Shown here: positions 1 through 64,000 of the stretch, in pieces
Numbering within the stretch: the stretch's first letter is position 1
Layout of the letters: each line of letters opens with the position of its first letter
Assembly (NCBI GenBank): GCA_028286905.1
Contig: JAQBQP010000003.1
Location: 23,317-87,316 of the forward strand
Source: Candidatus Doudnabacteria bacterium
Lineage (GTDB): Bacteria; Patescibacteriota; Doudnabacteria; UBA920; VMFF01
DNA length: 64,000 nucleotides
Direction of reading: 5' to 3'
The notes under the pieces: generated by a model
What the model saw: only the letters and a program-made list of their open reading frames with translations
The model's database searches: none
What the model was told of the DNA's origin: nothing
Position numbers and translations under genes: made by a program

Positions 1-268
1 ATTCCAATTCATAAAAAGGAATAGAGGTGCTGATTTCTTTCTGCTTAATATCCACTTTTGGCGGTTTCGGAGGCAAAGGAGCCTTTCGAAGAACAACCGG
101 TTCAGCTGGAAAAGGCGTTGCAGCATTCTGAAGAATCGCAACAAGTTCATTTACTTCCTTATCACTCATCTCCGATAAAAGCTGGACCCACTCCGCTTTT
201 TCTACCGAAGACAAAATGCTTGCCTGTTGGATTACCTTTTTAGTTTTTTCAATATCTTCAGGACGCAT
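1..268 (-). CDS. Hypothetical protein, 5' part only (gene runs off the window start). Translation MRPEDIEKTKKVIQQASILSS... The start codon abuts the stop of the upstream gene, suggesting an operon.
   Basis: Minus-strand ATG at 266-268, immediately after the stop of 269..1024; open frame through position 1. Confidence 0.4.
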   Translation of the reverse strand, partial: MRPEDIEKTKKVIQQASILSSVEKAEWVQLLSEMSDKEVNELVAILQNAATPFPAEPVVLRKAPLPPKPPKVDIKQKEISTSIPFYELE

Positions 269-1024
269 TTATCTTGCCCTCGTTTTTAATTCATCTAATT
301 TTTTCTGAATATCTATTTGAGATTTTATATCCATTCTTTGTCCCACCGGTATTGCCCGGCTACGATTTCTGTTGGCTTGTACCACAGGACGTTCGGCATT
401 ATTTAAATCATCATAAAACTTTAGAATTCTTAATAAAGTTTGACGCTGCATTTGTGGCAAAGAGCGGGTGTTAGAACTCTGGTTAATGTAATTTAAACGT
501 TCGATGCTTCCTCTTTTTGCTACCTTAGAAGGAAACTTTGAATAATCCATGATCCAATATTTCAAAGTTGGCAGCATTTTTCGTCCTTCTATCTCAATTG
601 GCATTGCACCAAACTGTTCAGTGTTCTGTTCTAAATCTACTGCAAGGCTTCTGAACACTTGTTTAACAAATTCATCTGATTCATAAAAATTGTAAAATTG
701 CTTTATCAAATCATCAGGATTAATTCCTTCATTTACTGCATTCAAGAATCTTGTTTTTAACAAGCTATCCTGATCTACTGATTCCAAAAGCACAAAAGTG
801 GCGAAAGCTAATTTAACCCAATAATTTTGATAGCTCTCATATAATTGTGGAAACTTGGCTTCTATCTCCGAGCCTTTGCTTTGCAAAACACCATTAATAA
901 AATCCAAAAGCTCTTCTATATACGAAAAGTTTTGCGATAGCAAAACGTCTTTGATTTCAAATTCAATTTTCTTGAAATCATTTAGGTCAACTGGATTTAA
1001 TTTTGTTAATTCGGAAATATCCAT
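269..1024 (-). CDS. Hypothetical protein (251 aa), no recognisable motif.
   Basis: Complete ORF, co-directional and tightly packed with 1037..3427. Confidence 0.5.
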   Translation of the reverse strand: MDISELTKLNPVDLNDFKKIEFEIKDVLLSQNFSYIEELLDFINGVLQSKGSEIEAKFPQLYESYQNYWVKLAFATFVLLESVDQDSLLKTRFLNAVNEGINPDDLIKQFYNFYESDEFVKQVFRSLAVDLEQNTEQFGAMPIEIEGRKMLPTLKYWIMDYSKFPSKVAKRGSIERLNYINQSSNTRSLPQMQRQTLLRILKFYDDLNNAERPVVQANRNRSRAIPVGQRMDIKSQIDIQKKLDELKTRAR

Positions 1025-1036
1025 AGATCCTTAGAA

Positions 1037-3427
1037 TTAAGTTGGCATCCTAGGCGGTGCCTGAGGACGGGCGAAATTATAGGTTGTATTAGTTCCGGCT
1101 GTCGTTCCTGCTATTCCAGCAGTTGCCTGATCACCGTGTCCAATAAAGACCTGTAGTTTCGAAGTTAACTGATTAGGTGCTTTTCCGGAATTTAGAACGA
1201 GGTTTTGAATGCTCTTTAGAGTTTGTCTCATAACATTTGGATCAACGCCTGTAACGTTTATTTTATTAACCTCAGCAGGCTCGGTATTGTCAACAATGTC
1301 TTGCATAGCTATATCCCTGGCAGTACCGGTCTTATCAGCTGTGGCAGCTAACAACGAACCGCCCTTTTTGCCACCCTTGGCTAAAGCTGCACGGATTTCA
1401 TGCTCAGCTTCTGCATTCCCTCTGGAAATGTCCTTGATAACTTTGTTCAGATTGTCTTGAGTGTAAGCTCCTCCAGTTAACCTGGTAACATATGCTTCAA
1501 TTCTTCCGTTTGTAGCCATTGCTTCAAAAGTGTTGGCAACTTTTTCAATCGTATGATGGTTGCCGCCTTTAATCTCATCTCTGATAAGTTGATTGCCTGT
1601 CATTGTTACCGCATCTGCAACCTTAGTTTTAAGCGCGGAAGCAATTTCTTCATCATGAATTTTTCCTTTTACACCAAGATCGGCTTTATTATCAGTTTTC
1701 GATTTGTTAAATTCTCGATTTGTTTTAACTCCGGCTGCAGCTATATCCGCAGCTTCTTTATTTTTTTCTTCGCTCACATGCAGGAATTCCTTAACTGCCA
1801 TTTTTGGACGTAAGGCCGTAGCTGCGGCACGCGAGAAACCCCCTCTTAATTGTCCTTTACTGTCTCGGGTTAACTTGTCAGATAAAATATTTTTCTCTCT
1901 TACAACTCTATTTTTCGTAGCCTCTCCGGCAAACTCAAAAGGTTTAATTGTAAGATGCTCAGCTTTTTTAACTATTGCGCCCACCCCAACCACGCCAAAG
2001 CCCTGAGCAACTTCAATCGCCATATATAAGAAAAAGATGATTGTAATACAAGACAAAGATAATTCTATAAACTGGCCAAGATTTTGGTTTACAGAGTTTT
2101 TAATAGAGTTCTGGGTAACCGCGGCAAGATATTCGGATTGTTTAATCGTTAATGTCGCCGCAATCTGCAAAAAGAAAGCAATGATCGGCGTAAAGAACGC
2201 GTATTTCAAAAAATATGTCCACCATTTGCTAGCCTCATGATGCAAATCTGGAATAACCCTTAAGCCATAAGCAACTGGTGAAAGCAAAAGCAAAATCCAC
2301 AAAGCAACCACCCTTATTACCAAGAATGCTGCCAAAGCCATAAACGCAAAGAACGCAGCAAGCGCAAAAAACAAATAAAATATCGCAGCTATTACATCAC
2401 TAAAGCTTCCTTTGAATGGTACAACATTTAAAATCTGGGTCGGCCGGACCATCATTTGATATGCCAAGTTACTTAAAACCGTTTGATTGTTTGGCAAAAA
2501 TTGCGCTTGTACAGTATCGGCAATTCCTAAAATTAATTGTGCAATAACCAAACTGAAGTTCACTAATATCGCCATTAAAACCAATTCGGGAATTAAGTGT
2601 TTGTAGTTATATTTTTTTTCAAATCCTTCGATACGGAACAGTGTTGCTAAAGCGATAACTAACATTGCAAGAATAAAGAAAATATTCATTACATTTCTAA
2701 CAAATACCCACCCGCCAAGAATAACCGCAGAAAAAGATGAATCGTGCACTTTCATATCCAACACCACTTGAATAACAGGAATGGTCAGGTAGTGTGTAAT
2801 TCCATACAATGCTGATGCAATTATTAATACGATTCCGCGGATTACAGTTGAAATGAAACCAATAAGTGTGTCTGTAACGCTTCCTTGGTCAGTAGGGGCA
2901 GCGGCATCTATTTTCCCGCTATCTTTGGTTGTGCTAGTAGTAGCGCCATTCTTTGTTACCGAAGCTGAAATTGTTTGGCTATGAAAACCTCCTGCAGTAA
3001 TATAAGGTCCTGGTATTTCTACTAAATCCGTCCCAGCAGGTTTGCCATCCAGGAGCCAGGCTACGCTACAATCACAAAGCGTTGCGCTTCCCGCTCTAGT
3101 GGGATACGGTTTACCATCTAAAAATAATCGATAAAATTGCTGTAATGTTGGAGCGGCGTATCCGCCTGAAGAATAGCTCTTTGCGCAAGTATAAATACTC
3201 AAACCTTTTGTGACCGGGACAGCGCCTGATCCGTTAGCCCCTGTAGATTGATCACAAAAAGGAGCGTTCGGAGAACTTGTTGCAGAAACGTCTTCGGCAC
3301 GTGCCGTTAAAATCGGATTTAACGCAACAAATAAGACAAAAAAAGCAAAGAAAATTCCTAAAACAATAGGACTTAGTTTCTTTAGTCTTTTATCAGTTTT
3401 TTTTGTTATTTTTGTTTCCAAAATCAA
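1037..3427 (-). CDS. Large polytopic membrane protein. N-terminal signal/TM, Cys-containing extracytoplasmic domain, ~6-8 TM helices, long Lys/Ala-rich hydrophilic C-terminal tail. Topology reminiscent of TrbL/VirB6.
   Basis: Hydrophobicity pattern read from the 796-aa translation; no family motif verified. Confidence 0.4.
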   Translation of the reverse strand: MILETKITKKTDKRLKKLSPIVLGIFFAFFVLFVALNPILTARAEDVSATSSPNAPFCDQSTGANGSGAVPVTKGLSIYTCAKSYSSGGYAAPTLQQFYRLFLDGKPYPTRAGSATLCDCSVAWLLDGKPAGTDLVEIPGPYITAGGFHSQTISASVTKNGATTSTTKDSGKIDAAAPTDQGSVTDTLIGFISTVIRGIVLIIASALYGITHYLTIPVIQVVLDMKVHDSSFSAVILGGWVFVRNVMNIFFILAMLVIALATLFRIEGFEKKYNYKHLIPELVLMAILVNFSLVIAQLILGIADTVQAQFLPNNQTVLSNLAYQMMVRPTQILNVVPFKGSFSDVIAAIFYLFFALAAFFAFMALAAFLVIRVVALWILLLLSPVAYGLRVIPDLHHEASKWWTYFLKYAFFTPIIAFFLQIAATLTIKQSEYLAAVTQNSIKNSVNQNLGQFIELSLSCITIIFFLYMAIEVAQGFGVVGVGAIVKKAEHLTIKPFEFAGEATKNRVVREKNILSDKLTRDSKGQLRGGFSRAAATALRPKMAVKEFLHVSEEKNKEAADIAAAGVKTNREFNKSKTDNKADLGVKGKIHDEEIASALKTKVADAVTMTGNQLIRDEIKGGNHHTIEKVANTFEAMATNGRIEAYVTRLTGGAYTQDNLNKVIKDISRGNAEAEHEIRAALAKGGKKGGSLLAATADKTGTARDIAMQDIVDNTEPAEVNKINVTGVDPNVMRQTLKSIQNLVLNSGKAPNQLTSKLQVFIGHGDQATAGIAGTTAGTNTTYNFARPQAPPRMPT

Positions 3428-3578
3428 GGGTTTTGATTTATCTTTCTTGATATTATTATCGCATAAAAAGCGTCGAAAAACAAACTTTTTAAACTGTGTA
3501 CAACTTTGCTAAAACCGGCTGTTCACAAAGGCATAAAAAAATAACGTCCGCATAGCTGGGACGTTATTTAAGCCACAA

Positions 3579-4877
3579 TTAGGTAGTAGGGCAATCTGCG
3601 ATTATGTAAGAAGCGTCGAGCGAGCTAGCTTCGTCGATACTAGCCTGCCTGGCTTTTTGGTCCGCATCAATAAGAGTCTTGTCGGTTAAAGTGCTGTCCA
3701 AACAATGAAGCTTATAAAAATTTACCCGAGCAACGTCATTCACTACTCCGATATCATTAATGTTACTAAACATCTCGCTTTGCGATTGGCCAGTGTCTGG
3801 ATCAATTGCGGTAAAACATCCTGCGCCAATGCTATTTAACTGATCGGCAACTGTTGTGTTAGTGTTGTAAACCATGTCACTTAAGGAAGCTCCTGAAATA
3901 CAAGCGCTAGCATCTGAAATGCCCCCGCCGGAGCCGCTAGAACCAGCAGTGCTGCCAGAACCTGAACCAGTACTAGTTCCACTGCCAGCTGTGGCTCCAG
4001 AGCCAGACCCAGCTGCACCGGAACCGGCTTGTACTTTAAAATCACTTACCAAAGTTTGATTTGGTTTACGATTTAATAGAATATCTCCTAATTTTTGAGC
4101 TAGGCTGGTAGAAAAAAAGGAACGCAACGAAAGAATACCATCATATGGTTTTACTGTTTGACCGAATAATTGATTAACTTTTGTTCCGATTTGAGTACTA
4201 ACGTATTGTGCGGGAGAGCCAACAGTACATTTTTGCAAAACAATACCACTTGATGTTTGAGTGTTGTTACAGTCAAGCAAGTCTTTTTGGCCGTTACTGG
4301 TAGACAAATTCATAGTCGCAGCGGTAGTTGCGTTACCAAGCACTTTACCAGCGTTTGCTTCTGCCAACGCCTTTTGGCCTTGAGGGGTAGCAAGTAAAGA
4401 ATCTGAAAGACGGTCATAGGCATTTTCTGAAGCAGCCCCGCCTTTTAGAAAGTCTGCATAATTTATATAATCGAGGGTTTGCTTATTATAAACTGGGCTC
4501 AAATTCGGACAGCTTGTACCACAAGTTCCATTTTGCTTGGAGATGTTCGCTCTTAAAACATAGGCGTTAAGCTGAGACTCCTTAGAGATAGCGTCAACGG
4601 TATAAACCATTTCTGCCAAATTACGGGTATAATTTAAATAATCATTGATCTTATACTGGTTTTGTAAATCATTAATAAACCTTTCGGAATATCTGTTATT
4701 GATACCTGTCAAAATCATTGCAGCAGCATCTTTTAAAATCGCGACCGCATCGCTGACATTAAAGTCTCCGACCCCAAACAACGCATGAGTAGTTGTCGGC
4801 CTGGCAAAAAAAGCTGTCAGGCTTACAAACACGATCATTAATATTATTGCGGGCTTCTTTAGGATATGTTTTTTCAT
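3579..4877 (-). CDS. Secreted protein with signal peptide and Gly/Ser-rich linker (GSGAAGSGSGATAGSG...).
   Basis: N-terminal hydrophobic signal; low-complexity G/S tract; start overlaps stop of 4879..5850. Confidence 0.55.
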   Translation of the reverse strand: MKKHILKKPAIILMIVFVSLTAFFARPTTTHALFGVGDFNVSDAVAILKDAAAMILTGINNRYSERFINDLQNQYKINDYLNYTRNLAEMVYTVDAISKESQLNAYVLRANISKQNGTCGTSCPNLSPVYNKQTLDYINYADFLKGGAASENAYDRLSDSLLATPQGQKALAEANAGKVLGNATTAATMNLSTSNGQKDLLDCNNTQTSSGIVLQKCTVGSPAQYVSTQIGTKVNQLFGQTVKPYDGILSLRSFFSTSLAQKLGDILLNRKPNQTLVSDFKVQAGSGAAGSGSGATAGSGTSTGSGSGSTAGSSGSGGGISDASACISGASLSDMVYNTNTTVADQLNSIGAGCFTAIDPDTGQSQSEMFSNINDIGVVNDVARVNFYKLHCLDSTLTDKTLIDADQKARQASIDEASSLDASYIIADCPTT

Positions 4878-4878
4878 A

Positions 4879-5850
4879 TTATTGCGCTAAGCTAAAGCCT
4901 GTTTTAATATCATTATTTAGGATATCCAAAAGATCATTATAGCCTTGGACATCGTTAGCGAGATTATTAGCAGCTAAGCCCGCTGTGTTGCTGTTACTAG
5001 CCTTATTAACTGCTATTTGATCGTCAATTATGATCATGGTCGATTGATAAGCTTGATAATATTTTTCGCTTAAACCAAGAAAGGCTGGCGGCGTGACAAC
5101 TTTTGCGATACTATCCAAAACTGTTTTTGTTCTGGCTTTGTAAGCTTGTAATTGCGCTGCATCGGTTACAGAAAAAACATTTAGCATTTCTTTGCCATAA
5201 ACAACATCAAATGATTTAGTTGCATTGCTCATTGAAGTAAAATACGCGGACATATCAGCTTTAGAATTAGTGCTTTGTGCGAAATTCGGTCCCGAGTAAT
5301 TCAAAGGAAGACTGATAGTATTATTCGTAGCATTAGCATTGGTTGAAACAATTGGATCAATAGCTAACTGTTGCTGTTGGGTTGGTGTTTGTCCGGCAAT
5401 ATATTGTTTTGCATCTGGATAATAAGTATTTACAAATTGATCTTGCGAAAGTGTATAATCAGTATTTTGATTTTTGGTTGGATCATAGTTTGCACTAACA
5501 ACCTGATTGTACAATCCGTTTTGATCAGGGATCAGCCCATCCGCAACCGCTTTATTATAATCTTGAAATTTTGTATTTGTTGTTGGCTTAACAACGGGCT
5601 CCGGACCACGCGGTTTCACTGAAGCAAATGGCTGACTCGGATCTTCCTTTACCACAAAATCACGTCCGCCGGTTGTCGTACTTGGAATAACAGTTGTAAC
5701 GCCGCCATTGCCATTTGTAGTTGTGCCGTTAGTTTGAGTGTTATCAATCGGAGTAGTTGGGGCTTTCTTTGAAGAAAGAAAAACAAAACTAAGCACTGCG
5801 ATCAACAGCACTATTCCACCCACTATTATCATGATCTTTTTTGTAAACAT
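4879..5850 (-). CDS. Membrane-anchored Thr/Asn-rich hypothetical protein.
   Basis: N-terminal TM helix; T/N-rich tract. Confidence 0.5.
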   Translation of the reverse strand: MFTKKIMIIVGGIVLLIAVLSFVFLSSKKAPTTPIDNTQTNGTTTNGNGGVTTVIPSTTTGGRDFVVKEDPSQPFASVKPRGPEPVVKPTTNTKFQDYNKAVADGLIPDQNGLYNQVVSANYDPTKNQNTDYTLSQDQFVNTYYPDAKQYIAGQTPTQQQQLAIDPIVSTNANATNNTISLPLNYSGPNFAQSTNSKADMSAYFTSMSNATKSFDVVYGKEMLNVFSVTDAAQLQAYKARTKTVLDSIAKVVTPPAFLGLSEKYYQAYQSTMIIIDDQIAVNKASNSNTAGLAANNLANDVQGYNDLLDILNNDIKTGFSLAQ

Positions 5851-5889
5851 TTTTGTTTTAATTTCAGTTAGTCGATTTGACCAGAAAAA

Positions 5890-6468
5890 CTAAGGCAAGG
5901 CTACTTCGGCGCTAGTTTGATAATTTGTGCGCAGTAAATCCAGCTGACCTTGGACGGCCACAGCATATGTTGCCATCTGATCAGCCTCCAAAGAACTTTG
6001 AGCATTGAATCTTAACTGATAATAAGCTAACAATAATTTATGGTAATCAGAAAGCGCGCTTGGCGCCGCAATTCTTTTTAAATCAGAGATAAATTTATCC
6101 TGAGCGTCCTTACTACTTTGCAATGAGTTACCTGTTAACAACCCTTGAATATTGTCGGAATTTTTAACAATGTTGACCTGATCGGCATAATTAACAAAAG
6201 CTTGCTGGGAGTTATCCTCACTGGTTCGGATGTCATTCGGTTCAAATTGTTGAATTAGCTGCTGGTTATATTCGGTTGCACCCAGCACTTGTCCGCCATT
6301 GTTGGGCAGGTCTGCCAAGCTCGCACTTAACCCTGTTCCGCCTTTAACAGCGGCTAATCGGAGCGGTTTTTGGGTCCAAGCTAAGGTGCCTAATACTAAA
6401 GCAATCACCGCGATTAAAGCGACATTTTTCAAACCAAAGTCGTTAAAATGTTTTTCAGCAATATACAT
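5890..6468 (-). CDS. Membrane-anchored hypothetical protein.
   Basis: N-terminal TM helix; same operon direction. Confidence 0.45.
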   Translation of the reverse strand: MYIAEKHFNDFGLKNVALIAVIALVLGTLAWTQKPLRLAAVKGGTGLSASLADLPNNGGQVLGATEYNQQLIQQFEPNDIRTSEDNSQQAFVNYADQVNIVKNSDNIQGLLTGNSLQSSKDAQDKFISDLKRIAAPSALSDYHKLLLAYYQLRFNAQSSLEADQMATYAVAVQGQLDLLRTNYQTSAEVALP

Positions 6469-6488
6469 ATATAATGATTATATCATTT

Positions 6489-7352
6489 TTATATTGTTTT
6501 ATCCAAACTTTTATAGAGTTGGTGCCACTGTTCCAATGACAATTCTTGAGGGCGCATTTTTGGGTCTACTTTTGCACTTTTAAGCAGCTCGGAAACAACT
6601 TCTGGATCTAATTTTAAATTATTTTTTAAGGTATTATGGATTTGTTTGCGCTTGCCGGAAAAAGCCGCTTTTATAATTTTGAAAAATTCTTTTTGATCCA
6701 CCTGATAACGCGGTTTTTCTAAAATATCTAAAACTAAAATCGCCGAATCCACTTTTGGCACCGGATAGAAATCTGTTTTTGGCACAATCCCAATTATCTT
6801 AGGCTCTGCGAACAGCTGCACCGAGATTGCCAAGATGCTTAGCTCTCCCACTGGCGCAACAATTCTTTCAGCAACTTCCTTTTGCATTAGCAAAACAATT
6901 CGAGAAGGTTTATTCTTTGCTACTAGTAACATTTCAACGATCTTGCCAGTAATATAGTAAGGAATGTTTGCCACGACTTTGTAGCCGGGTTTTAAAAGCT
7001 CTTGAAAATTAAAGCGCATCACGTCATCAAAAATAAGTTCAACGTTCGATTCGCTCTTTGGAGTTTTTGTATGGCTCTTCAGATGCACTCCCAGCTGATC
7101 TTTCAAAATTGGAAAATAACGATCGTCTTTTTCTACAGCTAAAACAAATTCCGCTTGCTCGGCAATTAATTGAGTAAGGTTACCAATACCCGAGCCAATC
7201 TCTAAAACTTGGTCAGTCTTTTTTATTTCCGCAGCTTCAACAATTTTTTCCAAAGTTAGCTGATTCAATAAAAAATTCTGACCCAAAAGATGATTCGGTT
7301 GAAAGCCGTATTTACCCAGAAATTGTTTGATATCAGAAATCATATTTACCAT
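6489..7352 (-). CDS. rsmA: 16S rRNA (adenine1518/1519-N6)-dimethyltransferase.
   Basis: GQNFL motif near the N-terminus and an SAM-binding EIGSGIGNLT motif. Confidence 0.85.
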   Translation of the reverse strand: MVNMISDIKQFLGKYGFQPNHLLGQNFLLNQLTLEKIVEAAEIKKTDQVLEIGSGIGNLTQLIAEQAEFVLAVEKDDRYFPILKDQLGVHLKSHTKTPKSESNVELIFDDVMRFNFQELLKPGYKVVANIPYYITGKIVEMLLVAKNKPSRIVLLMQKEVAERIVAPVGELSILAISVQLFAEPKIIGIVPKTDFYPVPKVDSAILVLDILEKPRYQVDQKEFFKIIKAAFSGKRKQIHNTLKNNLKLDPEVVSELLKSAKVDPKMRPQELSLEQWHQLYKSLDKTI

Positions 7353-9472
7353 CTATTAATTACTTTAAAATCAATCCGATCTTCTGGCAGACCCTTCAGA
7401 ATACGCGAAGGCGGAAAGCTTTGCAACTGACCAAACAATCGACGCGCTTGAGCATAAATTAAGTACAAGTGCTGACGGGCGCGAGTAATTCCAACATACG
7501 CCAAACGCACTTCTTCTGCCATTTCAACTGGGTTTAGCAATGAACGGGAATGCGGCAGAATCCCTTCTTCCAAACCGATCAAAAAAACTGTATCAAATTC
7601 CAAGCCCTTGGCCTGATGCAGGCTCATAAATGTTACTTGATCCTTTTCATCTTTTGAACTATCCACTTCGGTCATCAAAGCAACCTCTTCCAGAAACTGC
7701 TCTAGACCGTCTTTCCATGGCAAATTTTGATAATTTGCTGCAACGTTAAATAGTTCTTCAACGTTTTCCCAACGGGTTTCGCCTTCATCTGTACCATCGC
7801 GCAGCCACGCTTCGTATCCAGTTTTCTTCAAAACCAAGCGCATTAGCGACAAAATATTTTCTTCTTCGTCAAAAATAGTGAACTCCTCTATTAATAAGAA
7901 AAAGCTTTGCACAGAATTATATTGCTTCGGCGAGAGCTTTATCTCCGCAACTTTCACTCGAAAAGTTGCCAAGTCATATTCAGAATTGAAAATAAAATCT
8001 TTAAGTACTTGATAAGACTTCTCACCGACGCCACGAGCCGGTTCATTAATGACGCGCTTCAAAGAAACCAAATCTTTATAATTAACAATTAATCGCAAAT
8101 AAGCTAACGTATCTTTAATTTCTTTTCTTTGGTAGAACTTTACGCCACCAATAATTTGATAAGGAATCTTTGCTTGTAAAAAAACTTCTTCGAGCGCACG
8201 AGACTGAGCATGGGTTCGATATAAAATCGCATACTTATTTAAAGGGCCGTGCTCTTCCGGCAACTGTGGAATCCCAAACAAAGAAGTTTTAACTCCCCTA
8301 TTGATTGCTTTTTGCTTATTCAAAAACTTATCTAAAATCGAATAAGCTTTTGGCTCTGCCACCTCTTCAGAAAAATCCGGAACGTCTTCAGTTTCGTAAG
8401 TAATTTGATCGTTCACAACTACGCCACCAGCTTTTTTAACGATAGTCTTAGCGATGATTTTTGCCTCTTCGATCTCATCCTCTACTTCGAGAAGTTTTAT
8501 TTTTTCGCCAGTTTCGTTTTCAGTCCAAAGCGTTTTCGGCTTTTGTTCGATATTCTGTTCGATTACTTCTTGGGCAACCGCCAAAATATTTTTAGTGGAG
8601 CGATAATTCTGTTCCAATTTAATTACTTTAGAATCTGGAAAGTGCTCTTCAAAATTTAAAATATTCTGTAAATTCGATCCGCGGAAACCATAGATACTCT
8701 GAGCATCATCGCCGACTACAAAAAGATTACGCTTGCCCATATTTTCCCCAGTACCCACCGCTAATAGATAGAGCAAAAGATATTGGGCATGGTTAGTGTC
8801 CTGATACTCGTCCACTAAAATATATTGAAAAATTTGCTGGTACTTTGCTAAAACCTCAGGAAAATTCTGAAAAATCTTTACAGTTAACATCAAAAGATCA
8901 TCAAAATCCAAAGCATTTTGCTTAAATAAATAGTTCTGGTAATCAGCGTAGATATCCCGAGTGATCGTTAATAAATATGAATCGATTGGCAGGTTCAATT
9001 CGCTTGGCGTTTGCAAAGCGTTCTTCGCGCTAGAAATATAATTCTTAAATACGGTCGGTGGGAACTTTGCTCCAAGGTTTCTTTCGGTCACAATTTCTCT
9101 GAATATCTTGGTTTGATCATCGCTATCCATAATTACAAAGCCGCGCGTATAACCTAATCGTGAAATTTCCTGGCGCAAGATTCGAGCACAAATTGAATGA
9201 AAGGTGCCCATTGCTGGCATGCCAATGTGTGGGAAAATATTGTTTACCCGACTTTGCATTTCCTTGGCAGCTTTGTTCGTAAAAGTAAGAGCCAGGATAT
9301 TTTCCGGTTTAAATAAATTTTCAGAAATTAAATAAGCGATGCGGTGCGTTAAAACTTTAGTTTTGCCAGATCCAGCTCCCGCCAAAACTAAAACAGGCCC
9401 CAAAGGAGCTGTTACTGCTTGTTGCTGTCGATCATTTAATTGGGCTAGAATTTTCTGTTTTATGTCGCTCAT
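7346..9472 (-). CDS. uvrD: ATP-dependent DNA helicase, UvrD/PcrA family.
   Basis: Q-motif, Walker A AGAGSGKT, DEYQDT (motif II) and a YRS(T)-type motif V. Confidence 0.9.
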   Translation of the reverse strand: MSDIKQKILAQLNDRQQQAVTAPLGPVLVLAGAGSGKTKVLTHRIAYLISENLFKPENILALTFTNKAAKEMQSRVNNIFPHIGMPAMGTFHSICARILRQEISRLGYTRGFVIMDSDDQTKIFREIVTERNLGAKFPPTVFKNYISSAKNALQTPSELNLPIDSYLLTITRDIYADYQNYLFKQNALDFDDLLMLTVKIFQNFPEVLAKYQQIFQYILVDEYQDTNHAQYLLLYLLAVGTGENMGKRNLFVVGDDAQSIYGFRGSNLQNILNFEEHFPDSKVIKLEQNYRSTKNILAVAQEVIEQNIEQKPKTLWTENETGEKIKLLEVEDEIEEAKIIAKTIVKKAGGVVVNDQITYETEDVPDFSEEVAEPKAYSILDKFLNKQKAINRGVKTSLFGIPQLPEEHGPLNKYAILYRTHAQSRALEEVFLQAKIPYQIIGGVKFYQRKEIKDTLAYLRLIVNYKDLVSLKRVINEPARGVGEKSYQVLKDFIFNSEYDLATFRVKVAEIKLSPKQYNSVQSFFLLIEEFTIFDEEENILSLMRLVLKKTGYEAWLRDGTDEGETRWENVEELFNVAANYQNLPWKDGLEQFLEEVALMTEVDSSKDEKDQVTFMSLHQAKGLEFDTVFLIGLEEGILPHSRSLLNPVEMAEEVRLAYVGITRARQHLYLIYAQARRLFGQLQSFPPSRILKGLPEDRIDFKVINRW

Positions 9473-9978
9473 TTATTGTAGTATATCAGAATTTTAAAAA
9501 TACTTTTAAATCTAAAAGACTTCACAAAATCAACGCTATCAAGGGCTACGTAACAATATTCAAAAAGTAACGTCTATTTGGCGCTAACCTTAGCAAAATG
9601 GGGATAAATAATGGCTTACTTAAGCGATATTTTGGCTTACGTTAGCCAAAATCTCTTGATCAATGCTTCGGCATGCGGTAAGATGAGTTGTGTGCTGAAA
9701 CACTGCTTAAAACAGTGACTCAGCAGATAAGAGACCTTAAATAACTAACCCATTCCAAAAGCTTATTCCCCTGTTGATTTGACCCTCCTGGATGTCCGAC
9801 GAATAGGTTCGAAAGTTTGGTTGCGAGGCCTTGTATACAAGGTTACATCAGTATATTCATGCGAGCTATGGAAAAGGCGCGTGGATTCGGTAAATCGGTT
9901 GTTCGGAATGTAAAATTCATCAACCAAAAATTAAACAAGCACTTAAACTCTTTCCATGCCCTACACTCTTCTTTGAAG

Positions 9979-11064
9979 ATGGATCGCTTGGATTACACAT
10001 TCAAGTTCAGCACTGAACTTGTGGTTGTAACACTATCTCTAATCGTAATTGGATTTAATGCCTTAGGTGGAACGCATTTAGCGTCAGCTAATAATCTTTT
10101 CACAAAATTATTAGCTTATCATCCGCAGCAGAATATTGCTCTATATAATAAAACCACTGCGGTTAAAACCGTTATTGCTCAGGATCGTAACGTAATAATT
10201 CCTTCCGCTTCTGCGCAAGTAGTTTTAGCATCTACTGATGCTCAATCTGTTACGCCAGATAGCTTTGACAGCCAGTCAAATTCCATTGTAAACAACAATA
10301 CGCTTCAGCAAGAAAACCCCGACAGTATCAAAAAACTAATCGCTGACCAAATCAAGGTCTACGATACAGTCCAAGGCGACACCATCCAAAGTATTGCCCA
10401 GAAATTCAATATTTCTGCGAATACGATTATGTGGGCAAACAATCTTTCCAGCTCTGCTATCAAACCTGGATGGAATTTGGTAATCTTACCAACCAGCGGC
10501 GTGCTACACAAGGTAACAAAAAATGATACGTTGGGAGATATCGCTAAAAAATATAGCGCAGACGTTAATCAAATCGTTTCTTACAACGGATTACAAGATG
10601 AAAGCGATATTAGCGCCGGCGATCTTTTAATCATTCCTGGCGGCAGTGTTCCTGCGCCAAAACCGGCAGCACCAAAACAAGCTCCAATTAAACACGTTCT
10701 TGCTGGCAATAAAGTTGTTTATGAACCAGTTGATGGCGTTCAAGACTTTGGCGGCGGTACTCATATATTCCCTTGGGGTCAATGTACTTATTACGCTTCG
10801 ATGAAGCGCGGTGGAGTGCCTTGGGGCGGAGATGCTAGATATTGGTTACAGAATGCTAAAGCTTACGGCGCAAAAACCGGCAGCTTACCTGCGATTGGCG
10901 CGATTGTAGTATTCAGCGGCGGACGCCACGGACACGTTGCAATCGTTGAAAGCGTCAGCGGCGACAGCTTCACAGTTTCAGAAATGAATTGGGAAGGCTT
11001 GGGCAAAGTTGATACTCGCACAGTGAGCTCCAGCGACCGCACAATTAAAGGATTCATCTACTAA
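9979..11064 (+). CDS. Peptidoglycan hydrolase: TM anchor, two LysM domains, C-terminal CHAP domain. Track ORF starts at 9817; the TM-containing MDRLDYTF start at 9979 is more plausible.
   Basis: LysM signatures (DTVQGDTIQSIAQKFNIS..., TKNDTLGDIAKKYSADVNQI...); CHAP Cys (GQCTYYA) and His (GHVAIVE). Confidence 0.75.
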   Translation: MDRLDYTFKFSTELVVVTLSLIVIGFNALGGTHLASANNLFTKLLAYHPQQNIALYNKTTAVKTVIAQDRNVIIPSASAQVVLASTDAQSVTPDSFDSQSNSIVNNNTLQQENPDSIKKLIADQIKVYDTVQGDTIQSIAQKFNISANTIMWANNLSSSAIKPGWNLVILPTSGVLHKVTKNDTLGDIAKKYSADVNQIVSYNGLQDESDISAGDLLIIPGGSVPAPKPAAPKQAPIKHVLAGNKVVYEPVDGVQDFGGGTHIFPWGQCTYYASMKRGGVPWGGDARYWLQNAKAYGAKTGSLPAIGAIVVFSGGRHGHVAIVESVSGDSFTVSEMNWEGLGKVDTRTVSSSDRTIKGFIY

Positions 11065-11099
11065 GTTATAAGTGGAAAACTAAAATTACATCTAATAAA

Positions 11100-11137
11100 A
11101 CAAGCGCCTCGATCAATTGATCGAGGCGCTTTAGTTT
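11100..11137. terminator. Bidirectional intrinsic terminator (26-bp perfect palindrome gcgcctcgatcaattgatcgaggcgc + T-runs) between the LysM-CHAP gene and the 143-aa GC-island gene.
   Basis: Palindrome 11104-11129, flanked by A/T runs. Confidence 0.7.
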
Positions 11138-11173
11138 AGAATAGAGCGCCGGCATCAAACTATAACCGGTTCT

Positions 11174-11605
11174 CTAATCGAAGTCGACCTTTTGCGAAGG
11201 ACTTCCCTGAGTCCGAACTGCTCCGTAAACACCGCTCCGCAGACCAGAGTTCGCTTCAGACGGTTTCGCGTGCTGCGGCGCGCGTTGAATTGGCAACTGC
11301 TGCATCGCCAACTCTTCGTGGTACCGTGCGGGCAAAAGCAGGATCAAGTTGCTTGCGCAACCCAGATGCTGAAGCGCAGTAAACGCCCCATGCTCAGCAC
11401 TGTAGTGCAGCACCCGCAAGCGTGTAGACCTTCCCAGGCTGGGAATGTGTCCGCAAGGAAGCGATTGCCCAACCGGAACATCGAAATCAGCATAGACTGC
11501 CGGATAACTGCGGTGGCTTCTCAGCCAGACGGTAAACCCGGCTGCCGGCTTCATGATCTCACGAAGATAATCGGAATCCGGGATTTCGCTTAGATTCGCT
11601 TTCAT
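11174..11605 (-). CDS. Hypothetical protein (143 aa) on a short high-GC island.
   Basis: Strong SD GGAGG 5 nt upstream of the ATG; bidirectional terminators on both sides. The antisense + ORF (11192..11593) is Arg-rich junk typical of a GC-rich shadow frame. Confidence 0.5.
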   Translation of the reverse strand: MKANLSEIPDSDYLREIMKPAAGFTVWLRSHRSYPAVYADFDVPVGQSLPCGHIPSLGRSTRLRVLHYSAEHGAFTALQHLGCASNLILLLPARYHEELAMQQLPIQRAPQHAKPSEANSGLRSGVYGAVRTQGSPSQKVDFD

Positions 11606-11640
11606 ATTTCCTCCTCAGGTGATGTGACGGTGACTTGCAA

Positions 11641-11672
11641 ACAAAAAAGCTCAACGCAGGCCGTTGAGCTTT
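11641..11672 (-). terminator. Intrinsic terminator downstream of 11853..13622.
   Basis: aagctcaacg-cagg-ccgttgagctt followed by a T6 run on the minus strand. Confidence 0.7.
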
Positions 11673-11852
11673 CGAAGTTTGGTTCAGTTTATATCTGTGA
11701 ACGCAAAGAAAGTCTCAGCAGCCGTGAGGGCTTATAGCATCCGTAAATGAGTGTAAAACTTCTTGTGTTCATAAAATAATAATATCGCTTTTCCACAATT
11801 GAGGCAAGGGCTGCGGCCCACTTACATATGAGGGTTGGTACTAAGTTCAGCC

Positions 11853-13622
11853 TTATTGGACCACGCCAAGACCTGATGGTTCGTCCGTTGTTTGAATTTG
11901 ATCCGCAACCAACGTGATGGAATTACTAGTAAAGCTGTCCGTGGCGCTGAACTTAATATTGCTGACCAACGTTACCGGCGCGCCACGCTGGGTGGTACCT
12001 GGCGTAATGCTTACGCTAAACTGCAGCTTGCGCGGAGGAACAAATCCGCCGGCATGCGCTAGAAGCTTGTCCACGGTCCAAGTAATTTTCTTTGTATTTT
12101 TATCAAACACGATGTTAGCACGCTCATCGCTATTAATTGTAGTCGGGTCAAAGTTAACTGCATTCGGAAGGTTTAAAGTCATTTTCCCAGCTGTAACATC
12201 GTTAGTCTGATTGTTCAAACCAATCACGACAAAGTATGTTGAAGTTTGTCCGACTACCGGAGGGTTCTGGCCAGAACTAAAGCTCACCACTTTACTGATA
12301 TCAGCAACGGTTTGAACTTTGGTAACCAAATCTGGACCAATAAAAGGTTGATTATACTCAGTGCTTTTTATTTCGGTGTGAGCAACGATTGTAAGATTTT
12401 TTAAATTATTTCTGGTTGCAGGATTTTTTACGGGCACCGAGAAAGTAAAACTATCCCCTTGTCCAGAGCCAACTGATTCTAGTCCATTGTTCTGAGATGC
12501 ATCCCAAGTAATAGTTCCGTTCTGAACATTTGCTCCGGTCGTGCTAATCTGGTCGAGGTTTAATGCTTCGCCGCTTATTTTCACCGTAACAATAACGCCA
12601 TTCGCAGCGGCTGAACCATTGTTTTTATAAGTAATTTTATATTGTAAATTATCTCCTGGGGCTACGGAATCCGTGGCCTTATTGGAAGAATCAATAGCAA
12701 TATTAGCTTCCAAAGGAATCTGAGCAATTGAAACCTGAAGCTGTCCAGCTGATAAAGCAAAACTTGGACTACCGTCGACACTGCCTTCAGCTTTAGCTGT
12801 AAAAATTTCTTGATCACCAGTGTTTACGTTCTTAAACGATCCGGTAATATTTATTTTACCACTGGCATTCGGAGCCAAATCCCCGAGCGTGTGAGTAGAA
12901 CCAAATGCCGGTTTAGGATTGTAGTTGGAAACTACGAAACCAGTAGGGGTAGTTAGGGTGATCTTAAAGCCGGTAATAGTTTTATCGGTATAATTTGCAT
13001 AACTTAATGAATAGGTTTCTTCTTGGTCCGGGTTAGTGTTTGCTTGTCCAGAAAAATCTAGAGCAACATTCGCAGTAGTTATTTGGCTCTGAGACTGCGC
13101 CTGAGCGACGAAATCGGAATTAAAATTTACCAAACTATAATGCATTGTTGCACTGACCGCTTTGGTTTCCCCTGCGTTACCTTGAATTGTGCCTTTGATC
13201 ATAATAACGGTATCTTGAGATGGTTCCAACGATGGCAAGCCAAACTGAGAACCATTAAGCTTTGTTGGTTTGGGCGTACTGTCTTCAAAGCTAAAACCGT
13301 TTGGATAAACCAAATCAATGCTAACATTTTTAATTGCGCTGGAATCGCTATCCTGAACATGCACTTTGTAGATCACTTCTGACCCCGAAGCAATTTTATC
13401 CGGCACCTCTATAGATATGCTAACTTTTGGCTGTACCGGAGTGTTATCCTTTGGCTTCCTAAGCGCAAAAAACAGCGCTACAGCGACAATAAGGATTGAT
13501 CCGGTAATAAGAATAGCCGGCCATTTATTTTCTTTAAAAAAGCCGATAAAGTCGATTTTAGGTTTCATGGGAGATGGATTTAAATTTGGATCTTGAATAT
13601 TGTTGGGTATATTTTCTTGCAT
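11853..13622 (-). CDS. Membrane-anchored surface protein with repeated beta-rich (Ig-like/DUF11-like) domains.
   Basis: N-terminal TM; repetitive T/S/N-rich beta-strand pattern; followed by a strong terminator. Confidence 0.55.
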   Translation of the reverse strand: MQENIPNNIQDPNLNPSPMKPKIDFIGFFKENKWPAILITGSILIVAVALFFALRKPKDNTPVQPKVSISIEVPDKIASGSEVIYKVHVQDSDSSAIKNVSIDLVYPNGFSFEDSTPKPTKLNGSQFGLPSLEPSQDTVIMIKGTIQGNAGETKAVSATMHYSLVNFNSDFVAQAQSQSQITTANVALDFSGQANTNPDQEETYSLSYANYTDKTITGFKITLTTPTGFVVSNYNPKPAFGSTHTLGDLAPNASGKINITGSFKNVNTGDQEIFTAKAEGSVDGSPSFALSAGQLQVSIAQIPLEANIAIDSSNKATDSVAPGDNLQYKITYKNNGSAAANGVIVTVKISGEALNLDQISTTGANVQNGTITWDASQNNGLESVGSGQGDSFTFSVPVKNPATRNNLKNLTIVAHTEIKSTEYNQPFIGPDLVTKVQTVADISKVVSFSSGQNPPVVGQTSTYFVVIGLNNQTNDVTAGKMTLNLPNAVNFDPTTINSDERANIVFDKNTKKITWTVDKLLAHAGGFVPPRKLQFSVSITPGTTQRGAPVTLVSNIKFSATDSFTSNSITLVADQIQTTDEPSGLGVVQ

Positions 13623-13624
13623 AC

Positions 13625-14365
13625 CTAAAGTGTACCTAAATAGCTCGGTGTATTCAAATTTCTTTCAAGAATATAGGTTAAAAATGATTCGGTCAGCTTG
13701 CGCAGCTCTTTAAGATCTAAATTTGAGCGATCTATTTGTTTAAAATCGATACTTTTGGCGTCAGATAAAGCTTTGTACAAAACTATTGAAACATTTTGAG
13801 CGTCTGTTACTTTTTCGACGCAATCTGAGCAAACAAATCCGCTTTTGCGATTGCTAAAAAATAATTGCTGTGCGGCTGAATCTTCTGAACTTTGAATTAA
13901 ATCTTTTCCGCAAATTGCGCATTTATTATAACTTAACGCGTAACCATTCAGTGCCAAAGATTGCAATGCAAACAAATCCGCACAAGCATGTTCAGAGCTA
14001 GTGCTTTTATCAAGATGCTGTAAAAATTCTAAATATAAATCGAATAGCTCTTCGTTCGGCTGCTCGTCGGCAGTGGATTTTAAAATTACTTCCGTGGCAT
14101 ACAAGGCTAAGTAAACTTTGTCGCCGTCATTATAAATATTTGAAAAAGTATCCAAGGCTTTTACGCCTTTAATCGTTGCGAGTTTTCTGGATGGCAAGAT
14201 ATCAACATCGGTATAAAACAAACTCTGCAAACCAAAAGACAGCTTGCTCTTCGGCGATTTAATCGAACGGGCAACGCCACGCACTTTCCCAAGCTCGCGG
14301 GTGTACATCGTGATGATTTCATGCCCTTCATCAAATATATTCTTTTTTAAGATTATCGCTTGCAT
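13625..14365 (-). CDS. recO: DNA repair protein RecO.
   Basis: N-terminal OB-fold-like region and a C-terminal CxxC...CxxC zinc motif (CAICGK...CSDC) at the RecO position. Confidence 0.65.
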   Translation of the reverse strand: MQAIILKKNIFDEGHEIITMYTRELGKVRGVARSIKSPKSKLSFGLQSLFYTDVDILPSRKLATIKGVKALDTFSNIYNDGDKVYLALYATEVILKSTADEQPNEELFDLYLEFLQHLDKSTSSEHACADLFALQSLALNGYALSYNKCAICGKDLIQSSEDSAAQQLFFSNRKSGFVCSDCVEKVTDAQNVSIVLYKALSDAKSIDFKQIDRSNLDLKELRKLTESFLTYILERNLNTPSYLGTL

Positions 14366-14431
14366 TTTAAAAGGTTTAGAGTTATATTAGGCTATCACGT
14401 TGTACGGAGGAACTTCAACTTGAGAGGAATC

Positions 14432-14680
14432 ATGGCGACCCACATCGCTGTACCCCGGCCCAAACAGGCTGATTCGTCGGAGCTGGACACCCTGTCCAAG
14501 CTGGTCGAGTCCGCAAAGCGCTTCGGCTTTAGCATACTGCTCGGCTTGGCCGCCGGAATGCTACTGGCGCGGCTCAGCAGTGCGAATCTGGCCTTCGCGA
14601 TTACCGTAGGCTTGCTGGTCAGTAGCATCTGCTGCTGGCACATGATCCGGTCAATCTGGACCAGCGCACCGCCGGAATAG
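14432..14680 (+). CDS. Small membrane protein (82 aa) on a high-GC mini-island.
   Basis: SD GAGAGGA before ATG at 14432; two hydrophobic helices; followed by a GC-rich bidirectional terminator. The track ORF starts at 14360 but that start has no SD. Confidence 0.45.
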   Translation: MATHIAVPRPKQADSSELDTLSKLVESAKRFGFSILLGLAAGMLLARLSSANLAFAITVGLLVSSICCWHMIRSIWTSAPPE

Positions 14681-14703
14681 ACCGACGCTCTCAGTTATAA
14701 ACG

Positions 14704-14745
14704 TTCACGCCCGCGAATCTTCATGAATCGCGGGCGTTCGTTTTA
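14704..14745. terminator. GC-rich hairpin terminator shared by convergent 14432..14680 (+) and ileS (-).
   Basis: cgcccgcga/tcgcgggcg stem followed by ttcgtttt. Confidence 0.65.
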
Positions 14746-17694
14746 AACTTTTGTTATTCCCAGCCAAACCGGTTTATCTTCAATTTTAATTTGGGCTTCG
14801 GCATCAGGCTCTACTTCAAATTCTTTTTTAATTTGAACAACGCCTGTTTTTTTGCGATCAAATTTATCAATCAAAGCCAGCTCTAAACTGCTATCCGACG
14901 TATTGTAGTAAAGGTCGATTAAGTCCCCAACATTTAATCCGAATTTCTTGCGCATGTCTTGTACCTGTCTTTCTAGTTCACGGGCATATCCTTCTTCTTT
15001 CAGTTCCGGTGTAAGTTTAGTGCTAAGTAAGATTTGAACGTTATTGCTTTCACGAGCAATCGTATCTGGCATTTCAACCATCTCCGGAATAACGTTCACT
15101 TCTTTAACATTTAACTCTTCGGCCAAAATTTGTTCTAAGTTTTTATCTAGCGGCACTGCCTCAGCATTCTTAAATCGATAGACTAAATAGCCGAGCGGTT
15201 GGCGAACTTTCATCTTTGCCTCAGTACGTGCGGACAACCCAAGTTCGACAACTTCTCGGACAATTTCCATTTGGGCAATAAGTGCGTTTTCTTCTGCAGA
15301 CATTTGCACTAAGCCTTCTGTATTCCAATCGGCAAGATGCACGCTTTCTTTGCCGGTAAGGTCTTTGTAAATCGATTCAGAGATGAACGGCATAAATGGC
15401 GCCATTAATTTAGAAAGCTCCAAAAGAACATAACCTAAAACTTTGAAAGAATTTTTTGAATCTTCATCTCCAGCTTTAAAGCGATCGCGGCTGCGGCGAA
15501 CATACCAAGTCGAAAGGTCATTTATAAACTGGCTGATTGGGCGGCTAGCACGAACGGTGTCGTATGCTTCCATGTTTTTAGTGACACCTACTTGCAATTG
15601 ATGCAACAAAGCTAAGATCCATTGATCAAGCGGATTTTCTGATTCCGGTTTCCAGTTATCCAAAACTTTTTCATTGGTATACATTCGGAAAAAGCTATGG
15701 ACGTTATTCAAAAGCAAAATGACTTTCTTATAAATTTCATCGAGCTCTCTTTCACTGAAAAACAGATTTTCTGCTTGCATTACACTGGACGAAAGTAAAT
15801 AGTAGCGCAAAGCATCTACTCCAAATTTATCAATTACTAGCCATGGGTCCGGATAATTCTTTTTAGACTTGGACATTTTCTGGCCATCTTCAGCCAAAAC
15901 CACGCCGGTATTAACGACATTCTCAAAAGGAATTTTGTCCCAAAGAATTGTACTCATGACATGCATGACATAAAACCAGGTTCGAGTTTGGTTGATGTAT
16001 TCTGCAACGAACTGGGCCGGAATTCTTGGCGGCACCAATTCTTTGTTTTCAAAAGGATAATGGAATTCTGCAAAAGGCATGCTGGCAGATTCAACCCAAC
16101 AATCAACGACTTCCGGCACGCGATGCATTTCGTTGGCACAAACGGCACACTCTAATTTTATTTGATCAACGAACGGTCGATGTAAATCTACTTCTTCAAT
16201 TTTAGAGCTTTTATAAACCGCGTCGTAATTGGTAGCTTTTTGTTTAAGCTCTTCAAGCGAACCAATACAAACAGCGCGTCCGCAACTACGATTGGTACAT
16301 TTCCAAAATGGCAAAGCTGTAGCCCAATATCTGTTCCTGGATATATTCCAGTCCGGTGCGCTTTCAATTCCCTTTTGAAATCTGCCGTGTTTAATGTGCT
16401 CAGGGTACCAATTAATTTGTTCGTTCAATTCTAATAAACGCGGCTTAACTTTTTGGATATTAATAAACCAAGATGGCAAAGCATTGTAGTACAAACGAGT
16501 TCCGCAGCGCCAACAAAACGGTACGGAGTGGGTGTAAACTTCAGTTTTAAAAACCTTGTTTTGTTCTTTCAATAATTCCAAAATTGCTTTCTCGCCTTTT
16601 TTGTAATAATTGCCTCGGATAAATTCTGGGGCGTTATCATTGAAATGCCCTTGTGGATTTAGCAATTGCACAATTGGTAAGCCAATTTCCAAGCCTAAAG
16701 CGTAATCCTCTTCTCCATAAACAACCGCGGTATGCACAATACCTGTTCCATCTTCTGTGGTTACAAAGTTTGCAGCATAAACTTTGTAAGATTTTTCACT
16801 ACGCATTGCCGGAATATCAAACATTTTTTCATATTCCAAACCAACTAACTTTGCACCTTTAATTTCTTCTAAAATTTCCGGATTGTTGAAAAGTATTTCA
16901 ACCCGGCTCTTTGCCAAAATATATTGAGCATTTTCAATTCCTGCTTCAAGATCAGCAGCGCTCGGCTTCACCAAAACATAATCGATATCCCGTCCAACTG
17001 CCATCGCCAAATTTCCTGGCAAAGTCCATGGAGTTGTCGTCCATGCTAACAAGTAAGTTGGAGCTTCTGTACTGGCCCCTCGTCCGACGACTTTCGCTTT
17101 GATATAAACCGACTCTTCGGAAACGTCATCATAAGAATTGTCCGAAGCAACTTCAAAGTTTGAAACCGGAGTTTCGCAGCGAGGACAATACATCAAAACT
17201 TTTCGACCTTCGTAGATCAAACCCTTTTCCCAAATTTGCTTCAAGGCCCACCAAACCGATTCCATATATTTGGAATCCATAGTTTTATAGGAATCATCAA
17301 AGTCTACAAAACGGCCGATTCGTTTTACGGTCTTTCTCCATTCATCTACATAAGTCAAAACGCTCTCGCGGCAAGCGTCATTAAATTTATCAACGCCAAT
17401 AGTTTCGATCTGTTTTTTGCCGGAGATGCCAAGCTTCTGCTCTACTAATTGTTCAATCGGCAAACCATGGCAATCCCATCCCCAACGACGGCGAACATAC
17501 TGCCCTTTCATTGTCGCATAGCGGCCGAAAACATCTTTTGCAGCGGATCCCAGGATGTGGCCGTAGTGCGGCAAACCGGTAGCGAATGGTGGCCCATCAT
17601 AAAAAACATATGGCTTGCCATCTTTAGTTTTTTCTAAGGTCTTTTCAAAGATCTTATTCTCTTCCCAAAATTGTAATATTTCTTCTTCTTTCAT
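14743..17694 (-). CDS. ileS: Isoleucyl-tRNA synthetase. The track start at 17724 adds 10 aa (MLLRFNLTKN) that derive from a REP-like repeat; the true start is probably the MKEEEIL Met at 17694.
   Basis: HIGH motif (PHYGHIL), KMSKS motif, a Cys zinc cluster, size ~980 aa. Confidence 0.9.
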   Translation of the reverse strand: MKEEEILQFWEENKIFEKTLEKTKDGKPYVFYDGPPFATGLPHYGHILGSAAKDVFGRYATMKGQYVRRRWGWDCHGLPIEQLVEQKLGISGKKQIETIGVDKFNDACRESVLTYVDEWRKTVKRIGRFVDFDDSYKTMDSKYMESVWWALKQIWEKGLIYEGRKVLMYCPRCETPVSNFEVASDNSYDDVSEESVYIKAKVVGRGASTEAPTYLLAWTTTPWTLPGNLAMAVGRDIDYVLVKPSAADLEAGIENAQYILAKSRVEILFNNPEILEEIKGAKLVGLEYEKMFDIPAMRSEKSYKVYAANFVTTEDGTGIVHTAVVYGEEDYALGLEIGLPIVQLLNPQGHFNDNAPEFIRGNYYKKGEKAILELLKEQNKVFKTEVYTHSVPFCWRCGTRLYYNALPSWFINIQKVKPRLLELNEQINWYPEHIKHGRFQKGIESAPDWNISRNRYWATALPFWKCTNRSCGRAVCIGSLEELKQKATNYDAVYKSSKIEEVDLHRPFVDQIKLECAVCANEMHRVPEVVDCWVESASMPFAEFHYPFENKELVPPRIPAQFVAEYINQTRTWFYVMHVMSTILWDKIPFENVVNTGVVLAEDGQKMSKSKKNYPDPWLVIDKFGVDALRYYLLSSSVMQAENLFFSERELDEIYKKVILLLNNVHSFFRMYTNEKVLDNWKPESENPLDQWILALLHQLQVGVTKNMEAYDTVRASRPISQFINDLSTWYVRRSRDRFKAGDEDSKNSFKVLGYVLLELSKLMAPFMPFISESIYKDLTGKESVHLADWNTEGLVQMSAEENALIAQMEIVREVVELGLSARTEAKMKVRQPLGYLVYRFKNAEAVPLDKNLEQILAEELNVKEVNVIPEMVEMPDTIARESNNVQILLSTKLTPELKEEGYARELERQVQDMRKKFGLNVGDLIDLYYNTSDSSLELALIDKFDRKKTGVVQIKKEFEVEPDAEAQIKIEDKPVWLGITKV

Positions 17695-17700
17695 ATTTTT

Positions 17701-17770
17701 AGTGAGGTTGAACCTTAGGAGCAACCCTTTTCCTTCACCCTTGGAGACAGCCCTCGGGGATAATGTGGAT
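17701..17770. repeat. REP-like repeat, orientation A copy, overlapping the annotated ileS start.
   Basis: Shares the gaggttNaacctt.gg.gcaaccctt...ggggaNaatgtggataa pattern with the other copies. Confidence 0.55.
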
Positions 17771-17982
17771 AAATAATAAAAACACCTTCTTCAAGAGCCC
17801 TGTGTTTCGGGCGGTGCCATCTTGATTGGTGCTTAATTTTGCTGGTTACGGGCAGCTACCGGAATTTTCTACTCTCGCCCTTTAAAGTCTTTTGCTTTAT
17901 CCGGGCGATTTCTTAATTCGACTCCCTGTTGATTGCAGGTCTGACGTCTTTGTAAAATCATTATACCACAAAACCTTTAAAA

Positions 17983-18315
17983 CTAAAAATTTGCTTTCAA
18001 GTCTGGCCACAGGATCATTACCAATGCCAGTGTGCCTAAAACCACGCCAGCAATCTGAACTCGGTCCAGATGCTCTTTGTAAAATATCACGCCAAGTAAA
18101 ACCGCGATCACCTCTGAACCGATTGAAAAAATAACCGCGCCTCTGCCTAGCCCAGCGCCGTTCTTTAAAGAGAATAGCCAGAAAGTGTTTGCTATTACAT
18201 AAGAACCGATTGCGAGCACCCACAAAAGCGAAGACTGTTTTAAAGACCATTCTTTTGCAAAGACATCAGCAACACCTTCAAACAATAACAATAACCCAAC
18301 GAAGAACATCCACAT
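17983..18315 (-). CDS. Small 4-TM membrane protein, SMR/DMT-superfamily-like (EmrE/SugE-like).
   Basis: 110 aa, 4 predicted helices, membrane-embedded Glu in helix 1, GxxxG-rich C-terminal helix. Confidence 0.5.
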   Translation of the reverse strand: MWMFFVGLLLLFEGVADVFAKEWSLKQSSLLWVLAIGSYVIANTFWLFSLKNGAGLGRGAVIFSIGSEVIAVLLGVIFYKEHLDRVQIAGVVLGTLALVMILWPDLKANF

Positions 18316-18320
18316 TTTTT

Positions 18321-19095
18321 TATTCTTTTAATTATGCTGCAGCTGACATTTTATTCGCAGAATCTTGAACTTCTTTTTTAAAATCTTCAAGCGCACGGAG
18401 GACAACCCAATCTGATCCTTTCGGAGCATTTGCATTCTCTAAAAAATCTAAGATCAAATTGTGTGAATCTGATAAAACAATTTCTTCTTGCTTTTCTTGA
18501 TGGTTCAGTTGGCGAAAAACATCTCGTATGACAAAAATTAAAACGAGAAGATCTTTAGAAAACCTAGGTTCAACATCGACGAGGTATATTTGATCTTCTT
18601 GCTCCCCCTTCTGTGCCCGTAAACATACTGTTGCTGCAATCCGATATCATCAAAAAACTCTTCGTTGGAATAAAATTTATCAATATAGTAGCTAAACAAT
18701 CCAAAAAAATATTTCTCAAAAACTTTCTCTGCACTAACCTCGGGCCGCTTCAAATCTTTTTGAGTCAGATTCATTAAATTTACACCTTCTATTTTATCCG
18801 TTACTGTAAAAATTTTCGGATCAGCAGAATCACCACTGATGACATAATCTATTTTTGGAACAGCTATCCCATACTGTTTAGAGATAAAGGCTGCTTCCTT
18901 GCGAGCACGTTCATATTTTTCGATAACTTTATCTAAACTTTCTTTAGAATCTTTTCGGTCTTCCGGTAACTCTACGAAATAACCAACTGAATGCTCTTTT
19001 ATTACTTTACCTTCTGGATGTTCTAAAATATTATCTCGTCCAAATGGACCAGACTCCAGACTCTCAAATGGATTTGGTCCAGGAAATTCCACCAT
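18321..19095 (-). pseudogene. Hypothetical protein gene interrupted by a frameshift at a poly-C (minus poly-G) tract near 18597-18603. The track shows only the upstream 185-aa part (18538..19095); the downstream reading frame stays open to 18321.
   Basis: Alternative frame after the homopolymer encodes plausible protein sequence (...QEDQIYLVDVEPRFSKDLLVLIFVIRDVFRQLNHQEK...) for ~75 more codons. Confidence 0.4.
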
Positions 19096-20918
19096 TACAT
19101 TTTCTCCACGGTTTTAATACCCAGCAAAGCCAAGCCGTGTTGCAAATTATTTGCGACTGCGGCTAACAAATTTAAGCGTTCATTTTTCTTTTGCTCTGAA
19201 TCCGCGCCAAGCACGGAAACCTGATCATAGAAAGTATTGAACTTCGAAGAAAGTTCAAACAAATAATTACAGATTGCGGTAGGACGAAAATCTTTTGCGG
19301 CTGTCGCAACCGTTTCGTTGTAATGCAGCAAGTGTCGAATTAAAGCCTGCTCAGATGGTTCGGTTAAACTGACGGGCGCTAACGCTGTAAATGCGCCGGT
19401 TCCTGCTTCCCGCGCCTTTTCAAAAATACTTTGGATGCGCGCATAAGTGTATTGCAAGTAAGGTCCGGTGTTGCCTTCAATTGCAATCGTCTCTTCTAAA
19501 TCAAAATAAATTTTAGTATTACGGTCATACTTTAAATAACCATATTTAATCGCAGCAAAAGCTACTGCTTCAACTAATTCATCGTCATCTACGCTCGCCT
19601 TAATTTTTTGCGAAGCTTTCATGGTTTCGCGGACGCGCGCTTTAATCATAATTAAAAGATCGTCGGCGCTAACCGCATTACCAAGGCGCGAGGACATTTT
19701 ATTTTTACCTAGAAAAACATGTTCGTAGGGAAGGTGCTTGAAATTTTCTGCCCAAGGAAACTTTAACAGCACGAAGATTTTTCCAAGCACATCAAAGTGA
19801 TAAGCTTGTTCGGCGCTGGTAGTAACAATTGCGACATCCGGATTAAACTTTTCAGCACGCAAAGACCACAAATACATATCTTGGGTAATATAAATAGTTG
19901 TGCCATCTTTACGCAACAAATATTTTTTATCTAAACCTTGATCTGTTAAATCCACCGAAACACTACCATCTTCTTCTTTTTGAAAAACTTTTTCCTGAAC
20001 ACCTTTTAAAACTAAATCGCGGCCTTGATTGTAAATGTTCGATTCTTTTTCAACTTCATCGAATTCCGAACCTTCGCGAGCATAAGTTGCTTTAACGCCT
20101 TCAAAAAACCAATCATTCATTTTTTGCCACAAAGCTCTAGTCTCTGGGTCCCCCGCTTCCCATTTTTGCAAAAGCTCTTGCGCTTCGTTCTCGAGCGGCG
20201 TTGGCTGGGTCTGCACCGCGTGCGGCACGGCAGCATCGGTACTTAAAGTTGCGCTTTCGCTTGGCAACGCTGGCTTATCTTTTATATTTTCTTGTTCAAA
20301 CATTGAATAAAATTTGCCGACGAAATGGTCCGGCTTCAAACCCTCGCTCTGGGGAGTCTTTCCTTCACCATGCTTCATATACATCAGCATGCTTTTCATA
20401 ATGTGAATGCCGCGATCGTTTATTATTTCAGTGGCAATAACTTCATGGCCCGTGACGCGCAGCAAATTTATGTTCGCCATACCGTAAACATCGTTACGGG
20501 TATGTCCAATATGCAAAGGCTTATTTGTATTTGGACTGGAGTATTCGAAAACTACTTTTTTTGATGTACCGTCTGGCTTCTCGCCAATCTGTTCTATTGC
20601 TATATCAGTTTGCATCTCCAAAACGTTCTGTGCTGCTGCGGCGTCTGAAATAAAAATATTTATAAAGCCATTTACGACTTTTATTGTTTTAAAAATTTGT
20701 TTAGAATCTAATTTTTCTAACTCGCGTGCAATTATTTCGGCAACATCGTTCGGCTGGAATTTTCCTTCGCGCGCGATAGCAAGGGAGACGCTGGTGGTGT
20801 AATCACCAAAGTTTTCTTTTGGCACGTCTAAACGAAAATCAGGCAATGCCGTAATTTGCCCGTTTGATAACATTCCGCTTAAAACCTCAGAAATTAATTT
20901 CTGAATATATCTTTTCAT
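19095..20918 (-). CDS. argS: Arginyl-tRNA synthetase.
   Basis: HIGH motif (PLHIGHTRN), class I Rossmann fold, C-terminal anticodon-binding domain ending ...VEKM; size 607 aa. Confidence 0.9.
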   Translation of the reverse strand: MKRYIQKLISEVLSGMLSNGQITALPDFRLDVPKENFGDYTTSVSLAIAREGKFQPNDVAEIIARELEKLDSKQIFKTIKVVNGFINIFISDAAAAQNVLEMQTDIAIEQIGEKPDGTSKKVVFEYSSPNTNKPLHIGHTRNDVYGMANINLLRVTGHEVIATEIINDRGIHIMKSMLMYMKHGEGKTPQSEGLKPDHFVGKFYSMFEQENIKDKPALPSESATLSTDAAVPHAVQTQPTPLENEAQELLQKWEAGDPETRALWQKMNDWFFEGVKATYAREGSEFDEVEKESNIYNQGRDLVLKGVQEKVFQKEEDGSVSVDLTDQGLDKKYLLRKDGTTIYITQDMYLWSLRAEKFNPDVAIVTTSAEQAYHFDVLGKIFVLLKFPWAENFKHLPYEHVFLGKNKMSSRLGNAVSADDLLIMIKARVRETMKASQKIKASVDDDELVEAVAFAAIKYGYLKYDRNTKIYFDLEETIAIEGNTGPYLQYTYARIQSIFEKAREAGTGAFTALAPVSLTEPSEQALIRHLLHYNETVATAAKDFRPTAICNYLFELSSKFNTFYDQVSVLGADSEQKKNERLNLLAAVANNLQHGLALLGIKTVEKM

Positions 20919-20955
20919 ATCGTTAATTATAGCATAAACTATGGGCAGAGCTTAT

Positions 20956-21024
20956 CTTAGAACCTTATCCACTTTGTCCCCAGGCAGGCCCGGGGTAAAG
21001 GGCTGCGCCCAAGGGTGAACCTCG
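20956..21024. repeat. REP-like repeat, orientation B copy between argS and smpB, abutting the smpB ATG.
   Basis: ccttatccactttgtcccc...gggctgcgcccaagggtgaacctcg is co-linear with 58355-58432. Confidence 0.6.
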
Positions 21025-21459
21025 ATGAAAACATTAGTAAACAACCGAAAAGCATATTTTGACTTTGCGATCAGCGATGAAATAATCGCTGGTTTAGTTT
21101 TGACCGGACCAGAAGTAAAAAGTTTGAAGGCTGGACAAGCATCGTTGAAGGGTGCTTACGTTACAATTCGTAAAGAAGAAGCCTATCTAACCAAAGCACA
21201 TATCACTCCTTATAAGTACGCCGCAGATAAAAATCCAGACCCAGACCGTGATCGCAAACTTTTATTAAATAAAAAAGAAATTGCTTCCCTAATTGGAAAA
21301 GAGAAAGGCAGCGTCATGATGCCATTAGAAATTCTCCAAGGCCATCGCGGGTTGATCAAGTTAAAAATTGGCATCGGCAAGGGCAAGAAAAAATATGATA
21401 AGCGCGAATCAATCAAGAAGCGCGAAATTAACAGAAGAATATCCAGACAAGAAGATTAA
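21025..21459 (+). CDS. smpB: SsrA-binding protein SmpB.
   Basis: NRKAYFDF...GPEVKSLKAG... core and a basic C-terminal tail. Confidence 0.9.
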   Translation: MKTLVNNRKAYFDFAISDEIIAGLVLTGPEVKSLKAGQASLKGAYVTIRKEEAYLTKAHITPYKYAADKNPDPDRDRKLLLNKKEIASLIGKEKGSVMMPLEILQGHRGLIKLKIGIGKGKKKYDKRESIKKREINRRISRQED

Positions 21460-21529
21460 TCCCGCACATGGCAGCACGCCGAACGCGGGATTTTATTTTT
21501 CTTTAATCCCCGTGCGCTAAAATTATCGA

Positions 21530-22063
21530 ATGAATACGAAATTATTTCTGACTCTTTCTCTGATTTGCGGATTAGTTTTTTATGATGATTTTAATCAGCG
21601 GCAAATAACTGCTAATAACCAATATGCCCAGACGTCTGTTTACTACTCTCAAACTTCGCATAGCGATGAACAAATAGTCAAAACGATCCAGGCAGCACAC
21701 AGCTATGTTTATTTTGCTATTTATACCTTAACCAAACAAAATATTGTTGATGCGCTAATCGCAGCAAAACTTCGAGGGGTAGATGTCAAAGGATTGGTAG
21801 ATTTTAATCAAAGCACAATCCCTCAAGAGAAACCTTATGTCGCCAAATTGAAAAAATATGGCATCTCGTTAAAGATTCCGCTTAAGCCTTCCGGGTTAAT
21901 GCATATAAAAATGCTGGTGACTGACAACACCTATGCTTCTGGCAGTTTTAATTGGACAACCTCGGCCACTAGCTACAACGACGAAGTTCTAGAAATCGGC
22001 AGTGTCAAAGGAATTCACGATCAGTACTTAAAAATCTGGCGAACACTAGACGCCAAATACTAA
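21530..22063 (+). CDS. Secreted phospholipase-D-superfamily (Nuc-like) nuclease or phosphodiesterase.
   Basis: Signal peptide; HKD motif HIKMLVTD...GSFNWTTSA. Confidence 0.7.
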   Translation: MNTKLFLTLSLICGLVFYDDFNQRQITANNQYAQTSVYYSQTSHSDEQIVKTIQAAHSYVYFAIYTLTKQNIVDALIAAKLRGVDVKGLVDFNQSTIPQEKPYVAKLKKYGISLKIPLKPSGLMHIKMLVTDNTYASGSFNWTTSATSYNDEVLEIGSVKGIHDQYLKIWRTLDAKY

Positions 22064-22145
22064 TACCAACATTCAATTCCAACTCCGCTCATTGTCATAG
22101 CCTAGTTCTATCATTATAATAGAGTAAAGAATAATAATTTGGAGT

Positions 22146-23492
22146 ATGAACAATAAAATCAAGGTTTCAATCAAAGCAAATATCAGCCATCTAAACAGTC
22201 GTGAACGCGAGCTTCTAGCTGTTTTAAAAAAGGTGGTTTTACTAGTAAATCCGCTATACCAAGAACAAAAAAACAAAGGTTCTTATCCAGCAGATCTTAC
22301 GGTGGAAGAATTTGAAAGTTACGTTCAAGCAAACCCTAATCAAAAAGCGGCTTTAGAAAGCCCTTTCACAAATATTGTTCGAGATGGCGAAGCGCTTAAG
22401 GCGATACCCTATTCTGAAGTTTACAAAGAACATTTGGAAAAGATTGCTGCGGTTTTAATTCACGCTTCAGAACTTAGTGATAATGAACCATTCAAATATT
22501 TTCTAAAAATGCGCGCAAGCTCTTTTCTTACTAACGACTACCATCCGACAGATATTCAATGGGTTCATTTGCTAAATACTCCCTTGGAATTAACAATTGG
22601 GCCATTGGAAGAATACGACGACACTTTATTAGGAATTAAAAGAAGTTTTGAAGCAATTTTGGGCATTGCTATTCCTGAAGAGAATCAACGCTTAAAAATG
22701 TACCAAGAATTAGCCCGCGATTACGACGCCAGTCTTGCGCGAGAATTTGGATATAATCCAAGTGGCGGCAACACCCCAATGGTTATTATCGATGAGGTCA
22801 GTGCCGGCGGATACTCAGCAGATCGTTATATTCCAACTGCATTTAACCTACCTAACGATATTTTTATTCGCCAATCAGTTGGCAGCAAACAGGTTTTTAT
22901 TAGAAATGTGATGTCCGGCCGATTTAGCATCACCAAACAAATCGCTGAAAGAATTGCAGTTCGATATATTGAAAGAATGGATCCAGAAAAAATGCTGCAG
23001 TTTGTGATTGGACACGAACTCAGCCACGGTCTTGGCGTCTCAATGAAAAATGGATTGAAAGATTTGGCTTCAACTTTAGAAGAAGCTAAGGCTGATGTGC
23101 TCGGAGTAATGTTTATGTACTATATAGAAAAAATTGGCAAGCTTCCTGCAGGAACCGCAGAAGATATTGCGATCAGTCATTGTATTGATAGTATCCGTCA
23201 AATTTACCGCGACTCCGAAGGGGCGCATGGTTTCGGCGCAGTAATGCAATTGAACTGGTTAATTGCAAAAAATGCTTTAGCTTTAAACAATGGCGAAATG
23301 GTCTTTAATTTAGAACTGCTATCTCCTGCCTTACACGAACTAGGACAGCAACTAATCAGGCTTGGTACCGGAGGTGACTATAATAAAGCTAAGGAATTTG
23401 TAACTAAATGGGGTGATAAAATTCCTGGAATTTCCGAAGTAATCAAAAAGATCGCCGACGTCCCTACGGATCTAGAACCAGTATTTGAATAA
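22146..23492 (+). CDS. Putative zinc metallopeptidase, M49 (dipeptidyl-peptidase III)-like.
   Basis: HELSHG (HExxGH-like) followed ~20 aa later by EEAKAD (cf. M49 EECRAE). Confidence 0.45.
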   Translation: MNNKIKVSIKANISHLNSRERELLAVLKKVVLLVNPLYQEQKNKGSYPADLTVEEFESYVQANPNQKAALESPFTNIVRDGEALKAIPYSEVYKEHLEKIAAVLIHASELSDNEPFKYFLKMRASSFLTNDYHPTDIQWVHLLNTPLELTIGPLEEYDDTLLGIKRSFEAILGIAIPEENQRLKMYQELARDYDASLAREFGYNPSGGNTPMVIIDEVSAGGYSADRYIPTAFNLPNDIFIRQSVGSKQVFIRNVMSGRFSITKQIAERIAVRYIERMDPEKMLQFVIGHELSHGLGVSMKNGLKDLASTLEEAKADVLGVMFMYYIEKIGKLPAGTAEDIAISHCIDSIRQIYRDSEGAHGFGAVMQLNWLIAKNALALNNGEMVFNLELLSPALHELGQQLIRLGTGGDYNKAKEFVTKWGDKIPGISEVIKKIADVPTDLEPVFE

Positions 23493-23568
23493 TTGAAAAG
23501 CGAGGAGCGGTGCGCTTCGCTTCGGCGTAATTCTAGCTTGCAGCCTCCGACTGCTAAGCAAAGGGAAT

Positions 23569-23612
23569 TAAAAAACGGCATCTGCCTCTTTCGAGACAAA
23601 TGCCGTTTTAAT
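23569..23612. terminator. Bidirectional terminator between the M49-like gene and the csp gene.
   Basis: aacggcat...atgccgtt stem with A/T runs on both sides. Confidence 0.6.
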
Positions 23613-23616
23613 ATAC

Positions 23617-23811
23617 TTAGTCACGCTTTACGTTGACAGCGTTAAGGCCCTTTTCGGACGTTTCCACTTCAAAGCTAACGTTATCGCCTTCGTGTAGTTC
23701 ATCGAACTGCACGCCGACTAATGATTTGCTGTGGAAGAACAAATCTTTTTGTCCTTCAGCAGCGATAAAGCCAAATCCGTTTGGAGCTAGCTTTTTGATT
23801 GTACCAGTCAT
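23617..23811 (-). CDS. csp: Cold-shock domain protein.
   Basis: GFGFI RNP1-like motif; 64-aa OB-fold pattern. Confidence 0.85.
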   Translation of the reverse strand: MTGTIKKLAPNGFGFIAAEGQKDLFFHSKSLVGVQFDELHEGDNVSFEVETSEKGLNAVNVKRD

Positions 23812-24119
23812 TGTTTTTGATGCTTAGCGAGTAAAATGCAAATTTAAATTGGTTTGCGAGAAACTCGACTAATTTCTAACCACAAGTGTTTTGCTTCCCA
23901 AGCATGACAGATATTGCCTTTTATGTCAATGATCTTTTCTTGGCATTATCACCAATCTACCCTTGATTTAATCCATAATTTGTTGTATGATGAGCACATC
24001 AAATTCCCAGGAGGATATACAGAAAAGGAAAGAAGGTTCAGAAAGAAACGAAGCGCAGGAACGAAGCGGTCCAAGCCAACCCGGCTAGGACTTTCCATCC
24101 GAACCACCGGAACCTGATC

Positions 24120-24992
24120 ATGCAGACTCGACACACCGCACGTCTCAAGGCGATCGCAGCAACGATCGCTTTCGCAGTGATGGCCCTGTTCAGCTCAGCT
24201 GCCACGCTGGCCGCGCAGAACACCATCGTCACGCCGTCGAATCCGCAGGGATGGGCGGCGAACAGCATGTCTGGCGCGGCGACCGTTGGCATCACCAACG
24301 CGTTCCCGTTCAACGGAAACGGTTCGGTGGAGTTTACCAGCACCGGCCCCGCCGACCGTGCCCGCTGGCAGTTGGATCTCAGCCAGAACCTGCAGTCACT
24401 GGCGAACCTGGACAGCATCGGCATGAGCATGTTTCAACTGTCCAGCAACACCGGCAACCATGCGATCGTTCCGGCGATGAAGGTTCTGATCTATGACCCG
24501 CTCAACGCCCACGGCGTCTTCTTCACCGAAATGACCTGGGAATGGTATCTGAACAACCCCACGGGCACGTTCGCGGTGGACTCCTGGACCGGCGTCGACC
24601 TGATCAATCAGAACTGGTGGATCTCGCAGCTCGGCGGCAACCACACCAATGCCGACTGCAGCACCGGCTCGAACAGCGATCCGAACAGTCCGTTGGCGCT
24701 GGCGACCATCTCGCACTGGTCGAATACCTGCTATTCGCCAAGCGCGAAGTTCTACGCGATCGCAGCGGCCGCAGGCAGCGGCTGGACGGGCACCAACATC
24801 TTCGGAGTCGATAACGTCTACTACCAGGTGCGCGGCTCGTCGTTGTATTCCGCGAACTTCGAAGTCGCTGGATCGACCACCACTGCTCCGGAACCGGCAA
24901 CCTTCGGGCTGACCGCCACCGGCATCCTCAGCATGATCGGCGTCGGCGGAAACCACAGGCGTCGGCGTCGGAAGGCCCTCAACCCGGTCTGA
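24120..24992 (+). CDS. Secreted PEP-CTERM domain protein on a high-GC island (~60% GC).
   Basis: Cleavable signal peptide; C-terminal PEP motif (TAPEPATFGL) + TM helix + Arg cluster (HRRRRRK). Sharp compositional break from neighbours. Confidence 0.6.
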   Translation: MQTRHTARLKAIAATIAFAVMALFSSAATLAAQNTIVTPSNPQGWAANSMSGAATVGITNAFPFNGNGSVEFTSTGPADRARWQLDLSQNLQSLANLDSIGMSMFQLSSNTGNHAIVPAMKVLIYDPLNAHGVFFTEMTWEWYLNNPTGTFAVDSWTGVDLINQNWWISQLGGNHTNADCSTGSNSDPNSPLALATISHWSNTCYSPSAKFYAIAAAAGSGWTGTNIFGVDNVYYQVRGSSLYSANFEVAGSTTTAPEPATFGLTATGILSMIGVGGNHRRRRRKALNPV

Positions 24993-25040
24993 AGAAGACG
25001 GGCACCGGCAGTAGCTTCTTGCTTTTCTATAGTACCCGCG

Positions 25041-25087
25041 AAACCGGGGGCCAGCACATCTGCTGTCCCCCGGTTTTCCCTTTTATC
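25041..25087 (+). terminator. Terminator of the PEP-CTERM island gene.
   Basis: aaccggggg...cccccggtt stem followed by ttcccttttat. Confidence 0.65.
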
Positions 25088-25177
25088 TAGTATTCGTTAG
25101 CACCTTAGTTATAAAATTATCTATATATCTAAATAGCAATATCCTGTAAACTTAAACTGTGCAATTAAAAAGAACTT

Positions 25178-25954
25178 ATGCAATCTAAAAATAACAAATT
25201 TTTTAGCGCCGTTATGGCAATCGCGGTAATAGGCGTTTTATTTTTTTATTATAAACATCGCGCAAATCAAAGCGCGGCACTTGTACCGGAACAGCTGACA
25301 ACAAATTCAATTCCTGAAACACCCGCAGTGCCGTCCCAAAATAATTCCGGGAATCCTACGACAAGCAATCCCCCCGCAACAAACCAAGTGTTATTAAAAA
25401 TACCTTTTACTTCTCAAGCGCCTACCGGCAATTGGGATACTTTGCATAATGAAGCCTGCGAAGAAGCGGCTGCAATAATGGCAAACGCTTATTTAACCGG
25501 CGACACCCGAGCAACTTTACCAGCCTCCGAAGTTGAAAAACAAATCGGTACTTTGACCGATTGGCAGCAAAAAAACTTTGGTTATAATTTAGATACTACT
25601 GCTGCAGAAACCGCAAAATTTATTGAAGCAGTTTATGGGCTTAAAACAAAAATCGTTTCAGACTACACTGAAAGCGATTTAAAAATGGAATTAGCGGCTG
25701 GGCATCCAGTAATTTTGCCCGTTAACGGCCAACTGATCGGCAATCCGTATTACAAACAACCGGGACCAATTTACCATATGCTTTTAGTTCGCGGCTATAC
25801 AGCGACTAAAATTATTACCAATGATTCTGGTACCAGGCATGGTGAAAATTATTTATATAGCTTTAATACCTTAAGCAATGCTGCCGCGGATTGGAATCAT
25901 TCTACTAATACTATTGATAGTTCAAAAAAAGTAATGATTGTCGTTTATAAATAA
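25178..25954 (+). CDS. Membrane-anchored papain-like (C39-like) cysteine peptidase domain protein, paralog 1.
   Basis: N-terminal TM; Q...C (NEACEEAAA), His (YHMLLVRGY) and Asp/Asn (ITNDSG) triad arrangement. Confidence 0.5.
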   Translation: MQSKNNKFFSAVMAIAVIGVLFFYYKHRANQSAALVPEQLTTNSIPETPAVPSQNNSGNPTTSNPPATNQVLLKIPFTSQAPTGNWDTLHNEACEEAAAIMANAYLTGDTRATLPASEVEKQIGTLTDWQQKNFGYNLDTTAAETAKFIEAVYGLKTKIVSDYTESDLKMELAAGHPVILPVNGQLIGNPYYKQPGPIYHMLLVRGYTATKIITNDSGTRHGENYLYSFNTLSNAAADWNHSTNTIDSSKKVMIVVYK

Positions 25955-26630
25955 AAACATAACGATGCCAAAAACAAACATCACTAAAACTATATTAATA
26001 ATTGCGCTAGGTCTAGCGATCGGAGCAATTGCTTACAATAAAATCCATCCGAAAGCCCTAGCTCAAAGCATTACATTAGCGGTTCCTTTTAGCGCCCAAG
26101 CCCCGAATGGGAATTGGGATCGAAATGAAGATTGCGAGGAGACCAGCATTACTATGGCAAATGCTTATTTAACCGGAACAACCGAAGACAAACTTCCTGC
26201 AGATGCGGCACAGCAAGCGATTAACAATCTTAAAAGCTGGGAACAAAAAAACTTAGGATATAACGCAAACACTGGTGTAGATGCTACCACTAAAATGGCA
26301 GCGGGGGCATTTGGTTTAAAAATTAAACCGCTGGTTAATTTTACAGAAAATGATTTAAAAACAGCTTTGTCGGATAACAAACCGATTTTACTTCCAATCA
26401 ACGCTCGACAATTAGGCAATCCAAAATACCAGGACACTGGACCGCTTTACCATATGATTGTTTTGCGCGGATATGATGGAGATAATTTTATCGTCAATGA
26501 TCCAGGCACTGAAGGCGGTGATGGCAATAGCTACACTTTTAGCATTCTGAAAAATGCTGCCGCGGATTGGAATCAAACAACCAAGTCGATGGATGCGACA
26601 AGAAAAATAGCGTTGATCGTTTCCAAATAA
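25938..26630 (+). CDS. Membrane-anchored C39-like cysteine peptidase domain protein, paralog 2; overlaps the end of paralog 1 by 17 nt.
   Basis: Same motif set (NEDCEETS..., YHMIVLRGY, IVNDPG). The two proteins are clearly homologous over ~200 aa. Confidence 0.5.
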   Translation: MSFINKNITMPKTNITKTILIIALGLAIGAIAYNKIHPKALAQSITLAVPFSAQAPNGNWDRNEDCEETSITMANAYLTGTTEDKLPADAAQQAINNLKSWEQKNLGYNANTGVDATTKMAAGAFGLKIKPLVNFTENDLKTALSDNKPILLPINARQLGNPKYQDTGPLYHMIVLRGYDGDNFIVNDPGTEGGDGNSYTFSILKNAAADWNQTTKSMDATRKIALIVSK

Positions 26631-27167
26631 TTAATCTTTGAAAACAATTGGGATGCTAATTTTGTTTGTATCGCTACCATCTTTTGCGGATGCTTCGTAA
26701 ATTTCTACAGTACCTTTTGATGTTGAAGGTTTTAGATAAACAACGCTTTTAGAAAATGGGTAGAGCTTGTCATATGCGCCGGAAGCCATCGTTGTAGTTT
26801 CTGCTAAGACTTTGCCGGCATCATCTTTGATTCTAATACTAACCACCGCTTCAAAAAAGTTTGCTTTTCCAGAAACAATTACAGGACTTTTAATTTCTTG
26901 ATATGGTGTTGGCGTATAAAGTGCGGCAACGTTATTAGAATTAGAAACGGCTGGCTGGCTGGAAGTATTTGTAACATTCACCGGAGGAATTTCTGGAGTT
27001 TGTTTTTTATTATCAACCCAAAGCACTACACCAACCAGAACTACGACAATTAGAATAATAAACCCAAGATATTTTTTCATAACCAGATAATAGCATAAAA
27101 AATGGCGCAAAAAAAGACGTTCCCTCAAACGTCGATTATTCTTATCTAAACGAAAAGCGCTCGCCAC
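26631..27167 (-). CDS. TM-anchored secreted hypothetical protein. Likely true start is MKKYLGF at ~27077.
   Basis: N-terminal TM helix, beta-rich ectodomain. Confidence 0.45.
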   Translation of the reverse strand: MASAFRLDKNNRRLRERLFLRHFLCYYLVMKKYLGFIILIVVVLVGVVLWVDNKKQTPEIPPVNVTNTSSQPAVSNSNNVAALYTPTPYQEIKSPVIVSGKANFFEAVVSIRIKDDAGKVLAETTTMASGAYDKLYPFSKSVVYLKPSTSKGTVEIYEASAKDGSDTNKISIPIVFKD

Positions 27168-27224
27168 AATTGCAGCGAGCGCTTTAGTAAGCCTAGTGAC
27201 CTTGTTATACTTCCTCCTCTCGAA

Positions 27225-27866
27225 CTACTCCGGGTTCTTTGCAGCGTAAGACTTCAGTTCTACCGAATCGCGCTGATAGCTGTGGTAGGCAACCCGCAGC
27301 TCATTGACGTGCAGCTGCTCCAGGGTATTGAGCTTGGTGCGATATTCCATTCGCGCCGAATCAACAACTCGAAGATACCCTGCGATTTCTGGCACGCTTT
27401 TCTCCAAAGCGACGTGCTGTTCATAAGCTGCCGCTTTCTTCGCCCGGATCCACTTCGCGTAGGACTTCGGCACTGCCTGTTTCAGCTTTGCAAGCTGCGC
27501 AGTATCGAAGTCAGCAAAGCTTTGCCAAGCAGAATCCAGTTCCTGTTGCAGCTGCTTGGTGAGCATCTGGCTTAGCTGCTCAAACCGATGCTCGGTCTGA
27601 ATTCGAAGCCTTTCGTATTCAGCCCGCGAATGGATATTGTTGGCATCGATCACATTCGCGACAACCACGGTAGGGGTAAATGTCACTACCGGCGGCGTTG
27701 GCGATTGTGCTCCAGAAGAAAGATCCTTGCTGCAAGCGCAAACGACCCCAAGAACAGTGCAAAATTTCAAGAGATACGCCAGTCTATTCATACCGACCCC
27801 CGTCAAAGTTTTCCGTATGCAATGCAGCGGATGTACTAAATTAACATGAGCAAAAGCTTTGGTCAA
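27225..27866 (-). CDS. Putative lipoprotein, GC-elevated island gene.
   Basis: Lipobox-like LGVVCAC; followed by a GC-rich terminator at 27146-27186; composition differs from flanks. Confidence 0.45.
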   Translation of the reverse strand: MTKAFAHVNLVHPLHCIRKTLTGVGMNRLAYLLKFCTVLGVVCACSKDLSSGAQSPTPPVVTFTPTVVVANVIDANNIHSRAEYERLRIQTEHRFEQLSQMLTKQLQQELDSAWQSFADFDTAQLAKLKQAVPKSYAKWIRAKKAAAYEQHVALEKSVPEIAGYLRVVDSARMEYRTKLNTLEQLHVNELRVAYHSYQRDSVELKSYAAKNPE

Positions 27867-27945
27867 GCCAAATGCATTGATTGGCTATTATTGCGGTTAG
27901 CTGCTAAGCTCAATGGATAGCTTAGTATTCACGAAAGGTAACGAT

Positions 27946-28053
27946 ATGTTAGACGAACAAACTACTCCGGCTGCAGAACCAGCTAAGACAGAAACACCTA
28001 CAGAAGATCACGCTAAACAAGTTGGCGCTAAAACTGAAGACAACGCTGCCTAA
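27946..28053 (+). CDS. Possible 35-aa acidic small protein (MLDEQTTPAAEPAKTETPTEDHAKQVGAKTEDNAA), not in the ORF track.
   Basis: AAAGGTAA SD-like sequence 7 nt upstream; immediately followed by a strong terminator. Confidence 0.25.
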   Translation: MLDEQTTPAAEPAKTETPTEDHAKQVGAKTEDNAA

Positions 28054-28054
28054 T

Positions 28055-28090
28055 AAAAATACCCCGGCCATATGGTCGGGGTATTTTTTT
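28055..28090. terminator. Bidirectional terminator (ataccccgg...cggggtat + T7).
   Basis: Seen directly; follows the 35-aa small ORF (+) and the YggT gene (-). Confidence 0.7.
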
Positions 28091-28129
28091 AAATCCTTAT
28101 TAGTTGCCAACGGTATTACAGAAGAAACA

Positions 28130-28483
28130 TTATTCTTGACTGTTCAACTTTACCGCAGCTTCAGGAGTAGAAACGCTTTTGCTCATCAAGAACATTCTTA
28201 CAATTCCCCAAGCGATCAACCAATAAACCAACATCGCTAAAATTGTAGTCCATTCAAAGACACTGCCAGCAACTTTAGTAATTCGGAAGACGCTTAAGAA
28301 TGGCGCTGCAAATGGGTAAGATGCGTTGTAAATAAAACTAGTAAAACCAGCATTAGGATTTGCACCTAATAATTTTAGAACAAAGCGGAAAGCAAGCAAA
28401 ACTTCTAAAATTCCAAGAATGTACCAAACTACTTGAGTACCTCGGTACAAGGGCTTAGTTGTTGGGGAGGAATATGAATCCAT
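28130..28483 (-). CDS. YggT-family small membrane protein.
   Basis: 117 aa, two TM segments with the YggT-like conserved W/G/R pattern. Confidence 0.5.
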   Translation of the reverse strand: MDSYSSPTTKPLYRGTQVVWYILGILEVLLAFRFVLKLLGANPNAGFTSFIYNASYPFAAPFLSVFRITKVAGSVFEWTTILAMLVYWLIAWGIVRMFLMSKSVSTPEAAVKLNSQE

Positions 28484-28605
28484 AAATTTATTTCTTTTTA
28501 TAATGATTAACTACTTTCATTTTATACTCCCAGGCCAAAATGACTAGTAGCAATTGATCATATCTTTTGCTCAAAATTTAGGATATTTTTTGTACTTTAG
28601 TACAG

Positions 28606-30369
28606 CTAACTGTTTCTATTTCCGTGTAAAAGCATTTCTACGGCATGTTCCATTGAACCGGCAGGAGTAACTTCTCCACCGTTAATGAAGAATATTTCGT
28701 CAGCGTTTTCGATTGTGTTTAACCGATGCGCAATTATTACGCGAGTGGTTTCTTTCGGAAGTTTTTTAAGAATATCTTCGAGCAGTTGTTCGGTAACTGT
28801 ATCAATGTTTGCAGTAGCTTCATCAAGAATTAACAATTCAGGATTTCTTAACACCGCACGAATAAAGGCAATCAATTGTTTCTGACCTAAGCTCAGTGTT
28901 CCCCCGCTAGCAGAAACTTTTGTTTCTAGACCTTGGTCAAAAATGTTTAGCAATGTTTCTAAACCTGATTTTTTAATCACTTCTTCTAATTCTGGGATTG
29001 AATAATCTTTGTATTCAGGATTGCCGTAAAGAATATTGTCTCGAATTGTTCCGGTAAACATAAAAGGCTCTTGTAAAATAAACCCGATTTTTTTGGTACG
29101 CGCTGCCGGATCATAAGAACGGATATCTTTGCCATCCAAAAAAACAGTTCCTTCAGTTGGATCATACAAACGCGCCATCAAAGAAGCCGTAGTAGTTTTA
29201 CCGCCGCCAGTTGGACCAACCAAAGCGTAAGTTTTGCCGCGCTCCAATTCAAAGTTCACATTATGCAGAACAGTTTTGCCATCTGGATAACCGAAATTAA
29301 CGTTTTTAAAAGTTAAAAGCTTACTGTTCGGAGCTGATTCGTTTGATGGAACTGTTACTAAGTCAGATTGCAGATCGATAATATCGTGAATACGATCCCA
29401 GCCTGCTAACGCTGTTTGGAAATCCGACCAAATCGTTGCCATCTGTCTTAACGGGTTGTAAAGAATAATTACATAAGTTAAGAAGCTAATCAGCGCGCCG
29501 ATAGAAATTAAATGATGCGTAATCAAATATAATCCGTAGGCAATAATAATTAACTGAGCGATGCTTGAAGCAAAGCTGTAGGTGGGAGTTAAGGTATTGT
29601 TTGCAATTCCTGCGGAAACTGCAGAATCATAATTTACTTTATTAACTTCGGCGAATTTTTCTCTGAAATAATCCCGACGATTAAATGCTACCACTACTTT
29701 AAAATTTTCTAAATTTTCTTGAATCCCGGCACTCATTCCGCCAGTGCTTTTTAAATTGATTGCATTCTTTCTTTTAATCCAGCCTGAGAGAATCACAGTA
29801 ATAACTAGCAGAATGGCTGCAGGTGCAAGCATTGCCAAACCTAAGCGCCAATTAATTACCAGCACAAAAACGGCGGCGCCCACAATACTGATAATCCCGC
29901 TAACAAATTGGATTAAGCTTCGAGCAAAGAATTGGTTTAATTTATCAGTGTCATTGTTTATACGAGAAATTAAATCTCCAGCTTTATTTTGGTTAAAGAA
30001 CGCCACTGGCAACTCTTGCAGCTTATTAAATATTTCATTTCGCAGTTTAAACAATAGGTTTTGACCGATTGTACCCATCACTAAAGTTTGGAAATAATTC
30101 GCAATTGCAGCGCCGATGTATAAAGCTAACAAGTAACCTGAAAAAACTAAAACACCGTGGAAATTTCCAGTTTGAATATATTTATCGATTACTCTTGCAA
30201 CCAACAATGGCGCAACTAAAGTAAATCCGGCATTTACTAGTCCGGTGATTCCAGACAGAATCAATCTTTTTTTGTCATCTTTTAAAAGCGGGCCTAGTTT
30301 GCCAAGCGCCTCCATAAGACCAGCTTCTTTTTGTTCGCCGTGCGGCTTATTTAAGGTGTAATTATTCAT
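28606..30369 (-). CDS. ABC exporter, fused permease + ATPase (heterodimer partner 2).
   Basis: 6-TM N-domain; Walker A GPTGGGKTT, signature LSLGQKQ, Walker B ILDEAT. Confidence 0.9.
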   Translation of the reverse strand: MNNYTLNKPHGEQKEAGLMEALGKLGPLLKDDKKRLILSGITGLVNAGFTLVAPLLVARVIDKYIQTGNFHGVLVFSGYLLALYIGAAIANYFQTLVMGTIGQNLLFKLRNEIFNKLQELPVAFFNQNKAGDLISRINNDTDKLNQFFARSLIQFVSGIISIVGAAVFVLVINWRLGLAMLAPAAILLVITVILSGWIKRKNAINLKSTGGMSAGIQENLENFKVVVAFNRRDYFREKFAEVNKVNYDSAVSAGIANNTLTPTYSFASSIAQLIIIAYGLYLITHHLISIGALISFLTYVIILYNPLRQMATIWSDFQTALAGWDRIHDIIDLQSDLVTVPSNESAPNSKLLTFKNVNFGYPDGKTVLHNVNFELERGKTYALVGPTGGGKTTTASLMARLYDPTEGTVFLDGKDIRSYDPAARTKKIGFILQEPFMFTGTIRDNILYGNPEYKDYSIPELEEVIKKSGLETLLNIFDQGLETKVSASGGTLSLGQKQLIAFIRAVLRNPELLILDEATANIDTVTEQLLEDILKKLPKETTRVIIAHRLNTIENADEIFFINGGEVTPAGSMEHAVEMLLHGNRNS

Positions 30370-32134
30370 AGTGGTTCGTGCTTCGCTGTGAATTATAAAT
30401 TTGAACGTATTCTGGTGAGGTCTGCATTAATTGTTGATGGGTACCTGCGGCCAATACTTCCCCTTCCATCAACAAAATAACTTGATCATATTGTTCAATC
30501 GAAGAAATCTTCTGAGTCACTGAAATTAAGGTAATACCGGGATAATTTCTTGCGACATTCGCCAAAATCTTTTGCTCAGTCTTGTTATCGACTCGGGCAG
30601 TAAAATCATCCAACAAAAGAACTTTTGGATTAAGTGCCAGCGCTCTAGCAAGCATTATTCTTTGCTTCTGTCCGCCAGAAAGGCTGGTGCCTCTTTCCGA
30701 AACGATTGTTTCCAACCGCTCTGGAAGACTGTCAATAAAATCATGCAGCTCTGCGGTATCAATCGCCTTTTGCATTGCTTGGTCAGTAACTTTAGTATTG
30801 AAAGCGATGTTTTCTCTTAAGGTTAAATTAAAAATGATGCTGTCTTGAAAAACAAAACCGACCTGATTATGCAATGCTTCTTTTTGATACTTTTCAATAT
30901 TAATCGAATCATATTCAATCTCGCCGCTAGTTGGTTTAATTAAGCCAGTTAACAAGTACAGCAGCTGAGTTTTTCCAGCAGCCGTTGGGCCGATAATTGC
31001 TGTTTTTGTTCCGGCAGCCACGGTAAACGAAACATCCTTAAGTGCTTTCTTCTCTGCAAATGCTAAAGTAATATTTTTAACTGAGACCTCGCCTTTCAAA
31101 TGATCTTTAACCAAACCATCCTCTGCTGGTTCCGGAGCATCTAAAACCGCGCCGATTCTGCTATAAGATGCGGTTGCCTGAGCAATAACGTTGCTCATAA
31201 TTCCAATCACTAAAATCGGAAAAATCATCAAAGAAAGATAGGTGTTGAAGGCGGTAAAGTCTCCCAAGGTCATACTTCTTGCAATAACAAAGTGTCCACC
31301 AAGTAAGACAATAATTAAAGTGGCCATATTCACAAGAAATGTAATGGCAGGAATTAATCCGGCAAACATTCTTAAAATACTAAAACCAACATTGCGCGCT
31401 TGGGTATTTGCAGAAACAAATTTATCAAATTCCGGTTGTTGGGAATTTAGGACTCTTATCAAAGCCGAGCCTAAAATACTTTCATTAATAACTTTATTTA
31501 AACGATCAATTACTTCGCGCGAATTAATCATGAAGGTTCGAACTTTTTGAAGAACAATAAAAAATACCGCGCCAATCATTGGCACCACTGCGATAACCGC
31601 AAGCGCCAATTTCCAATTTATGCTCAAAAGCAAAATTGAAGCGCCAATTACTACAATAATCGAAGATACGATCGAAACGATCGCTTGGGCCACAAAAGTC
31701 TTAACTGAATCAATATCCGAAGTTAAGTTGGTAAGAATTTTACCTGGAGAAATTTCTTCAATGAAGGCAAAGCTTTGGCGAGAGATTTTTGCTGCCAAAT
31801 TTTCACGCATATCCTTAGCAACTTTTTCAGAAACAAATGTTTGCATGATGCTTTGAAAATAGGTAAAAGCAAAAATTACGAAGGCTACTCCGCCAAATTG
31901 CCAGATAAAAGTATTTACGTGGAAAGCGCCTTTAACATAGTGGTCGATTGAGTGTGAAATAATTTTAGGCAGAACCAGTCCCGCTGCGCTGCTGACCACT
32001 GCAAAAAAAGCCAAAATTGAAATTAGCTTAGTGTAAGGTTTTAAAACACTTATTAGGGTTGATTGCGGTTTATCCGGCTTATTTTCTTGCTTGTTTTTTT
32101 CCTTATTGAAGTTTTTTTGATTCGGTTTAGACAT
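30362..32134 (-). CDS. ABC exporter, fused permease + ATPase (heterodimer partner 1).
   Basis: Walker A GPTAAGKT, signature LSGGQKQR, Walker B LLLDDFT; overlaps partner by 8 nt. Confidence 0.9.
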   Translation of the reverse strand: MSKPNQKNFNKEKNKQENKPDKPQSTLISVLKPYTKLISILAFFAVVSSAAGLVLPKIISHSIDHYVKGAFHVNTFIWQFGGVAFVIFAFTYFQSIMQTFVSEKVAKDMRENLAAKISRQSFAFIEEISPGKILTNLTSDIDSVKTFVAQAIVSIVSSIIVVIGASILLLSINWKLALAVIAVVPMIGAVFFIVLQKVRTFMINSREVIDRLNKVINESILGSALIRVLNSQQPEFDKFVSANTQARNVGFSILRMFAGLIPAITFLVNMATLIIVLLGGHFVIARSMTLGDFTAFNTYLSLMIFPILVIGIMSNVIAQATASYSRIGAVLDAPEPAEDGLVKDHLKGEVSVKNITLAFAEKKALKDVSFTVAAGTKTAIIGPTAAGKTQLLYLLTGLIKPTSGEIEYDSINIEKYQKEALHNQVGFVFQDSIIFNLTLRENIAFNTKVTDQAMQKAIDTAELHDFIDSLPERLETIVSERGTSLSGGQKQRIMLARALALNPKVLLLDDFTARVDNKTEQKILANVARNYPGITLISVTQKISSIEQYDQVILLMEGEVLAAGTHQQLMQTSPEYVQIYNSQRSTNHYE

Positions 32135-32554
32135 CTATTTTAAATTTTCTATAATTTTAAGTTGTAGTTTTCGAAGTTGTTCCAACTCCGCATCGGTCAA
32201 AGATGAAAAGATCTTAACAAGCGATTCCATTCGTTTTTTCTTTGCTTGGTTTAAAATGGTCTTGCCTTTGGCGGTCAAAGAAACAACTACTTTTCTACGA
32301 TCAATTTTATCCTCTTCACGTTTAAGCATTCTATCTTTTACCAACCCATCTACTAACTGAGCGGCAGCGCTGGCCGTAATAGTGAAGCATTCAGCAAGTT
32401 CTTTGATGCTTTTATTGCCATCAGAAATGATCATCAGTAAAGACAACTGCGCCCTGGTAAGCGGCGCTTTGCCGGCATGGTCCCCTTTGAACATTAGCTT
32501 GCGCATTGAACCCATGCTTATTAATATTTCAGCGGTGATCTTATTTCGATCCAT
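32135..32554 (-). CDS. MarR-family transcriptional regulator, first gene of the ABC exporter operon.
   Basis: Winged-helix core (LTRAQLSLL...ELAE...TASAAAQLVDGLVKDRML.R..D..DRR). Confidence 0.85.
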   Translation of the reverse strand: MDRNKITAEILISMGSMRKLMFKGDHAGKAPLTRAQLSLLMIISDGNKSIKELAECFTITASAAAQLVDGLVKDRMLKREEDKIDRRKVVVSLTAKGKTILNQAKKKRMESLVKIFSSLTDAELEQLRKLQLKIIENLK

Positions 32555-32587
32555 AGGCTTTTTCGATTAAATCAAATTACATTAGTT

Positions 32588-32628
32588 ACTTCACTATATA
32601 GTAGCTAATGTAATTTGTCAATAATAAA
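32588..32628. promoter_or_regulatory. Imperfect inverted repeat (aattacattagttac N11 gtagctaatgtaatt) 34-74 bp upstream of the MarR gene; candidate MarR operator.
   Basis: 15-bp arms with 1 mismatch, seen directly in the sequence. Confidence 0.5.
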
Positions 32629-32713
32629 AGACTGGGCGCAGCATCAAGAATCACGCCACTCAGTTTACCAAGGGTACTTTTTGCCTTTATGAAACTGTTT
32701 TCATAAAAATAAT

Positions 32714-33043
32714 TTAATCGTTTTCCAAAACCAACATCGGATAAATATCAATTACAACTTCTTCATACGGATGCACGGCTTTGATCGCTTTTATAAGACC
32801 CTCAACTTGATCACGTTCACAAGCGACTTCAACTCGTTCTTCAGCGACTGCTTCTAATTTACCCACTTCCCCAATTGCAGGATCAGCGCCTTGTTCCGGC
32901 TTGAATCGTCCGATTCCCTTAGTTGAGAAACTACAAAAAGTATAATTTCCTATTTTGCCGGCCCCGGCTTCGCCAATGCTTTGACGCAAAACATCGGCAT
33001 GAGTTTCTGGAACAAACACTACAATTTTTACAAATTCTTTCAT
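32714..33043 (-). CDS. Small protein resembling the conserved C-terminal module of NIF3/YbgI (CutA/PII-like fold).
   Basis: GAGKIGNY..CSF and HPYEE motifs. Confidence 0.35.
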   Translation of the reverse strand: MKEFVKIVVFVPETHADVLRQSIGEAGAGKIGNYTFCSFSTKGIGRFKPEQGADPAIGEVGKLEAVAEERVEVACERDQVEGLIKAIKAVHPYEEVVIDIYPMLVLEND

Positions 33044-33117
33044 AAAATGATTATAACAAAAAATACAAATCTCGGTAGAGCATAAATGCCGGATTTGTAT
33101 TTTCTGTTATTGTTCAA

Positions 33118-33579
33118 TTATTTTACTGAGTCAGCTGCATCTGTTGGATCAACAGCGCCGAGGTGACCGTGACCATGGCCACCTGCTTCGGTAGCGGTAA
33201 CGTTAAAGTTTCCATCCAACTTTACGGTTACTTCTGACCCGTCAGACTTAGTCATGTGCACTTCATAAGTAGCACCTTCTGCGTCGTTCTCAGCTCGATC
33301 GATGGTAGCGCCTGGAACAGCGGCTAGTGCAGCGGCGTTAGCTTTAGCTGCAACATCCCCTGTTAACAAGGTTTCCTTAACTCCATTCTGGCCGATATGT
33401 CCGCCCTTGGTGCGGTCGAACTGTCGGGCCGGAGAAGTGTTTGGGCTTGCGGTGGTCATGGCTGGGGTTGTTGTAGTGGTATCTGTAGCGGCATGTGTTT
33501 GAAATCCGATAGATACCATGGTCCCTGCCATTAGACCAACGCCTGTAAGCAATACTGCGGTCTTTTTTGATATATTCAA
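33118..33579 (-). CDS. Secreted PepSY-like domain protein with a C-terminal His-rich tract (GGHGHGHLG).
   Basis: Signal/TM anchor; PepSY-like YEVHMTKSDGSEVTVKLD motif; HGHGH cluster. Confidence 0.45.
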   Translation of the reverse strand: MNISKKTAVLLTGVGLMAGTMVSIGFQTHAATDTTTTTPAMTTASPNTSPARQFDRTKGGHIGQNGVKETLLTGDVAAKANAAALAAVPGATIDRAENDAEGATYEVHMTKSDGSEVTVKLDGNFNVTATEAGGHGHGHLGAVDPTDAADSVK

Positions 33580-33752
33580 TAATTTACTCTCCTTATAATT
33601 ATTAATAATATTTCCTTCGGACTCGACCTATTGCCTCGAAGTAATATCATCATAAGATTTGCCAATGAAGTGAAGATGAAGGAATAGATTTTGTTGTGGA
33701 TATTCTTTTTTCGCTCTAATCTGGCATTTGCTTATTCTGCGGGGTGTTTGTT

Positions 33753-35279
33753 TTATACCAATCCAGGGAAAAAATCAGTTTTAATGTTTTTGTACGAAAC
33801 CCCTATTTGAGAAAGTTCTTCCTTGATGGCGCTAACCATTTGATGCGATCCAGAAATATAAAATTTTCGTTCTTTAAAATCTGGAATCTCTTTACTAATC
33901 ATTGCAGCGTTTATAAAACCACGGGACCCACGCCATTCTTCTGGAATTCGATCCAGATCAGTAAGCGTATAGATCGTACTAAAACCTAACTGCTGATAAG
34001 CCTGATTAAACAATTCCCAATACGCTACTTCTTCAATCCTACGATTTGAATAAAGCATTTTAAGATCGCGCTTTTCGTTCTTGTCGACTAAATACTTAAT
34101 CATGCTTCGGAATGGCGTCACGCCAATACCACCGGCGATAAAAGCTAATTTATCTTCCTTGTTATTAGGCAAAGTAAATTCCCCTGCCAACTGGCCTGCG
34201 GTAATGACATCGCCTGGTTTTAAATTTAACATTTCTTTTTTAAAACTGCTGGAGTTTTCGTAAAATTTTACACCTAAGAGAACCTCTGATTCTGTCGGTG
34301 AAGAAGCAAGCGTAAAATATCTGCGATTGCCACGACTATCCGGCTTATTGTGTCCTAAGGTCCATTCCATATATTGACCGGCTTTGAACTTAAACTTTTT
34401 TTCAGTTTCCATAACAAAATCAAAAACTCCGGTACTCGCCTCTCTAACCTCTTTAATCACAAAAACGTGGCGCCCCTTTGGGCTTACTAGGTATGCAAAA
34501 ACGTTTCCAACTAATAACGCTAGCTCTGGGCTAAAATAAGTTTGCCCAAAGTGCACTAACGGGCTAAACAACATTCCAACTAAAACTCCATAAGCAATTC
34601 TGCCATCGCGATTGGGCGGCATCGTTAAAGGTTCAGTAAGCATTACAAAAACAAAAAATAACAGCGGTGAGCTACTAAAAGCTTTGAGCAACGAAGTAAC
34701 TATATGGCCATTTACGGAACCAATTGTTATTGTCGTTAAAATTACCGCGATTAAAAAAGCGACTGCCAAATCAAACTGGCGCAGTTTTCTTAGCATTAAA
34801 ATTCCACCAATTAAAACAAATGGCAACAGTGACGCCGTGCCAACCCACCAACTAGCAGAAGCGCCGATTGCTATTCCGGTAACCGCAACAGCTAAAGCCG
34901 CAGGATTAAAAATATGTTTTTTGCCAATATTTATTAAAAACTTTGATGCCATTGCGACAATACCAGCCAAAAAATAAAAAGGTAACACCGACAAATATTG
35001 CCCGCTTTCCGGCGGACTTATAATTAACGCCAAAATCAAAGCTGTAATAAGGGATGATTCAATGTTAATCGAAACTTTAAACAAGCTTCCTAAAACTTTA
35101 TTTGAAATCCAGCAAATTACAACCAAGATCAAACTGGAATAAATAATTGCAATTGGGGCGTAGGGCAAAATTGCTAAAGCGCTAAGTGCAACCGCCGCTA
35201 ACAATAAGCCAATTAAATAATAAAGTACCAGCCGGTACATTGTTATTCGATCAATAATTTTATCAATTAGTTTAAACAT
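33753..35279 (-). CDS. Polytopic membrane protein fused to a C-terminal ferredoxin-NADP-reductase-like FAD/NAD(P)-binding module. Start adjusted from 35351 to the MFKLIDKII Met at 35279.
   Basis: ~8 TM helices; RRYFTLAS (RxYS FAD site); GGIGVTPF (NAD(P) GxGxxP). Confidence 0.65.
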   Translation of the reverse strand: MFKLIDKIIDRITMYRLVLYYLIGLLLAAVALSALAILPYAPIAIIYSSLILVVICWISNKVLGSLFKVSINIESSLITALILALIISPPESGQYLSVLPFYFLAGIVAMASKFLINIGKKHIFNPAALAVAVTGIAIGASASWWVGTASLLPFVLIGGILMLRKLRQFDLAVAFLIAVILTTITIGSVNGHIVTSLLKAFSSSPLLFFVFVMLTEPLTMPPNRDGRIAYGVLVGMLFSPLVHFGQTYFSPELALLVGNVFAYLVSPKGRHVFVIKEVREASTGVFDFVMETEKKFKFKAGQYMEWTLGHNKPDSRGNRRYFTLASSPTESEVLLGVKFYENSSSFKKEMLNLKPGDVITAGQLAGEFTLPNNKEDKLAFIAGGIGVTPFRSMIKYLVDKNEKRDLKMLYSNRRIEEVAYWELFNQAYQQLGFSTIYTLTDLDRIPEEWRGSRGFINAAMISKEIPDFKERKFYISGSHQMVSAIKEELSQIGVSYKNIKTDFFPGLV

Positions 35280-36018
35280 AATATTTTTTGAAACCAGTGG
35301 TCTCAGTAGCAATCCGATCTTTATTAATTTGATAACCTTCAAGTCCAGCAATCTTTTCTATAAAATAAATTCCATCATTGCCCATTGCAAATGCTGCGGT
35401 CGCAAACCGATCTGCTTCATAAACATTTGGGCCTATTACCGTAATACTAACGACTTCGTTTAGTTTAACGTCTGAATCTTTTGGATTATAAATATGCGCT
35501 CCCCTAGTGTACGAACCTGAAGTTGCTAAGCCTTGATTATGCAACTGCAATACTTTCACGATTTCCTTTTTATCAAAAGGGTTTTGAATGCCAACCTGCC
35601 AGGCTTCCGCTTTTCTATTCGGACGCTGAACCTGAATGTCTCCTCCAGCATCAATATAATAATTTTTCGAACCATGCGATTCCAAAAGTTTTGCTGCGTT
35701 CAAGATTGCCCAGCCTTTAACTAATCCAGAGGGATCTAGTTTGTGATCTGGAGTATATACATCGAAATACCCTTCAGTTTGTTGCTTGGTTTGTTCCGAA
35801 AGCTCCAAGACTTCACGCATTTCTGCGCTATAATGTTCAACAGAAGTTTTTCCTTGGTTTATCAAGCTTACTTCACTAGTGTCTTTGTAGGTGCTAAATT
35901 TCTGATCAATAGAAATGAAATAATTAAATACTTTTTCAAGTAAACCAATGTCTGTTTGATCAAGCACCTCAATCGTAATCGGCATACCCATAATAATTCT
36001 AATGTCTTTCATTGGCAT
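35272..36018 (-). CDS. apbE: FAD:protein FMN transferase (ApbE family).
   Basis: ApbE family assigned by motif recall only; I could not reliably locate the canonical signature residues in the translation. Confidence 0.75.
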   Translation of the reverse strand: MPMKDIRIIMGMPITIEVLDQTDIGLLEKVFNYFISIDQKFSTYKDTSEVSLINQGKTSVEHYSAEMREVLELSEQTKQQTEGYFDVYTPDHKLDPSGLVKGWAILNAAKLLESHGSKNYYIDAGGDIQVQRPNRKAEAWQVGIQNPFDKKEIVKVLQLHNQGLATSGSYTRGAHIYNPKDSDVKLNEVVSITVIGPNVYEADRFATAAFAMGNDGIYFIEKIAGLEGYQINKDRIATETTGFKKYYV

Positions 36019-36503
36019 TAAACTTTTGCTCTGGCTAAAGCTGCTGCTAAAGATTCACGAAAAGCATTACTTGTATCAGTCGCTCTGGAAACAATGTTAA
36101 CGTTTGCACTCTGCGCGGAGATTGCTTCAGATTTTAAAAGCGGCATTGCTCTGCTGTTAATCTGAATTGACTCGCGTTGATCATTTGGGTATTGCAAAAA
36201 CTGTACATCAGTCAATTTTCCATTCTGAATAACTGCACTAACTTGAATGTTCCCATAATAAGCATCGGCAATTGAGCCGGTATAACTGCCATCTTTATAT
36301 TGGCCATTTTGGATTGCAACCTTAACAGCTGCTGCTGGCGTTGAGCTGGATGGGGTTAGAGGAACTGTTATAGGAATAGCGCTAGACGTCGTTGTAGATG
36401 CTGTAGACGAAGCGACAGAGCTAGACTTAACAAGCCCGCGCTGATAGAACAGATGCAGAATAAATAACACCACCATTGAACCGCTCAATAAATACTTTTT
36501 CAT
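36018..36503 (-). CDS. Membrane-anchored extracytoplasmic FMN-binding domain protein; predicted ApbE substrate.
   Basis: FMN_bind-like pattern DGSYTGS...GNIQVSAVIQNGKL...SANVNIVSRATDTS, with the flavinylation-site-like S(R)AT(D)T. Confidence 0.7.
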   Translation of the reverse strand: MKKYLLSGSMVVLFILHLFYQRGLVKSSSVASSTASTTTSSAIPITVPLTPSSSTPAAAVKVAIQNGQYKDGSYTGSIADAYYGNIQVSAVIQNGKLTDVQFLQYPNDQRESIQINSRAMPLLKSEAISAQSANVNIVSRATDTSNAFRESLAAALARAKV

Positions 36504-36656
36504 TCCTATATCCTTTTTAACAGTTTACTACATTTTAACATCCCAATCATTATACATTTTATTGATGAAGATTTCATGAAGCGACAAAAAGGAACATCAA
36601 TCGAAGATCAATGTTCCGTTTACTTTTGCCTGGCGACCGGATTGACCGCCAGTTGA

Positions 36657-37202
36657 TTAAGCACTTCCCTGCAACGAATTAGTATTATTTAAAATAGATT
36701 TCGCTTCCTCTTCTCGCGCAGTCCAACTTTCTGGTTTTAACGCTGCAAAGTTTGTTTTAATTATTTCTTGTAGTTCTGCTGGCATCGCTTTAGTAAAATT
36801 ACCAGAGTAGGTAAAGCGCAGTTTTTTCTGCCAATCAGCAGGCAGCAACCCTCGAATTTGGGGCATTACTTCTTGAGGTGCAAACAAATAAAACCAATCG
36901 AACTTATTATCTCGGGAAAGTTCTTCGACTTTAGTTTTAAATTGCACTGAGAAATCGTGCCGCTCACCGGTATCCTTCTTTTCATTATCGGACGAAGTTC
37001 CCAGCGCAGATATAGAATTGTCGCGACCCCGATAACCTTCGGCGTCTGTGTAAACAGTATGTTCGACATGCACTACCGGTTCCGGAGTTAATCGACCATC
37101 TTCAAATTTATACATCTTAGCAATATGCTCGCCGCTAACAATTATTAAAGAGGTTTCATCTTGCAAGGGTTCCTGGTAAGTATCGTTGTGGTATATTTCC
37201 AT
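36657..37202 (-). CDS. Hypothetical protein (181 aa).
   Basis: Complete ORF with its own terminator (36585-36618). Confidence 0.5.
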   Translation of the reverse strand: MEIYHNDTYQEPLQDETSLIIVSGEHIAKMYKFEDGRLTPEPVVHVEHTVYTDAEGYRGRDNSISALGTSSDNEKKDTGERHDFSVQFKTKVEELSRDNKFDWFYLFAPQEVMPQIRGLLPADWQKKLRFTYSGNFTKAMPAELQEIIKTNFAALKPESWTAREEEAKSILNNTNSLQGSA

Positions 37203-37272
37203 AAGGTTTTATTTTAATGCTTTCATTTATTGTATCGCGGCAACGAATTTAAGCTATAGGAAGATCTCACAA

Positions 37273-37315
37273 TAAAAAAACAGCACCCGCCGAATGCTTA
37301 TTGCACTCGGCGGGC
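37273..37315 (-). terminator. Terminator of the EEP island gene.
   Basis: cccgccga...tcggcggg stem followed by a T7 run on the minus strand. Confidence 0.65.
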
Positions 37316-37321
37316 GACGTC

Positions 37322-38263
37322 CTATTCGGACTCATAGTCGAGCAAGGCCATCATTGGATAATGGTCGCTCGGATAGATTCCCCCTTTGTTGTCTTTCACA
37401 AGTACGCTGTTCAGAACCTTGAAGCCACGAACGAAGATCCATTCGGTATCCCAGGTTCCCCAACCATCTCCCCGATAGTCCACTCCCTGGAAACCGTGGT
37501 AAGTCATCGGCCGGCGCAACGAAGTCAGCTGACCCAACACCCTCCCCTGATTTGGATCATAGGGATGAGCAGCAATCCAGGTGTCGGTAAATCCGGCCTT
37601 GACCATCATGTCGTAGGGCCGGCGCATATCTGGATCCCCCCAACTGCGTTTTTCGGGATCTGCCCAACGCTGGTGCGGCGAGCCAAGAGTGCCCTGAGGC
37701 GAGCCCACGCTGACATTGCTGTCAGCAGTGATAATCGTCGGCAAAGGCCGATTTGAGCGAAAATTTCCTTCAGCAAACTGCAAAATCAATCGCACGCCTT
37801 CAGCCCGAGCAACTATTCCTTTGTTGTCCAAGTGAGCGTTGATGTGCAGAAAGGTTCTTCTCATTGCCCGATCTAAAACAAGCACCCAACTAGCACCGTG
37901 CTCGACGACGCCATCCCAACCCTTCTTGTAGCTACCATCGTCGCTGAGCCAGAAAGTCCCCCGCTCAATCAGTTCGAAACGAACCGGGTCGAAAGCAATC
38001 GGATTGATGAAAATGTCACCGGCCTCTTCGCCGTAGTAGACATCCATCTCGGGATGACCTCGATGCAAACTGTTCCAGCTGTTACGCTGCTCAGGGTTTT
38101 CCGGATCTTTGCGACCAAATTCCTGGAAACCCACCAAACCGACCGGCATGTTGCCAAACACTTCGGTGGCAAGATCGGCTCGCTGCTTCCACCCCATCCA
38201 CGCCTGGCCAGCAACGTTGAACGTCGCCACCCAGAACAATGAACCATCCGGTTTGATAACCAA
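37322..38263 (-). CDS. Endonuclease/exonuclease/phosphatase (EEP) family protein on a high-GC island. Start chosen at the MVIKPDG Met at 38263 (a TTG start at 38271 and an ATG at 38230 are alternatives).
   Basis: EEP signatures (N-terminal Asn/Glu, HINAHLD, C-terminal SDHYPMMA); own terminator 37273-37315. Confidence 0.7.
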   Translation of the reverse strand: MVIKPDGSLFWVATFNVAGQAWMGWKQRADLATEVFGNMPVGLVGFQEFGRKDPENPEQRNSWNSLHRGHPEMDVYYGEEAGDIFINPIAFDPVRFELIERGTFWLSDDGSYKKGWDGVVEHGASWVLVLDRAMRRTFLHINAHLDNKGIVARAEGVRLILQFAEGNFRSNRPLPTIITADSNVSVGSPQGTLGSPHQRWADPEKRSWGDPDMRRPYDMMVKAGFTDTWIAAHPYDPNQGRVLGQLTSLRRPMTYHGFQGVDYRGDGWGTWDTEWIFVRGFKVLNSVLVKDNKGGIYPSDHYPMMALLDYESE

Positions 38264-38340
38264 TCTCGCACCCTTTGCTAAAGTGTGAACTGCCTATGCA
38301 GCGGCATAGGCGATTTATGATTATATCGAATTTTGAAAGA

Positions 38341-38387
38341 AAAGCAAAACAAGAGTCATCTAATCGTTACGATCAGATGACTCTTGT
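38341..38387 (-). terminator. Terminator of the pilin gene (12-bp stem caagagtcatct/agatgactcttg).
   Basis: Seen directly; T-rich tail on the minus strand. Confidence 0.65.
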
Positions 38388-38409
38388 GAAAAGCTATAAA
38401 AAAAATTAA

Positions 38410-38862
38410 CTACTGGATGCCTGCAGGAGAAGCGGTATGAGTGCCGGCAATAAAGCCGCCGGTCGTGGCGCCGAGACAAAAAGATAAAGCGTAGGTTGAT
38501 CCGTTTGCAGAAAGATAAACGTAGGCATTATTAAGAGCTTGGGAAGTACCTGAACCAGTACAGATCGGTTCCGCTGGAACCGGAGCGGCTGGAACCTTGC
38601 CAACATAAGTCGGTGCCAAGTTCAAAGGAACAGTTGTTCCTGTTAAAATTGCTGCCGACGCTTGAACCGGATAAGCATTAAAGTCATTAAAATATAATTC
38701 CAAGGCAGTGGTAAGCTGTCTGATATCGGCTAATCTTTTTGCATCTCGAGATTTTGCTCTCGCAGAGTTTAGCGCCAGCAATACTACTGATGCTAACAAA
38801 CCAATGATTGCAATAACCACCAACAACTCAATTAACGTAAACCCTTTTGATTTTGATTGCAT
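38410..38862 (-). CDS. Type IV pilin / pseudopilin (prepilin N-terminal cleavage-methylation domain).
   Basis: KGFTLIELLVVIAIIGLLA class III signal; C-terminal Cys pair. Confidence 0.85.
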   Translation of the reverse strand: MQSKSKGFTLIELLVVIAIIGLLASVVLLALNSARAKSRDAKRLADIRQLTTALELYFNDFNAYPVQASAAILTGTTVPLNLAPTYVGKVPAAPVPAEPICTGSGTSQALNNAYVYLSANGSTYALSFCLGATTGGFIAGTHTASPAGIQ

Positions 38863-38908
38863 ATTTTTTAAATTACTGCTTACTAATATTGTACAGCTGT
38901 TTAAAGGA

Positions 38909-39793
38909 TTATACCACCCCTTTGCCGCCAGTCACCCCATATACCTCACCAGTGATATAACTGCCCTGATCTGAGGCCAATAATACGTATACAGGAGCCA
39001 ATTCAATTGGTTGACCCGCTCTTTTAATTGGCGTGCTTTCGCCAAAAGAACTTAATTTGTCCGGCGGCGATGCATGAGTATTTAAGGGAGTCCAAATGGG
39101 CCCAGGGGCAACGGCATTTACTCGAATCCCTTTTTCAATTAGAGCTTCGGATAAAGCTTTGGTCATCGTTACGATCGCCCCTTTACTAGCTGAGTATGGT
39201 AATAGCAACGGCTTCGGTTCAAATGCCTCTATTGATGCAGTATTAATAATAGCGCTGCCTTTTTGCATATGCTGAGCAGCTTGCTGTGCTAAATAAAAAG
39301 TGGCGAAAACATTGGTTTGAAAAATCGTTTCAAAATCTTCCCAAGTGATCTCGTTAATATCTGTAAAATATTTTTGGAACGCAGCATTGTTAACTAAAAT
39401 ATCTAACTTGCCAAATTCTTTTAGCGCTTGATTAATTAATTCTTTGCAGTAATTTTTATCTTTGATGTCGCCAGCAAAGCCAACGCCCTTGCGTCCAGCA
39501 GCTTGAATAGCGCTAATCGTTTGATTGGCATCCTCTTGTTCCTCTGGAAGATAGCCGATCATGACATCAGCGCCTTCTTTTGCAAAAGCAACTGCAACTG
39601 CCCGGCCAATACCCGAATCACCGCCTGTAATTAAGGCAGTTTTTCCCGTTAGCTTACCGCAGCCTTTGTAAGAGTCCTGACCGTAGTCCGGTTTAATATT
39701 CATGTCTGCTTCCAAGCCGGGGTAGCTTTGGGGATGCTCTTGCATCGGCGGTTGTGGAAATTTATCTTTTGGATCTTGATTATTTTGTGACAT
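38909..39793 (-). CDS. Short-chain dehydrogenase/reductase (SDR) family oxidoreductase.
   Basis: TGGDSGIG Rossmann motif and an NNAG motif; the catalytic S/YxxxK triad lies between them but was not pinpointed. Confidence 0.85.
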   Translation of the reverse strand: MSQNNQDPKDKFPQPPMQEHPQSYPGLEADMNIKPDYGQDSYKGCGKLTGKTALITGGDSGIGRAVAVAFAKEGADVMIGYLPEEQEDANQTISAIQAAGRKGVGFAGDIKDKNYCKELINQALKEFGKLDILVNNAAFQKYFTDINEITWEDFETIFQTNVFATFYLAQQAAQHMQKGSAIINTASIEAFEPKPLLLPYSASKGAIVTMTKALSEALIEKGIRVNAVAPGPIWTPLNTHASPPDKLSSFGESTPIKRAGQPIELAPVYVLLASDQGSYITGEVYGVTGGKGVV

Positions 39794-39893
39794 AAAATAT
39801 TAATTAAAAATATACCAGAAGTATCCAAAATTTAAAAGAACCTAGCAATTGTACAATTGCACTTAATCACATTAGGCTTCAATGATAATATTG

Positions 39894-40193
39894 CTAATTA
39901 GTAGTTTTATTAGCTTTTCTTTTTTGAGAACGTTTCCTAAAGCTAAAGAGCACCCAAGAGATTGTAGCTATTAATAATAGTACCCAACCCAATCCATACC
40001 ATTTGCTTATCTGGGAATTTTGAGCAGCTAAAATAAATTGAAATAAACCAACAACTATCTGGACCAATGCGAGCACAACTAAAATTTCAGAAAACCGGTC
40101 TTGAGACCTAGCGCTTTCTTTTAGTGTTTCGCTTAGCTCTTTTATATCTTGATCAAGCTCTGACGAACTATTATTTGAAATTTGCTCTGGCAT
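39894..40193 (-). CDS. Small membrane protein, hypothetical.
   Basis: Two TM helices. Confidence 0.4.
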   Translation of the reverse strand: MPEQISNNSSSELDQDIKELSETLKESARSQDRFSEILVVLALVQIVVGLFQFILAAQNSQISKWYGLGWVLLLIATISWVLFSFRKRSQKRKANKTTN

Positions 40194-40221
40194 ATATTAT
40201 TTATGTCTTATCTAATTAACC

Positions 40222-40602
40222 TTACTCTTCTTCAATTATTCGGAAACTAGGAGGCGCCTTTTTTAAATAATCATTATAAAGTTTATTTAAACGCTGAATC
40301 GAATTTTTAGTGTCCTCTTCTAAAGTCTCTCTCAATCGTCGGCCCTTTTCCGAATCATACCTCTCGATACTTTCAATTTTTTCTCTCTGAATTCTATAAT
40401 GCTTGTCAATTTGTTCCAGCGCAACTTTAGTTGTTTGTTCTATTTCAACTAACCCTAAAAGGAAGTGATCATTATCAATTCCGCGAAATTTAGCTTCTAT
40501 GCGAGCTCGATAATTAGCAACCCGTTGCTCGAGGCGTTTAGCTTCTTCATCCTTATCGTAATCAGAAGGTTCCGGATTAAATTCTGAATTGTATTCACTC
40601 AT
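40222..40602 (-). CDS. Hypothetical charged/coiled-coil protein.
   Basis: ORF only. Confidence 0.4.
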   Translation of the reverse strand: MSEYNSEFNPEPSDYDKDEEAKRLEQRVANYRARIEAKFRGIDNDHFLLGLVEIEQTTKVALEQIDKHYRIQREKIESIERYDSEKGRRLRETLEEDTKNSIQRLNKLYNDYLKKAPPSFRIIEEE

Positions 40603-40755
40603 ATAATTAGTTTTTTAAACTTAGTTTGATCTATTGTAGGTTAAGTTAATGTATTCAAAGCATAACAAAACAAGTTCAGTCAGACAAACTTTACCATAAG
40701 ACTAATTTAGAGGATCTGGTATACTAAGAAGACTAATAAATTAAACTATACACAT

Positions 40756-41169
40756 ATGACTAGCAGACTGAACCCATATATCGCTTTTGATAATAAAGCG
40801 CGTACCGTGATGGAATTTTACAAGACTGTGTTCGGAGGAAAATTGGAATTAAGCACCTTCAAAGAGGCCAATCCTGGATACCAAGAGGGAGACGAAGATA
40901 AAATAATGCATGCTGTTCTTGTTACTGAAAGCGGTATGACTATAATGGCTTCTGATATGCCAAAAGGAAAAGTAGTTCCTAATACAGCGAACATTGCTCT
41001 AGCTTTAGGTGGAGATGACGAAGCGGAATTAACTGGCTACTGGGAAAAACTTTCAGCAAATGCAAAAATTCTTCAACATCTAAACAAAGCTCCTTGGGGA
41101 GATACTTTTGGAATGCTTGTGGATCAATTCGGCGTTGAGTGGATGATAAACATTGCTGGAAAAAAATAA
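40756..41169 (+). CDS. VOC (glyoxalase/bleomycin-resistance) superfamily protein, PhnB-like.
   Basis: YIAFDNKA...EFYK..FGG N-terminal pattern typical of PhnB/3-demethylubiquinone methyltransferase-like VOC proteins. Confidence 0.65.
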   Translation: MTSRLNPYIAFDNKARTVMEFYKTVFGGKLELSTFKEANPGYQEGDEDKIMHAVLVTESGMTIMASDMPKGKVVPNTANIALALGGDDEAELTGYWEKLSANAKILQHLNKAPWGDTFGMLVDQFGVEWMINIAGKK

Positions 41170-41313
41170 GTTAATTTAAATATCGTTACAGCAAGGCATA
41201 TTAAAAAGCAGGATCCGTCCTGCTTTTTAAATTATATTTGAACAAATGAAAAGCGCGGGAACCATGATAGTTTGTCCCGCGCTTGTTGCGTGCGCATTGT
41301 GCGCTGTATCCTC

Positions 41314-41604
41314 CTAACATTCTGCTTTTCCAGATATCGGGTGAGTCTCCTCCACCGGAAAACGAGGCGCCAGCGGATCTGGGCAGTCGAAGAAAAATTC
41401 TCCGCACCTAGCGCAAGGATGAAATTGCTCGCTTCCGCCGCAAGGCACCAGCGCCTTTACCCTTTCTAAGGCTTCCTCCACCGCTTCTGAAGGTTCATGC
41501 CCAAAACGCTTCAACCAGACGTTAGCTCGAGCTAAGCACCAATCGAGCTTGTTTGCCCAAGCGGCGATCCGGTTGTCAACCTCTTCTGGTTCGATATAAC
41601 ACAT
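41314..41604 (-). CDS. Small Cys-rich protein (96 aa; CGGSEQFHPCARCGEFFFDC) on a GC-rich island. Start set at MCYIEP with SD GGAGGGA.
   Basis: SD + ATG at 41604; terminator 41236-41275. Confidence 0.4.
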   Translation of the reverse strand: MCYIEPEEVDNRIAAWANKLDWCLARANVWLKRFGHEPSEAVEEALERVKALVPCGGSEQFHPCARCGEFFFDCPDPLAPRFPVEETHPISGKAEC

Positions 41605-41634
41605 TTGTCCCTCCAAGTATCAGGTGAGCCCCTA

Positions 41635-41859
41635 TTAGGGGTCAGGGTCGCCAGAGGACGACGGAGCCTGAGGTGCTGTGTACCTGCTCTGAGACACGCT
41701 TTTCTCAGTCGGAATACTTACCATCACAAACGCCCTCAGAATAACTAACAGCGTTAGGACGACTGCGACGATGAACCAGATATTTCTGTGATGCCTCCGG
41801 CGCCTCATTAGCGGCGCTGAACTAAACCTCCGGTGCTCTGTTTGGCCCATGCTCCTCAC
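41635..41859 (-). CDS. Small single-TM protein with an Arg-rich N-terminus (74 aa); GC-rich island.
   Basis: ORF, TM helix; immediately upstream of the Cys-rich gene. Confidence 0.35.
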   Translation of the reverse strand: MRSMGQTEHRRFSSAPLMRRRRHHRNIWFIVAVVLTLLVILRAFVMVSIPTEKSVSQSRYTAPQAPSSSGDPDP

Positions 41860-42142
41860 CTCTTCATAGAAGATGCCTACGGGATTTCCGCAGGAATTGA
41901 AACACCCTCCAAATGCATGTGACTAAAGCGTTGTCTCTGCCTCAATTTGAAGGGATCGTTCCGCAGCGTTGCGGAATAGATTACGGTACCATTTTTCCAT
42001 GGCATTGTCTAGACAAATCACTTTTCCACCTAATGCTAAATTATTCAAAATATCTTTCAAATGAATCATGCATTCCGCAAACCCTTATTAAGAAAAGGGC
42101 CGTATCCTTGTGATACGGCCCTTAGTTCCCCATTACTACAGT

Positions 42143-43264
42143 CTAACGCGAATGCTCTTCCAACTCCTTCAGCTCTCTGCGCCTGATCTCCAGTTCATCG
42201 CGCAGGCTAACCTTCTTAATCTCGGCTTCATGGCGCTTTTGAGCGTTCATCGCACGAATGAACTTCCTCCTTCCGCGCTGGAGCAAGGGATAAAGCAAAA
42301 GAATTCGGGCCGGCTCACGAGAGTTAAGCGTAAGCATACCCGCAAACCTTGGATCTGTTGATTGCTCGCCGTAGCGATCTTCTAACCGACCTTCGATAGA
42401 AGTTGCCATTCCGCTGCGGCGCACCAACGCCTCCAACGCTTGGCGAGTTGGCCGATCAAGCTTGCGATCGAAAAGAAAACCAAGCTGGTCGTATTCTCGG
42501 AATAACTCAACCAGTTGTGGCCGCAGTTTCCGAAAATATTGCAACGTTTCAGCGTATGCCTTTTCCTCGGATCCATCTCCAAACTTCCTTTCAAAATAGT
42601 CCCGAGCGGGCTTAGTACCGACAAGTTCATCCCCGAAGTTCCAAGCAAACTTCAAGAATTTGCGAAAAAACGCTATCGCCTTCTTGTCGTAATTGTCGCC
42701 CTCATGAGTGCGAACGTTGGCAGCCCAATAGGTGTCACAAGCGCGCCAACGTTTGGAGTCAAAAAACTTGATCGCCTCTCTGGCCAATTCCGGTTCCATA
42801 AGAAGGCTTTCATACCTAAGATGGACGCCGGTCCCTTCGTCATGAAAAACGAAGAAACGATTACACAACTCCACCCAAGCTTTGTCCGCAAGTTTCTGCA
42901 AAACCTCGGGACGGCTTAGCTCGCCCATCCAGCCGCGGAGCTTGTAGGTACTCGAGCCAAAGTTTTTCGCATTCTGATGGCCATCCGCGACGAGCAAGTA
43001 GTGCCGAAAAATCCGGACGAGGTCCGTTGTCGACGCGTCCCTCGATGGCAACGATTGGAGGCCCCAATGCAACAGATTAAGTAAAGCAGGCCAGTCATTT
43101 CGCATTAGGGAAGCATCCCATTGCAGGAACCAATCAGATATGCTTGTAGCTTCGTTACCGAGCTGGGCAAAATCTCGTCCAGCCAGAAAAAGCTCGGGCG
43201 TGTGCGTGTTAGACATGACATCCTCCTCAAGATTGGGAACGTTACACCGCCTGCTAGGCGGCAA
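42143..43264 (-). CDS. Hypothetical protein (373 aa) on a GC-elevated island; no motif recognised.
   Basis: Long ORF with terminator 42090-42123 and an upstream 7-bp inverted repeat at ~43282-43301. Confidence 0.5.
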   Translation of the reverse strand: MPPSRRCNVPNLEEDVMSNTHTPELFLAGRDFAQLGNEATSISDWFLQWDASLMRNDWPALLNLLHWGLQSLPSRDASTTDLVRIFRHYLLVADGHQNAKNFGSSTYKLRGWMGELSRPEVLQKLADKAWVELCNRFFVFHDEGTGVHLRYESLLMEPELAREAIKFFDSKRWRACDTYWAANVRTHEGDNYDKKAIAFFRKFLKFAWNFGDELVGTKPARDYFERKFGDGSEEKAYAETLQYFRKLRPQLVELFREYDQLGFLFDRKLDRPTRQALEALVRRSGMATSIEGRLEDRYGEQSTDPRFAGMLTLNSREPARILLLYPLLQRGRRKFIRAMNAQKRHEAEIKKVSLRDELEIRRRELKELEEHSR

Positions 43265-43429
43265 GTGAAACTATAATACTCTAATTGTGAAATTAGAGGA
43301 AATGTTAGTTAAAAAGGCTGTCGCGGGAGAATAACATAGTCGCATAATATCACCGATATTTTTAACAAAAGAACCCTGACGTGAATCAGAGTTCTTTGCC
43401 CGTTATTCTTCTACCCTCTATCCCCCCTT

Positions 43430-43861
43430 TTATAAAGTTCTGGTAAAGATTAGGTATCGAGGACTTACTGTGCTCGACTGCCTAATCCCTGTTTGACGGT
43501 ACGGCATACCCATTTTGATCAAACGGGATTCCGCCGCACCGAAGACCTCGACCTCTTCAGTAGCGAGAGTGGTGTCATGGTTTACATCGAACTGCCAGCT
43601 ACGGTACCGTGAGTCCATCTGATAGGCGCCCACGAAACTCACAATCTCGTTCGGCAGCTCTCTCAATACTGCCTCATGAAACTGCTCCACGGAAACCTTT
43701 ACCACCTTCTTATTCACCACCGCCGTATCGGGTGACTCAGGAGTTCCTTTCAAGAAACTCCTGATCCATTTCTTGATAAGCATACCAAGTTCCGTGAAAG
43801 GGTTTAACAGATGATGATATAAAAAAATACCACAAAACGTGGTATTTGTAAATGGAGGCAT
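43430..43861 (-). CDS. Hypothetical protein (143 aa), GC-elevated.
   Basis: ORF + terminator 43352-43387. Confidence 0.4.
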   Translation of the reverse strand: MPPFTNTTFCGIFLYHHLLNPFTELGMLIKKWIRSFLKGTPESPDTAVVNKKVVKVSVEQFHEAVLRELPNEIVSFVGAYQMDSRYRSWQFDVNHDTTLATEEVEVFGAAESRLIKMGMPYRQTGIRQSSTVSPRYLIFTRTL

Positions 43862-43879
43862 GGGGCGTTTATAAGGATG

Positions 43880-44191
43880 TTATCTATGCATACTTGCCAT
43901 AACCACAAACAAAACTATTGTAGCCAAGGCTAACCAGCCTACTGTGTACATAAATAATTTAATCGCTTCGTTCTTTTCATTATTTAAATACATCAGCAAC
44001 GGTTTGCCAACTACCAAGCTGCCAGTGATCGCTGCAGAAAGAACAAAAAGCATTAAAACGGCAATAGGAGTAATTGCTGTATCTTTTTCACCAAATATTT
44101 TATTGCCATTACTCATCACTATGGATATCAGGGATACATACGCCACTGTGCCCAAAGCGTTTAAAAAACTTCTCTGAATAAGTTTGTTCAT
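43880..44191 (-). CDS. Small 3-TM membrane protein.
   Basis: Hydrophobic profile. Confidence 0.4.
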   Translation of the reverse strand: MNKLIQRSFLNALGTVAYVSLISIVMSNGNKIFGEKDTAITPIAVLMLFVLSAAITGSLVVGKPLLMYLNNEKNEAIKLFMYTVGWLALATIVLFVVMASMHR

Positions 44192-44289
44192 AAATAAGAT
44201 TTTTAATTATATTCTATATTATACTAGAAAAACTGCTTTCCAAGGTTTGAGGTTTAGCTGGGAAAGCTTTTGGCGCGGGTGTTCTATTT

Positions 44290-45393
44290 TTAATAGCTTA
44301 TCGTAGACAGACCCTCGGTGGCTTGATTCCAATCCCCAGGCAAAGCTGATTGATATTTTTTTACATACTCAATGAAATTCGGTGGTACGCTTTGGCCTTT
44401 AGGAGCCAATATAACGAATCCGACTTTGAAGTTTTTTTGGCTATCGGAAACAGTTGGCACTCTATCCCCCACCTTCTTAACGACATCTTGAATGGTTATC
44501 GTGTTTGTGCTCAAAAAATCTGCAGGCTGATCGCAATTCGGTCCCCAGGTATTATAATAATCATCATTAGGCTTATCTTTTAACTGTTGTAAATATATTG
44601 GAGGGACCGATTCTGCAGGAATAAAACCCATCAAGTATAAAGACAGTTTTGAAAATTTATGCGACGTTAAATTACCATTTACACATTTGTACTGATCATT
44701 GGAATCAATCCATTGATAATAGGCCATTGGATCTACAAAACTTGAATCGCCGCTAAATAAATCTAAATTGTAAGGATAATGACCGAAGTCTCCATTCCAT
44801 CCCATTGGTTTGTTTATGTAATCCAACCAATAATGCCCTATTTCGTGTAACGAAATGGTTCTTAAATTATCATCAAAATTCGGAGGATTCGGTTTGGTGC
44901 CGTACCAAATTCTATAGGAGTCTGAAAGAACCACCGCCTTCAAATTTTTCGTTGCATTATTGGAAAAAACTGAATCAATGCCAATCCCTTTGACTTCTCT
45001 ATTAATAACATTCGAAGTGTAAGCCGGCAACATATCCAAAGGGAACACCATCAAGAAATCATACTTGTCATCATGCGACCTGTAGAACTGATTAACAAAT
45101 TTATTTACATCAACATTCCAATAATCTTTGCCCTGAACGGGAGTTAAAATATCGTTTGTGGTTTGTTCTTCTAAAACGTAGATCTCAGTATTCGGCTTAT
45201 CAGCTATTGGCTTAGTTTCTACTATGGGGGCAAGTTTGCTTTGTTCTAATGTGGTAGGCTGACCGATTGGAGTCTGATCTAAAACAGTAGGAGTTGGTGT
45301 TATTATTTTATTTTCTGGTAATAGTTGCGGGACAGATTGGCACCCTACAGCTGACAGAAATATCATGCAAAGGATTAAAGGCGTTTTTTTCAT
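44290..45393 (-). CDS. Putative secreted zinc-metalloprotease lipoprotein.
   Basis: Lipobox (LSAVGC); HEIGH (HExxH) motif. Confidence 0.5.
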   Translation of the reverse strand: MKKTPLILCMIFLSAVGCQSVPQLLPENKIITPTPTVLDQTPIGQPTTLEQSKLAPIVETKPIADKPNTEIYVLEEQTTNDILTPVQGKDYWNVDVNKFVNQFYRSHDDKYDFLMVFPLDMLPAYTSNVINREVKGIGIDSVFSNNATKNLKAVVLSDSYRIWYGTKPNPPNFDDNLRTISLHEIGHYWLDYINKPMGWNGDFGHYPYNLDLFSGDSSFVDPMAYYQWIDSNDQYKCVNGNLTSHKFSKLSLYLMGFIPAESVPPIYLQQLKDKPNDDYYNTWGPNCDQPADFLSTNTITIQDVVKKVGDRVPTVSDSQKNFKVGFVILAPKGQSVPPNFIEYVKKYQSALPGDWNQATEGLSTISY

Positions 45394-45755
45394 ATGTTAT
45401 TCTTTTTTTATATCATAACAAAAAATCGTCTTACTGGCGACAAAACAAAAACTACCGCTTGAACCGTGGTTTTTGTTAGTGGACATCGTAACAAATCAGC
45501 CAAGCTCGATCGAGGACTGGATTATGGAAAGTATGGATTAATTAAGCCTTACGAAAGGTTCAAATTTATTGGTAAAATGCTATTAGTGCTACACGTAATG
45601 GTATTTAAATGGAATACTTAAAATAGCGCTTAGTATTTTGCTATATAGGCTTTTAATAAAAGGCATAAGTTGCTAAGATATATATAATTGTGTAAGTCCT
45701 TAGACAAGTACTTAAAAGAAACAAAAAAAGAAAGCAAATTATTAGATCACTTTCT

Positions 45756-46736
45756 ATGAGCATAATGAATAGAACAAAATATTTTGATTATGCAGAAGGA
45801 AAGCTGGTTAACCTTGCTCATGCAATTACCATTAATGGTAAGCTCAACCTTTTGCATTTGCATACTCACGCTGAAGAGTTTTATCTTAATTTTTTTAGAG
45901 AGCTATATAAATGGGATTTAAAAAATCTCAATGCTGCTAAAAGGAATTCTGAAGCTGTTGATTTAATTTCTGAGTCTGCAAAAGTTATAATTCAAGTATC
46001 AGCAACTTGCACGAAGGACAAAATAGAATCTGCTCTAGGTAAAAAAGTAATCGAAAGATATAAGGACTATAGCTTTAAGTTTATTTCCATTTCATCAGTG
46101 GACGCAAGTCAGTTAAGAGCAAAGGTTTTTAAAAACCCTTACGGGATATCATTTAATCCCGTCGTTGATATATACGATACAACTTCTATAGTTGCTAATA
46201 TTTTAAGTCTTGAGGTTGATCGCCAAAAAGATATATACAAGTTTCTTAAAAAAGAGCTTGGTCAAGAAATAGATATTGAAAAATTGGATTCAAATTTAGC
46301 GACAATTATAAACATTCTCTCTCAAAAAAACCTAGATCAAAACGATCAGCCAATTACAATAAACGGTTTTGAAATAGAACGTAAGATTTCCTTTAATGAT
46401 CTCAAGACTGCACAATATGTGATTCAAGATTATGGAATACACCACAATCGAATTGACAAGATATATTCTGAGTTTGATGAATCAGGAGTTAATAAAAGTA
46501 TTTCAGTATTGGGGTGGATTAGAGGAGAATATGTAAGGAATATGTCTGTAAAAAAAGATGATGAGCTTTTTTTCTTAATTGTAAAAAATATACAAGAAGT
46601 CATTATGCAGAGTGCGAATCTTGCGTCGATAACAATTGAAGAATTAGAGCTTTGCGCTAATATATTAGTTGTCGATGCCTTTATTCGTTGTAAAATCTTT
46701 CGAAACCCAAAAGACTACAAATATGCTACTACCTGA
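45756..46736 (+). CDS. Component A (326 aa) of a three-gene candidate defense operon; putative effector, possibly nuclease-like.
   Basis: Strongly AT-rich relative to flanks; start of a translationally coupled trio; no secretion signal. Confidence 0.55.
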   Translation: MSIMNRTKYFDYAEGKLVNLAHAITINGKLNLLHLHTHAEEFYLNFFRELYKWDLKNLNAAKRNSEAVDLISESAKVIIQVSATCTKDKIESALGKKVIERYKDYSFKFISISSVDASQLRAKVFKNPYGISFNPVVDIYDTTSIVANILSLEVDRQKDIYKFLKKELGQEIDIEKLDSNLATIINILSQKNLDQNDQPITINGFEIERKISFNDLKTAQYVIQDYGIHHNRIDKIYSEFDESGVNKSISVLGWIRGEYVRNMSVKKDDELFFLIVKNIQEVIMQSANLASITIEELELCANILVVDAFIRCKIFRNPKDYKYATT

Positions 46737-46950
46737 TAATATACATCCAGAAAATACTATTTATTTTAATGGAGCTTTTGTCCTTAAGGAATTACAGAGA
46801 CAGCCTGACCAAGGCCTACTAGATTTATATGAGAATGTAAAAAGACAAAGAAATTTAAGCTTTCCTATTTTTATTCTATGCTTAGATTGGCTTTATTTGC
46901 TGGGCGTAGCTGAAACAAATAATCAAGATAAAATAAAATTATGTTTTTAA
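46723..46950 (+). CDS. Small middle ORF (75 aa), overlapping gene A's stop by 14 nt and gene B's start by 10 nt; candidate kleisin-like / middle component.
   Basis: ATG at 46723; TAA at 46948-46950 overlapping the ATG (46941) of the ATPase gene. Confidence 0.35.
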   Translation: MLLPDNIHPENTIYFNGAFVLKELQRQPDQGLLDLYENVKRQRNLSFPIFILCLDWLYLLGVAETNNQDKIKLCF

Positions 46951-48671
46951 AGTCGTTAATAATATCAAGTAAAGGGAATAATATTCGGGAAATTATTTTT
47001 CGAAAAGGACTTAATTTAATTGTTGATGAAACTCCCGAAATTAGCGGCAAAACCACAGGAAATAATGTTGGAAAAACAACCGTTTTAAAGTTGATTGATT
47101 TTTGCTTGGGAGCTGATCCTAAAAATGTATACATTGATCCAGAATCTCGAAAGGATAATTACGATCTTGTTAAAAACTATTTAATAGACAAGCATATCCT
47201 TATTACGTTAGTGTTAAAAGAGAATTTAGATTTAGAAAATTCTTTCGAAATTGTTATTGAAAGAAATTTTTTGGCTCGTAAAAATAAAATATTAAAAGTT
47301 AATCAAGAAAATTTAACCGAAGATGAATTTGAGCAAAAGCTTTTGCAATTAATTATTCCAGGTCATAATGAAGAAAAACCCACATTCAGACAAATAATAT
47401 CACACAACATCCGCTATAAGGATGAGAGCGTGAGCAATACTCTTAAAACATTAGATAGATATACGACCGATATAGAGTATGAGTCATTATATTTATTTTT
47501 GTTTGGGTGCAAATTTACAAAAGGAGATTCTAAGCAATTAATTTCTGAAAAGTTAAAACAAGAAACTACTTACAAAAGCAGGTTAGAAAGACAGCAGACA
47601 AAAACCGCATATCAGGCCGCTCTTAATATTATAAATTCTGAAATTGAAGATTTAAATAATAAGAAAGCGGATTTAAATATAAATCCAAACTTCGAAAATG
47701 ACTTGGATAAGTTGAATGTGATCAAGTATGAAATTAATAAAACAAGCTCTGAAATAAGTAAATTTACTATCAGAAAAAACTTGATAATAGAAGCTGAACA
47801 GGAATTAGATGCTAAAAAGTCAGTTATTGATTTAGTTCAGCTGAGATCCATATACCAACAAGCCACCGAACAAATAAGGGGTATACAAAAAACATTTGAT
47901 GATTTAGTAAATTATCACAACCAAATGATATTTGAAAAAGTAAAGTTTATTAAAAAAGAACTTCCGACTATAGAAAAATCCATACGAGAAAAGCAGATTA
48001 ACCTAAAAGAACAGCTGCGAGAAGAAGAAGTACTTACTTCAAGCATCTCAAAAAGTGATTCATTCGAAGCGTTGGAGAGCTTGATCGCAGAACTAACTGA
48101 AAAATTTAGAAAAAAAGGGGAATATGAGAGTATCATCAAACAGTTAATTGAGGTTGAAAAAAACATTGGGGAATATACTGCTCAACTTGATGAAATAAAT
48201 GATGAATTATTTTCAGGTGATTTTGAACAAAAAGTTAAAGATCAATTAGATAAATTCAATATTATTTTTGCCAGTATATCAAATCAGTTATATGGTGAGC
48301 CATACGCAATAAAGCACGACATAATTACCAATACCAAAAACCAACGTTTGTATAAATTTAGTGCCTTTAATACAAATTTAAGCTCTGGCAAAAAGCAAGG
48401 TGAAATTTCCTGTTTTGACTTGGCATATACGTTGTTTGCAGATGAAGAACGTATCCCTTGTTTACATTTTTTACTTAACGATAAAAAAGAATTAATGCAC
48501 GATAATCAGTTGGTAAGAATTGCTAACTTTGTAAGCAATAAGAACATACAGTTTGTAGCCTCAATGCTAAGAGATAAATTACCAGAAGAGCTGAACCAAG
48601 AGAATTATTTTGTAGTTAAGCTTTCTCAGCAAGATAAATTATTTAGAATTGAAGAGAATAATCAAATCTAA
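46941..48671 (+). CDS. SMC/Rad50-like ABC ATPase with a long coiled-coil insert (576 aa); component B of the candidate defense operon (LmuB / ABC-3C ATPase-like).
   Basis: N-terminal Walker A GNNVGKTT; ~250-aa heptad-rich K/E/L region; C-terminal signature-like LSSGKKQ, a degenerate Walker B (FLLND) and a His (LMHD). Confidence 0.65.
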   Translation: MFLKSLIISSKGNNIREIIFRKGLNLIVDETPEISGKTTGNNVGKTTVLKLIDFCLGADPKNVYIDPESRKDNYDLVKNYLIDKHILITLVLKENLDLENSFEIVIERNFLARKNKILKVNQENLTEDEFEQKLLQLIIPGHNEEKPTFRQIISHNIRYKDESVSNTLKTLDRYTTDIEYESLYLFLFGCKFTKGDSKQLISEKLKQETTYKSRLERQQTKTAYQAALNIINSEIEDLNNKKADLNINPNFENDLDKLNVIKYEINKTSSEISKFTIRKNLIIEAEQELDAKKSVIDLVQLRSIYQQATEQIRGIQKTFDDLVNYHNQMIFEKVKFIKKELPTIEKSIREKQINLKEQLREEEVLTSSISKSDSFEALESLIAELTEKFRKKGEYESIIKQLIEVEKNIGEYTAQLDEINDELFSGDFEQKVKDQLDKFNIIFASISNQLYGEPYAIKHDIITNTKNQRLYKFSAFNTNLSSGKKQGEISCFDLAYTLFADEERIPCLHFLLNDKKELMHDNQLVRIANFVSNKNIQFVASMLRDKLPEELNQENYFVVKLSQQDKLFRIEENNQI

Positions 48672-49508
48672 ATAGTTTAATAGGATGTCGAAAATATCAA
48701 CTTTCATCTTTTTCGTAAGCTCAACTATTTGCTCATCATATAAAAATAGTTTGGTGGAGGCTGCGGCCGTCCCTCACGGGACTGCAGCTCTCCTACAAGA
48801 ACGCCCGGCAATTGCCATGGCAATCAAAATGCAGCGCTTTAGGCGCTGCATTTTGATTGGTGGAGATGGCGAGAGTTAAACTCGCGTCCAAAAAGAATTC
48901 CCCTAAAAATTGATCACAAGCTTAGCGTCCTTTGATACTTTGAAGCAGCAAGAACGCGAAATAACTTCAAAGTTGGTTTACTGAGTTTCTTCCGGTTACG
49001 GCAAACCAACGTCGCCGGTATATCCTATAAATAAAGTGCGGGATCCACCGCTATAGAAAAACGGAGGGCGCACGTCCCGACCTAAGTTAGGCTAGGACCA
49101 ATGAAGGAGTAGCGAATGCAGTTTGCAACGCTCTCTTCATTGTGGCAAAAGAATTGCCAAATATGAGTTTTTCTCAAGAATGTTACGAGGTTCTGAGAAT
49201 ACTCGGCTTGCGTATTTTCAAGGTTCAGCTCTCTGTCAAAATCCGGCATCCCCATGTTCCTGCTTTTGCAGGGATCAACATTATTACATATTTCGGGCTT
49301 AAAATCAAGGCGAACATCTTAAACTCCAGCTACTCTATCCTACCCTCTTTGCATGACTAAAAACTCTTAGGCAAACATCTAAACTTATCCGTGCCTTATA
49401 GATCTTTCGTACAAATTATTTACAAAGTTCCGCTAACCACAGGCTAGGAATTGAGCACAATGCCCAATGTCAAAGCCCAAGCATATGTATAAAATAGATA
49501 TTACCAGT

Positions 49509-50132
49509 ATGAAAAAAACATCTATCACCCAAACCATATCAGTCGTAGCTATATTTGCAGTCATCGCATCCGCAACTTTAATTAATCATGCGCGGGCAGC
49601 AATTATACCTTTTAAGCTTCCAGATTCCTTTCTACAAAATACAAATAAAGAAAACAATCAAAACAGCAACCAGAACAATAACAATCAGAATAACCAAAAT
49701 TCAAATAGTAAAAACAGCTCGAACGATTCTAATAATTCTAACCCTCAAAGTAACAAAAGCTATTCCAGCCCCAAGCCATTGGAGACAGATAATTCCAACA
49801 CTCCAACAACTCCAATCGTTGTAGAAAAAACTGCACCTGCCGCTTCCGTAACAGTTACTCCCACAGACAAGCAAAAAGCTACAAAAAATATTTCTGTTAC
49901 TCCTCCGGCGGCTACCCCTAAAGTAGCTGTGACAGCAGCTCCAGAATTTACCAGCTTACTAGTAGCACCGCCCGCTTCTTCTTATGGCTATTCCGCAAAC
50001 GGCTTAAACCCTTCTGCAAAGAATAAATTATATATGCTCGGTTTGGCGATGGGACTTTCTGGTTTAGCCTTGGCTTTGTACGAAAAAATTACCAGCACCG
50101 TAGCAGCTAACAATTTTAATACTAACTTTTAG
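49509..50132 (+). CDS. Asn/Gln/Ser-rich low-complexity surface protein with N-terminal signal and C-terminal hydrophobic anchor (track start 49467).
   Basis: MKKTSIT... signal; NQNSNQNNNNQNNQNS tract; C-terminal TM. Confidence 0.5.
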   Translation: MKKTSITQTISVVAIFAVIASATLINHARAAIIPFKLPDSFLQNTNKENNQNSNQNNNNQNNQNSNSKNSSNDSNNSNPQSNKSYSSPKPLETDNSNTPTTPIVVEKTAPAASVTVTPTDKQKATKNISVTPPAATPKVAVTAAPEFTSLLVAPPASSYGYSANGLNPSAKNKLYMLGLAMGLSGLALALYEKITSTVAANNFNTNF

Positions 50133-50135
50133 CAA

Positions 50136-51338
50136 ATGTATCGCAGAATAATTGGAATTAGCTTAATAATTCTGGGGGTGGTTTTAGTTTTGTCTGTAAA
50201 ATACCAAACTAGTTCAAAATTCCAGCAGCCGATTGTTTTCTCTGAAAGGAATATGCTTGAGGGAATTTGGAACACCGACAAAAAAATATTCATCGACCAA
50301 AGTGGCAGAACTGTAGATGCCAGCCGCGGAAATACTAGCACTTCTGAAGGGCAGGCTTATACCCTGCTCCGCGCAGTTTGGTTAGACGACAAAAGCACCT
50401 TTGACCAAAGCTGGACTTGGACCCAAAACAACTTACAGCACAAGCAAAACGATAAACTATTCTCTTGGTATTTTAGCAAGCTTGCAGATGGCAGCTATGG
50501 CGTCGACCCTAAAATTGGCGCGAACAATACTGCTACCGATGGCGACACCGATATAGCGGTAGCACTTATTTTTGCTTACGATCGCTGGGGCGACAAAGCT
50601 TATCTTGACCAAGCGAAACAAATCATTCCAGACATTTGGAAAAATGAAGTAATCGTAATCAAAGGCAAGTCTTATTTACTTGCAAACAATTTAGAAAAAA
50701 CTTCTGACAAGCAAAAATTAATTATAAATCCTTCTTATATTAAACCTTACGCTTATAGAATTTTTGCAAAGTACGACAGCAACGATTGGTTGGGCTTAAC
50801 AAATAATTCCTATCAAACCCTTACGGACGTTTCGGCAATGGATTTGAATGGCATTCGCAGCGATGGCTTGCCTCCAAACTGGGCCACTGTCGATAAAACT
50901 ACAGGGGCGCTTGCAGGGCCAGATCCGCAAAAACAACCAACCCTAAATACCAACTTTAGCTTTGATGCGATGCGAGTACCTTTTAATTTAGCTTTAGACT
51001 GGGCATGGTTTAAGGATGATCAAGCTAAGATTTTATTATCCAAATTTGGATTCTTAAACCAGCAATGGCAGCAGAACCAAGCAATTTATACCGACTACAC
51101 CCGCGACGGACAGATCGCACAGCGCCAAGAAGCTCCTGCTGTTTACGGCGGTACGCTGGGATATTTTATTTCAACTAACCCAGACCAAGCCGCAGCAATT
51201 TATAACACTAAGTTAAAGGTTTTATACTCCCCGGACAAAGATTACTGGAAAGAAGATTTAAATTATTACGATGATAACTGGGCATGGTTTGGCTTAGCCT
51301 TGTATAACAATTTTACAATTAATCTTGATTCGATATGA
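50136..51338 (+). CDS. Glycoside hydrolase family 8 endo-β-1,4-glucanase (BcsZ-like).
   Basis: TSEGQAY (catalytic Glu block) and ATDGDTDIA block characteristic of GH8; N-terminal TM. Confidence 0.7.
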   Translation: MYRRIIGISLIILGVVLVLSVKYQTSSKFQQPIVFSERNMLEGIWNTDKKIFIDQSGRTVDASRGNTSTSEGQAYTLLRAVWLDDKSTFDQSWTWTQNNLQHKQNDKLFSWYFSKLADGSYGVDPKIGANNTATDGDTDIAVALIFAYDRWGDKAYLDQAKQIIPDIWKNEVIVIKGKSYLLANNLEKTSDKQKLIINPSYIKPYAYRIFAKYDSNDWLGLTNNSYQTLTDVSAMDLNGIRSDGLPPNWATVDKTTGALAGPDPQKQPTLNTNFSFDAMRVPFNLALDWAWFKDDQAKILLSKFGFLNQQWQQNQAIYTDYTRDGQIAQRQEAPAVYGGTLGYFISTNPDQAAAIYNTKLKVLYSPDKDYWKEDLNYYDDNWAWFGLALYNNFTINLDSI

Positions 51339-52852
51339 TCAATAATAATTTTTTAATTTCAAAGGCCTCCAAGCCAATTATCGTTTCCACCGCGCTTTTG
51401 GCGTTAACATATTTTATTTCGATTGCATTCTTTTTCCCAAAAGGAAATCCTTTTGTGTTTGCATTGCTGGCGATCACTCAAGCGTTTTATCTTTGGATGA
51501 CTTTGAGTTTTTCTTTTTCAATTTGGAAAACTGAAACCCCTGTTCCGCTTTTTAATAAGCGTTTTGCAAGATCGGTTGATGTCTTTATTACTGTAGCCGG
51601 CGAACCATTAGATATTGTTCGCGAAACAGTTCAAGCTGCAAAAAAGATGAGCTACTTAAACTTCAAAGTTTACATTTTAAATGATGGCTATGTAGCTAAA
51701 AAGGATAATTGGAAAGAAATTATTGAAATGGCGAAGCAAGAAGGAGTAAGCTGCATTACCCGTACCAAGCCCGGCGGCGCAAAAGCTGGAAATATTAACC
51801 ACGCTCTAAGCTTAACTAAAGCGGCCTATGTTGTGATTTTCGATGCCGATCATGTTCCGCACAAAGACTTCTTAAAGAAAACGATGGGCTATTTTGAAGA
51901 TCCAAAAATGGGCTTCGTTCAAACACCGCAATATTATAAAAACTTTAATCGCAACGATATCACCAAAGGCGCTTGGGAACAGCAAGAGTTATTTTTTGGC
52001 GCGATTTGCAAAGGCAAGAATGCCTCGAACGCAGCCTTTATGTGCGGCACGAATATGGTCTTAAACCGCGCGGCATTAACCGCGGCTGGCGGAATGAACG
52101 AAGAAAATATTACTGAAGACTTTGCAACATCAATGAAGATTCATTCTTTAGGCTGGAAGTCTTATTATCATGGCGAGGTTTTGGCCGAGGGGTTAGCGCC
52201 AGAAGATTTTCTTTCTTATTACAAACAGCAGCTGCGCTGGTCTCGCGGCAGCCTAGAAGTTTTGGTGCAAAACAATCCACTGTTTGTTAAAGGATTGAGC
52301 CTGAGACAAAAGCTTCAATATATCGCTTCGGCTAGCTATTACTTATCTGGAATCATGGTGCTAATTAATGCTTTACTGCCATTAATATTTTTCTTTACTG
52401 GTTTAGCGCCATTACACGTTTCAACAATGACTCTGGCAACGGTTTTCATTATCTACATGTTTCTCTCTATATATACGCTTAGCCTCTCGACAAACTTCTC
52501 CTACACTTACACTGCGGTCTCCTTTTCGCTCAGCAGCTTTGCAATCTTTACTCGAGCATTGTTTTCAACGATTACTCGCGGCAAACAAAATTTTTCGATT
52601 ACAAGCAAAACGGCAATTGAAGGGAACTTTTTGAATCTTGTAATTCCAAACATTTTGTACATTGGCGTCACAATTATTGGAGTGGTTTTTGCAATCTCCC
52701 GTTGGGGCCTTACCGATGGAGTTGTCACGAACATCTGTTGGGCTTTATTCCACTGCATCACCTTCTCAGTATTTATATTTGCCGCAATGCCAAAAGGCTT
52801 TCAGCAATTTAATCGCATCAAAAAAATAAACTTAAGAACCATTAAATCCTAG
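51335..52852 (+). CDS. Processive family-2 glycosyltransferase, cellulose-synthase (BcsA)-like.
   Basis: DAD (FDADHVP), TED (TEDFATS) and QxxRW (QQLRWSRG) motifs; flanking TM helices. Confidence 0.8.
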   Translation: MINNNFLISKASKPIIVSTALLALTYFISIAFFFPKGNPFVFALLAITQAFYLWMTLSFSFSIWKTETPVPLFNKRFARSVDVFITVAGEPLDIVRETVQAAKKMSYLNFKVYILNDGYVAKKDNWKEIIEMAKQEGVSCITRTKPGGAKAGNINHALSLTKAAYVVIFDADHVPHKDFLKKTMGYFEDPKMGFVQTPQYYKNFNRNDITKGAWEQQELFFGAICKGKNASNAAFMCGTNMVLNRAALTAAGGMNEENITEDFATSMKIHSLGWKSYYHGEVLAEGLAPEDFLSYYKQQLRWSRGSLEVLVQNNPLFVKGLSLRQKLQYIASASYYLSGIMVLINALLPLIFFFTGLAPLHVSTMTLATVFIIYMFLSIYTLSLSTNFSYTYTAVSFSLSSFAIFTRALFSTITRGKQNFSITSKTAIEGNFLNLVIPNILYIGVTIIGVVFAISRWGLTDGVVTNICWALFHCITFSVFIFAAMPKGFQQFNRIKKINLRTIKS

Positions 52853-52854
52853 CC

Positions 52855-54354
52855 ATGGCCAATACTCCTGAAGCAAAATCCAAACAGACTACCCTGTTCG
52901 ATATAATTGTTCTAGCCGTGCTAATGGTAGGCGTAACGCTTCTTTCTGTTTTCTATTTATTGCACCAAAGCTTAAGGCTGGATGAAGCACAAAGTCTTTG
53001 GCAGACCGCGCACACGTTGCCAGTGCTTTTAAAAATTGTTGCAAAAGATGTACACGTGCCTTTATATCACATTATGCTGCATTTTTGGCAGGCGTTCTTC
53101 GGCAACTCAATTTCCGGTGCACGAGTTTTTTCTTTAATCTTTTTTGTTTTAACTATTCCAGCAATATTTGCACTTGGCAAAGAAGCCTTTGGCAGAAAGG
53201 TTGGACTATTTGCAGCAACCTTAACTGCAATCTCGCCTTTCTTAAATTGGTACGGCAGCGAAGCTAGGATGTACAGCCTATTAGTTTTAGTAACAATTTT
53301 AAACCAATGGTTTTTTATTAGAATTATTCGAGCCGGTCGAAAAAGAAATTATTGGGGTTATGCCATTACTGCACTGCTTGGAATATTTTCGCATTACTTC
53401 TTTTTCTTTGCGCTGCTTTCGCAAATTATTTTCTTTTTCATTAATAAAAAAAGCTTCCCGGAAAATGCTTTGAAATACTTTGTACGGATTGGCGCTGGCC
53501 TATTTGTACTTTTTATCCCTTGGTTGGTGTTAGTTTTCCGTTCGGGATTAGCATCACAAACGCAGCCTTTAATTACAAAACCAACTACTTATAATTTATT
53601 TAATACGATAAATTTATTTTTCTTCGGCTTTCAAGGGTCTGATTTAACCAAACTTTTGATTTCACTTTGGCCGATTATTTTTCTGTTCTTAGTTTTAGCT
53701 TTAAGAAAAGACCGCCGCAACGGCGAGCGCAGAAGAATTCCTCCGGTTACCGGTTATTTTTTACTAGCCGGAGTGATGCCAATGATCTTAGTTTTTTTGA
53801 TCAGCTTTGTAAAACCTTCTTACTTAGATCGTTATTTAATTTTTAGCATCCCTTCGGTGTTTATCTTCTTCGGCTGGATTGTCGCAACCTATCCGCCAAA
53901 AATCAAAAACTTTGTTAGCGCAGTATTGATTCTGCTAATGCTCTTTAGTTTAGGCAAAGAAGTAACCAGTGCCGCAACGCCAGTTAAAGAAGATTACCGC
54001 GCTGCAGTGGACTACCTTCAGCAAAAAGCTGGCATTCAAGATGTAATTATTGTATCGGCACCATTTACCGTTTACCCGATTGAATATTATTACCATGGGC
54101 CAACCAGCATCCAAACCATTCCAAATTGGAACAGATACGACACAACCGGCATCCCCGCTTTTTCAGAAGCGGAATTACCGGCAGATGTTGACAAGCTAAA
54201 AAGTCAGTATAGAATTGCTTGGGTTATTTTAAGCTATGACCAAGGCTACAACGAAAATATTCGAACCTACATGGACCAGCACTACCAACGCGTTGATCAA
54301 AAATCTTTTTCACAAAACGTAAATCTTTACGCTTATAAATTAAAGTACAATTAG
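52855..54354 (+). CDS. GT-C fold (ArnT/PMT-like) membrane glycosyltransferase.
   Basis: First-loop DE motif (RLDEAQS); ~11 TM helices; soluble C-terminal domain. Confidence 0.55.
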   Translation: MANTPEAKSKQTTLFDIIVLAVLMVGVTLLSVFYLLHQSLRLDEAQSLWQTAHTLPVLLKIVAKDVHVPLYHIMLHFWQAFFGNSISGARVFSLIFFVLTIPAIFALGKEAFGRKVGLFAATLTAISPFLNWYGSEARMYSLLVLVTILNQWFFIRIIRAGRKRNYWGYAITALLGIFSHYFFFFALLSQIIFFFINKKSFPENALKYFVRIGAGLFVLFIPWLVLVFRSGLASQTQPLITKPTTYNLFNTINLFFFGFQGSDLTKLLISLWPIIFLFLVLALRKDRRNGERRRIPPVTGYFLLAGVMPMILVFLISFVKPSYLDRYLIFSIPSVFIFFGWIVATYPPKIKNFVSAVLILLMLFSLGKEVTSAATPVKEDYRAAVDYLQQKAGIQDVIIVSAPFTVYPIEYYYHGPTSIQTIPNWNRYDTTGIPAFSEAELPADVDKLKSQYRIAWVILSYDQGYNENIRTYMDQHYQRVDQKSFSQNVNLYAYKLKYN

Positions 54355-54410
54355 ATCTTTCATTTAAGCTTGGTGACTGTTTTGGATTAAGGCATTATTC
54401 ACGAACTAAA

Positions 54411-55742
54411 TTAATTCGCTCTAACGGCTAAACCCAAGGCATACGCTGGCCAGAATACTCCGGCAGCAGGACCGCCATTGCATTGGCCGTCTGAACCGCC
54501 AGGTCCCTTTACCCACAACAGAGCGTCTACTAAATTATTCCCGGTTGAAGTTGTCGGAGCGCTGCCCAAGGCTCTTCCATTGGGATTACACCATTGAGAA
54601 TCTGACGTTGCACCTAGTCCATTGCGACCAGTATCAATCACAAAATGTTTATTGCCTACCAAAGCCGAAAGCTCAGTGCCATAAGTAATGTTTTGAGCAG
54701 TACTATAAAAATTTGAAATGTTTAAAGAAAAGCCATCTGCCTGCGCAATCCCCGCTTGATTTAGAAGCGCGGCCATTACAGCAGGCGTTTTCCAATTCGG
54801 ATTGCCGGCATCGATATATACAGCAGTTTTAGAGTTTGCTTTTAATGTTTGAACCGCATAATTTATCAGACCGATCCTGGCTTGCTGATCTGCAGATGAC
54901 AAACAATCCATTCCTGGAAGCGCATCCGGTTCAAGTAATACTACTGCGCTGCGATTACCAATGCCTCGAGCAAAATCTGAAATCCAAATTTTGTAAGCAG
55001 TGGAGCTATTAGAACCGCCGGCAGAATAACTACCGCAATCTCTTTGCGGAATATTATAAGCAACCATTACAGGCAACGCTCCTTGGTTTGTAATGTTTGT
55101 AACATTGTTGCTCACGTCTTTGTAAATATCTACATTCCAATTGCCAAACCATTGCGTTTCCGGTTGAGCAGCAATCTTATCCATAAGCGCGGCGTTAGCA
55201 GGGTCGGAATTACGGTTGGCGCTAACCCAATTCTTTGAATCTGAATATGGGTTCACAAATAATTTTGCATTGTTAAAAACACTAGTATTCACTGGCGCCG
55301 GTACAACTGGAGCAGGTGCAACATTTATTTTTGGTGCATTAACGATTATTGTTGATGGCGCTTGGCTAAGAAAACTGCCATCCAGATTTTGTGCTACGAA
55401 ATTCAATTGATAAACTCCATTCGAATTCCAGTACCAATTTGTTAAGTCGATATTTATTTCTTTATGCGGATAACCTTCGTAGTTGCTTGGCATGTAATTG
55501 AGTTTGCCACCGTCGACCTGCCAATACATATTGTACTGATCAACATTCCAACCATTTAACGTTGCTTTAAGTGGCTGAACTCCAGAAACGCTGACATTAT
55601 TTGTTGGCCACCAAATGTTTATACTTGGAGTTTGAGAGCTTGCTTCTACAGTACCGGTCATAAAAAACGATCCGAGCAACGAAGCAATAATTGCGAACAC
55701 TGAAATTTTTCGATAAAGATTTTGCGAGATATTTTTGGTCAT
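54411..55742 (-). CDS. Secreted glycoside hydrolase family 6 (cellulase) with an N-terminal beta-rich (CBM-like) domain.
   Basis: GH6 signature blocks YNIPQRDCG (catalytic Asp), VLLEPDALPG, LWVKGPGGSDG. Confidence 0.7.
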   Translation of the reverse strand: MTKNISQNLYRKISVFAIIASLLGSFFMTGTVEASSQTPSINIWWPTNNVSVSGVQPLKATLNGWNVDQYNMYWQVDGGKLNYMPSNYEGYPHKEINIDLTNWYWNSNGVYQLNFVAQNLDGSFLSQAPSTIIVNAPKINVAPAPVVPAPVNTSVFNNAKLFVNPYSDSKNWVSANRNSDPANAALMDKIAAQPETQWFGNWNVDIYKDVSNNVTNITNQGALPVMVAYNIPQRDCGSYSAGGSNSSTAYKIWISDFARGIGNRSAVVLLEPDALPGMDCLSSADQQARIGLINYAVQTLKANSKTAVYIDAGNPNWKTPAVMAALLNQAGIAQADGFSLNISNFYSTAQNITYGTELSALVGNKHFVIDTGRNGLGATSDSQWCNPNGRALGSAPTTSTGNNLVDALLWVKGPGGSDGQCNGGPAAGVFWPAYALGLAVRAN

Positions 55743-56290
55743 TTAGGCTTTCTAAATTGGTCTATGATCCCATAATATTGGTGGCTTTGATCAAAGTCAA
55801 ATTAAAACTGGGGAGATCTTTTTACAAAATTTTAATGTTCACAACGAACCTTTATCAATTTAAAAAAGCGTTGGATAAAGCACCAAAAAAACATCAAAAA
55901 AAGACTTTGGGCAGAGCGCATTTTTATGCTATCTGCCAAAGCCTATGTGTGATTGTATAAATTTAAGTAATCCACAACTTTTTTATTTTATTAAAAGGTG
56001 AGGGCTTTTATTTTACAAACATTCCGGCAATCCGGTGGATGATAATCGCAAGGTACATCTGCACGATCCCATAAAGGCCGTGGTCTCGCCAAGCTTCCAT
56101 TAAAGCTTGGTGGTGTAAAAAAGAAAAGATGATGAATAGGAAAACGATGAATATAATTATTGCTAGAACCATGATGACTTGTTTTAATTGGCTTTTACTT
56201 AGTAATTATAACACGGATTGAGTTTCTAGGACCGTCCTTCAGCGGCTCTGTGATAGTATTTAGACTAATTCGAAGAAATGCTTAGAGCAG

Positions 56291-56319
56291 TTGACCTTTT
56301 GCGCGATTAAGGCTATAAT
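56291..56319 (+). promoter_or_regulatory. Near-consensus sigma70 promoter (TTGACC - 17 nt - TATAAT) upstream of infC.
   Basis: Read directly: ttgacc at 56291-56296, tataat at 56314-56319. Confidence 0.6.
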
Positions 56320-56345
56320 CTATTTGATCTAAATGAAATATTGCA

Positions 56346-56909
56346 TTGCAAAAATCAAGAACTAACAATCAAATAAGAGTCCCAGAAGTCAGGGTTATTG
56401 ATGAGACCGGCGCACAGCTTGGAATCATGAAGACCGCTGATGCTTTAGCTCTCGCTCAAGAAAGAGAGCTTGATCTTGTCGAGGTGTCGCCCCAAGCACG
56501 TCCTCCAGTTGTGAAGATTGTTAACTTTGACAAACTTCGTTACCACCAGAAAAAGTTGGAACAACAACAGAAGAAAAAGATCAAGAAAGTTGATGTCAAA
56601 GGAATTCGCCTATCACTGCGTATTTCGGAACATGACTTAAGCATCAAGGCTAAGAAAGCCAATGAGTTTCTAGGCGAAGGGCATAAAGTTAAAGTAGATT
56701 TACTTATGCGCGGTCGCGAACAGGCTCATCCAGAAATGGGATTTGAAGTTGTGAAGAAGTTTTTGACCTTCATCCCCTCTTATATAACGGAATCTCCGCC
56801 AAAGAAACAGGGACCATTTGTATCAACGTTAATTACAAAAGGCGTCGAAGTAAAAGAGCCGAAGCCAGATAACGGCGCAAAAAACAGTGCCACTCCAGAG
56901 AATAAATAA
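56346..56909 (+). CDS. infC: Translation initiation factor IF-3. Track start is TTG; the real start may be an AUU/AUA-type codon just upstream, as is typical for infC.
   Basis: IRVPEVRVIDETGAQLGIM...VKIVNFDKLRY conserved IF3 N- and C-domains. Confidence 0.85.
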   Translation: MQKSRTNNQIRVPEVRVIDETGAQLGIMKTADALALAQERELDLVEVSPQARPPVVKIVNFDKLRYHQKKLEQQQKKKIKKVDVKGIRLSLRISEHDLSIKAKKANEFLGEGHKVKVDLLMRGREQAHPEMGFEVVKKFLTFIPSYITESPPKKQGPFVSTLITKGVEVKEPKPDNGAKNSATPENK

Positions 56910-56948
56910 TTTTAATACTAATCGTTTAAATATAAAGAGCAAGACAAC

Positions 56949-57149
56949 ATGCCAAAAATGAAGACCCACAAAGGAGCCTCCAAGCGTTTCAAGAAAACCG
57001 GCTCCGGCAAAATTGTTTACAGAAAATCAGGACAAGATCACTTCAACGCCCGCGAATCTGGAAACACCACTAAGAACAAGCGCAGAGACGTTTCTTTGAA
57101 AAAGAGCAACCCAAGAATTGCAATTTTGATTGCAAGAGCAGCCCGTTAA
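56949..57149 (+). CDS. rpmI: 50S ribosomal protein L35.
   Basis: [21 protein letters not shown]... Confidence 0.85.
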
Positions 57150-57230
57150 TCTGCCGCCGCGATGTGGTTTTGCATCACTAATGCGGCGTGCTAATCCATT
57201 AATCAAGTATTCAAGAATAACTAATAACCC

Positions 57231-57578
57231 ATGACAAGAATCAAACGCGGAGTTGCCGCATCTAAAAGAAGAAAGAACGTCCTAAAGCGCGCGAAAGGTT
57301 TTGAAAACCGCCGAAGCACAAACTTCGTTGCCGCTCGAGAAGCGTTATTGCACGCTGACAAATACTCCTACCGCGACCGTCGCAACAAGAAACGCGATAT
57401 GCGCGCAGTATGGTTGATCCGCTTGAACGCAGCTTTGCGCGAAAACGGCACAACATACAGCAAGTTCGCTGGCATATTGAAAAAATCCGGAGTTGGACTG
57501 AACCGCAAGGTTCTATCAGAACTAGCGATCGTTGCACCGGACACGTTCGACGCATTAGTCAAAGAGTTGAGCGTTTAA
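57231..57578 (+). CDS. rplT: 50S ribosomal protein L20.
   Basis: MTRIKRGVAASKRRKNVLKRAKGF... canonical L20. Confidence 0.9.
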   Translation: MTRIKRGVAASKRRKNVLKRAKGFENRRSTNFVAAREALLHADKYSYRDRRNKKRDMRAVWLIRLNAALRENGTTYSKFAGILKKSGVGLNRKVLSELAIVAPDTFDALVKELSV

Positions 57579-57580
57579 GG

Positions 57581-57652
57581 TTCAACCTAAGCATCAACCC
57601 TTATCGACAACCCTGTGGCGCAGGCCTAAGGGAGAATGTGAATAACTTTATC
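57581..57652. repeat. REP-like repeat, orientation A (5' flank of RAYT; immediately after rplT stop).
   Basis: Reverse-complement of 58355-58432 matches at most positions (ggttcaacctaag.atcaaccctta...ggcgcaggcctaaggga). Confidence 0.7.
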
Positions 57653-57654
57653 TT

Positions 57655-57681
57655 GAAACCCCACTTACGTGGGGTTTTTTA
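57655..57681 (+). terminator. Terminator of the infC-rpmI-rplT operon (aaccccac-ttac-gtggggtt + T6), just after the REP copy.
   Basis: Seen directly. Confidence 0.8.
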
Positions 57682-57736
57682 ATTATTATTTAATTTTCAT
57701 ACTGTATGATTTAGAAAATTAAAAGAAAGGGAAACT

Positions 57737-58339
57737 ATGAATAGGACTAGGGTCAGTGCGCCGGACACGATTTATCATGTATACAATCGTGGTAACAAAA
57801 AAGACATTCTGTATTATGACAACCAAGATTTTAAATATTTTTTAGACGCTCTTGTAAAATACGCCGAGGAAACAGGGTTCACAATTTATTGTTACTGCTT
57901 AATGACTAATCATTTCCATTTTTGTTGCAAACAAAATACTGAAACATCATTAGCAAAGCTAATGTTAAAACTAAATACCAGTTATGCGATGTACTTCAAT
58001 CAGAAATACAAACAAGTTGGACACATTTTTCAAGGCAGGTTCAAAGCAAAAGTTGTCGACAGCGATGCTTACCTCGCCTACCTTTCAATGTACATCCACG
58101 CCAATCCGGTTGATCTGGGAGTCACAACGCTACACGAATATAAATATTCTTCTTACAACGAATACTACGACTGCGAAGAACGAATCTGCGATCACAAACC
58201 GGTTTTAGCGCAATTCAACGATTCATATTTAGAATACTTTGTTTATGGACATAAATTTAAAGAAGACAGATTAAATCATCTCTCTTACAAAAACGGTACT
58301 GAAAATTCTCCTTTTGAAAAACCCTCTGACCAAACTTAG
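57737..58339 (+). mobile_element. IS200/IS605-like Y1 (HUH) transposase of the REP-associated tyrosine transposase (RAYT / TnpA_REP) type, flanked by inverted REP-like repeats.
   Basis: HUH motif (HFHF) and a catalytic-Tyr region; ~70-bp inverted repeats at 57581-57652 and 58355-58432. Confidence 0.65.
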
Positions 58340-58354
58340 TCAGAGGGTTTTCTC

Positions 58355-58432
58355 TTATCCACTTTATCCCTTAGGCCTGCGCCATAGGGGTGAGGTTAAG
58401 GGTTGATACTTAGGTTGAACCTCGTTGGGAGG
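58355..58432. repeat. REP-like repeat, orientation B (3' flank of RAYT).
   Basis: Inverted partner of 57581-57652; also co-linear with 20956-21024. Confidence 0.7.
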
Positions 58433-58433
58433 G

Positions 58434-59045
58434 TTACTTTGCTGGGGTTACCGGTGGAGTTGTTACTGGAGTGTTGGTAGCAGGAGCAACTGGCGCGCCG
58501 TTTGGATTTTTCTTGTAAGCGTCGATTGCTTGAGAAACTTTTCCATCAGCCTTTAAATCTTCAAAGAACAAGATTTGAGTACGGTTGATTTGCATTGAAT
58601 CAACAGGACCATGCAATTCGTTACCAAGTTTTACTAAAGATAATTGAGGCTGTTGGTCAGCAGTCGCAGCTGTTTGAGCAGCAGTTGTGCCAGCAGATTG
58701 CAAAGCTTGATTTACTTGTAAGTAATAAATATCTTTAAGTGTTACGTAGTCACTGCTTGGATTGCTAATTTTACCGAAGTAAACTTGTCCGTTTGTTAAG
58801 AATACCGCTTGGTAGCCGGAAAGCTTATCTGCTGTAGCAGTGCCATTACCGCTTAATTTATCTCTGAATAAGAAACCTAGAACTCCTAACACTACCAGTA
58901 CTACAACGGCTAGGATAATCCATGGCACCTTCGAACCAGATCGAGCTGGTCCGGTTGATTGCGGAATTGGGTGATGCATTGGTTGGTGCATAGGTTGCTG
59001 AGCAGGCTGTTGACCTGATTGAACATTGATTGGTTGATTTGCCAT
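58434..59045 (-). CDS. Membrane-anchored hypothetical protein with a Gln/Pro/His-rich N-terminus.
   Basis: ORF; single TM. Confidence 0.45.
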   Translation of the reverse strand: MANQPINVQSGQQPAQQPMHQPMHHPIPQSTGPARSGSKVPWIILAVVVLVVLGVLGFLFRDKLSGNGTATADKLSGYQAVFLTNGQVYFGKISNPSSDYVTLKDIYYLQVNQALQSAGTTAAQTAATADQQPQLSLVKLGNELHGPVDSMQINRTQILFFEDLKADGKVSQAIDAYKKNPNGAPVAPATNTPVTTPPVTPAK

Positions 59046-59192
59046 ATTTTTTATATTTGAAAATTATTAATTTAATTGATCCTGCAAACTTATATCACGA
59101 CTGCAACGATAGAGTCCAACATCTTACAGCATTAAACTACATTCGGTGCACCGCGCGCGGCCTGCGTAAAAGCACGCCGGAAGCACGCCAAC

Positions 59193-59996
59193 CTAACAGC
59201 GCAAAATTTCAAACGCATTAAAAGAAACAGCTGGCATTTTATTTATATATAGAGCGACGTCCCCTGTACTAAGACGCACACCGACACTAACCGATTCTTT
59301 TTGATCAGAGAAGTTTTGTCCCCCGCTGACAACTCCAGTTGTAGATTCCGCTTGCCCTCTACCAGCTGCAAAAGAATAAGCAATAATTTTTTGCGCCTTT
59401 TGTACAATCAAAATTTGCGCAGCATAAGTATTTGGGTGCTCTTTGACACTAACCGCACTTTGAGAATGCAGCACACCTACAGAAAGTTCAATACAGTTTT
59501 GACTCAGATTAGGGTCTAAATGATAGGCTTGTTGGGTTAAAATATTTTGAGGATTTCCAGATGCAAGGTCTACAGCGTTTTGCAATTTTACATTTGTCAG
59601 AGCCGCTTTCATAGATCCGGTGTTGCCAACTGCAGTTGTAGATTTTAAAGTTGTACCGTTATTAGCACTATCGCTTTCATCAATTGCACTGCCATCGTTC
59701 TCTCGGGCGCTAATGCTAGTTCCAACCGCACATCCACCATAAGAAATTATTCCACTAACGTCTTTTGTTTCGATTGGGGCAGTTAAAGAAATATCAAAAC
59801 TTGTCGCTAATTGCGACGAAGATAGCTGCTCGGACGTCGCTTGGATACCACCATTTTCTGAACCAGTTCCAGCAGCTAAGCCACCGGCATTACCGCCTAA
59901 AAAAGCATCGGCGCGTAAGCCATAACCAAAGATCGTGGCAAGCACTAATAAGTTGATGAATACCCTTTTAAATTGAGGCTTTTGTTTGATTATCAT
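59193..59996 (-). CDS. Membrane-anchored secreted hypothetical protein. Track start is 60080; the MIIKQKPQF Met at 59996 is more likely, given the terminator at 60081-60117.
   Basis: TM helix after MIIKQK; the upstream extension overlaps the terminator of the preceding gene. Confidence 0.45.
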   Translation of the reverse strand: MIIKQKPQFKRVFINLLVLATIFGYGLRADAFLGGNAGGLAAGTGSENGGIQATSEQLSSSQLATSFDISLTAPIETKDVSGIISYGGCAVGTSISARENDGSAIDESDSANNGTTLKSTTAVGNTGSMKAALTNVKLQNAVDLASGNPQNILTQQAYHLDPNLSQNCIELSVGVLHSQSAVSVKEHPNTYAAQILIVQKAQKIIAYSFAAGRGQAESTTGVVSGGQNFSDQKESVSVGVRLSTGDVALYINKMPAVSFNAFEILRC

Positions 59997-60080
59997 GCGG
60001 TCTTTATATGCCTGTATTATAGCATAAAATAAAGCGCTAACGGGGATAACTTTTTGTCGTGAATATAAAATAAGGCGCAT

Positions 60081-60117
60081 AAAAAAAGAAAATAAAACTG
60101 CCTTTTAAGCAGTTTTA
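60081..60117 (-). terminator. Terminator of the giant surface protein gene.
   Basis: aaaactgc...gcagtttt stem followed by a long T-run on the minus strand. Confidence 0.65.
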
Positions 60118-60190
60118 TTTGTTAGGATTCGAATTACGCAAAAGAGCCTAAATGCAAATTTTACGTTATAAGATTATATCGATCTAAGGG

Positions 60191-63100
60191 CTAAGGAGCA
60201 GCTCCAATTCCACCGCCATTTCCACCGCCATTAACTGGCGTGCCGCCACCGCTTCCGCCGCTTCCGCCGGTGCCAGCATTTCCACCGCCATTAACTGGCG
60301 TGCCGCCACCCGTGCCGCCATCGAGCGCAGAACTGCTAGAGCCGCCGCCAATTATATAAAACGCCCAACAAGGTCCATTGTTTCCGCTGTTCACAATTGT
60401 ATAATTGACTCCCGGATTACTTCCACCGGAACAAGTCGAGTCCATAACAATTAAATAATTTACAATGATACTGCCGTTAAAAGTTGCGGTCCATTGGCTG
60501 CCGCCCGTTGTGGATTTCAATTTAATCGGCGCGCCTGCCACTCCTTGGACCCCAAACGTTCCTGCAAAAGTATAAGTGCCGCCTGCTTTGAATTGTAAGA
60601 TTGCACCGGGCGAGGCTGAGGTACCAGTAAAATTATTAAAGACAATATTGTTTGCACCTTTTACATTCGCAGTTACCCCTCCGGCAAAATTCATTGTTAC
60701 AGTCCCAGAGTTATGGGTGAATGTTCCATCGTTGGTTAAATCGCCGCCGATTACCAAAGCATTAGGCGCTGTTAAAGTTCCAGTGCTAGCAATATTTACG
60801 CCGTTAGTCGTAGTGGTCGTATCCGCTGCTCCAGTGTAAGTGCCTTTGATTAAAATATTATCGACATTAACATTTCCCCCGGGAACAAAGGTTTTACTTG
60901 CATCAACAAACAATTCTGTACCGCTATCGCCAACTATGTTTGTGCCATTGGAGTCTACCGGAATATCTGTATCCTGGGTTTTGTCATAAGTATTTATATC
61001 CGAATTAGTCACGGAAGATCCTGTTTCATATCTCAACCAGATGACATTTTTAGTCGGCATCAAACTAGTAATATTAGTAGAGCTATTTACTGCTCTGGTG
61101 TAGAGCACCCCTTTATTGCCGCCATTTGTATCTAGATAAACCACAACGATGTTATTCGTTGCTGCAGTTTTGTTAATAGTAAAGGCGCCGGTACTGGCGT
61201 TACAGGAAACGCGCGATTTAGCTGCGCCGTTCACAGCAATAGAAATATTTTTAGTTGTACCGTCGCATCCCGTCCAAACAGTTGGACTGACTAATTGATC
61301 TTGATATACATTTCCGGAAATTATAATCGTCGAAGGGAAAACCCAGCAAGCAGCATTGTTGCTAATATTAATTGAAGTATCATCCAAAGTTAGATTAGAT
61401 GTACCAGTGTCGCATCCAGAGTCTTGGATATTTGCATAGGTTACGGAAGACTGTGCCGAATTAAAATGCGGCAGCCATTGCGAACCATTTGTGTCAGATT
61501 GAATAGTAATTAAACTCGTTGGCGTACCTGTGATTAAAAAGGTTCCTGCAAGGGTAAAGACCGGCGCACCGGTCGTAGCTTTTTTAAACTTTATGGTTTT
61601 GCCCGCAGTGGTTGAAGTTATGTTATTAAAAGTTGTGCCGCTAGAAATAGTAACCGCGCTGGTTTGAGTGTTGTCATTAAAAACAACGGTTCCCGAGTTA
61701 TGCGTAAAGCTCCCGCTATTATCAAAGTTCCGTCCAATCGTCAGCGTTCCCGAGGTCGAAGTAAAAGCAGCGTTTGCCGCAATACTGAAATCAACCCCAA
61801 CACTAATAGTTGGGTTGTAAGTAGCCGCAGTGGTTGTTAAAGCGTTGGTACCATTCCCCACAACCAAGTTATTCGTCACTGCCAAAACCTGTGAGACTGC
61901 TGTGCCCAGAGTATAAGTAACCGTTCCCGCTGGGACTAATGATAAATTATAGAAGGTAATGTTGCCGGAGGTAAAATTAGATATTTCAGTTGCCGAGCTG
62001 CCGGTATAAGCTACAGTTCCGGTGGACTGGGTAAAAGTCCCATTATTTATTAGCGGCCTGGAGGCGCCGGTCCCCGATCCGGTTATAGTTAACTTGTTTG
62101 AACCATTCGCAGAAAAAGTTTGCGAGGAGTTAATTAGCAAAGTAGTTACCAATACATCTGAACCTAAATTAACAGTAGTGTTAGTGCCATTTACCGCAAT
62201 CGTAATATTTCCCAAATTTTGTTTGGTGGTTGTATTATCAGTCACTGTTTGTGTGCCGCCCTTCATTAATGTAACTGTGGCAGTCGGACTAAGAAATATT
62301 GCATTGGCATTAATAACCCAATTTCCACCTAGGTTAATCACGTTGCCATAACCGGTAGCCGCACTATCATCTAGTGTTAAAGCATTTGTAGCATCCCCGA
62401 TTGTAAAATTACCATTTACTGTAAAGGTTTGAGAGGTAGCTGTACCAAGTTTATAAGTTACCGTTGCGGCAGGATCTATTATTAAATTGTTGTAGGTGAC
62501 ATTACCTGAAGTAACACTTGCAACCTCCGTTGTTGAAGTGCCAATGAACTCTACAGTTCCGGTTGACTGAGTAAAGGTCCCGCTGTTAAGCAGTGGCCTA
62601 GCAGCCGCAACACCAGATCCGGTAATAGTTAAAGTATTTGAGCCATTAGCTGTGAAAGTTTGCGAAGCATTTATTGTTAAAGATGTAAGTTTTACCGAAG
62701 AAGCTAAGCTTAAAGTAGTATTAGTTCCGTTAACAGCAACGACTACTGCGCCAACATCCTGCTTCGCTGTAGCGTTGTCTGTTAAAGTTTGGGTGCCGCC
62801 TCTTTTGAAAGTGGTTACGCCAGTACCTTTTATATAAAGCGCATTAGCGTTAATAGTAACGTTGCCGAGGTAATTAATAGTTGAGTTATAGGTGCTGTGC
62901 GAGAATTGAACAGCATTGGTGCTATCTCCAATAACTAAATTACCATTAACCGTTAAAGTTTGTGAAGCAGCCGTGCCGCCGCGAAAGTTTGGAGTACATC
63001 CGCAACCGCCCGGGGATTCTATCGTTAAATTGTTGTAGGTGACATTGTCCGAAGTAACATTTGCAATTTCGGTGTTGCCATTGATAGCGTTTTTATAATC

Positions 63101-64000
63101 AATCGTTCCACTTGATTGGATAACTATACCATTGTTAATTAAAGGTCTAGCGGCTCCGGTGCCAGAACCAGTTATCGTAATTACTGTCGAGCCGTTAAAA
63201 TCTAATGTTTGAGAAGCATTAATAAGTAAAGATGTTAGTTTTAAGGATGTAAATAAATCAACTGTGGAGGCTGCGCCACCACCGCTTGCCGCAATTACAA
63301 CGGCACCTAAATCTTGTTTTGATGAGGTGTTATCCGAAACCCCTACTGTGTTACCACTGTTCAAAGTTGTAACACCTGAACCCTTGGTGTAGGCAGCCGC
63401 CGAACCAATAGCCAAACTTCCTGCAATATTAATAGTTGGATTATAAGTTGCTGAGGTTAGCGTCAGCGCATTGGTACTATCTCCTATTGTTAGAGTAGCT
63501 GCCGTAAGTGTTTGCGAAGCAGCTGTGCCCAAAGTATACGTAACGGTTGCAGCGGGATCTAAAGTTAAAGCATTGTAAGTGACATTATCCGAAGTAAGAT
63601 CGGAAATTTCTGTTGCCGAAGTTCCCGCATATTCCGTTATCCCAGTAGATTTTGTAAATGTACCGCTGTTAATTAAAGGTCTAGAGGCTCCGGTGCCGGA
63701 ACCAGTTAGTGTTAAAGTATTAGAGCCATTGAAGTCCAAGGTTTGCGAAGCAGCAACATTAATTTTTGTAGCTTTTATAGAAGAGCCCAATTTTAATGTG
63801 CTTGCGGCACCCGTACTTGCTGCAGTAAATGCTGCAATCTCTACCTCCCAAAGATTCGAAGTAGTATATGTCCAGGATGTAGAATACGACCCAGTAGTGG
63901 AACCTACGACCAAATAAGCATATTGATTTACAGCAATGAAAGTAAAGCCGCTTGTTGGGCCTGACGAGAACGCTCCCCCTCGGCGACCCGCAGCAATTAA
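60191..64000 (-). CDS. Giant repetitive beta-rich surface protein (more than 1270 aa in window; N-terminus beyond the window). It has at least 4 tandem ~170-aa T/S/G/N-rich repeats and a Gly-rich C-terminal tail containing a 70-bp direct DNA repeat.
   Basis: Frame stays open upstream of the track's TTG 'start' (63913) to the window end; recurring LTITGSGTGASRPLIN(S/N)GTFTQSTGT...NVTYNNL units. Confidence 0.7.
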   Translation of the reverse strand, partial: LIAAGRRGGAFSSGPTSGFTFIAVNQYAYLVVGSTTGSYSTSWTYTTSNLWEVEIAAFTAASTGAASTLKLGSSIKATKINVAASQTLDFNGSNTLTLTGSGTGASRPLINSGTFTKSTGITEYAGTSATEISDLTSDNVTYNALTLDPAATVTYTLGTAASQTLTAATLTIGDSTNALTLTSATYNPTINIAGSLAIGSAAAYTKGSGVTTLNSGNTVGVSDNTSSKQDLGAVVIAASGGGAASTVDLFTSLKLTSLLINASQTLDFNGSTVITITGSGTGAARPLINNGIVIQSSGTIDYKNAINGNTEIANVTSDNVTYNNLTIESPGGCGCTPNFRGGTAASQTLTVNGNLVIGDSTNAVQFSHSTYNSTINYLGNVTINANALYIKGTGVTTFKRGGTQTLTDNATAKQDVGAVVVAVNGTNTTLSLASSVKLTSLTINASQTFTANGSNTLTITGSGVAAARPLLNSGTFTQSTGTVEFIGTSTTEVASVTSGNVTYNNLIIDPAATVTYKLGTATSQTFTVNGNFTIGDATNALTLDDSAATGYGNVINLGGNWVINANAIFLSPTATVTLMKGGTQTVTDNTTTKQNLGNITIAVNGTNTTVNLGSDVLVTTLLINSSQTFSANGSNKLTITGSGTGASRPLINNGTFTQSTGTVAYTGSSATEISNFTSGNITFYNLSLVPAGTVTYTLGTAVSQVLAVTNNLVVGNGTNALTTTAATYNPTISVGVDFSIAANAAFTSTSGTLTIGRNFDNSGSFTHNSGTVVFNDNTQTSAVTISSGTTFNNITSTTAGKTIKFKKATTGAPVFTLAGTFLITGTPTSLITIQSDTNGSQWLPHFNSAQSSVTYANIQDSGCDTGTSNLTLDDTSINISNNAACWVFPSTIIISGNVYQDQLVSPTVWTGCDGTTKNISIAVNGAAKSRVSCNASTGAFTINKTAATNNIVVVYLDTNGGNKGVLYTRAVNSSTNITSLMPTKNVIWLRYETGSSVTNSDINTYDKTQDTDIPVDSNGTNIVGDSGTELFVDASKTFVPGGNVNVDNILIKGTYTGAADTTTTTNGVNIASTGTLTAPNALVIGGDLTNDGTFTHNSGTVTMNFAGGVTANVKGANNIVFNNFTGTSASPGAILQFKAGGTYTFAGTFGVQGVAGAPIKLKSTTGGSQWTATFNGSIIVNYLIVMDSTCSGGSNPGVNYTIVNSGNNGPCWAFYIIGGGSSSSALDGGTGGGTPVNGGGNAGTGGSGGSGGGTPVNGGGNGGGIGAAP

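Follow-up and report, generated by a model that had tools for sequence, protein, structure and literature searches.

The three-gene operon A-B-C of Candidatus Doudnabacteria (Patescibacteria/CPR) is, as judged from its sequence, a member of the known 'NQR/RNF-like' class of flavinylated transmembrane electron-transfer systems. It occupies 36503-33753 on the minus strand of the window (the whole 64,000-nucleotide stretch analysed here) and is followed by a gene for a secreted PepSY-domain protein, gene D. Only bioinformatic descriptions of the class exist, in the accessible parts of Méheust 2021 (eLife, PMC8238504) and Huang 2024 (PMC10979944), and the system is thus not new. An ORF check found all four frames, A to D, on the minus strand where a sequence-only reading of this DNA had placed them, and the strings RRYFTLAS, GGIGVTPF and GGHGHGHLG that it had picked out are each present in the translations. 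The features of the locus are as follows.

36591..36617, minus strand: terminator-like hairpin and T-run (12-pair stem, then TTTTTGTCGC)
36549..36577, minus strand: sigma-70-like promoter candidate for the A-B-C operon (ATGAAA-17-TATAAT, 10/12 consensus matches)
36018..36503, minus strand: gene A, NqrC/RnfG-like FMN_bind subunit, 161 aa (Pfam PF04205)
36078..36089, minus strand: flavinylation motif S139-R140-A141-T142 of gene A (TCC AGA GCG ACT; aligned to SGAT of 8p2a)
35272..36018, minus strand: gene B, compact ApbE FAD:protein FMN transferase, 248 aa (Pfam PF02424)
34476..35279, minus strand: gene C, N-terminal half, aa 1-268, NqrB/RnfD-like, 10 TM helices (PF03116)
34845..34859, minus strand: outer loop S141-A-S-W-W145 of gene C (family consensus Q-S-A-[S/T]-W-W)
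33753..34475, minus strand: gene C, C-terminal half, aa 269-508 and stop, FNR/NqrF-like (PF00175)
33118..33579, minus strand: gene D, secreted PepSY-domain protein, 153 aa (signal-peptide-like N-terminus and PepSY domain)
33057..33102, minus strand: AT-rich hairpin and T-run 3' of gene D (by eye, AAATACAAATC...GATTTGTATTTTTT)

The first three genes overlap or abut, as had been noticed earlier: the stop codon of A and the start codon of B share TAATG, and the stop of B and the start of C overlap by 8 nt, an arrangement that indicates translational coupling of the A-B-C operon. Gene C (33753-35279, minus strand) has 508 aa counted from an ATG that is backed by the N-termini of its family; a longer ORF from a TTG at 35351 finds no support in those N-termini. 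On the upstream side, the hairpin at 36591..36617 terminates a baeRF_family12 gene and sets the operon apart from it. The promoter candidate lies after this hairpin; it is weak evidence, since the scan returned 15 consensus-matching sites against 13.4 expected. On the downstream side, gene D begins 173 nt 3' of C on the same strand, from a TTG codon served by a separate AAGGAG ribosome-binding site, and the terminator scan detected no terminator-like site on the minus strand of the C-D gap. The hairpin at 33057..33102, whose G-C pairs were too few for the scanner to score it, is a possible end of an A-B-C-D transcript.

We sampled 80 related loci from many Patescibacteria lineages and Chloroflexota. 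The order and orientation of A-B-C are retained in 72-73 of them, and recurrence across independent loci puts the arrangement far beyond chance. No other conserved neighbour was seen across the 80 loci, and a Pfam scan assigns the immediate neighbours of A-B-C in the window to unrelated families. At least 595 matches were found in species-representative genomes, and an NCBI protein from 'Candidatus Doudnabacteria' equals gene C at 100% identity. The strong representation of Chloroflexota is not described in the accessible parts of Méheust 2021 or Huang 2024.

The accessible text of Méheust 2021 (PMC8238504) defines the class by a PF03116 and PF00175 fusion inside an ApbE/FMN_bind cluster. Gene C carries NQR2_RnfD_RnfE (PF03116) at its N-terminus (41.7 bits, cut-off 27.7; aa 147-265) and NAD_binding_1 (PF00175) at its C-terminus (57.7 bits; aa 380-486), and the FMN_bind and ApbE genes lie directly upstream and overlap. 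The membrane half is further matched by NCBIfam rnfD_Methano (aa 16-265), by PDB RnfD (8ahx_D, E=1e-5) and by E. coli RsxD in hhalign (93% probability). The other half consists of an FAD-binding barrel and an NAD(P)H-binding Rossmann domain with RRYFTLAS, GGIGVTPF and a C-terminal DFFPGLV, motif residues that are invariant across the family. NCBIfam full-module alignments span its aa 269-504, the FAD domain of PDB NqrF is matched at E=6e-14, and Foldseek TM-scores are 0.72 to NqrF and 0.83 to Fre. The AF2 model (pLDDT 86.8) shows ten TM helices and an FNR fold, bearing out the earlier description of a polytopic membrane protein joined to an FNR-like FAD/NAD(P) module.

The inner loops of the membrane half hold nine K/R and the outer loops none, so that the positive-inside rule is fully satisfied. 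The predicted topology is N-in/C-in, and these loop charges place the FNR module on the cytosolic side and the SASWW loop on the outer side. The SASWW loop occupies the site of the long RnfD/NqrB loop that bears the flavinylated Thr, and this long loop is deleted in C. RnfD residues 143-212 have no counterpart in the 8ahx_D alignment, and where E. coli RsxD reads ...VQMTSW... (about 80 aa including SQAT) ...LAGGVW, gene C reads ...GASASWWVGTASLLPFVLIGG. The missing RnfD/RsxD outer loop thus comprises ~70-80 residues, including S-Q-A-T187, and the helices of C are joined by G-A-S-A-S-W-W-V-G-T. The same trait marks the class in the accessible part of Huang 2024 (PMC10979944), according to which the flavinylated NqrB/RnfD Thr is not conserved in the RnfD-like subunit.

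The NqrC/RnfG-like subunit of the class bears an [S/T]GA[S/T] motif in the accessible text of Huang 2024 (PMC10979944). Gene A scores 29.6 bits against Pfam FMN_bind (cut-off 22) and aligns with the solved FMN-binding domain 8p2a (E=1e-11), S-R-A-T falling on SGAT. The acceptor Thr is present, and T142 is the predicted FMN-attachment residue. Among 74 family members the motif columns hold S in 71, G in 73, A in 74, and T in 64 or S in 10, and a flavinylatable residue is therefore conserved in 74/74. R140 stands at the family Gly position in this copy of A, the sole SRAT copy, with G in the other 73 of 74; this is a previously unreported oddity. A G-to-A change at the same motif position in another target lowers flavinylation to ~50%, and this A copy may be poorly flavinylated, or R140 may be an assembly error. 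An Arg in place of a near-invariant Gly (1/74) counts against our best explanation, set out below. The SRAT and the PepSY gene directly downstream are particular to this copy; the architecture, the two structural subunits and the occurrence in CPR are otherwise those of the class in the accessible literature.

Behind its MKK start, gene A has a TM anchor that is conserved, a stalk rich in S/T/P and, at the C-terminus, the FMN_bind domain, in agreement with the membrane-anchored FMN_bind protein first proposed. The flanks of the TM helix average 2.27 K/R on the N side and 1.08 on the C side across 75 family members, acidic residues lie chiefly on the C side, and the linkers consist of S/T/P/A/G/N/Q to 72%. 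From the flank charges and the P/T/A/S-rich stalk, we predict an N-in/C-out, type-II anchored topology with an outward-facing FMN_bind domain, as the topology check called for.

Together, these data lead to our best explanation, which is probably correct, that A-B-C exports electrons as an NQR/RNF-like system. We infer its cofactors, direction of electron flow and acceptor as follows. The cytosolic FNR-like module of C, in which both domains are recognizable, would oxidise NAD(P)H and load its FAD. Single electrons would then cross the NqrB/RnfD-like 10-helix domain, probably on a non-covalent flavin comparable by homology to the riboflavin in NqrB/RnfD; with a membrane half of this type, electron transfer would be flavin-based. 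Since the outer covalent-FMN loop is lost in C, the outer flavin would be supplied by subunit A. There, the ApbE of the operon would link FMN through a phosphoester to T142 using FAD and Mg2+, a step for which the motif and the enzyme family are in place. Docking of the A flavin into C is borrowed from the accessible part of Huang 2024 (PMC10979944). Tethered on its Pro/Thr/Ser-rich stalk, the FMN would finally reduce an extracytosolic acceptor, for which our best guess is Fe(III) for assimilation, with free flavins, quinones and O2 as alternatives. The sequence-only reading, in which the first three genes would form a self-contained route for electrons of cytosolic NAD(P)H to an FMN_bind protein, is supported by these predictions; this acceptor protein has a flavinylatable residue and is predicted to face outward.

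The scheme resembles Listeria Ndh2-EetAB-PplA-FmnB, in which electrons likewise pass from cytosolic NADH to a surface FMN_bind protein that receives its flavin from an enzyme of the ApbE family. In Listeria the electrons travel by way of Ndh2, a dedicated quinone and EetA/B, whereas A-B-C has a single membrane-spanning RnfD-FNR fusion. Listeria FmnB and PplA are lipoproteins; in contrast, the ApbE of A-B-C has neither lipobox nor signal peptide.

By alignment with E. coli ApbE structures, gene B is an ApbE-family enzyme, as had been assigned (PF02424, 140.7 bits), with its catalytic and FAD/Mg2+-binding motifs retained (KG(W/Y)A, TSGSY, (A/S)H(I/V)xxP and EADxxxT). It differs from typical NQR/RNF/EET ApbEs in that it lacks a signal peptide or lipoprotein signal, and no TM segment or internal hydrophobic segment was found either. 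The same holds for its family: no export signal occurs in the 74 cluster copies or in the 120 best database homologues. The cluster ApbEs are ~247 aa long and enter the catalytic fold from their first residues (MKETRxxMGMP...) in 74/74, the best 120 homologues measure 236-260 aa across four independent gene callers, and B cannot be extended upstream because its start codon overlaps the stop codon of A. A leaderless ApbE paired with a target predicted to lie outside the cell is, on these predictions, a previously unreported oddity; its universality in the cluster is not described in the accessible parts of Méheust 2021 or Huang 2024. The family-wide lack of an export signal, set against an outward-facing target domain, counts against our best explanation: flavinylation outside the cytosol is one of the key steps of that model and is not accounted for.

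The missing leader of gene B and of its homologues favours a reading in which the FMN_bind domain and ApbE are both cytosolic, such that A is flavinylated inside and then exported, or serves as an internal shuttle between the FNR FAD and the membrane. Textbook extracytosolic flavinylation would then not apply to the A-B-C family. Cytosolic ApbEs that serve cytosolic targets are known, and ApbE reads a 7-residue linear tag, so that modification of a still unfolded chain, ahead of its translocation, is conceivable. However, the MKK start, the TM helix, the charge bias and acidic C side of A, its long stalk typical of surface proteins and its homology to outward-facing NqrC/RnfG all argue for an external domain. 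We know of no precedent for Sec export of a flavinylated chain, which also speaks against a cytosolic site. Moreover, an AF-multimer model in the accessible part of Huang 2024 (PMC10979944) docks the FMN_bind subunit on the outer face. We therefore regard the cytosolic reading as possible but rather unlikely, and retain electron export with an external A.

Gene D was initially read as a secreted PepSY-like protein, and this is upheld by its signal-peptide-like N-terminus and its fold. Its HMM scores narrowly miss the curated cut-offs (Pfam 18.1 vs 24; NCBIfam PepSY_MTB 55.8 vs 60), but its close homologues carry PF03413, and AF2 gives one helix and four strands with pLDDT above 90 (core 93-98). 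The best Foldseek match in the PDB is M. tuberculosis Rv0603 (PDB 2LRA; 43% identity over 69 columns, E=2.5e-4), followed by the U/Fe-binding UipA of Microbacterium (PDB 7ATH). The PF03413 of the homologues and the AF2/Foldseek match to Rv0603 confirm that gene D has a PepSY fold. It shares an acidic surface with both proteins (12 D/E vs 7 K/R), and differs from them in its single PepSY domain, its signal peptide in place of a TM anchor and its conserved N-terminal GGH(V/I)GxNG motif. The soluble PepSY proteins UipA and LanP bind Fe3+, uranyl or lanthanides. Given its place beside the operon here and its apparent co-regulation with the system in some other genomes, D, which is of the Rv0603/UipA type, may have an accessory role, possibly as a metal-binding protein.

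Could there be a four-gene module, in which the flavinylated protein has the secreted His-rich PepSY protein as its obligate partner or terminal acceptor? Its position on the same strand shortly after C, with no terminator-like site between, would suit this, as would the metal binding of UipA, its second-best structural match, and of LanP. A regulatory link points the same way. On contig L090, D, an ECF sigma gene, an anti-sigma-like gene and A-B-C lie together within 5 kb. ECF sigma/anti-sigma pairs occur in 5/7 D-homologue contexts and are orthologous to pairs directly upstream of A-B-C at other loci (44-57% identical; L005, L013, L017, L022, L067). A shared promoter-like motif, TGAAA[TG]-N17/18-[TCA]GTAnTA[AT], was hit 17 times where about 3 hits would be expected, and almost every hit lies upstream of a sigma, D or A gene. 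The PepSY homologues and the three-gene operon thus appear, from gene context, to be co-regulated in some other genomes; the recurrent ECF sigma/anti-sigma association is not described in the accessible parts of Méheust 2021 or Huang 2024.

However, a D homologue within 5 kb of C was found at none of the 80 related loci, which removes the PepSY gene as a conserved fourth member, and flavinylation genes are absent from 6/7 D-homologue contexts. At L086, D shares synteny with MarR and two ABC exporters, the block that flanks its other side in the window, and the window contains neither an ECF sigma gene nor the shared motif. The GGHGHGHLG tail, earlier taken as metal-binding-like, fares no better: its GHGHGH tract is not conserved, and homologue tails are variable and Gly-rich. 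The likeness once drawn to PepSY-associated flavinylation systems conflates two kinds of system. In the accessible text of Méheust 2021 (PMC8238504), 'PepSY-like' systems comprise PepSY_TM membrane proteins (PF03929/PF16357), usually with DUF2271, in Gram-negatives, whereas D has soluble PF03413 only, and PF03929, PF16357 and PF10029 gave no hit among the eight scanned proteins. Thus, a four-gene module is improbable; gene D is a neighbour and not a core part of the A-B-C machine.

A-B-C is very unlikely to be the remnant of a canonical RNF (RnfABCDGE) or Na+-NQR (NqrABCDEF) pump, or a sub-complex of one, with the remaining subunits encoded elsewhere. The kinship is real: the membrane domain of C is homologous to RnfD/NqrB, its NqrF-type FAD/NAD(H) module to NqrF and subunit A to RnfG/NqrC, and ApbE-dependent maturation would be common to both. 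Yet in C the RnfD-like domain runs straight into the NAD(P)H module, alignments begin at about NqrF residue 120-250, leaving out the 2Fe-2S domain, and the loop that carries covalent FMN in the D/B subunit has been lost. The RnfA/E or NqrD/E iron-sulfur path, RnfB/C and NqrA are likewise missing from the locus, and no further conserved gene accompanies A-B-C at the 80 loci, nor do its neighbours in the window, of unrelated Pfam families, supply one. Electron flow is predicted to be one-way export, in contrast to the semicircular ion-pumping path of RNF/Na+-NQR. The six-subunit assignment is thus rejected for this locus, and the FNR-like protein does not belong, as a lone subunit, to a canonical NQR, RNF or urocanate-reductase complex. 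A haem-based transmembrane ferric reductase (MsrQ/NOX/FRD-like or PepSY_TM/FoxB-like) has next to no chance of being right: the order of membrane domain and C-terminal FNR module resembles NOX/FRE and whole-chain Foldseek lists a bacterial NOX at rank 33 with a low TM-score, but the TM domain matches PF03116, with no hit to PF01794, PF03929 or PF16357, and its three His (H122, inner loop; H243, outer loop; H192, not conserved) lie in loops on opposite membrane sides, so that bis-His pairs are impossible and the suggested search for intramembrane haem-binding pairs yielded none.

Finally, the leaderless ApbE and the regulatory link to the PepSY protein can be combined. In such a joint reading, which is speculative and on balance doubtful, the family ApbE would be cytosolic, with A flavinylated before translocation or its flavin domain inside, and a single ECF-sigma regulon for envelope or metal stress would take in both the operon and the PepSY protein. 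If so, surface flavoproteins would be made with no need to export FAD, a route well matched to the reduced genomes of CPR bacteria, and an ECF-sigma regulon shared with a possibly metal-binding PepSY protein would point to a role in iron reduction.

Three genes and, at most, an accessory neighbour make up the locus. The four minus-strand open reading frames occupy exactly the coordinates of the sequence-only reading, which had joined them into one four-gene extracytosolic flavinylation and electron-transfer module; they are given here with a tmRNA gene of the same window.

36018-36503, minus strand: gene A, FMN_bind protein
35272-36018, minus strand: gene B, ApbE
33753-35279, minus strand: gene C, fusion of an NqrB/RnfD-like membrane domain and an FNR/NqrF-like module
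33118-33579, minus strand: gene D, PepSY protein
48858-49253, minus strand: tmRNA gene (Rfam RF00023, 115.5 bits; unreported by ARAGORN)

The 161-aa product of A has an FMN_bind domain (Pfam 29.6 bits, cut-off 22). An 86-residue stretch matches the FMN-binding domain of known structure 8p2a (E=1e-11), and the segment V-S-R-A-T-D-T-S of A, which holds the acceptor Thr, lies there over V-S-G-A-T-Y-T-S. B encodes an ApbE of 248 aa (Pfam 140.7 bits) that keeps the E. coli ApbE motifs KG(W/Y)A, TSGSY, H(I/V)xxP and EADxxxT. The product of C is 508 aa long, and its ATG start at 35279 is favoured over a longer TTG-initiated frame by the conserved N-terminus of the family. The FAD and NAD module previously read from C is borne out: NAD_binding_1 matches it, and NCBIfam and PDB alignments identify a complete module of the FNR/NqrF type at residues ~269-506. 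The proposed overlaps are real, with the stop of A and the start of B combined in TAATG and the stop of B and the start of C sharing 8 nt. A sigma-70-like candidate site precedes A, and neither a riboswitch nor any other RNA element turned up close to the A-B-C operon in Rfam and tRNA scans. Upstream of the operon lies a release-factor-like gene of the baeRF_family12 / Host_attach type (36657-37202; 29.9 bits, cut-off 27.7), with a hairpin between the two. The GC content of the window is ~0.40, with values of 0.50 at 24001-26000, 0.30 at 46001-48000 and ~0.45 at 37300-38300, around an Exo_endo_phos-like gene (37322-38263) with long shadow ORFs; these deviant patches may have been horizontally acquired.

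By sequence homology, the membrane half of C is an NqrB/RnfD-like domain. It matches Pfam NQR2_RnfD_RnfE (41.7 bits, cut-off 27.7) and the A. vinelandii RnfD structure (E=1e-5), an archaeal RnfD model covers residues 16-265 of C, and E. coli RsxD matches the C-family profile with 93% probability. An AlphaFold2 model of C, using 37 family members (pLDDT 86.8, pTM 0.80), displays ten membrane helices followed by an FNR fold with TM-scores of 0.72 to NqrF and 0.83 to Fre. The predicted inner loops of the membrane half hold nine Lys and Arg and the outer loops none, which points to an N-in/C-in topology and thus to a cytosolic NAD(P)H module. Haem-ligating His pairs, for which the sequence-only reading had suggested a search, are absent from the transmembrane domain: the membrane half has three His, all in loops, so a haem-based mechanism for C is unsupported.

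The outer loop of RnfD/RsxD that carries S-Q-A-T187 (residues ~143-226) has no counterpart in C, where the flanking helices are joined by ten residues, G-A-S-A-S-W-W-V-G-T. The outer loop of C contains a strongly conserved Q-S-A-[S/T]-W-W (34845-34859, residues 141-145; W144 and W145 invariant) in the place of the deleted flavin-bearing loop. This stretch bears a loose resemblance to the x-[GAS]-A-[S/T] end of a flavinylation motif. The possibility that the flavinylation site had moved there was considered: the stretch aligns with V-Q-M-T-S-W at a helix end of RsxD rather than with S-Q-A-T187, and is therefore not a homologous flavinylation site; residues 141-145 could be a flavin-contact site.

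Méheust 2021 (PMC8238504) describes an ‘NQR/RNF-like’ system as a PF03116+PF00175 fusion within an ApbE/FMN_bind gene cluster. In Huang 2024 (PMC10979944), the system has two subunits only, the flavinylated Thr has been lost from the RnfD-like subunit, and AlphaFold-multimer sets the NqrC-like flavinylation site beside the vacated flavin site. A-B-C agree with this published class in the fusion protein, the gene cluster and the lost flavinylated Thr site, the last confirmed directly in C. The A-B-C core thus represents an already known, experimentally uncharacterised kind rather than a new architecture, and no experiments on an NQR/RNF-like system in CPR came up in our search of the literature.

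NCBI holds a protein identical to C, encoded on a 92-kb contig of a Candidatus Doudnabacteria metagenome-assembled genome, and at least 595 relatives were identified when each species was represented by a single genome. The best 80 of these loci (L001-L080) include 47 labelled as CPR lineages and eight as Chloroflexota, among them the cultured Dictyobacter aurantiacus. Complete CPR chromosomes with the operon include OY970354.1, OY970175.1 and OY970290.1. With the membrane domain alone as query, 388 clusters at 50% identity were obtained (E<1e-30). The order and orientation FMN_bind-ApbE-fusion are kept in 72-73 of the 80 loci; the exceptions mostly reflect the end of a contig, and in a few C comes immediately after A. 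All-against-all clustering of the flanking ORFs of the 80 loci revealed no further conserved neighbour. Since the A-B-C order is kept and no other gene accompanies it, the functional unit comprises three genes: from the proposed four-gene module, A-B-C stands as the core, and D is an accessory neighbour at most. The FMN_bind gene directly precedes the fusion gene, with ApbE missing between them, in L002, L022, L030, L032 and L063; L002 and L063, the other Doudnabacteria loci, are both of this type. L063 and L033 each have two FMN_bind genes.

The flavinylation motif of the window copy is unusual. Across 74 family members, its columns hold S in 71, G in 73, A in all and T/S in all. The sole non-Gly residue is R140 of the window's A (S-R-A-T), encoded by AGA at 36084-36086, a single G-to-A transition from GGA. 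Because a Gly-to-Ala substitution in another ApbE target halved flavinylation, an Arg at this near-invariant Gly suggests that the window's A may be less efficiently flavinylated; otherwise, the AGA codon may stem from a mistake in the assembly.

The FMN_bind domain of A looks firmly outward-facing, in agreement with the earlier prediction. An MKK start and a transmembrane helix are conserved in sequence, Lys and Arg flanking this helix average 2.27 on the N side and 1.08 on the C side, acidic residues lie chiefly on the C side, a stalk follows (median 68 aa, 72% S/T/P/A/G/N/Q), and A is homologous to NqrC/RnfG. In contrast, the ApbE of the window has no signal peptide, lipobox or transmembrane/hydrophobic segment, and all 74 cluster ApbEs are leaderless, beginning with MKETRxxMGMP... 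at the start of the fold. These enzymes are compact, at ~247 aa (L001-L080, L085, L090-L092 and the window; numbers above L080 denote further contigs). The 120 best database homologues, predicted by four gene callers, have 236-260 aa and no export signal, and two more short ApbEs from long contigs again lie within A-B-C clusters. The accessible sections of two flavinylation papers and of a 2025 ApbE review make no mention of this mismatch between a leaderless ApbE and an outward-facing target.

One possible explanation is that A is flavinylated in the cytosol and then translocated; ApbE accepts a 7-residue linear tag, and known cytosolic ApbEs occur only with cytosolic targets. Another is that the cluster ApbE, for all its lack of an export signal, leaves the cytosol by an as yet unrecognised route. 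A third is an inward orientation of the FMN_bind domain, against the helix, charge and stalk features of A. Natural A-B, B-C or A-C fusions were sought, as they would fix the sidedness of ApbE; neither the 120 best ApbE homologues nor the 150 best membrane-domain matches include one.

Gene D encodes 153 aa from a TTG start at 33579, with an AAGGAG ribosome-binding site 8 nt upstream. Its product begins like a signal peptide, continues through a linker rich in Thr into the PepSY domain, and has GGHGHGHLG as its tail. The NCBI record gives D as 133 aa from an internal Met, and the signal peptide is thereby lost. None of the 80 loci carries a D homologue in the 5 kb around C, and flavinylation genes are absent from six of seven D-homologue contexts. 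The D family (722 matches) comprises small secreted proteins from Actinobacteria, CPR and soil metagenomes. Its members have the motif GGH(V/I)GxNG in common, and both the acidic residues of their PepSY core and a single His (YEAHMTK) are invariant. The GHGHGH tract, read earlier as a metal-binding-like feature, is not conserved in the family, whose C-terminal tails are variable and Gly-rich. The modelled core of D (pLDDT 93-98) has the secreted M. tuberculosis Rv0603 as its top match (43% identity) and UipA as the second. Since two soluble PepSY proteins are demonstrated metal binders, UipA for Fe3+/uranyl and LanP for lanthanides, metal binding by D would by analogy be a reasonable lead, via carboxylates rather than the His tail. 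The suggested likeness to ‘PepSY-like’ flavinylation systems does not hold: Méheust 2021 (PMC8238504) defines those by PepSY_TM membrane proteins, so they are distinct from D. The gap between C and D is free of terminator-like sites, and transcription of C may thus simply run on into D. The PepSY gene, a small gene, a MarR gene and two ABC exporter genes (ABC_membrane+ABC_tran) form a syntenic block in the window (28606-33043) and in L086; MarR and the exporters follow D in L086, and the same block lies on the other side of D in the window. The A-B-C operon of L012 is likewise followed by MarR and two ABC exporter genes.

A looser connection between the D family and A-B-C emerges in other genomes. 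Five of the seven D contexts contain an ECF sigma factor together with a 170-250-aa protein without a Pfam match, presumably its anti-sigma. In L005, L013, L017, L022, L067 and L091, an orthologous pair (44-57% identity) immediately precedes A-B-C in the same orientation, and in L090 sigma, anti-sigma and A-B-C share a strand, with a 179-aa gene and D divergent. The motif TGAAA[TG]-N17/18-[TCA]GTAnTA[AT] occurs 17 times in 1.83 Mb versus ~3 expected, nearly always a short way ahead of one of these sigma genes, a D gene, an A gene or a MacB-type exporter operon, and seven of 74 A-upstream regions exceed the 1% background score in a position-weight scan. Loci linked by the pair and the promoter-like motif also include L082-L084, L089 and L090. 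We infer a shared ECF-sigma regulon of D-family genes and A-B-C in a subset of genomes, and assign the motif to that sigma factor by position alone. The window contains neither an ECF sigma gene nor the ECF-type motif; in the position-weight scan, where the 1% background threshold is 18, its best sites reach 10.1 ahead of A and 6.5 ahead of D.

In the mechanism that these features suggest, NAD(P)H would be oxidised by the FNR module of C, electrons would pass from flavin to flavin across the RnfD-like domain, the tethered FMN of A would dock on C, as proposed in the literature, and an external acceptor would receive the electrons. Iron is weakly suggested as this acceptor by the association of VIT1 with six published clusters in Méheust 2021 (PMC8238504), by VIT1 near one D homologue and by the metal-binding PepSY relatives. 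This VIT1 gene lies 2.3 kb from the D homologue (JGI 580-kb contig), a CsoR-like repressor and a P-type ATPase lie close to another (L089 5347-7634), and a VKOR gene directly follows C in L092 (6330-6746); sporadic neighbours of this kind hint at a redox or metal function.

Together, our results describe a widespread system whose main interest, the leaderless ApbE and the ECF/PepSY link, is family-wide rather than specific to this locus. For the whole class, an ApbE without an export signal raises the question of where and how FMN is attached, the deleted RnfD loop that of what fills the emptied flavin site, and the inferred regulon that of whether small secreted PepSY proteins and this system act jointly in an envelope or metal response under ECF-sigma control. 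Respiratory chains are missing in CPR/Patescibacteria, and a compact route from NAD(P)H to the cell surface would thus be one of their few redox links to surroundings or hosts.

What the first reader, a model, noticed from the sequence alone, without database searches (positions are those of the whole stretch)
45756..48671. AT-rich, translationally coupled three-gene operon: candidate Lamassu / ABC-3C-like defense system
Three + strand genes are packed with overlapping stop/start codons: a 326-aa protein, a 75-aa ORF (14-nt overlap upstream, 10-nt ATGTTTTTAA overlap downstream) and a 576-aa protein. The last has an N-terminal Walker A (GNNVGKTT), a ~250-residue heptad-rich coiled coil, and a C-terminal ABC signature-like LSSGKKQ plus a degenerate Walker B, i.e. 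an SMC/Rad50-type split ABC head. The order effector / small protein / SMC-like ATPase is the architecture of Lamassu (LmuA-LmuC-LmuB; Vibrio DdmABC) and of ABC-3C conflict systems. The block is visibly much more AT-rich (~30% GC) than its neighbours, lies between unrelated cell-surface genes, and is followed by ~840 bp of non-coding DNA, so it looks like a horizontally acquired defense island. Neither protein A nor the small ORF matches anything I can name, so if the call is right this is a divergent or undescribed variant.
Basis: partly seen in the sequence, partly recalled or inferred. Interest (0 to 1): 0.8.

Follow-up and report, generated by a model that had tools for sequence, protein, structure and literature searches.

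The report
Lamassu defence operon with SMEK nuclease
This is an intact three-gene Lamassu (ABC-3C) anti-phage/anti-plasmid system of an already catalogued subtype, sitting as a foreign AT-rich insert next to the tmRNA gene of a Candidatus Doudnabacteria genome; it is a correct call but an ordinary member of a known family.

Summary
The three overlapping + strand genes are real and intact. All three match curated families of the ABC-three-component (ABC-3C) systems, which recent literature treats as type II or "short" Lamassu.

- **Protein A (326 aa):** SMEK_N plus ABC-3C CTD10, making it LmuA.
- **The 75-aa ORF:** ABC-3C middle component MC6, making it LmuC.
- **The 576-aa protein:** a DUF2326/YydD-type SMC/Rad50-like ABC ATPase, making it LmuB.

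SMEK_N is homologous to the Mrr-like PD-(D/E)xK nuclease domain of the Kordia jejudonensis short-Argonaute partner (profile E=1e-17). The model has a restriction-endonuclease-like fold.

The same trio, with the same 14/10-nt gene overlaps, recurs in many bacteria and archaea at 54-77% identity. It often sits in prophage-like elements or restriction-modification islands. In all six loci measured it is more AT-rich than its flanks.

The host is a Candidatus Doudnabacteria MAG.

- The "non-coding" DNA downstream holds a full tmRNA gene.
- There is no multi-system island, integrase or att repeat.
- The variant is not undescribed. SMEK is a listed effector class of short Lamassu, although I found no experimental test of it.

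Verdict: a new member of a known kind, of modest interest.

The parts
45394..45755 (+). Upstream intergenic region, where the operon's promoter presumably lies but was not identified
   Evidence: No ORF with family support lies here. Sigma-70-like matches in the region do not exceed the shuffled expectation (24 against 17.6 +/- 4.1). GC falls to about 0.30 from roughly 45500.
45756..46736 (+). lmuA: the effector protein, 326 aa
   Evidence: Pfam gives SMEK_N at 1.4e-34 and ABC-3C CTD10 at 2.1e-30. There are 1949 homologues at E<=1e-5, and the best 120 are 54-69% identical and carry the same two domains. It is 100% identical to a 'hypothetical protein JWO40_876' of a Candidatus Doudnabacteria MAG.
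45798..46202 (+). SMEK_N domain of LmuA (residues 15-149): a Mrr-like PD-(D/E)xK nuclease fold and the predicted effector
45873..46022 (+). Candidate active-site residues of SMEK_N: E40, D69, Q80, S82, K87, K89
   Evidence: These are invariant or at least 90% conserved in 39 homologues. E, D and Q-x-[S/T] align with HAEHF / AIDLAD / QITST of the K. jejudonensis Mrr domain. Their catalytic role is inferred, not shown.
46290..46700 (+). CTD10 domain of LmuA (residues 179-315): an all-helical docking and oligomerisation domain
46723..46950 (+). lmuC: the middle component, 75 aa, overlapping lmuA by 14 nt and lmuB by 10 nt
   Evidence: Pfam gives MC6 at 8.8e-28, covering 3-74 of 75 residues. A 75-aa MC6 gene sits in the same position in all seven other contexts. 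The overlaps were confirmed as conserved in six loci.
46941..48671 (+). lmuB: an SMC/Rad50-like ABC ATPase of the DUF2326/YydD type, 576 aa, the predicted DNA sensor
   Evidence: Pfam gives DUF2326 at 9.8e-21. PADLOC gives PDC-M68B at 4e-34 and LmuB at 1.4e-9. Foldseek on the AF2 model gives the YydD model 9a6c_A at 1.2e-16, Salmonella LmuB 9hqx_B at 8e-9 and type II Lamassu 9uxh_F at 4.4e-8, together with SMC and Rad50 heads. Homologues are 66-77% identical, archaea included.
47058..47081 (+). Walker A of LmuB (G40-NNVGKTT47)
   Evidence: G40, G44, K45, T46 and T47 are invariant in 30 homologues.
47523..48293 (+). Coiled-coil insert of LmuB (about residues 195-451), with no CxxC zinc hook
   Evidence: The AF2 model has long helices at 195-215, 221-243, 249-291, 298-309, 319-338, 341-370, 376-423 and 426-451. 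The translation has no Cys in this stretch.
48378..48398 (+). ABC signature-like motif of LmuB (L480-SSGKKQ486)
   Evidence: S481, S482, G483, K485 and Q486 are invariant.
48465..48482 (+). Walker B-like strand of LmuB (H509-FLLND514), followed by K515 rather than an acidic or polar residue
   Evidence: H509, F510, L512, N513, D514, K515, K516 and E517 are invariant. The strand at 511-513 appears in the model. This deviates from the hhhhD[Q/S/T/E] consensus reported for short LmuB (10.1101/2025.04.02.646746). The assignment was made by eye.
48821..48859 (.). Perfect 17-bp hairpin abutting the tmRNA 3' end. It is probably the tmRNA terminator or processing stem and could also stop lmuB read-through.
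   Evidence: Inverted repeat I17, 100% complementary with a 5-nt loop. No T-run follows, so the terminator scan did not list it.
48858..49253 (-). tmRNA (ssrA) gene. It is not part of the system, but its 3' end faces the operon 186 bp from the lmuB stop.
   Evidence: Rfam RF00023 scores 115.5 bits and covers model positions 1-374 of 374. ARAGORN missed it.

Best explanation
The locus is a complete short (type II) Lamassu / ABC-3C defence system of the SMEK-effector subtype. It was acquired horizontally by a Candidatus Doudnabacteria chromosome and inserted beside the tmRNA gene.

The mechanism below is inferred from solved Lamassu complexes, not shown for this locus.
1. The three genes are translated in a coupled fashion.
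2. They assemble into a complex in which a dimer of the SMC/Rad50-like ATPase LmuB, with the 75-aa LmuC, holds a monomer of LmuA through its helical CTD10. This keeps the N-terminal SMEK (Mrr-like PD-(D/E)xK) nuclease inactive.
3. LmuB and LmuC survey DNA. On meeting DNA ends or aberrant replication structures of a phage or plasmid, they use ATP binding and hydrolysis to release LmuA.
4. Free LmuA oligomerises through its CTD, and the nuclease domains then cut DNA indiscriminately. This aborts the infection or eliminates the invading element.

Shown here: gene structure, family membership of all three proteins, folds, conservation of motif residues, recurrence of the trio and its foreign composition.

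Inferred: complex stoichiometry, the trigger, nuclease activity and the abortive outcome.
For: - **Family matches for all three proteins.** SMEK_N 1.4e-34 plus CTD10 2.1e-30; MC6 8.8e-28; DUF2326 9.8e-21. PADLOC gives PDC-M68B at 4e-34 and LmuB at 1.4e-9.
- **Literature equivalence.** Type II Lamassu is the same thing as ABC-3C, with LmuA CTDs and LmuC MCs named after ABC-3C families (10.1101/2025.06.23.660979). ABC-3C is included in Lamassu, short LmuB is about 600 aa, and SMEK is an effector class of short Lamassu (10.1101/2025.04.02.646746).
- **LmuB fold.** The model matches the YydD model (1.2e-16), solved LmuB chains 9hqx_B, 9hqu, 9uxh_F and 9ux7_A (8e-9 to 1.5e-6), and SMC/Rad50 heads. 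Walker A, Q-loop, signature and Walker B Asp are invariant.
- **SMEK_N is a portable effector.** It also heads STAND+TPR proteins.
- **Recurrence.** The trio recurs with conserved overlaps in Bacteroidetes, Omnitrophica, archaea and others. It lies within prophage-like elements, a type I RM/MmeI island and integrase-bearing regions.
- **Composition.** Operon GC is 5-11 points below the flanks in all six loci.
- **Intactness.** All conserved residues are present in the window's copies.
- **Mechanism source.** The Lamassu mechanism comes from the discussion of 10.1101/2025.04.02.646746.
Against: - I found no experimental test of the SMEK/CTD10/MC6/DUF2326 subtype.
- LmuB shows no sequence-level hit to solved LmuB chains, and its match to the PADLOC LmuB model is modest (1.4e-9).
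- The residue after the Walker B Asp is Lys, outside the published short-LmuB consensus. No H-loop His was obvious by eye. ATP hydrolysis may therefore differ.
- The canonical Lys of the (D/E)xK triad is Ser in SMEK_N (Q80-V-S82).
- In this window there is no neighbouring defence gene, integrase or att repeat.
- No close relative with an empty site was found.
Confidence: 0.82

Rival explanations
1. The same Lamassu-type machine serves mainly the mobile elements that carry it, for example in exclusion of competing phages or plasmids, or in addiction and stabilisation. In this genome it would be a stranded passenger rather than a host-selected antiphage system.
For: In L002 and L086 the trio lies inside prophage-like or integrative elements carrying a large serine recombinase, Dcm-Vsr and a terminase. 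An integrase is nearby in the archaeal L088. Identity across domains is very high (66-77% for LmuB) and AT bias is uniform, which points to rapid spread on vehicles.
Against: In the window and in L004 the trio stands alone in chromosomal DNA without mobility genes. All ORFs and motif residues are intact, which argues for continued selection. In L087 it sits in a classical chromosomal RM island. This reading changes the beneficiary, not the mechanism.
Confidence: 0.1
2. The 576-aa protein is a housekeeping SMC/RecN/SbcC-type DNA-repair or chromosome-maintenance ATPase, with the two upstream genes as its accessory subunits.
For: It has an SMC/Rad50-like fold, and SMC, cohesin, condensin and Rad50 heads appear among the Foldseek hits. 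Lamassu is thought to derive from SbcCD (10.1101/2025.04.02.646746).
Against: - No NCBIfam or Pfam housekeeping family is matched.
- The best matches are YydD and LmuB.
- The partners are SMEK_N-CTD10 and MC6, not Mre11/SbcD or a kleisin.
- Distribution is patchy, and the trio is absent from 80 Patescibacteria loci sharing the neighbouring cluster.
- The GC content is foreign.
Confidence: 0.02
3. The operon is an inactive relic whose ATPase no longer cycles (degenerate Walker B, no H-loop His) and which no longer provides defence.
For: The Walker B Asp is followed by Lys, and no obvious H-loop His was seen by eye. No promoter stood out above chance.
Against: The same 'degenerate' residues (D514, K515, K516, E517) are invariant across 30 homologues from bacteria and archaea, so they are a family feature and not decay. 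All three ORFs are full length relative to homologues, and the translational-coupling overlaps are preserved.
Confidence: 0.05

Closest known systems
Short (type II) Lamassu, e.g. Vibrio cholerae DdmABC / Lamassu Vc-Cap4 and Salmonella enterica LmuACB (PDB 9hqx, 9hqu)
   Different: - The effector is SMEK (Mrr-like), not Cap4.
- The CTD is CTD10 and the middle component is MC6, whereas V. cholerae has CTD7 and MC3.
- LmuB is of the DUF2326/YydD type, with no sequence-level match to solved LmuB chains.
- Walker B is D-K rather than D[Q/S/T/E].
ABC-3C systems as classified by Krishnan et al. 2020, the source of Pfam SMEK_N, CTD10, MC6 and related families (paper not held in the library; cited through)
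   Same: All three proteins hit the corresponding Pfam families well above gathering thresholds. The gene order and operon structure are as described for ABC-3C.
   Different: None detected. This locus is a straightforward instance in a new host.
Bacillus subtilis YydD (DUF2326), modelled with YydB in PDB 9a6c
   Same: It is the best structural match of LmuB (Foldseek 1.2e-16, TM 0.54). JGI names the homologues 'YydD (DUF2326 family)'.
   Different: Identity is only 17%. The partner effector in the deposited model is YydB, not a SMEK protein, and the full LmuA model matched 9a6c_B only at E=0.21.
SMEK/Mrr-APAZ partner of the Kordia jejudonensis short prokaryotic Argonaute (PDB 26bh)
   Same: The nuclease domain is homologous (profile E=1.2e-17 over residues 8-164) and shares the E / D / Q-x-[S/T] residues. 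In both cases it is an effector held by a nucleic-acid sensor.
   Different: The sensor there is a guide-loaded short Argonaute reached through an APAZ domain. Here it is an SMC-like ATPase reached through CTD10 and MC6.
SbcCD / Rad50-Mre11
   Same: The ABC head is split by an antiparallel coiled coil, and the proposed ligands are DNA ends or hairpins.
   Different: There is no Mre11/SbcD phosphoesterase partner and no zinc hook. The coiled coil is much shorter, the composition is foreign and the distribution is patchy.

Membership tests
Lamassu, short / type II (= ABC-3C) | LmuB is an SMC/Rad50-like ABC ATPase with an N-terminal Walker A, a coiled-coil insert and a C-terminal signature plus Walker B, about 600 aa long. 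| tested here: met
   The protein is 576 aa. The motifs are invariant in 30 homologues. The AF2 model shows a head plus about 255 residues of helices. Foldseek hits solved LmuB chains at 8e-9 to 1.5e-6.
Lamassu, short / type II (= ABC-3C) | LmuB matches LmuB-type sequence models. | tested here: met
   PADLOC gives LmuB PDLC03859 at 1.4e-9 over residues 1-500, LmuB PDLC03867 at 3.1e-7, and PDC-M68B at 4e-34. Pfam gives DUF2326 at 9.8e-21. The match to the LmuB models proper is modest, and there is no phmmer or hmmsearch hit to solved LmuB chains.
Lamassu, short / type II (= ABC-3C) | LmuC is a small middle-component protein of an ABC-3C MC family, encoded between lmuA and lmuB. | tested here: met
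   MC6 at 8.8e-28 with full-length coverage of the 75-aa ORF. The gene is in the same position in seven other contexts.
Lamassu, short / type II (= ABC-3C) | LmuA has an N-terminal effector domain fused to an ABC-3C C-terminal domain. | tested here: met
   SMEK_N at 1.4e-34 plus CTD10 at 2.1e-30. SMEK is listed among short-Lamassu effectors.
Lamassu, short / type II (= ABC-3C) | The three genes form one co-directional, tightly packed operon that is conserved as a unit across taxa. | tested here: met
   Overlaps of 14 (17 in one locus) and 10 nt are conserved in six loci from unrelated hosts.
Lamassu, short / type II (= ABC-3C) | The Walker B consensus of short LmuB is hhhhD[Q/S/T/E]. | tested here: inconclusive
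   The sequence is FLLND514 followed by invariant K515. The motif was assigned by eye and from the model strand at 511-513, without an alignment to a validated LmuB.
Lamassu, short / type II (= ABC-3C) | The genes lie in defence-island or mobile-element contexts. | tested here: met
   Homologous trios lie next to type I RM, Abi_C and MmeI genes (L087). Others sit within prophage-like elements (L002, L086), near an integrase (L088), or near RhuM, Mrr and Bro-N genes. In this window itself no defence neighbour was found.
Lamassu, short / type II (= ABC-3C) | The system protects against phage or plasmids through an LmuA1B2C1 complex that releases and oligomerises LmuA. | not testable with these tools
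   This needs cloning and challenge, biochemistry, or multimer structure prediction. Only monomer predictions were available.
PD-(D/E)xK (Mrr-like) nucleases, for SMEK_N | The domain has an alpha-beta-beta-beta-alpha-beta restriction-endonuclease core fold. | tested here: met
PD-(D/E)xK (Mrr-like) nucleases, for SMEK_N | The catalytic residues D ... (D/E/Q)-x-K sit on strands 2 and 3. | tested here: inconclusive
   D69 lies on strand 2 and Q80-V-S82 on strand 3. Ser replaces the canonical Lys, and conserved K87 and K89 lie on the next helix. The same Q-x-[S/T] appears in the K. jejudonensis domain.
Housekeeping SMC / RecN / RecF / Rad50-SbcC | The protein matches the curated family models and has canonical partners such as kleisin or Mre11/SbcD. 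| tested here: not met
   No such family appears in Pfam or NCBIfam. The partners are SMEK_N-CTD10 and MC6.
Other ABC/SMC-ATPase defence systems (Wadjet, Gabija, Septu, PARIS, and others) | The proteins match the system's protein models. | tested here: not met
   PADLOC returned only PDC-M68B and LmuB for the ATPase, and Aga_REase for LmuA.
tmRNA (ssrA)-integrated genomic island | The element lies immediately 3' of the tmRNA gene. | tested here: met
   The tmRNA 3' end is at 48858 and faces the lmuB stop at 48671.
tmRNA (ssrA)-integrated genomic island | The element carries an integrase and is bounded by a direct repeat of the tmRNA 3' end. | tested here: not met
   No integrase was found among the neighbours. 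No copy of the tmRNA 3' 20-mer with 3 or fewer mismatches exists, and no local alignment exceeds the shuffled background. Only the 8-mer TGGTGGAG recurs, at 48753.

The most novel reading that the evidence does not exclude
The SMEK/CTD10/MC6/DUF2326 trio may be a functionally distinct Lamassu lineage that has not been tested experimentally.

- Its ATPase carries an invariant Walker-B D-K, and no H-loop His was obvious by eye. It might therefore act as an ATP-binding switch rather than a hydrolysing motor.
- Its nuclease has a Q-x-S variant active site.
- Identity of 66-77% across Bacteria, CPR and Archaea would reflect very recent inter-domain spread on mobile elements.
- In an ultrasmall episymbiotic Doudnabacterium it could act against phages of the symbiont or against DNA taken up from its host.
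Probability: 0.2. Interest if true: 0.5.

Novelty: new member of a known kind. Interest (0 to 1): 0.27.

Why it matters
The locus adds an annotation: the proteins are "hypothetical" in the public record. It also shows that a genome-reduced CPR bacterium (Candidatus Doudnabacteria) carries a complete Lamassu system.

More generally, this SMEK-effector subtype is abundant. There are about 1900 LmuA homologues at E<=1e-5, and the best-scoring homologues are strikingly conserved across bacteria and archaea. I found no experimental test of the subtype, so it would be a reasonable candidate for anyone widening Lamassu biochemistry beyond Cap4 effectors.

It does not open a new class of system.

Tried and rejected
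1. **Exact-protein look-up of LmuB:** not on record. LmuA was found, and it identified the MAG.
2. **Sequence searches of LmuB against PDB, single sequence and profile:** no LmuB, SMC or Rad50 hit, only designed coiled coils. Fold search was needed.
4. **ssrA-island hypothesis:** no att-type repeat of the tmRNA 3' end and no integrase. It was kept only as 'adjacent to tmRNA'.
5. **Empty-site test:**
   - 80 genome loci found with the neighbouring GT2 protein share only the GH8-GT2-PMT_2-GH6 cluster.
   - nhmmer found no tmRNA in any fetched locus, and Rfam found none in the seven closest.
   - The left-flank protein has no metagenome relatives.
   - Three metagenome contigs with a similar tmRNA share no flanks.
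   - The result is inconclusive. It shows only that the trio is not conserved in that neighbourhood.
6. **Promoter and terminator scan:** not above shuffled expectation.
7. **Multi-system defence-island idea:** PADLOC and Pfam on neighbours within about 7 kb gave nothing.
8. **Literature:**
   - The Krishnan et al. 2020 ABC-3C paper is not held.
   - No paper combines DUF2326 or YydD with Lamassu.
   - None of the 10 papers listed for Lamassu + Patescibacteria/CPR mentions Lamassu.
   - PDC-M68 is not discussed in the text of the PADLOC embedding preprint.


Full report
**Observation**

The window carries three co-directional ORFs:
- 45756-46736 (326 aa)
- 46723-46950 (75 aa from the ATG)
- 46941-48671 (576 aa)

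They overlap by 14 nt (ATGCTACTACCTGA) and 10 nt (ATGTTTTTAA). The block has 30.2% GC against 40.7% for the window. Its genes have the lowest GC of 50 ORFs examined. Q-loop Q151 is also invariant. An AlphaFold2 model (mean pLDDT 70) shows a globular head made of the N- and C-terminal parts, with about 255 residues of long helices between them.

One statement is wrong. The 795 bp downstream is not merely non-coding. It contains a complete tmRNA gene on the minus strand at 48858-49253 (Rfam 115.5 bits against a gathering score of 47, model positions 1-374 of 374). ARAGORN missed this gene. A perfect 17-bp hairpin abuts its 3' end.

**What the proteins are**

All three match curated families of the ABC-three-component (ABC-3C) systems:

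| Protein | Pfam match | E-value |
|---|---|---|
| A (326 aa) | SMEK_N | 1.4e-34 |
| A (326 aa) | CTD10, 'C-terminal domain 10 of the ABC-3C systems' | 2.1e-30 |
| Small ORF (75 aa) | MC6, 'ABC-3C Middle Component 6', residues 3-74 | 8.8e-28 |
| Large protein (576 aa) | DUF2326 | 9.8e-21 |

PADLOC gives PDC-M68B (4e-34) and LmuB (1.4e-9) for the ATPase. For the N-terminus of protein A it gives an Argonaute-associated REase model (9.6e-21). NCBIfam gives only 'SMEK domain-containing protein' and no housekeeping SMC, RecN, RecF or Rad50 family.

The literature equates type II Lamassu with ABC-3C and names LmuA C-terminal domains and LmuC after the ABC-3C CTD and MC families. V. cholerae has CTD7 and MC3 (10.1101/2025.06.23.660979). 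A 2025 survey folded ABC-3C into Lamassu and split the family into long LmuB (about 800 aa) and short LmuB (about 600 aa). It listed SMEK as an effector class specific to short Lamassu (10.1101/2025.04.02.646746). The locus is therefore lmuA-lmuC-lmuB of a short Lamassu with a SMEK effector.

**Fold-level checks**

LmuB shows no sequence-level hit to solved structures. Its model, however, matches the following by Foldseek:
- the B. subtilis YydD model 9a6c_A (1.2e-16)
- Salmonella LmuB 9hqx_B (8e-9)
- type II Lamassu LmuB 9uxh_F (4.4e-8)
- LmuAB 9ux7_A (1.5e-6)
- SMC, cohesin, condensin and Rad50 heads

The coiled coil has no CxxC zinc hook, as reported for the V. cholerae protein.

Stronger evidence comes from a profile of 39 LmuA homologues. 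It hits the solved 'Mrr domain from Kordia jejudonensis Mrr-APAZ pAgo' (26bh_D) at E=1.2e-17, with E40, D69 and Q80-x-S82 aligned to HAEHF, AIDLAD and QITST. [quoted passage not shown] It also cites earlier work in which the K. jejudonensis SMEK-APAZ/short-Argonaute heterodimer cleaves target DNA.

SMEK_N also heads STAND-NTPase+TPR proteins of 770-1400 aa. This is the behaviour of a portable immune effector domain. The canonical Lys of the (D/E)xK triad is Ser here, and conserved K87 and K89 sit on the following helix. The precise active site therefore remains inferred.

**Distribution and context**

LmuA is 100% identical to a 'hypothetical protein JWO40_876' of a Candidatus Doudnabacteria MAG, and LmuB to JWO40_878. 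The window is chromosomal. It carries two class I aminoacyl-tRNA synthetase genes (one of them arginyl-tRNA synthetase), UvrD, ABC transporters and the tmRNA.

LmuA has 1949 homologues at E<=1e-5. The best 120 are 54-69% identical and have the same two domains. They come from Pacebacteria, Bacteroidetes, Omnitrophica, Phycisphaerales, Deltaproteobacteria, Euryarchaeota and Methanosarcinales. LmuB homologues are 66-77% identical, again including archaea.

In seven other genomic contexts the same SMEK_N-CTD10 / 75-aa MC6 / DUF2326 trio appears:
- **L002 and L086:** inside prophage-like elements with a large serine recombinase. L086 also carries Dcm-Vsr and a terminase.
- **L087:** directly after a type I RM + Abi_C + MmeI cluster.
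- **L088 (archaeal):** near an integrase and DUF499/DUF1156 genes.
- **Context of P0018:** near RhuM, Mrr and Bro-N genes.
- **L004 (Bacteroidetes):** alone between housekeeping genes.

The 14- (or 17-) and 10-nt overlaps are conserved, and the operon GC is 5-11 points below the flanks in all six loci measured.

In the window itself, neighbours within about 7 kb have no defence-family hits. This is a solitary system, not a multi-system island.

**Insertion site**

The tmRNA 3' end faces the operon, 186 bp from the lmuB stop. That is the classical position of ssrA-integrated islands. However, there is no integrase, no copy of the tmRNA 3' end beyond an 8-mer and no repeat bounding the AT-rich block.

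Attempts to find an empty site failed. Eighty Patescibacteria loci share the GH8-GT2-PMT_2-GH6 cluster to the right, but none carries the Lamassu trio or the left-flank genes. No tmRNA was detected in them either, using nhmmer on all loci and Rfam on the seven closest. The left-flank protein has no metagenome relatives. Three contigs with a similar tmRNA share no flanks.

Horizontal acquisition therefore rests on three lines of evidence: composition, patchy distribution, and absence from related neighbourhoods.

**Mechanism (inferred)**

Cryo-EM and genetics on Vc-Cap4 and related Lamassu systems support the following sequence:
1. An LmuA1B2C1 complex sequesters monomeric LmuA through its CTD.
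2. LmuB and LmuC recognise DNA ends or replication-associated structures.
3. ATP hydrolysis releases LmuA.
4. LmuA tetramerises through the CTD, which activates its nuclease for indiscriminate DNA cleavage and abortive infection.

The present system has all the corresponding parts, with intact motif residues. The same scheme, with a Mrr-like SMEK nuclease as executioner, is the best-supported model.

Two family-wide peculiarities might modulate it. First, the residue after the Walker B Asp is an invariant Lys, whereas the published consensus for short LmuB is Q/S/T/E. Second, no H-loop His is evident by eye. Both assignments lack an alignment to a validated LmuB.

**Comparison and novelty**

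The locus passes every testable membership criterion for short / type II Lamassu (ABC-3C) except the exact Walker B consensus, which is inconclusive. It fails the criteria for housekeeping SMC/Rad50, for other ABC-ATPase defence systems, and for a bona fide ssrA-integrated island.

The subtype is already catalogued in Pfam and in the 2025 Lamassu survey. I found no experimental test of a SMEK-type Lamassu. The locus is a new member of a known kind in a Candidatus Doudnabacteria genome.

Noticed in passing
Rfam detects it at 115.5 bits but ARAGORN missed it. Its T-loop is unusual (TTTAACT).
   Followed up: yes
window 48753-48859: A GC-rich spacer lies between lmuB and the tmRNA. It holds an imperfect hairpin at about 48761-48790 and a perfect 17-bp hairpin at 48821-48859. 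The 8-mer TGGTGGAG, which is the complement of the tmRNA 3' end CTCCACCA, recurs at 48753. This is too short to call an att remnant.
   Followed up: partly
window 24120-24992 (+), 27225-27866 (-), 33118-33579 (-), 37322-38263 (-), 42143-43264 (-), 43430-43861 (-): Several ORFs have GC far above the window mean of 0.41. The extreme is 0.62 overall with GC3 of 0.82 for 24120-24992. None has a Pfam hit above threshold; 37322-38263 has only a weak, sub-threshold Exo_endo_phos hit. They may be foreign genes of high-GC origin, or some may be spurious ORFs on the opposite strand of real genes.
   Followed up: partly
window 44290-45393 (-): The 367-aa left neighbour has a lipoprotein-like signal peptide (...LSAVGC) and an HEIGH (HExxH) motif, which suggests a surface Zn-metalloprotease. 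It has no Pfam or PADLOC hit and no relatives in the metagenome scan.
   Followed up: partly
window 50136-55742: A cluster of GH8 endoglucanase, GT2 cellulose-synthase-like protein, PMT_2 glycosyltransferase and GH6 (the last on the minus strand) is conserved in order across about 80 Patescibacteria loci (Saccharibacteria, Paceibacteria, Adlerbacteria, WWE3 and others) at 40-60% identity.
   Followed up: partly
P0245, P0247, P0262, P0271, P0303 (relatives of window 45756-46283): The SMEK_N domain also forms the N-terminus of 770-1400-aa proteins carrying nSTAND3 or AAA NTPase domains and TPR repeats, and of one protein with a PIN-TPR-GreABC domain. These are NLR/Avs-like architectures, so SMEK_N is a shared effector module across Lamassu, short pAgo and STAND systems.
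   Followed up: partly
P0122-P0240 and P0002-P0120 (homologues of window 46941-48671 and 45756-46736): Conservation of this Lamassu subtype across domains is unusually high. LmuB is 66-77% identical and LmuA 54-69% identical among CPR bacteria, Bacteroidetes, Omnitrophica, Planctomycetes, Methanosarcinales and other Euryarchaeota. The operon GC is always lower than that of the host flanks. Together these suggest recent wide horizontal spread.
   Followed up: partly
window 1037-3427 (-): A 796-aa protein has a TrbL/VirB6-like region (E=2.8e-6), which may be part of a type IV secretion or conjugation-like apparatus.
   Followed up: no
window 36657-37202 (-): A 181-aa protein matches baeRF_family12 (bacterial archaeo-eukaryotic release-factor-like) at E=9e-7, a domain family often linked to conflict systems. 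It lies 8.5 kb from the Lamassu operon.
   Followed up: no
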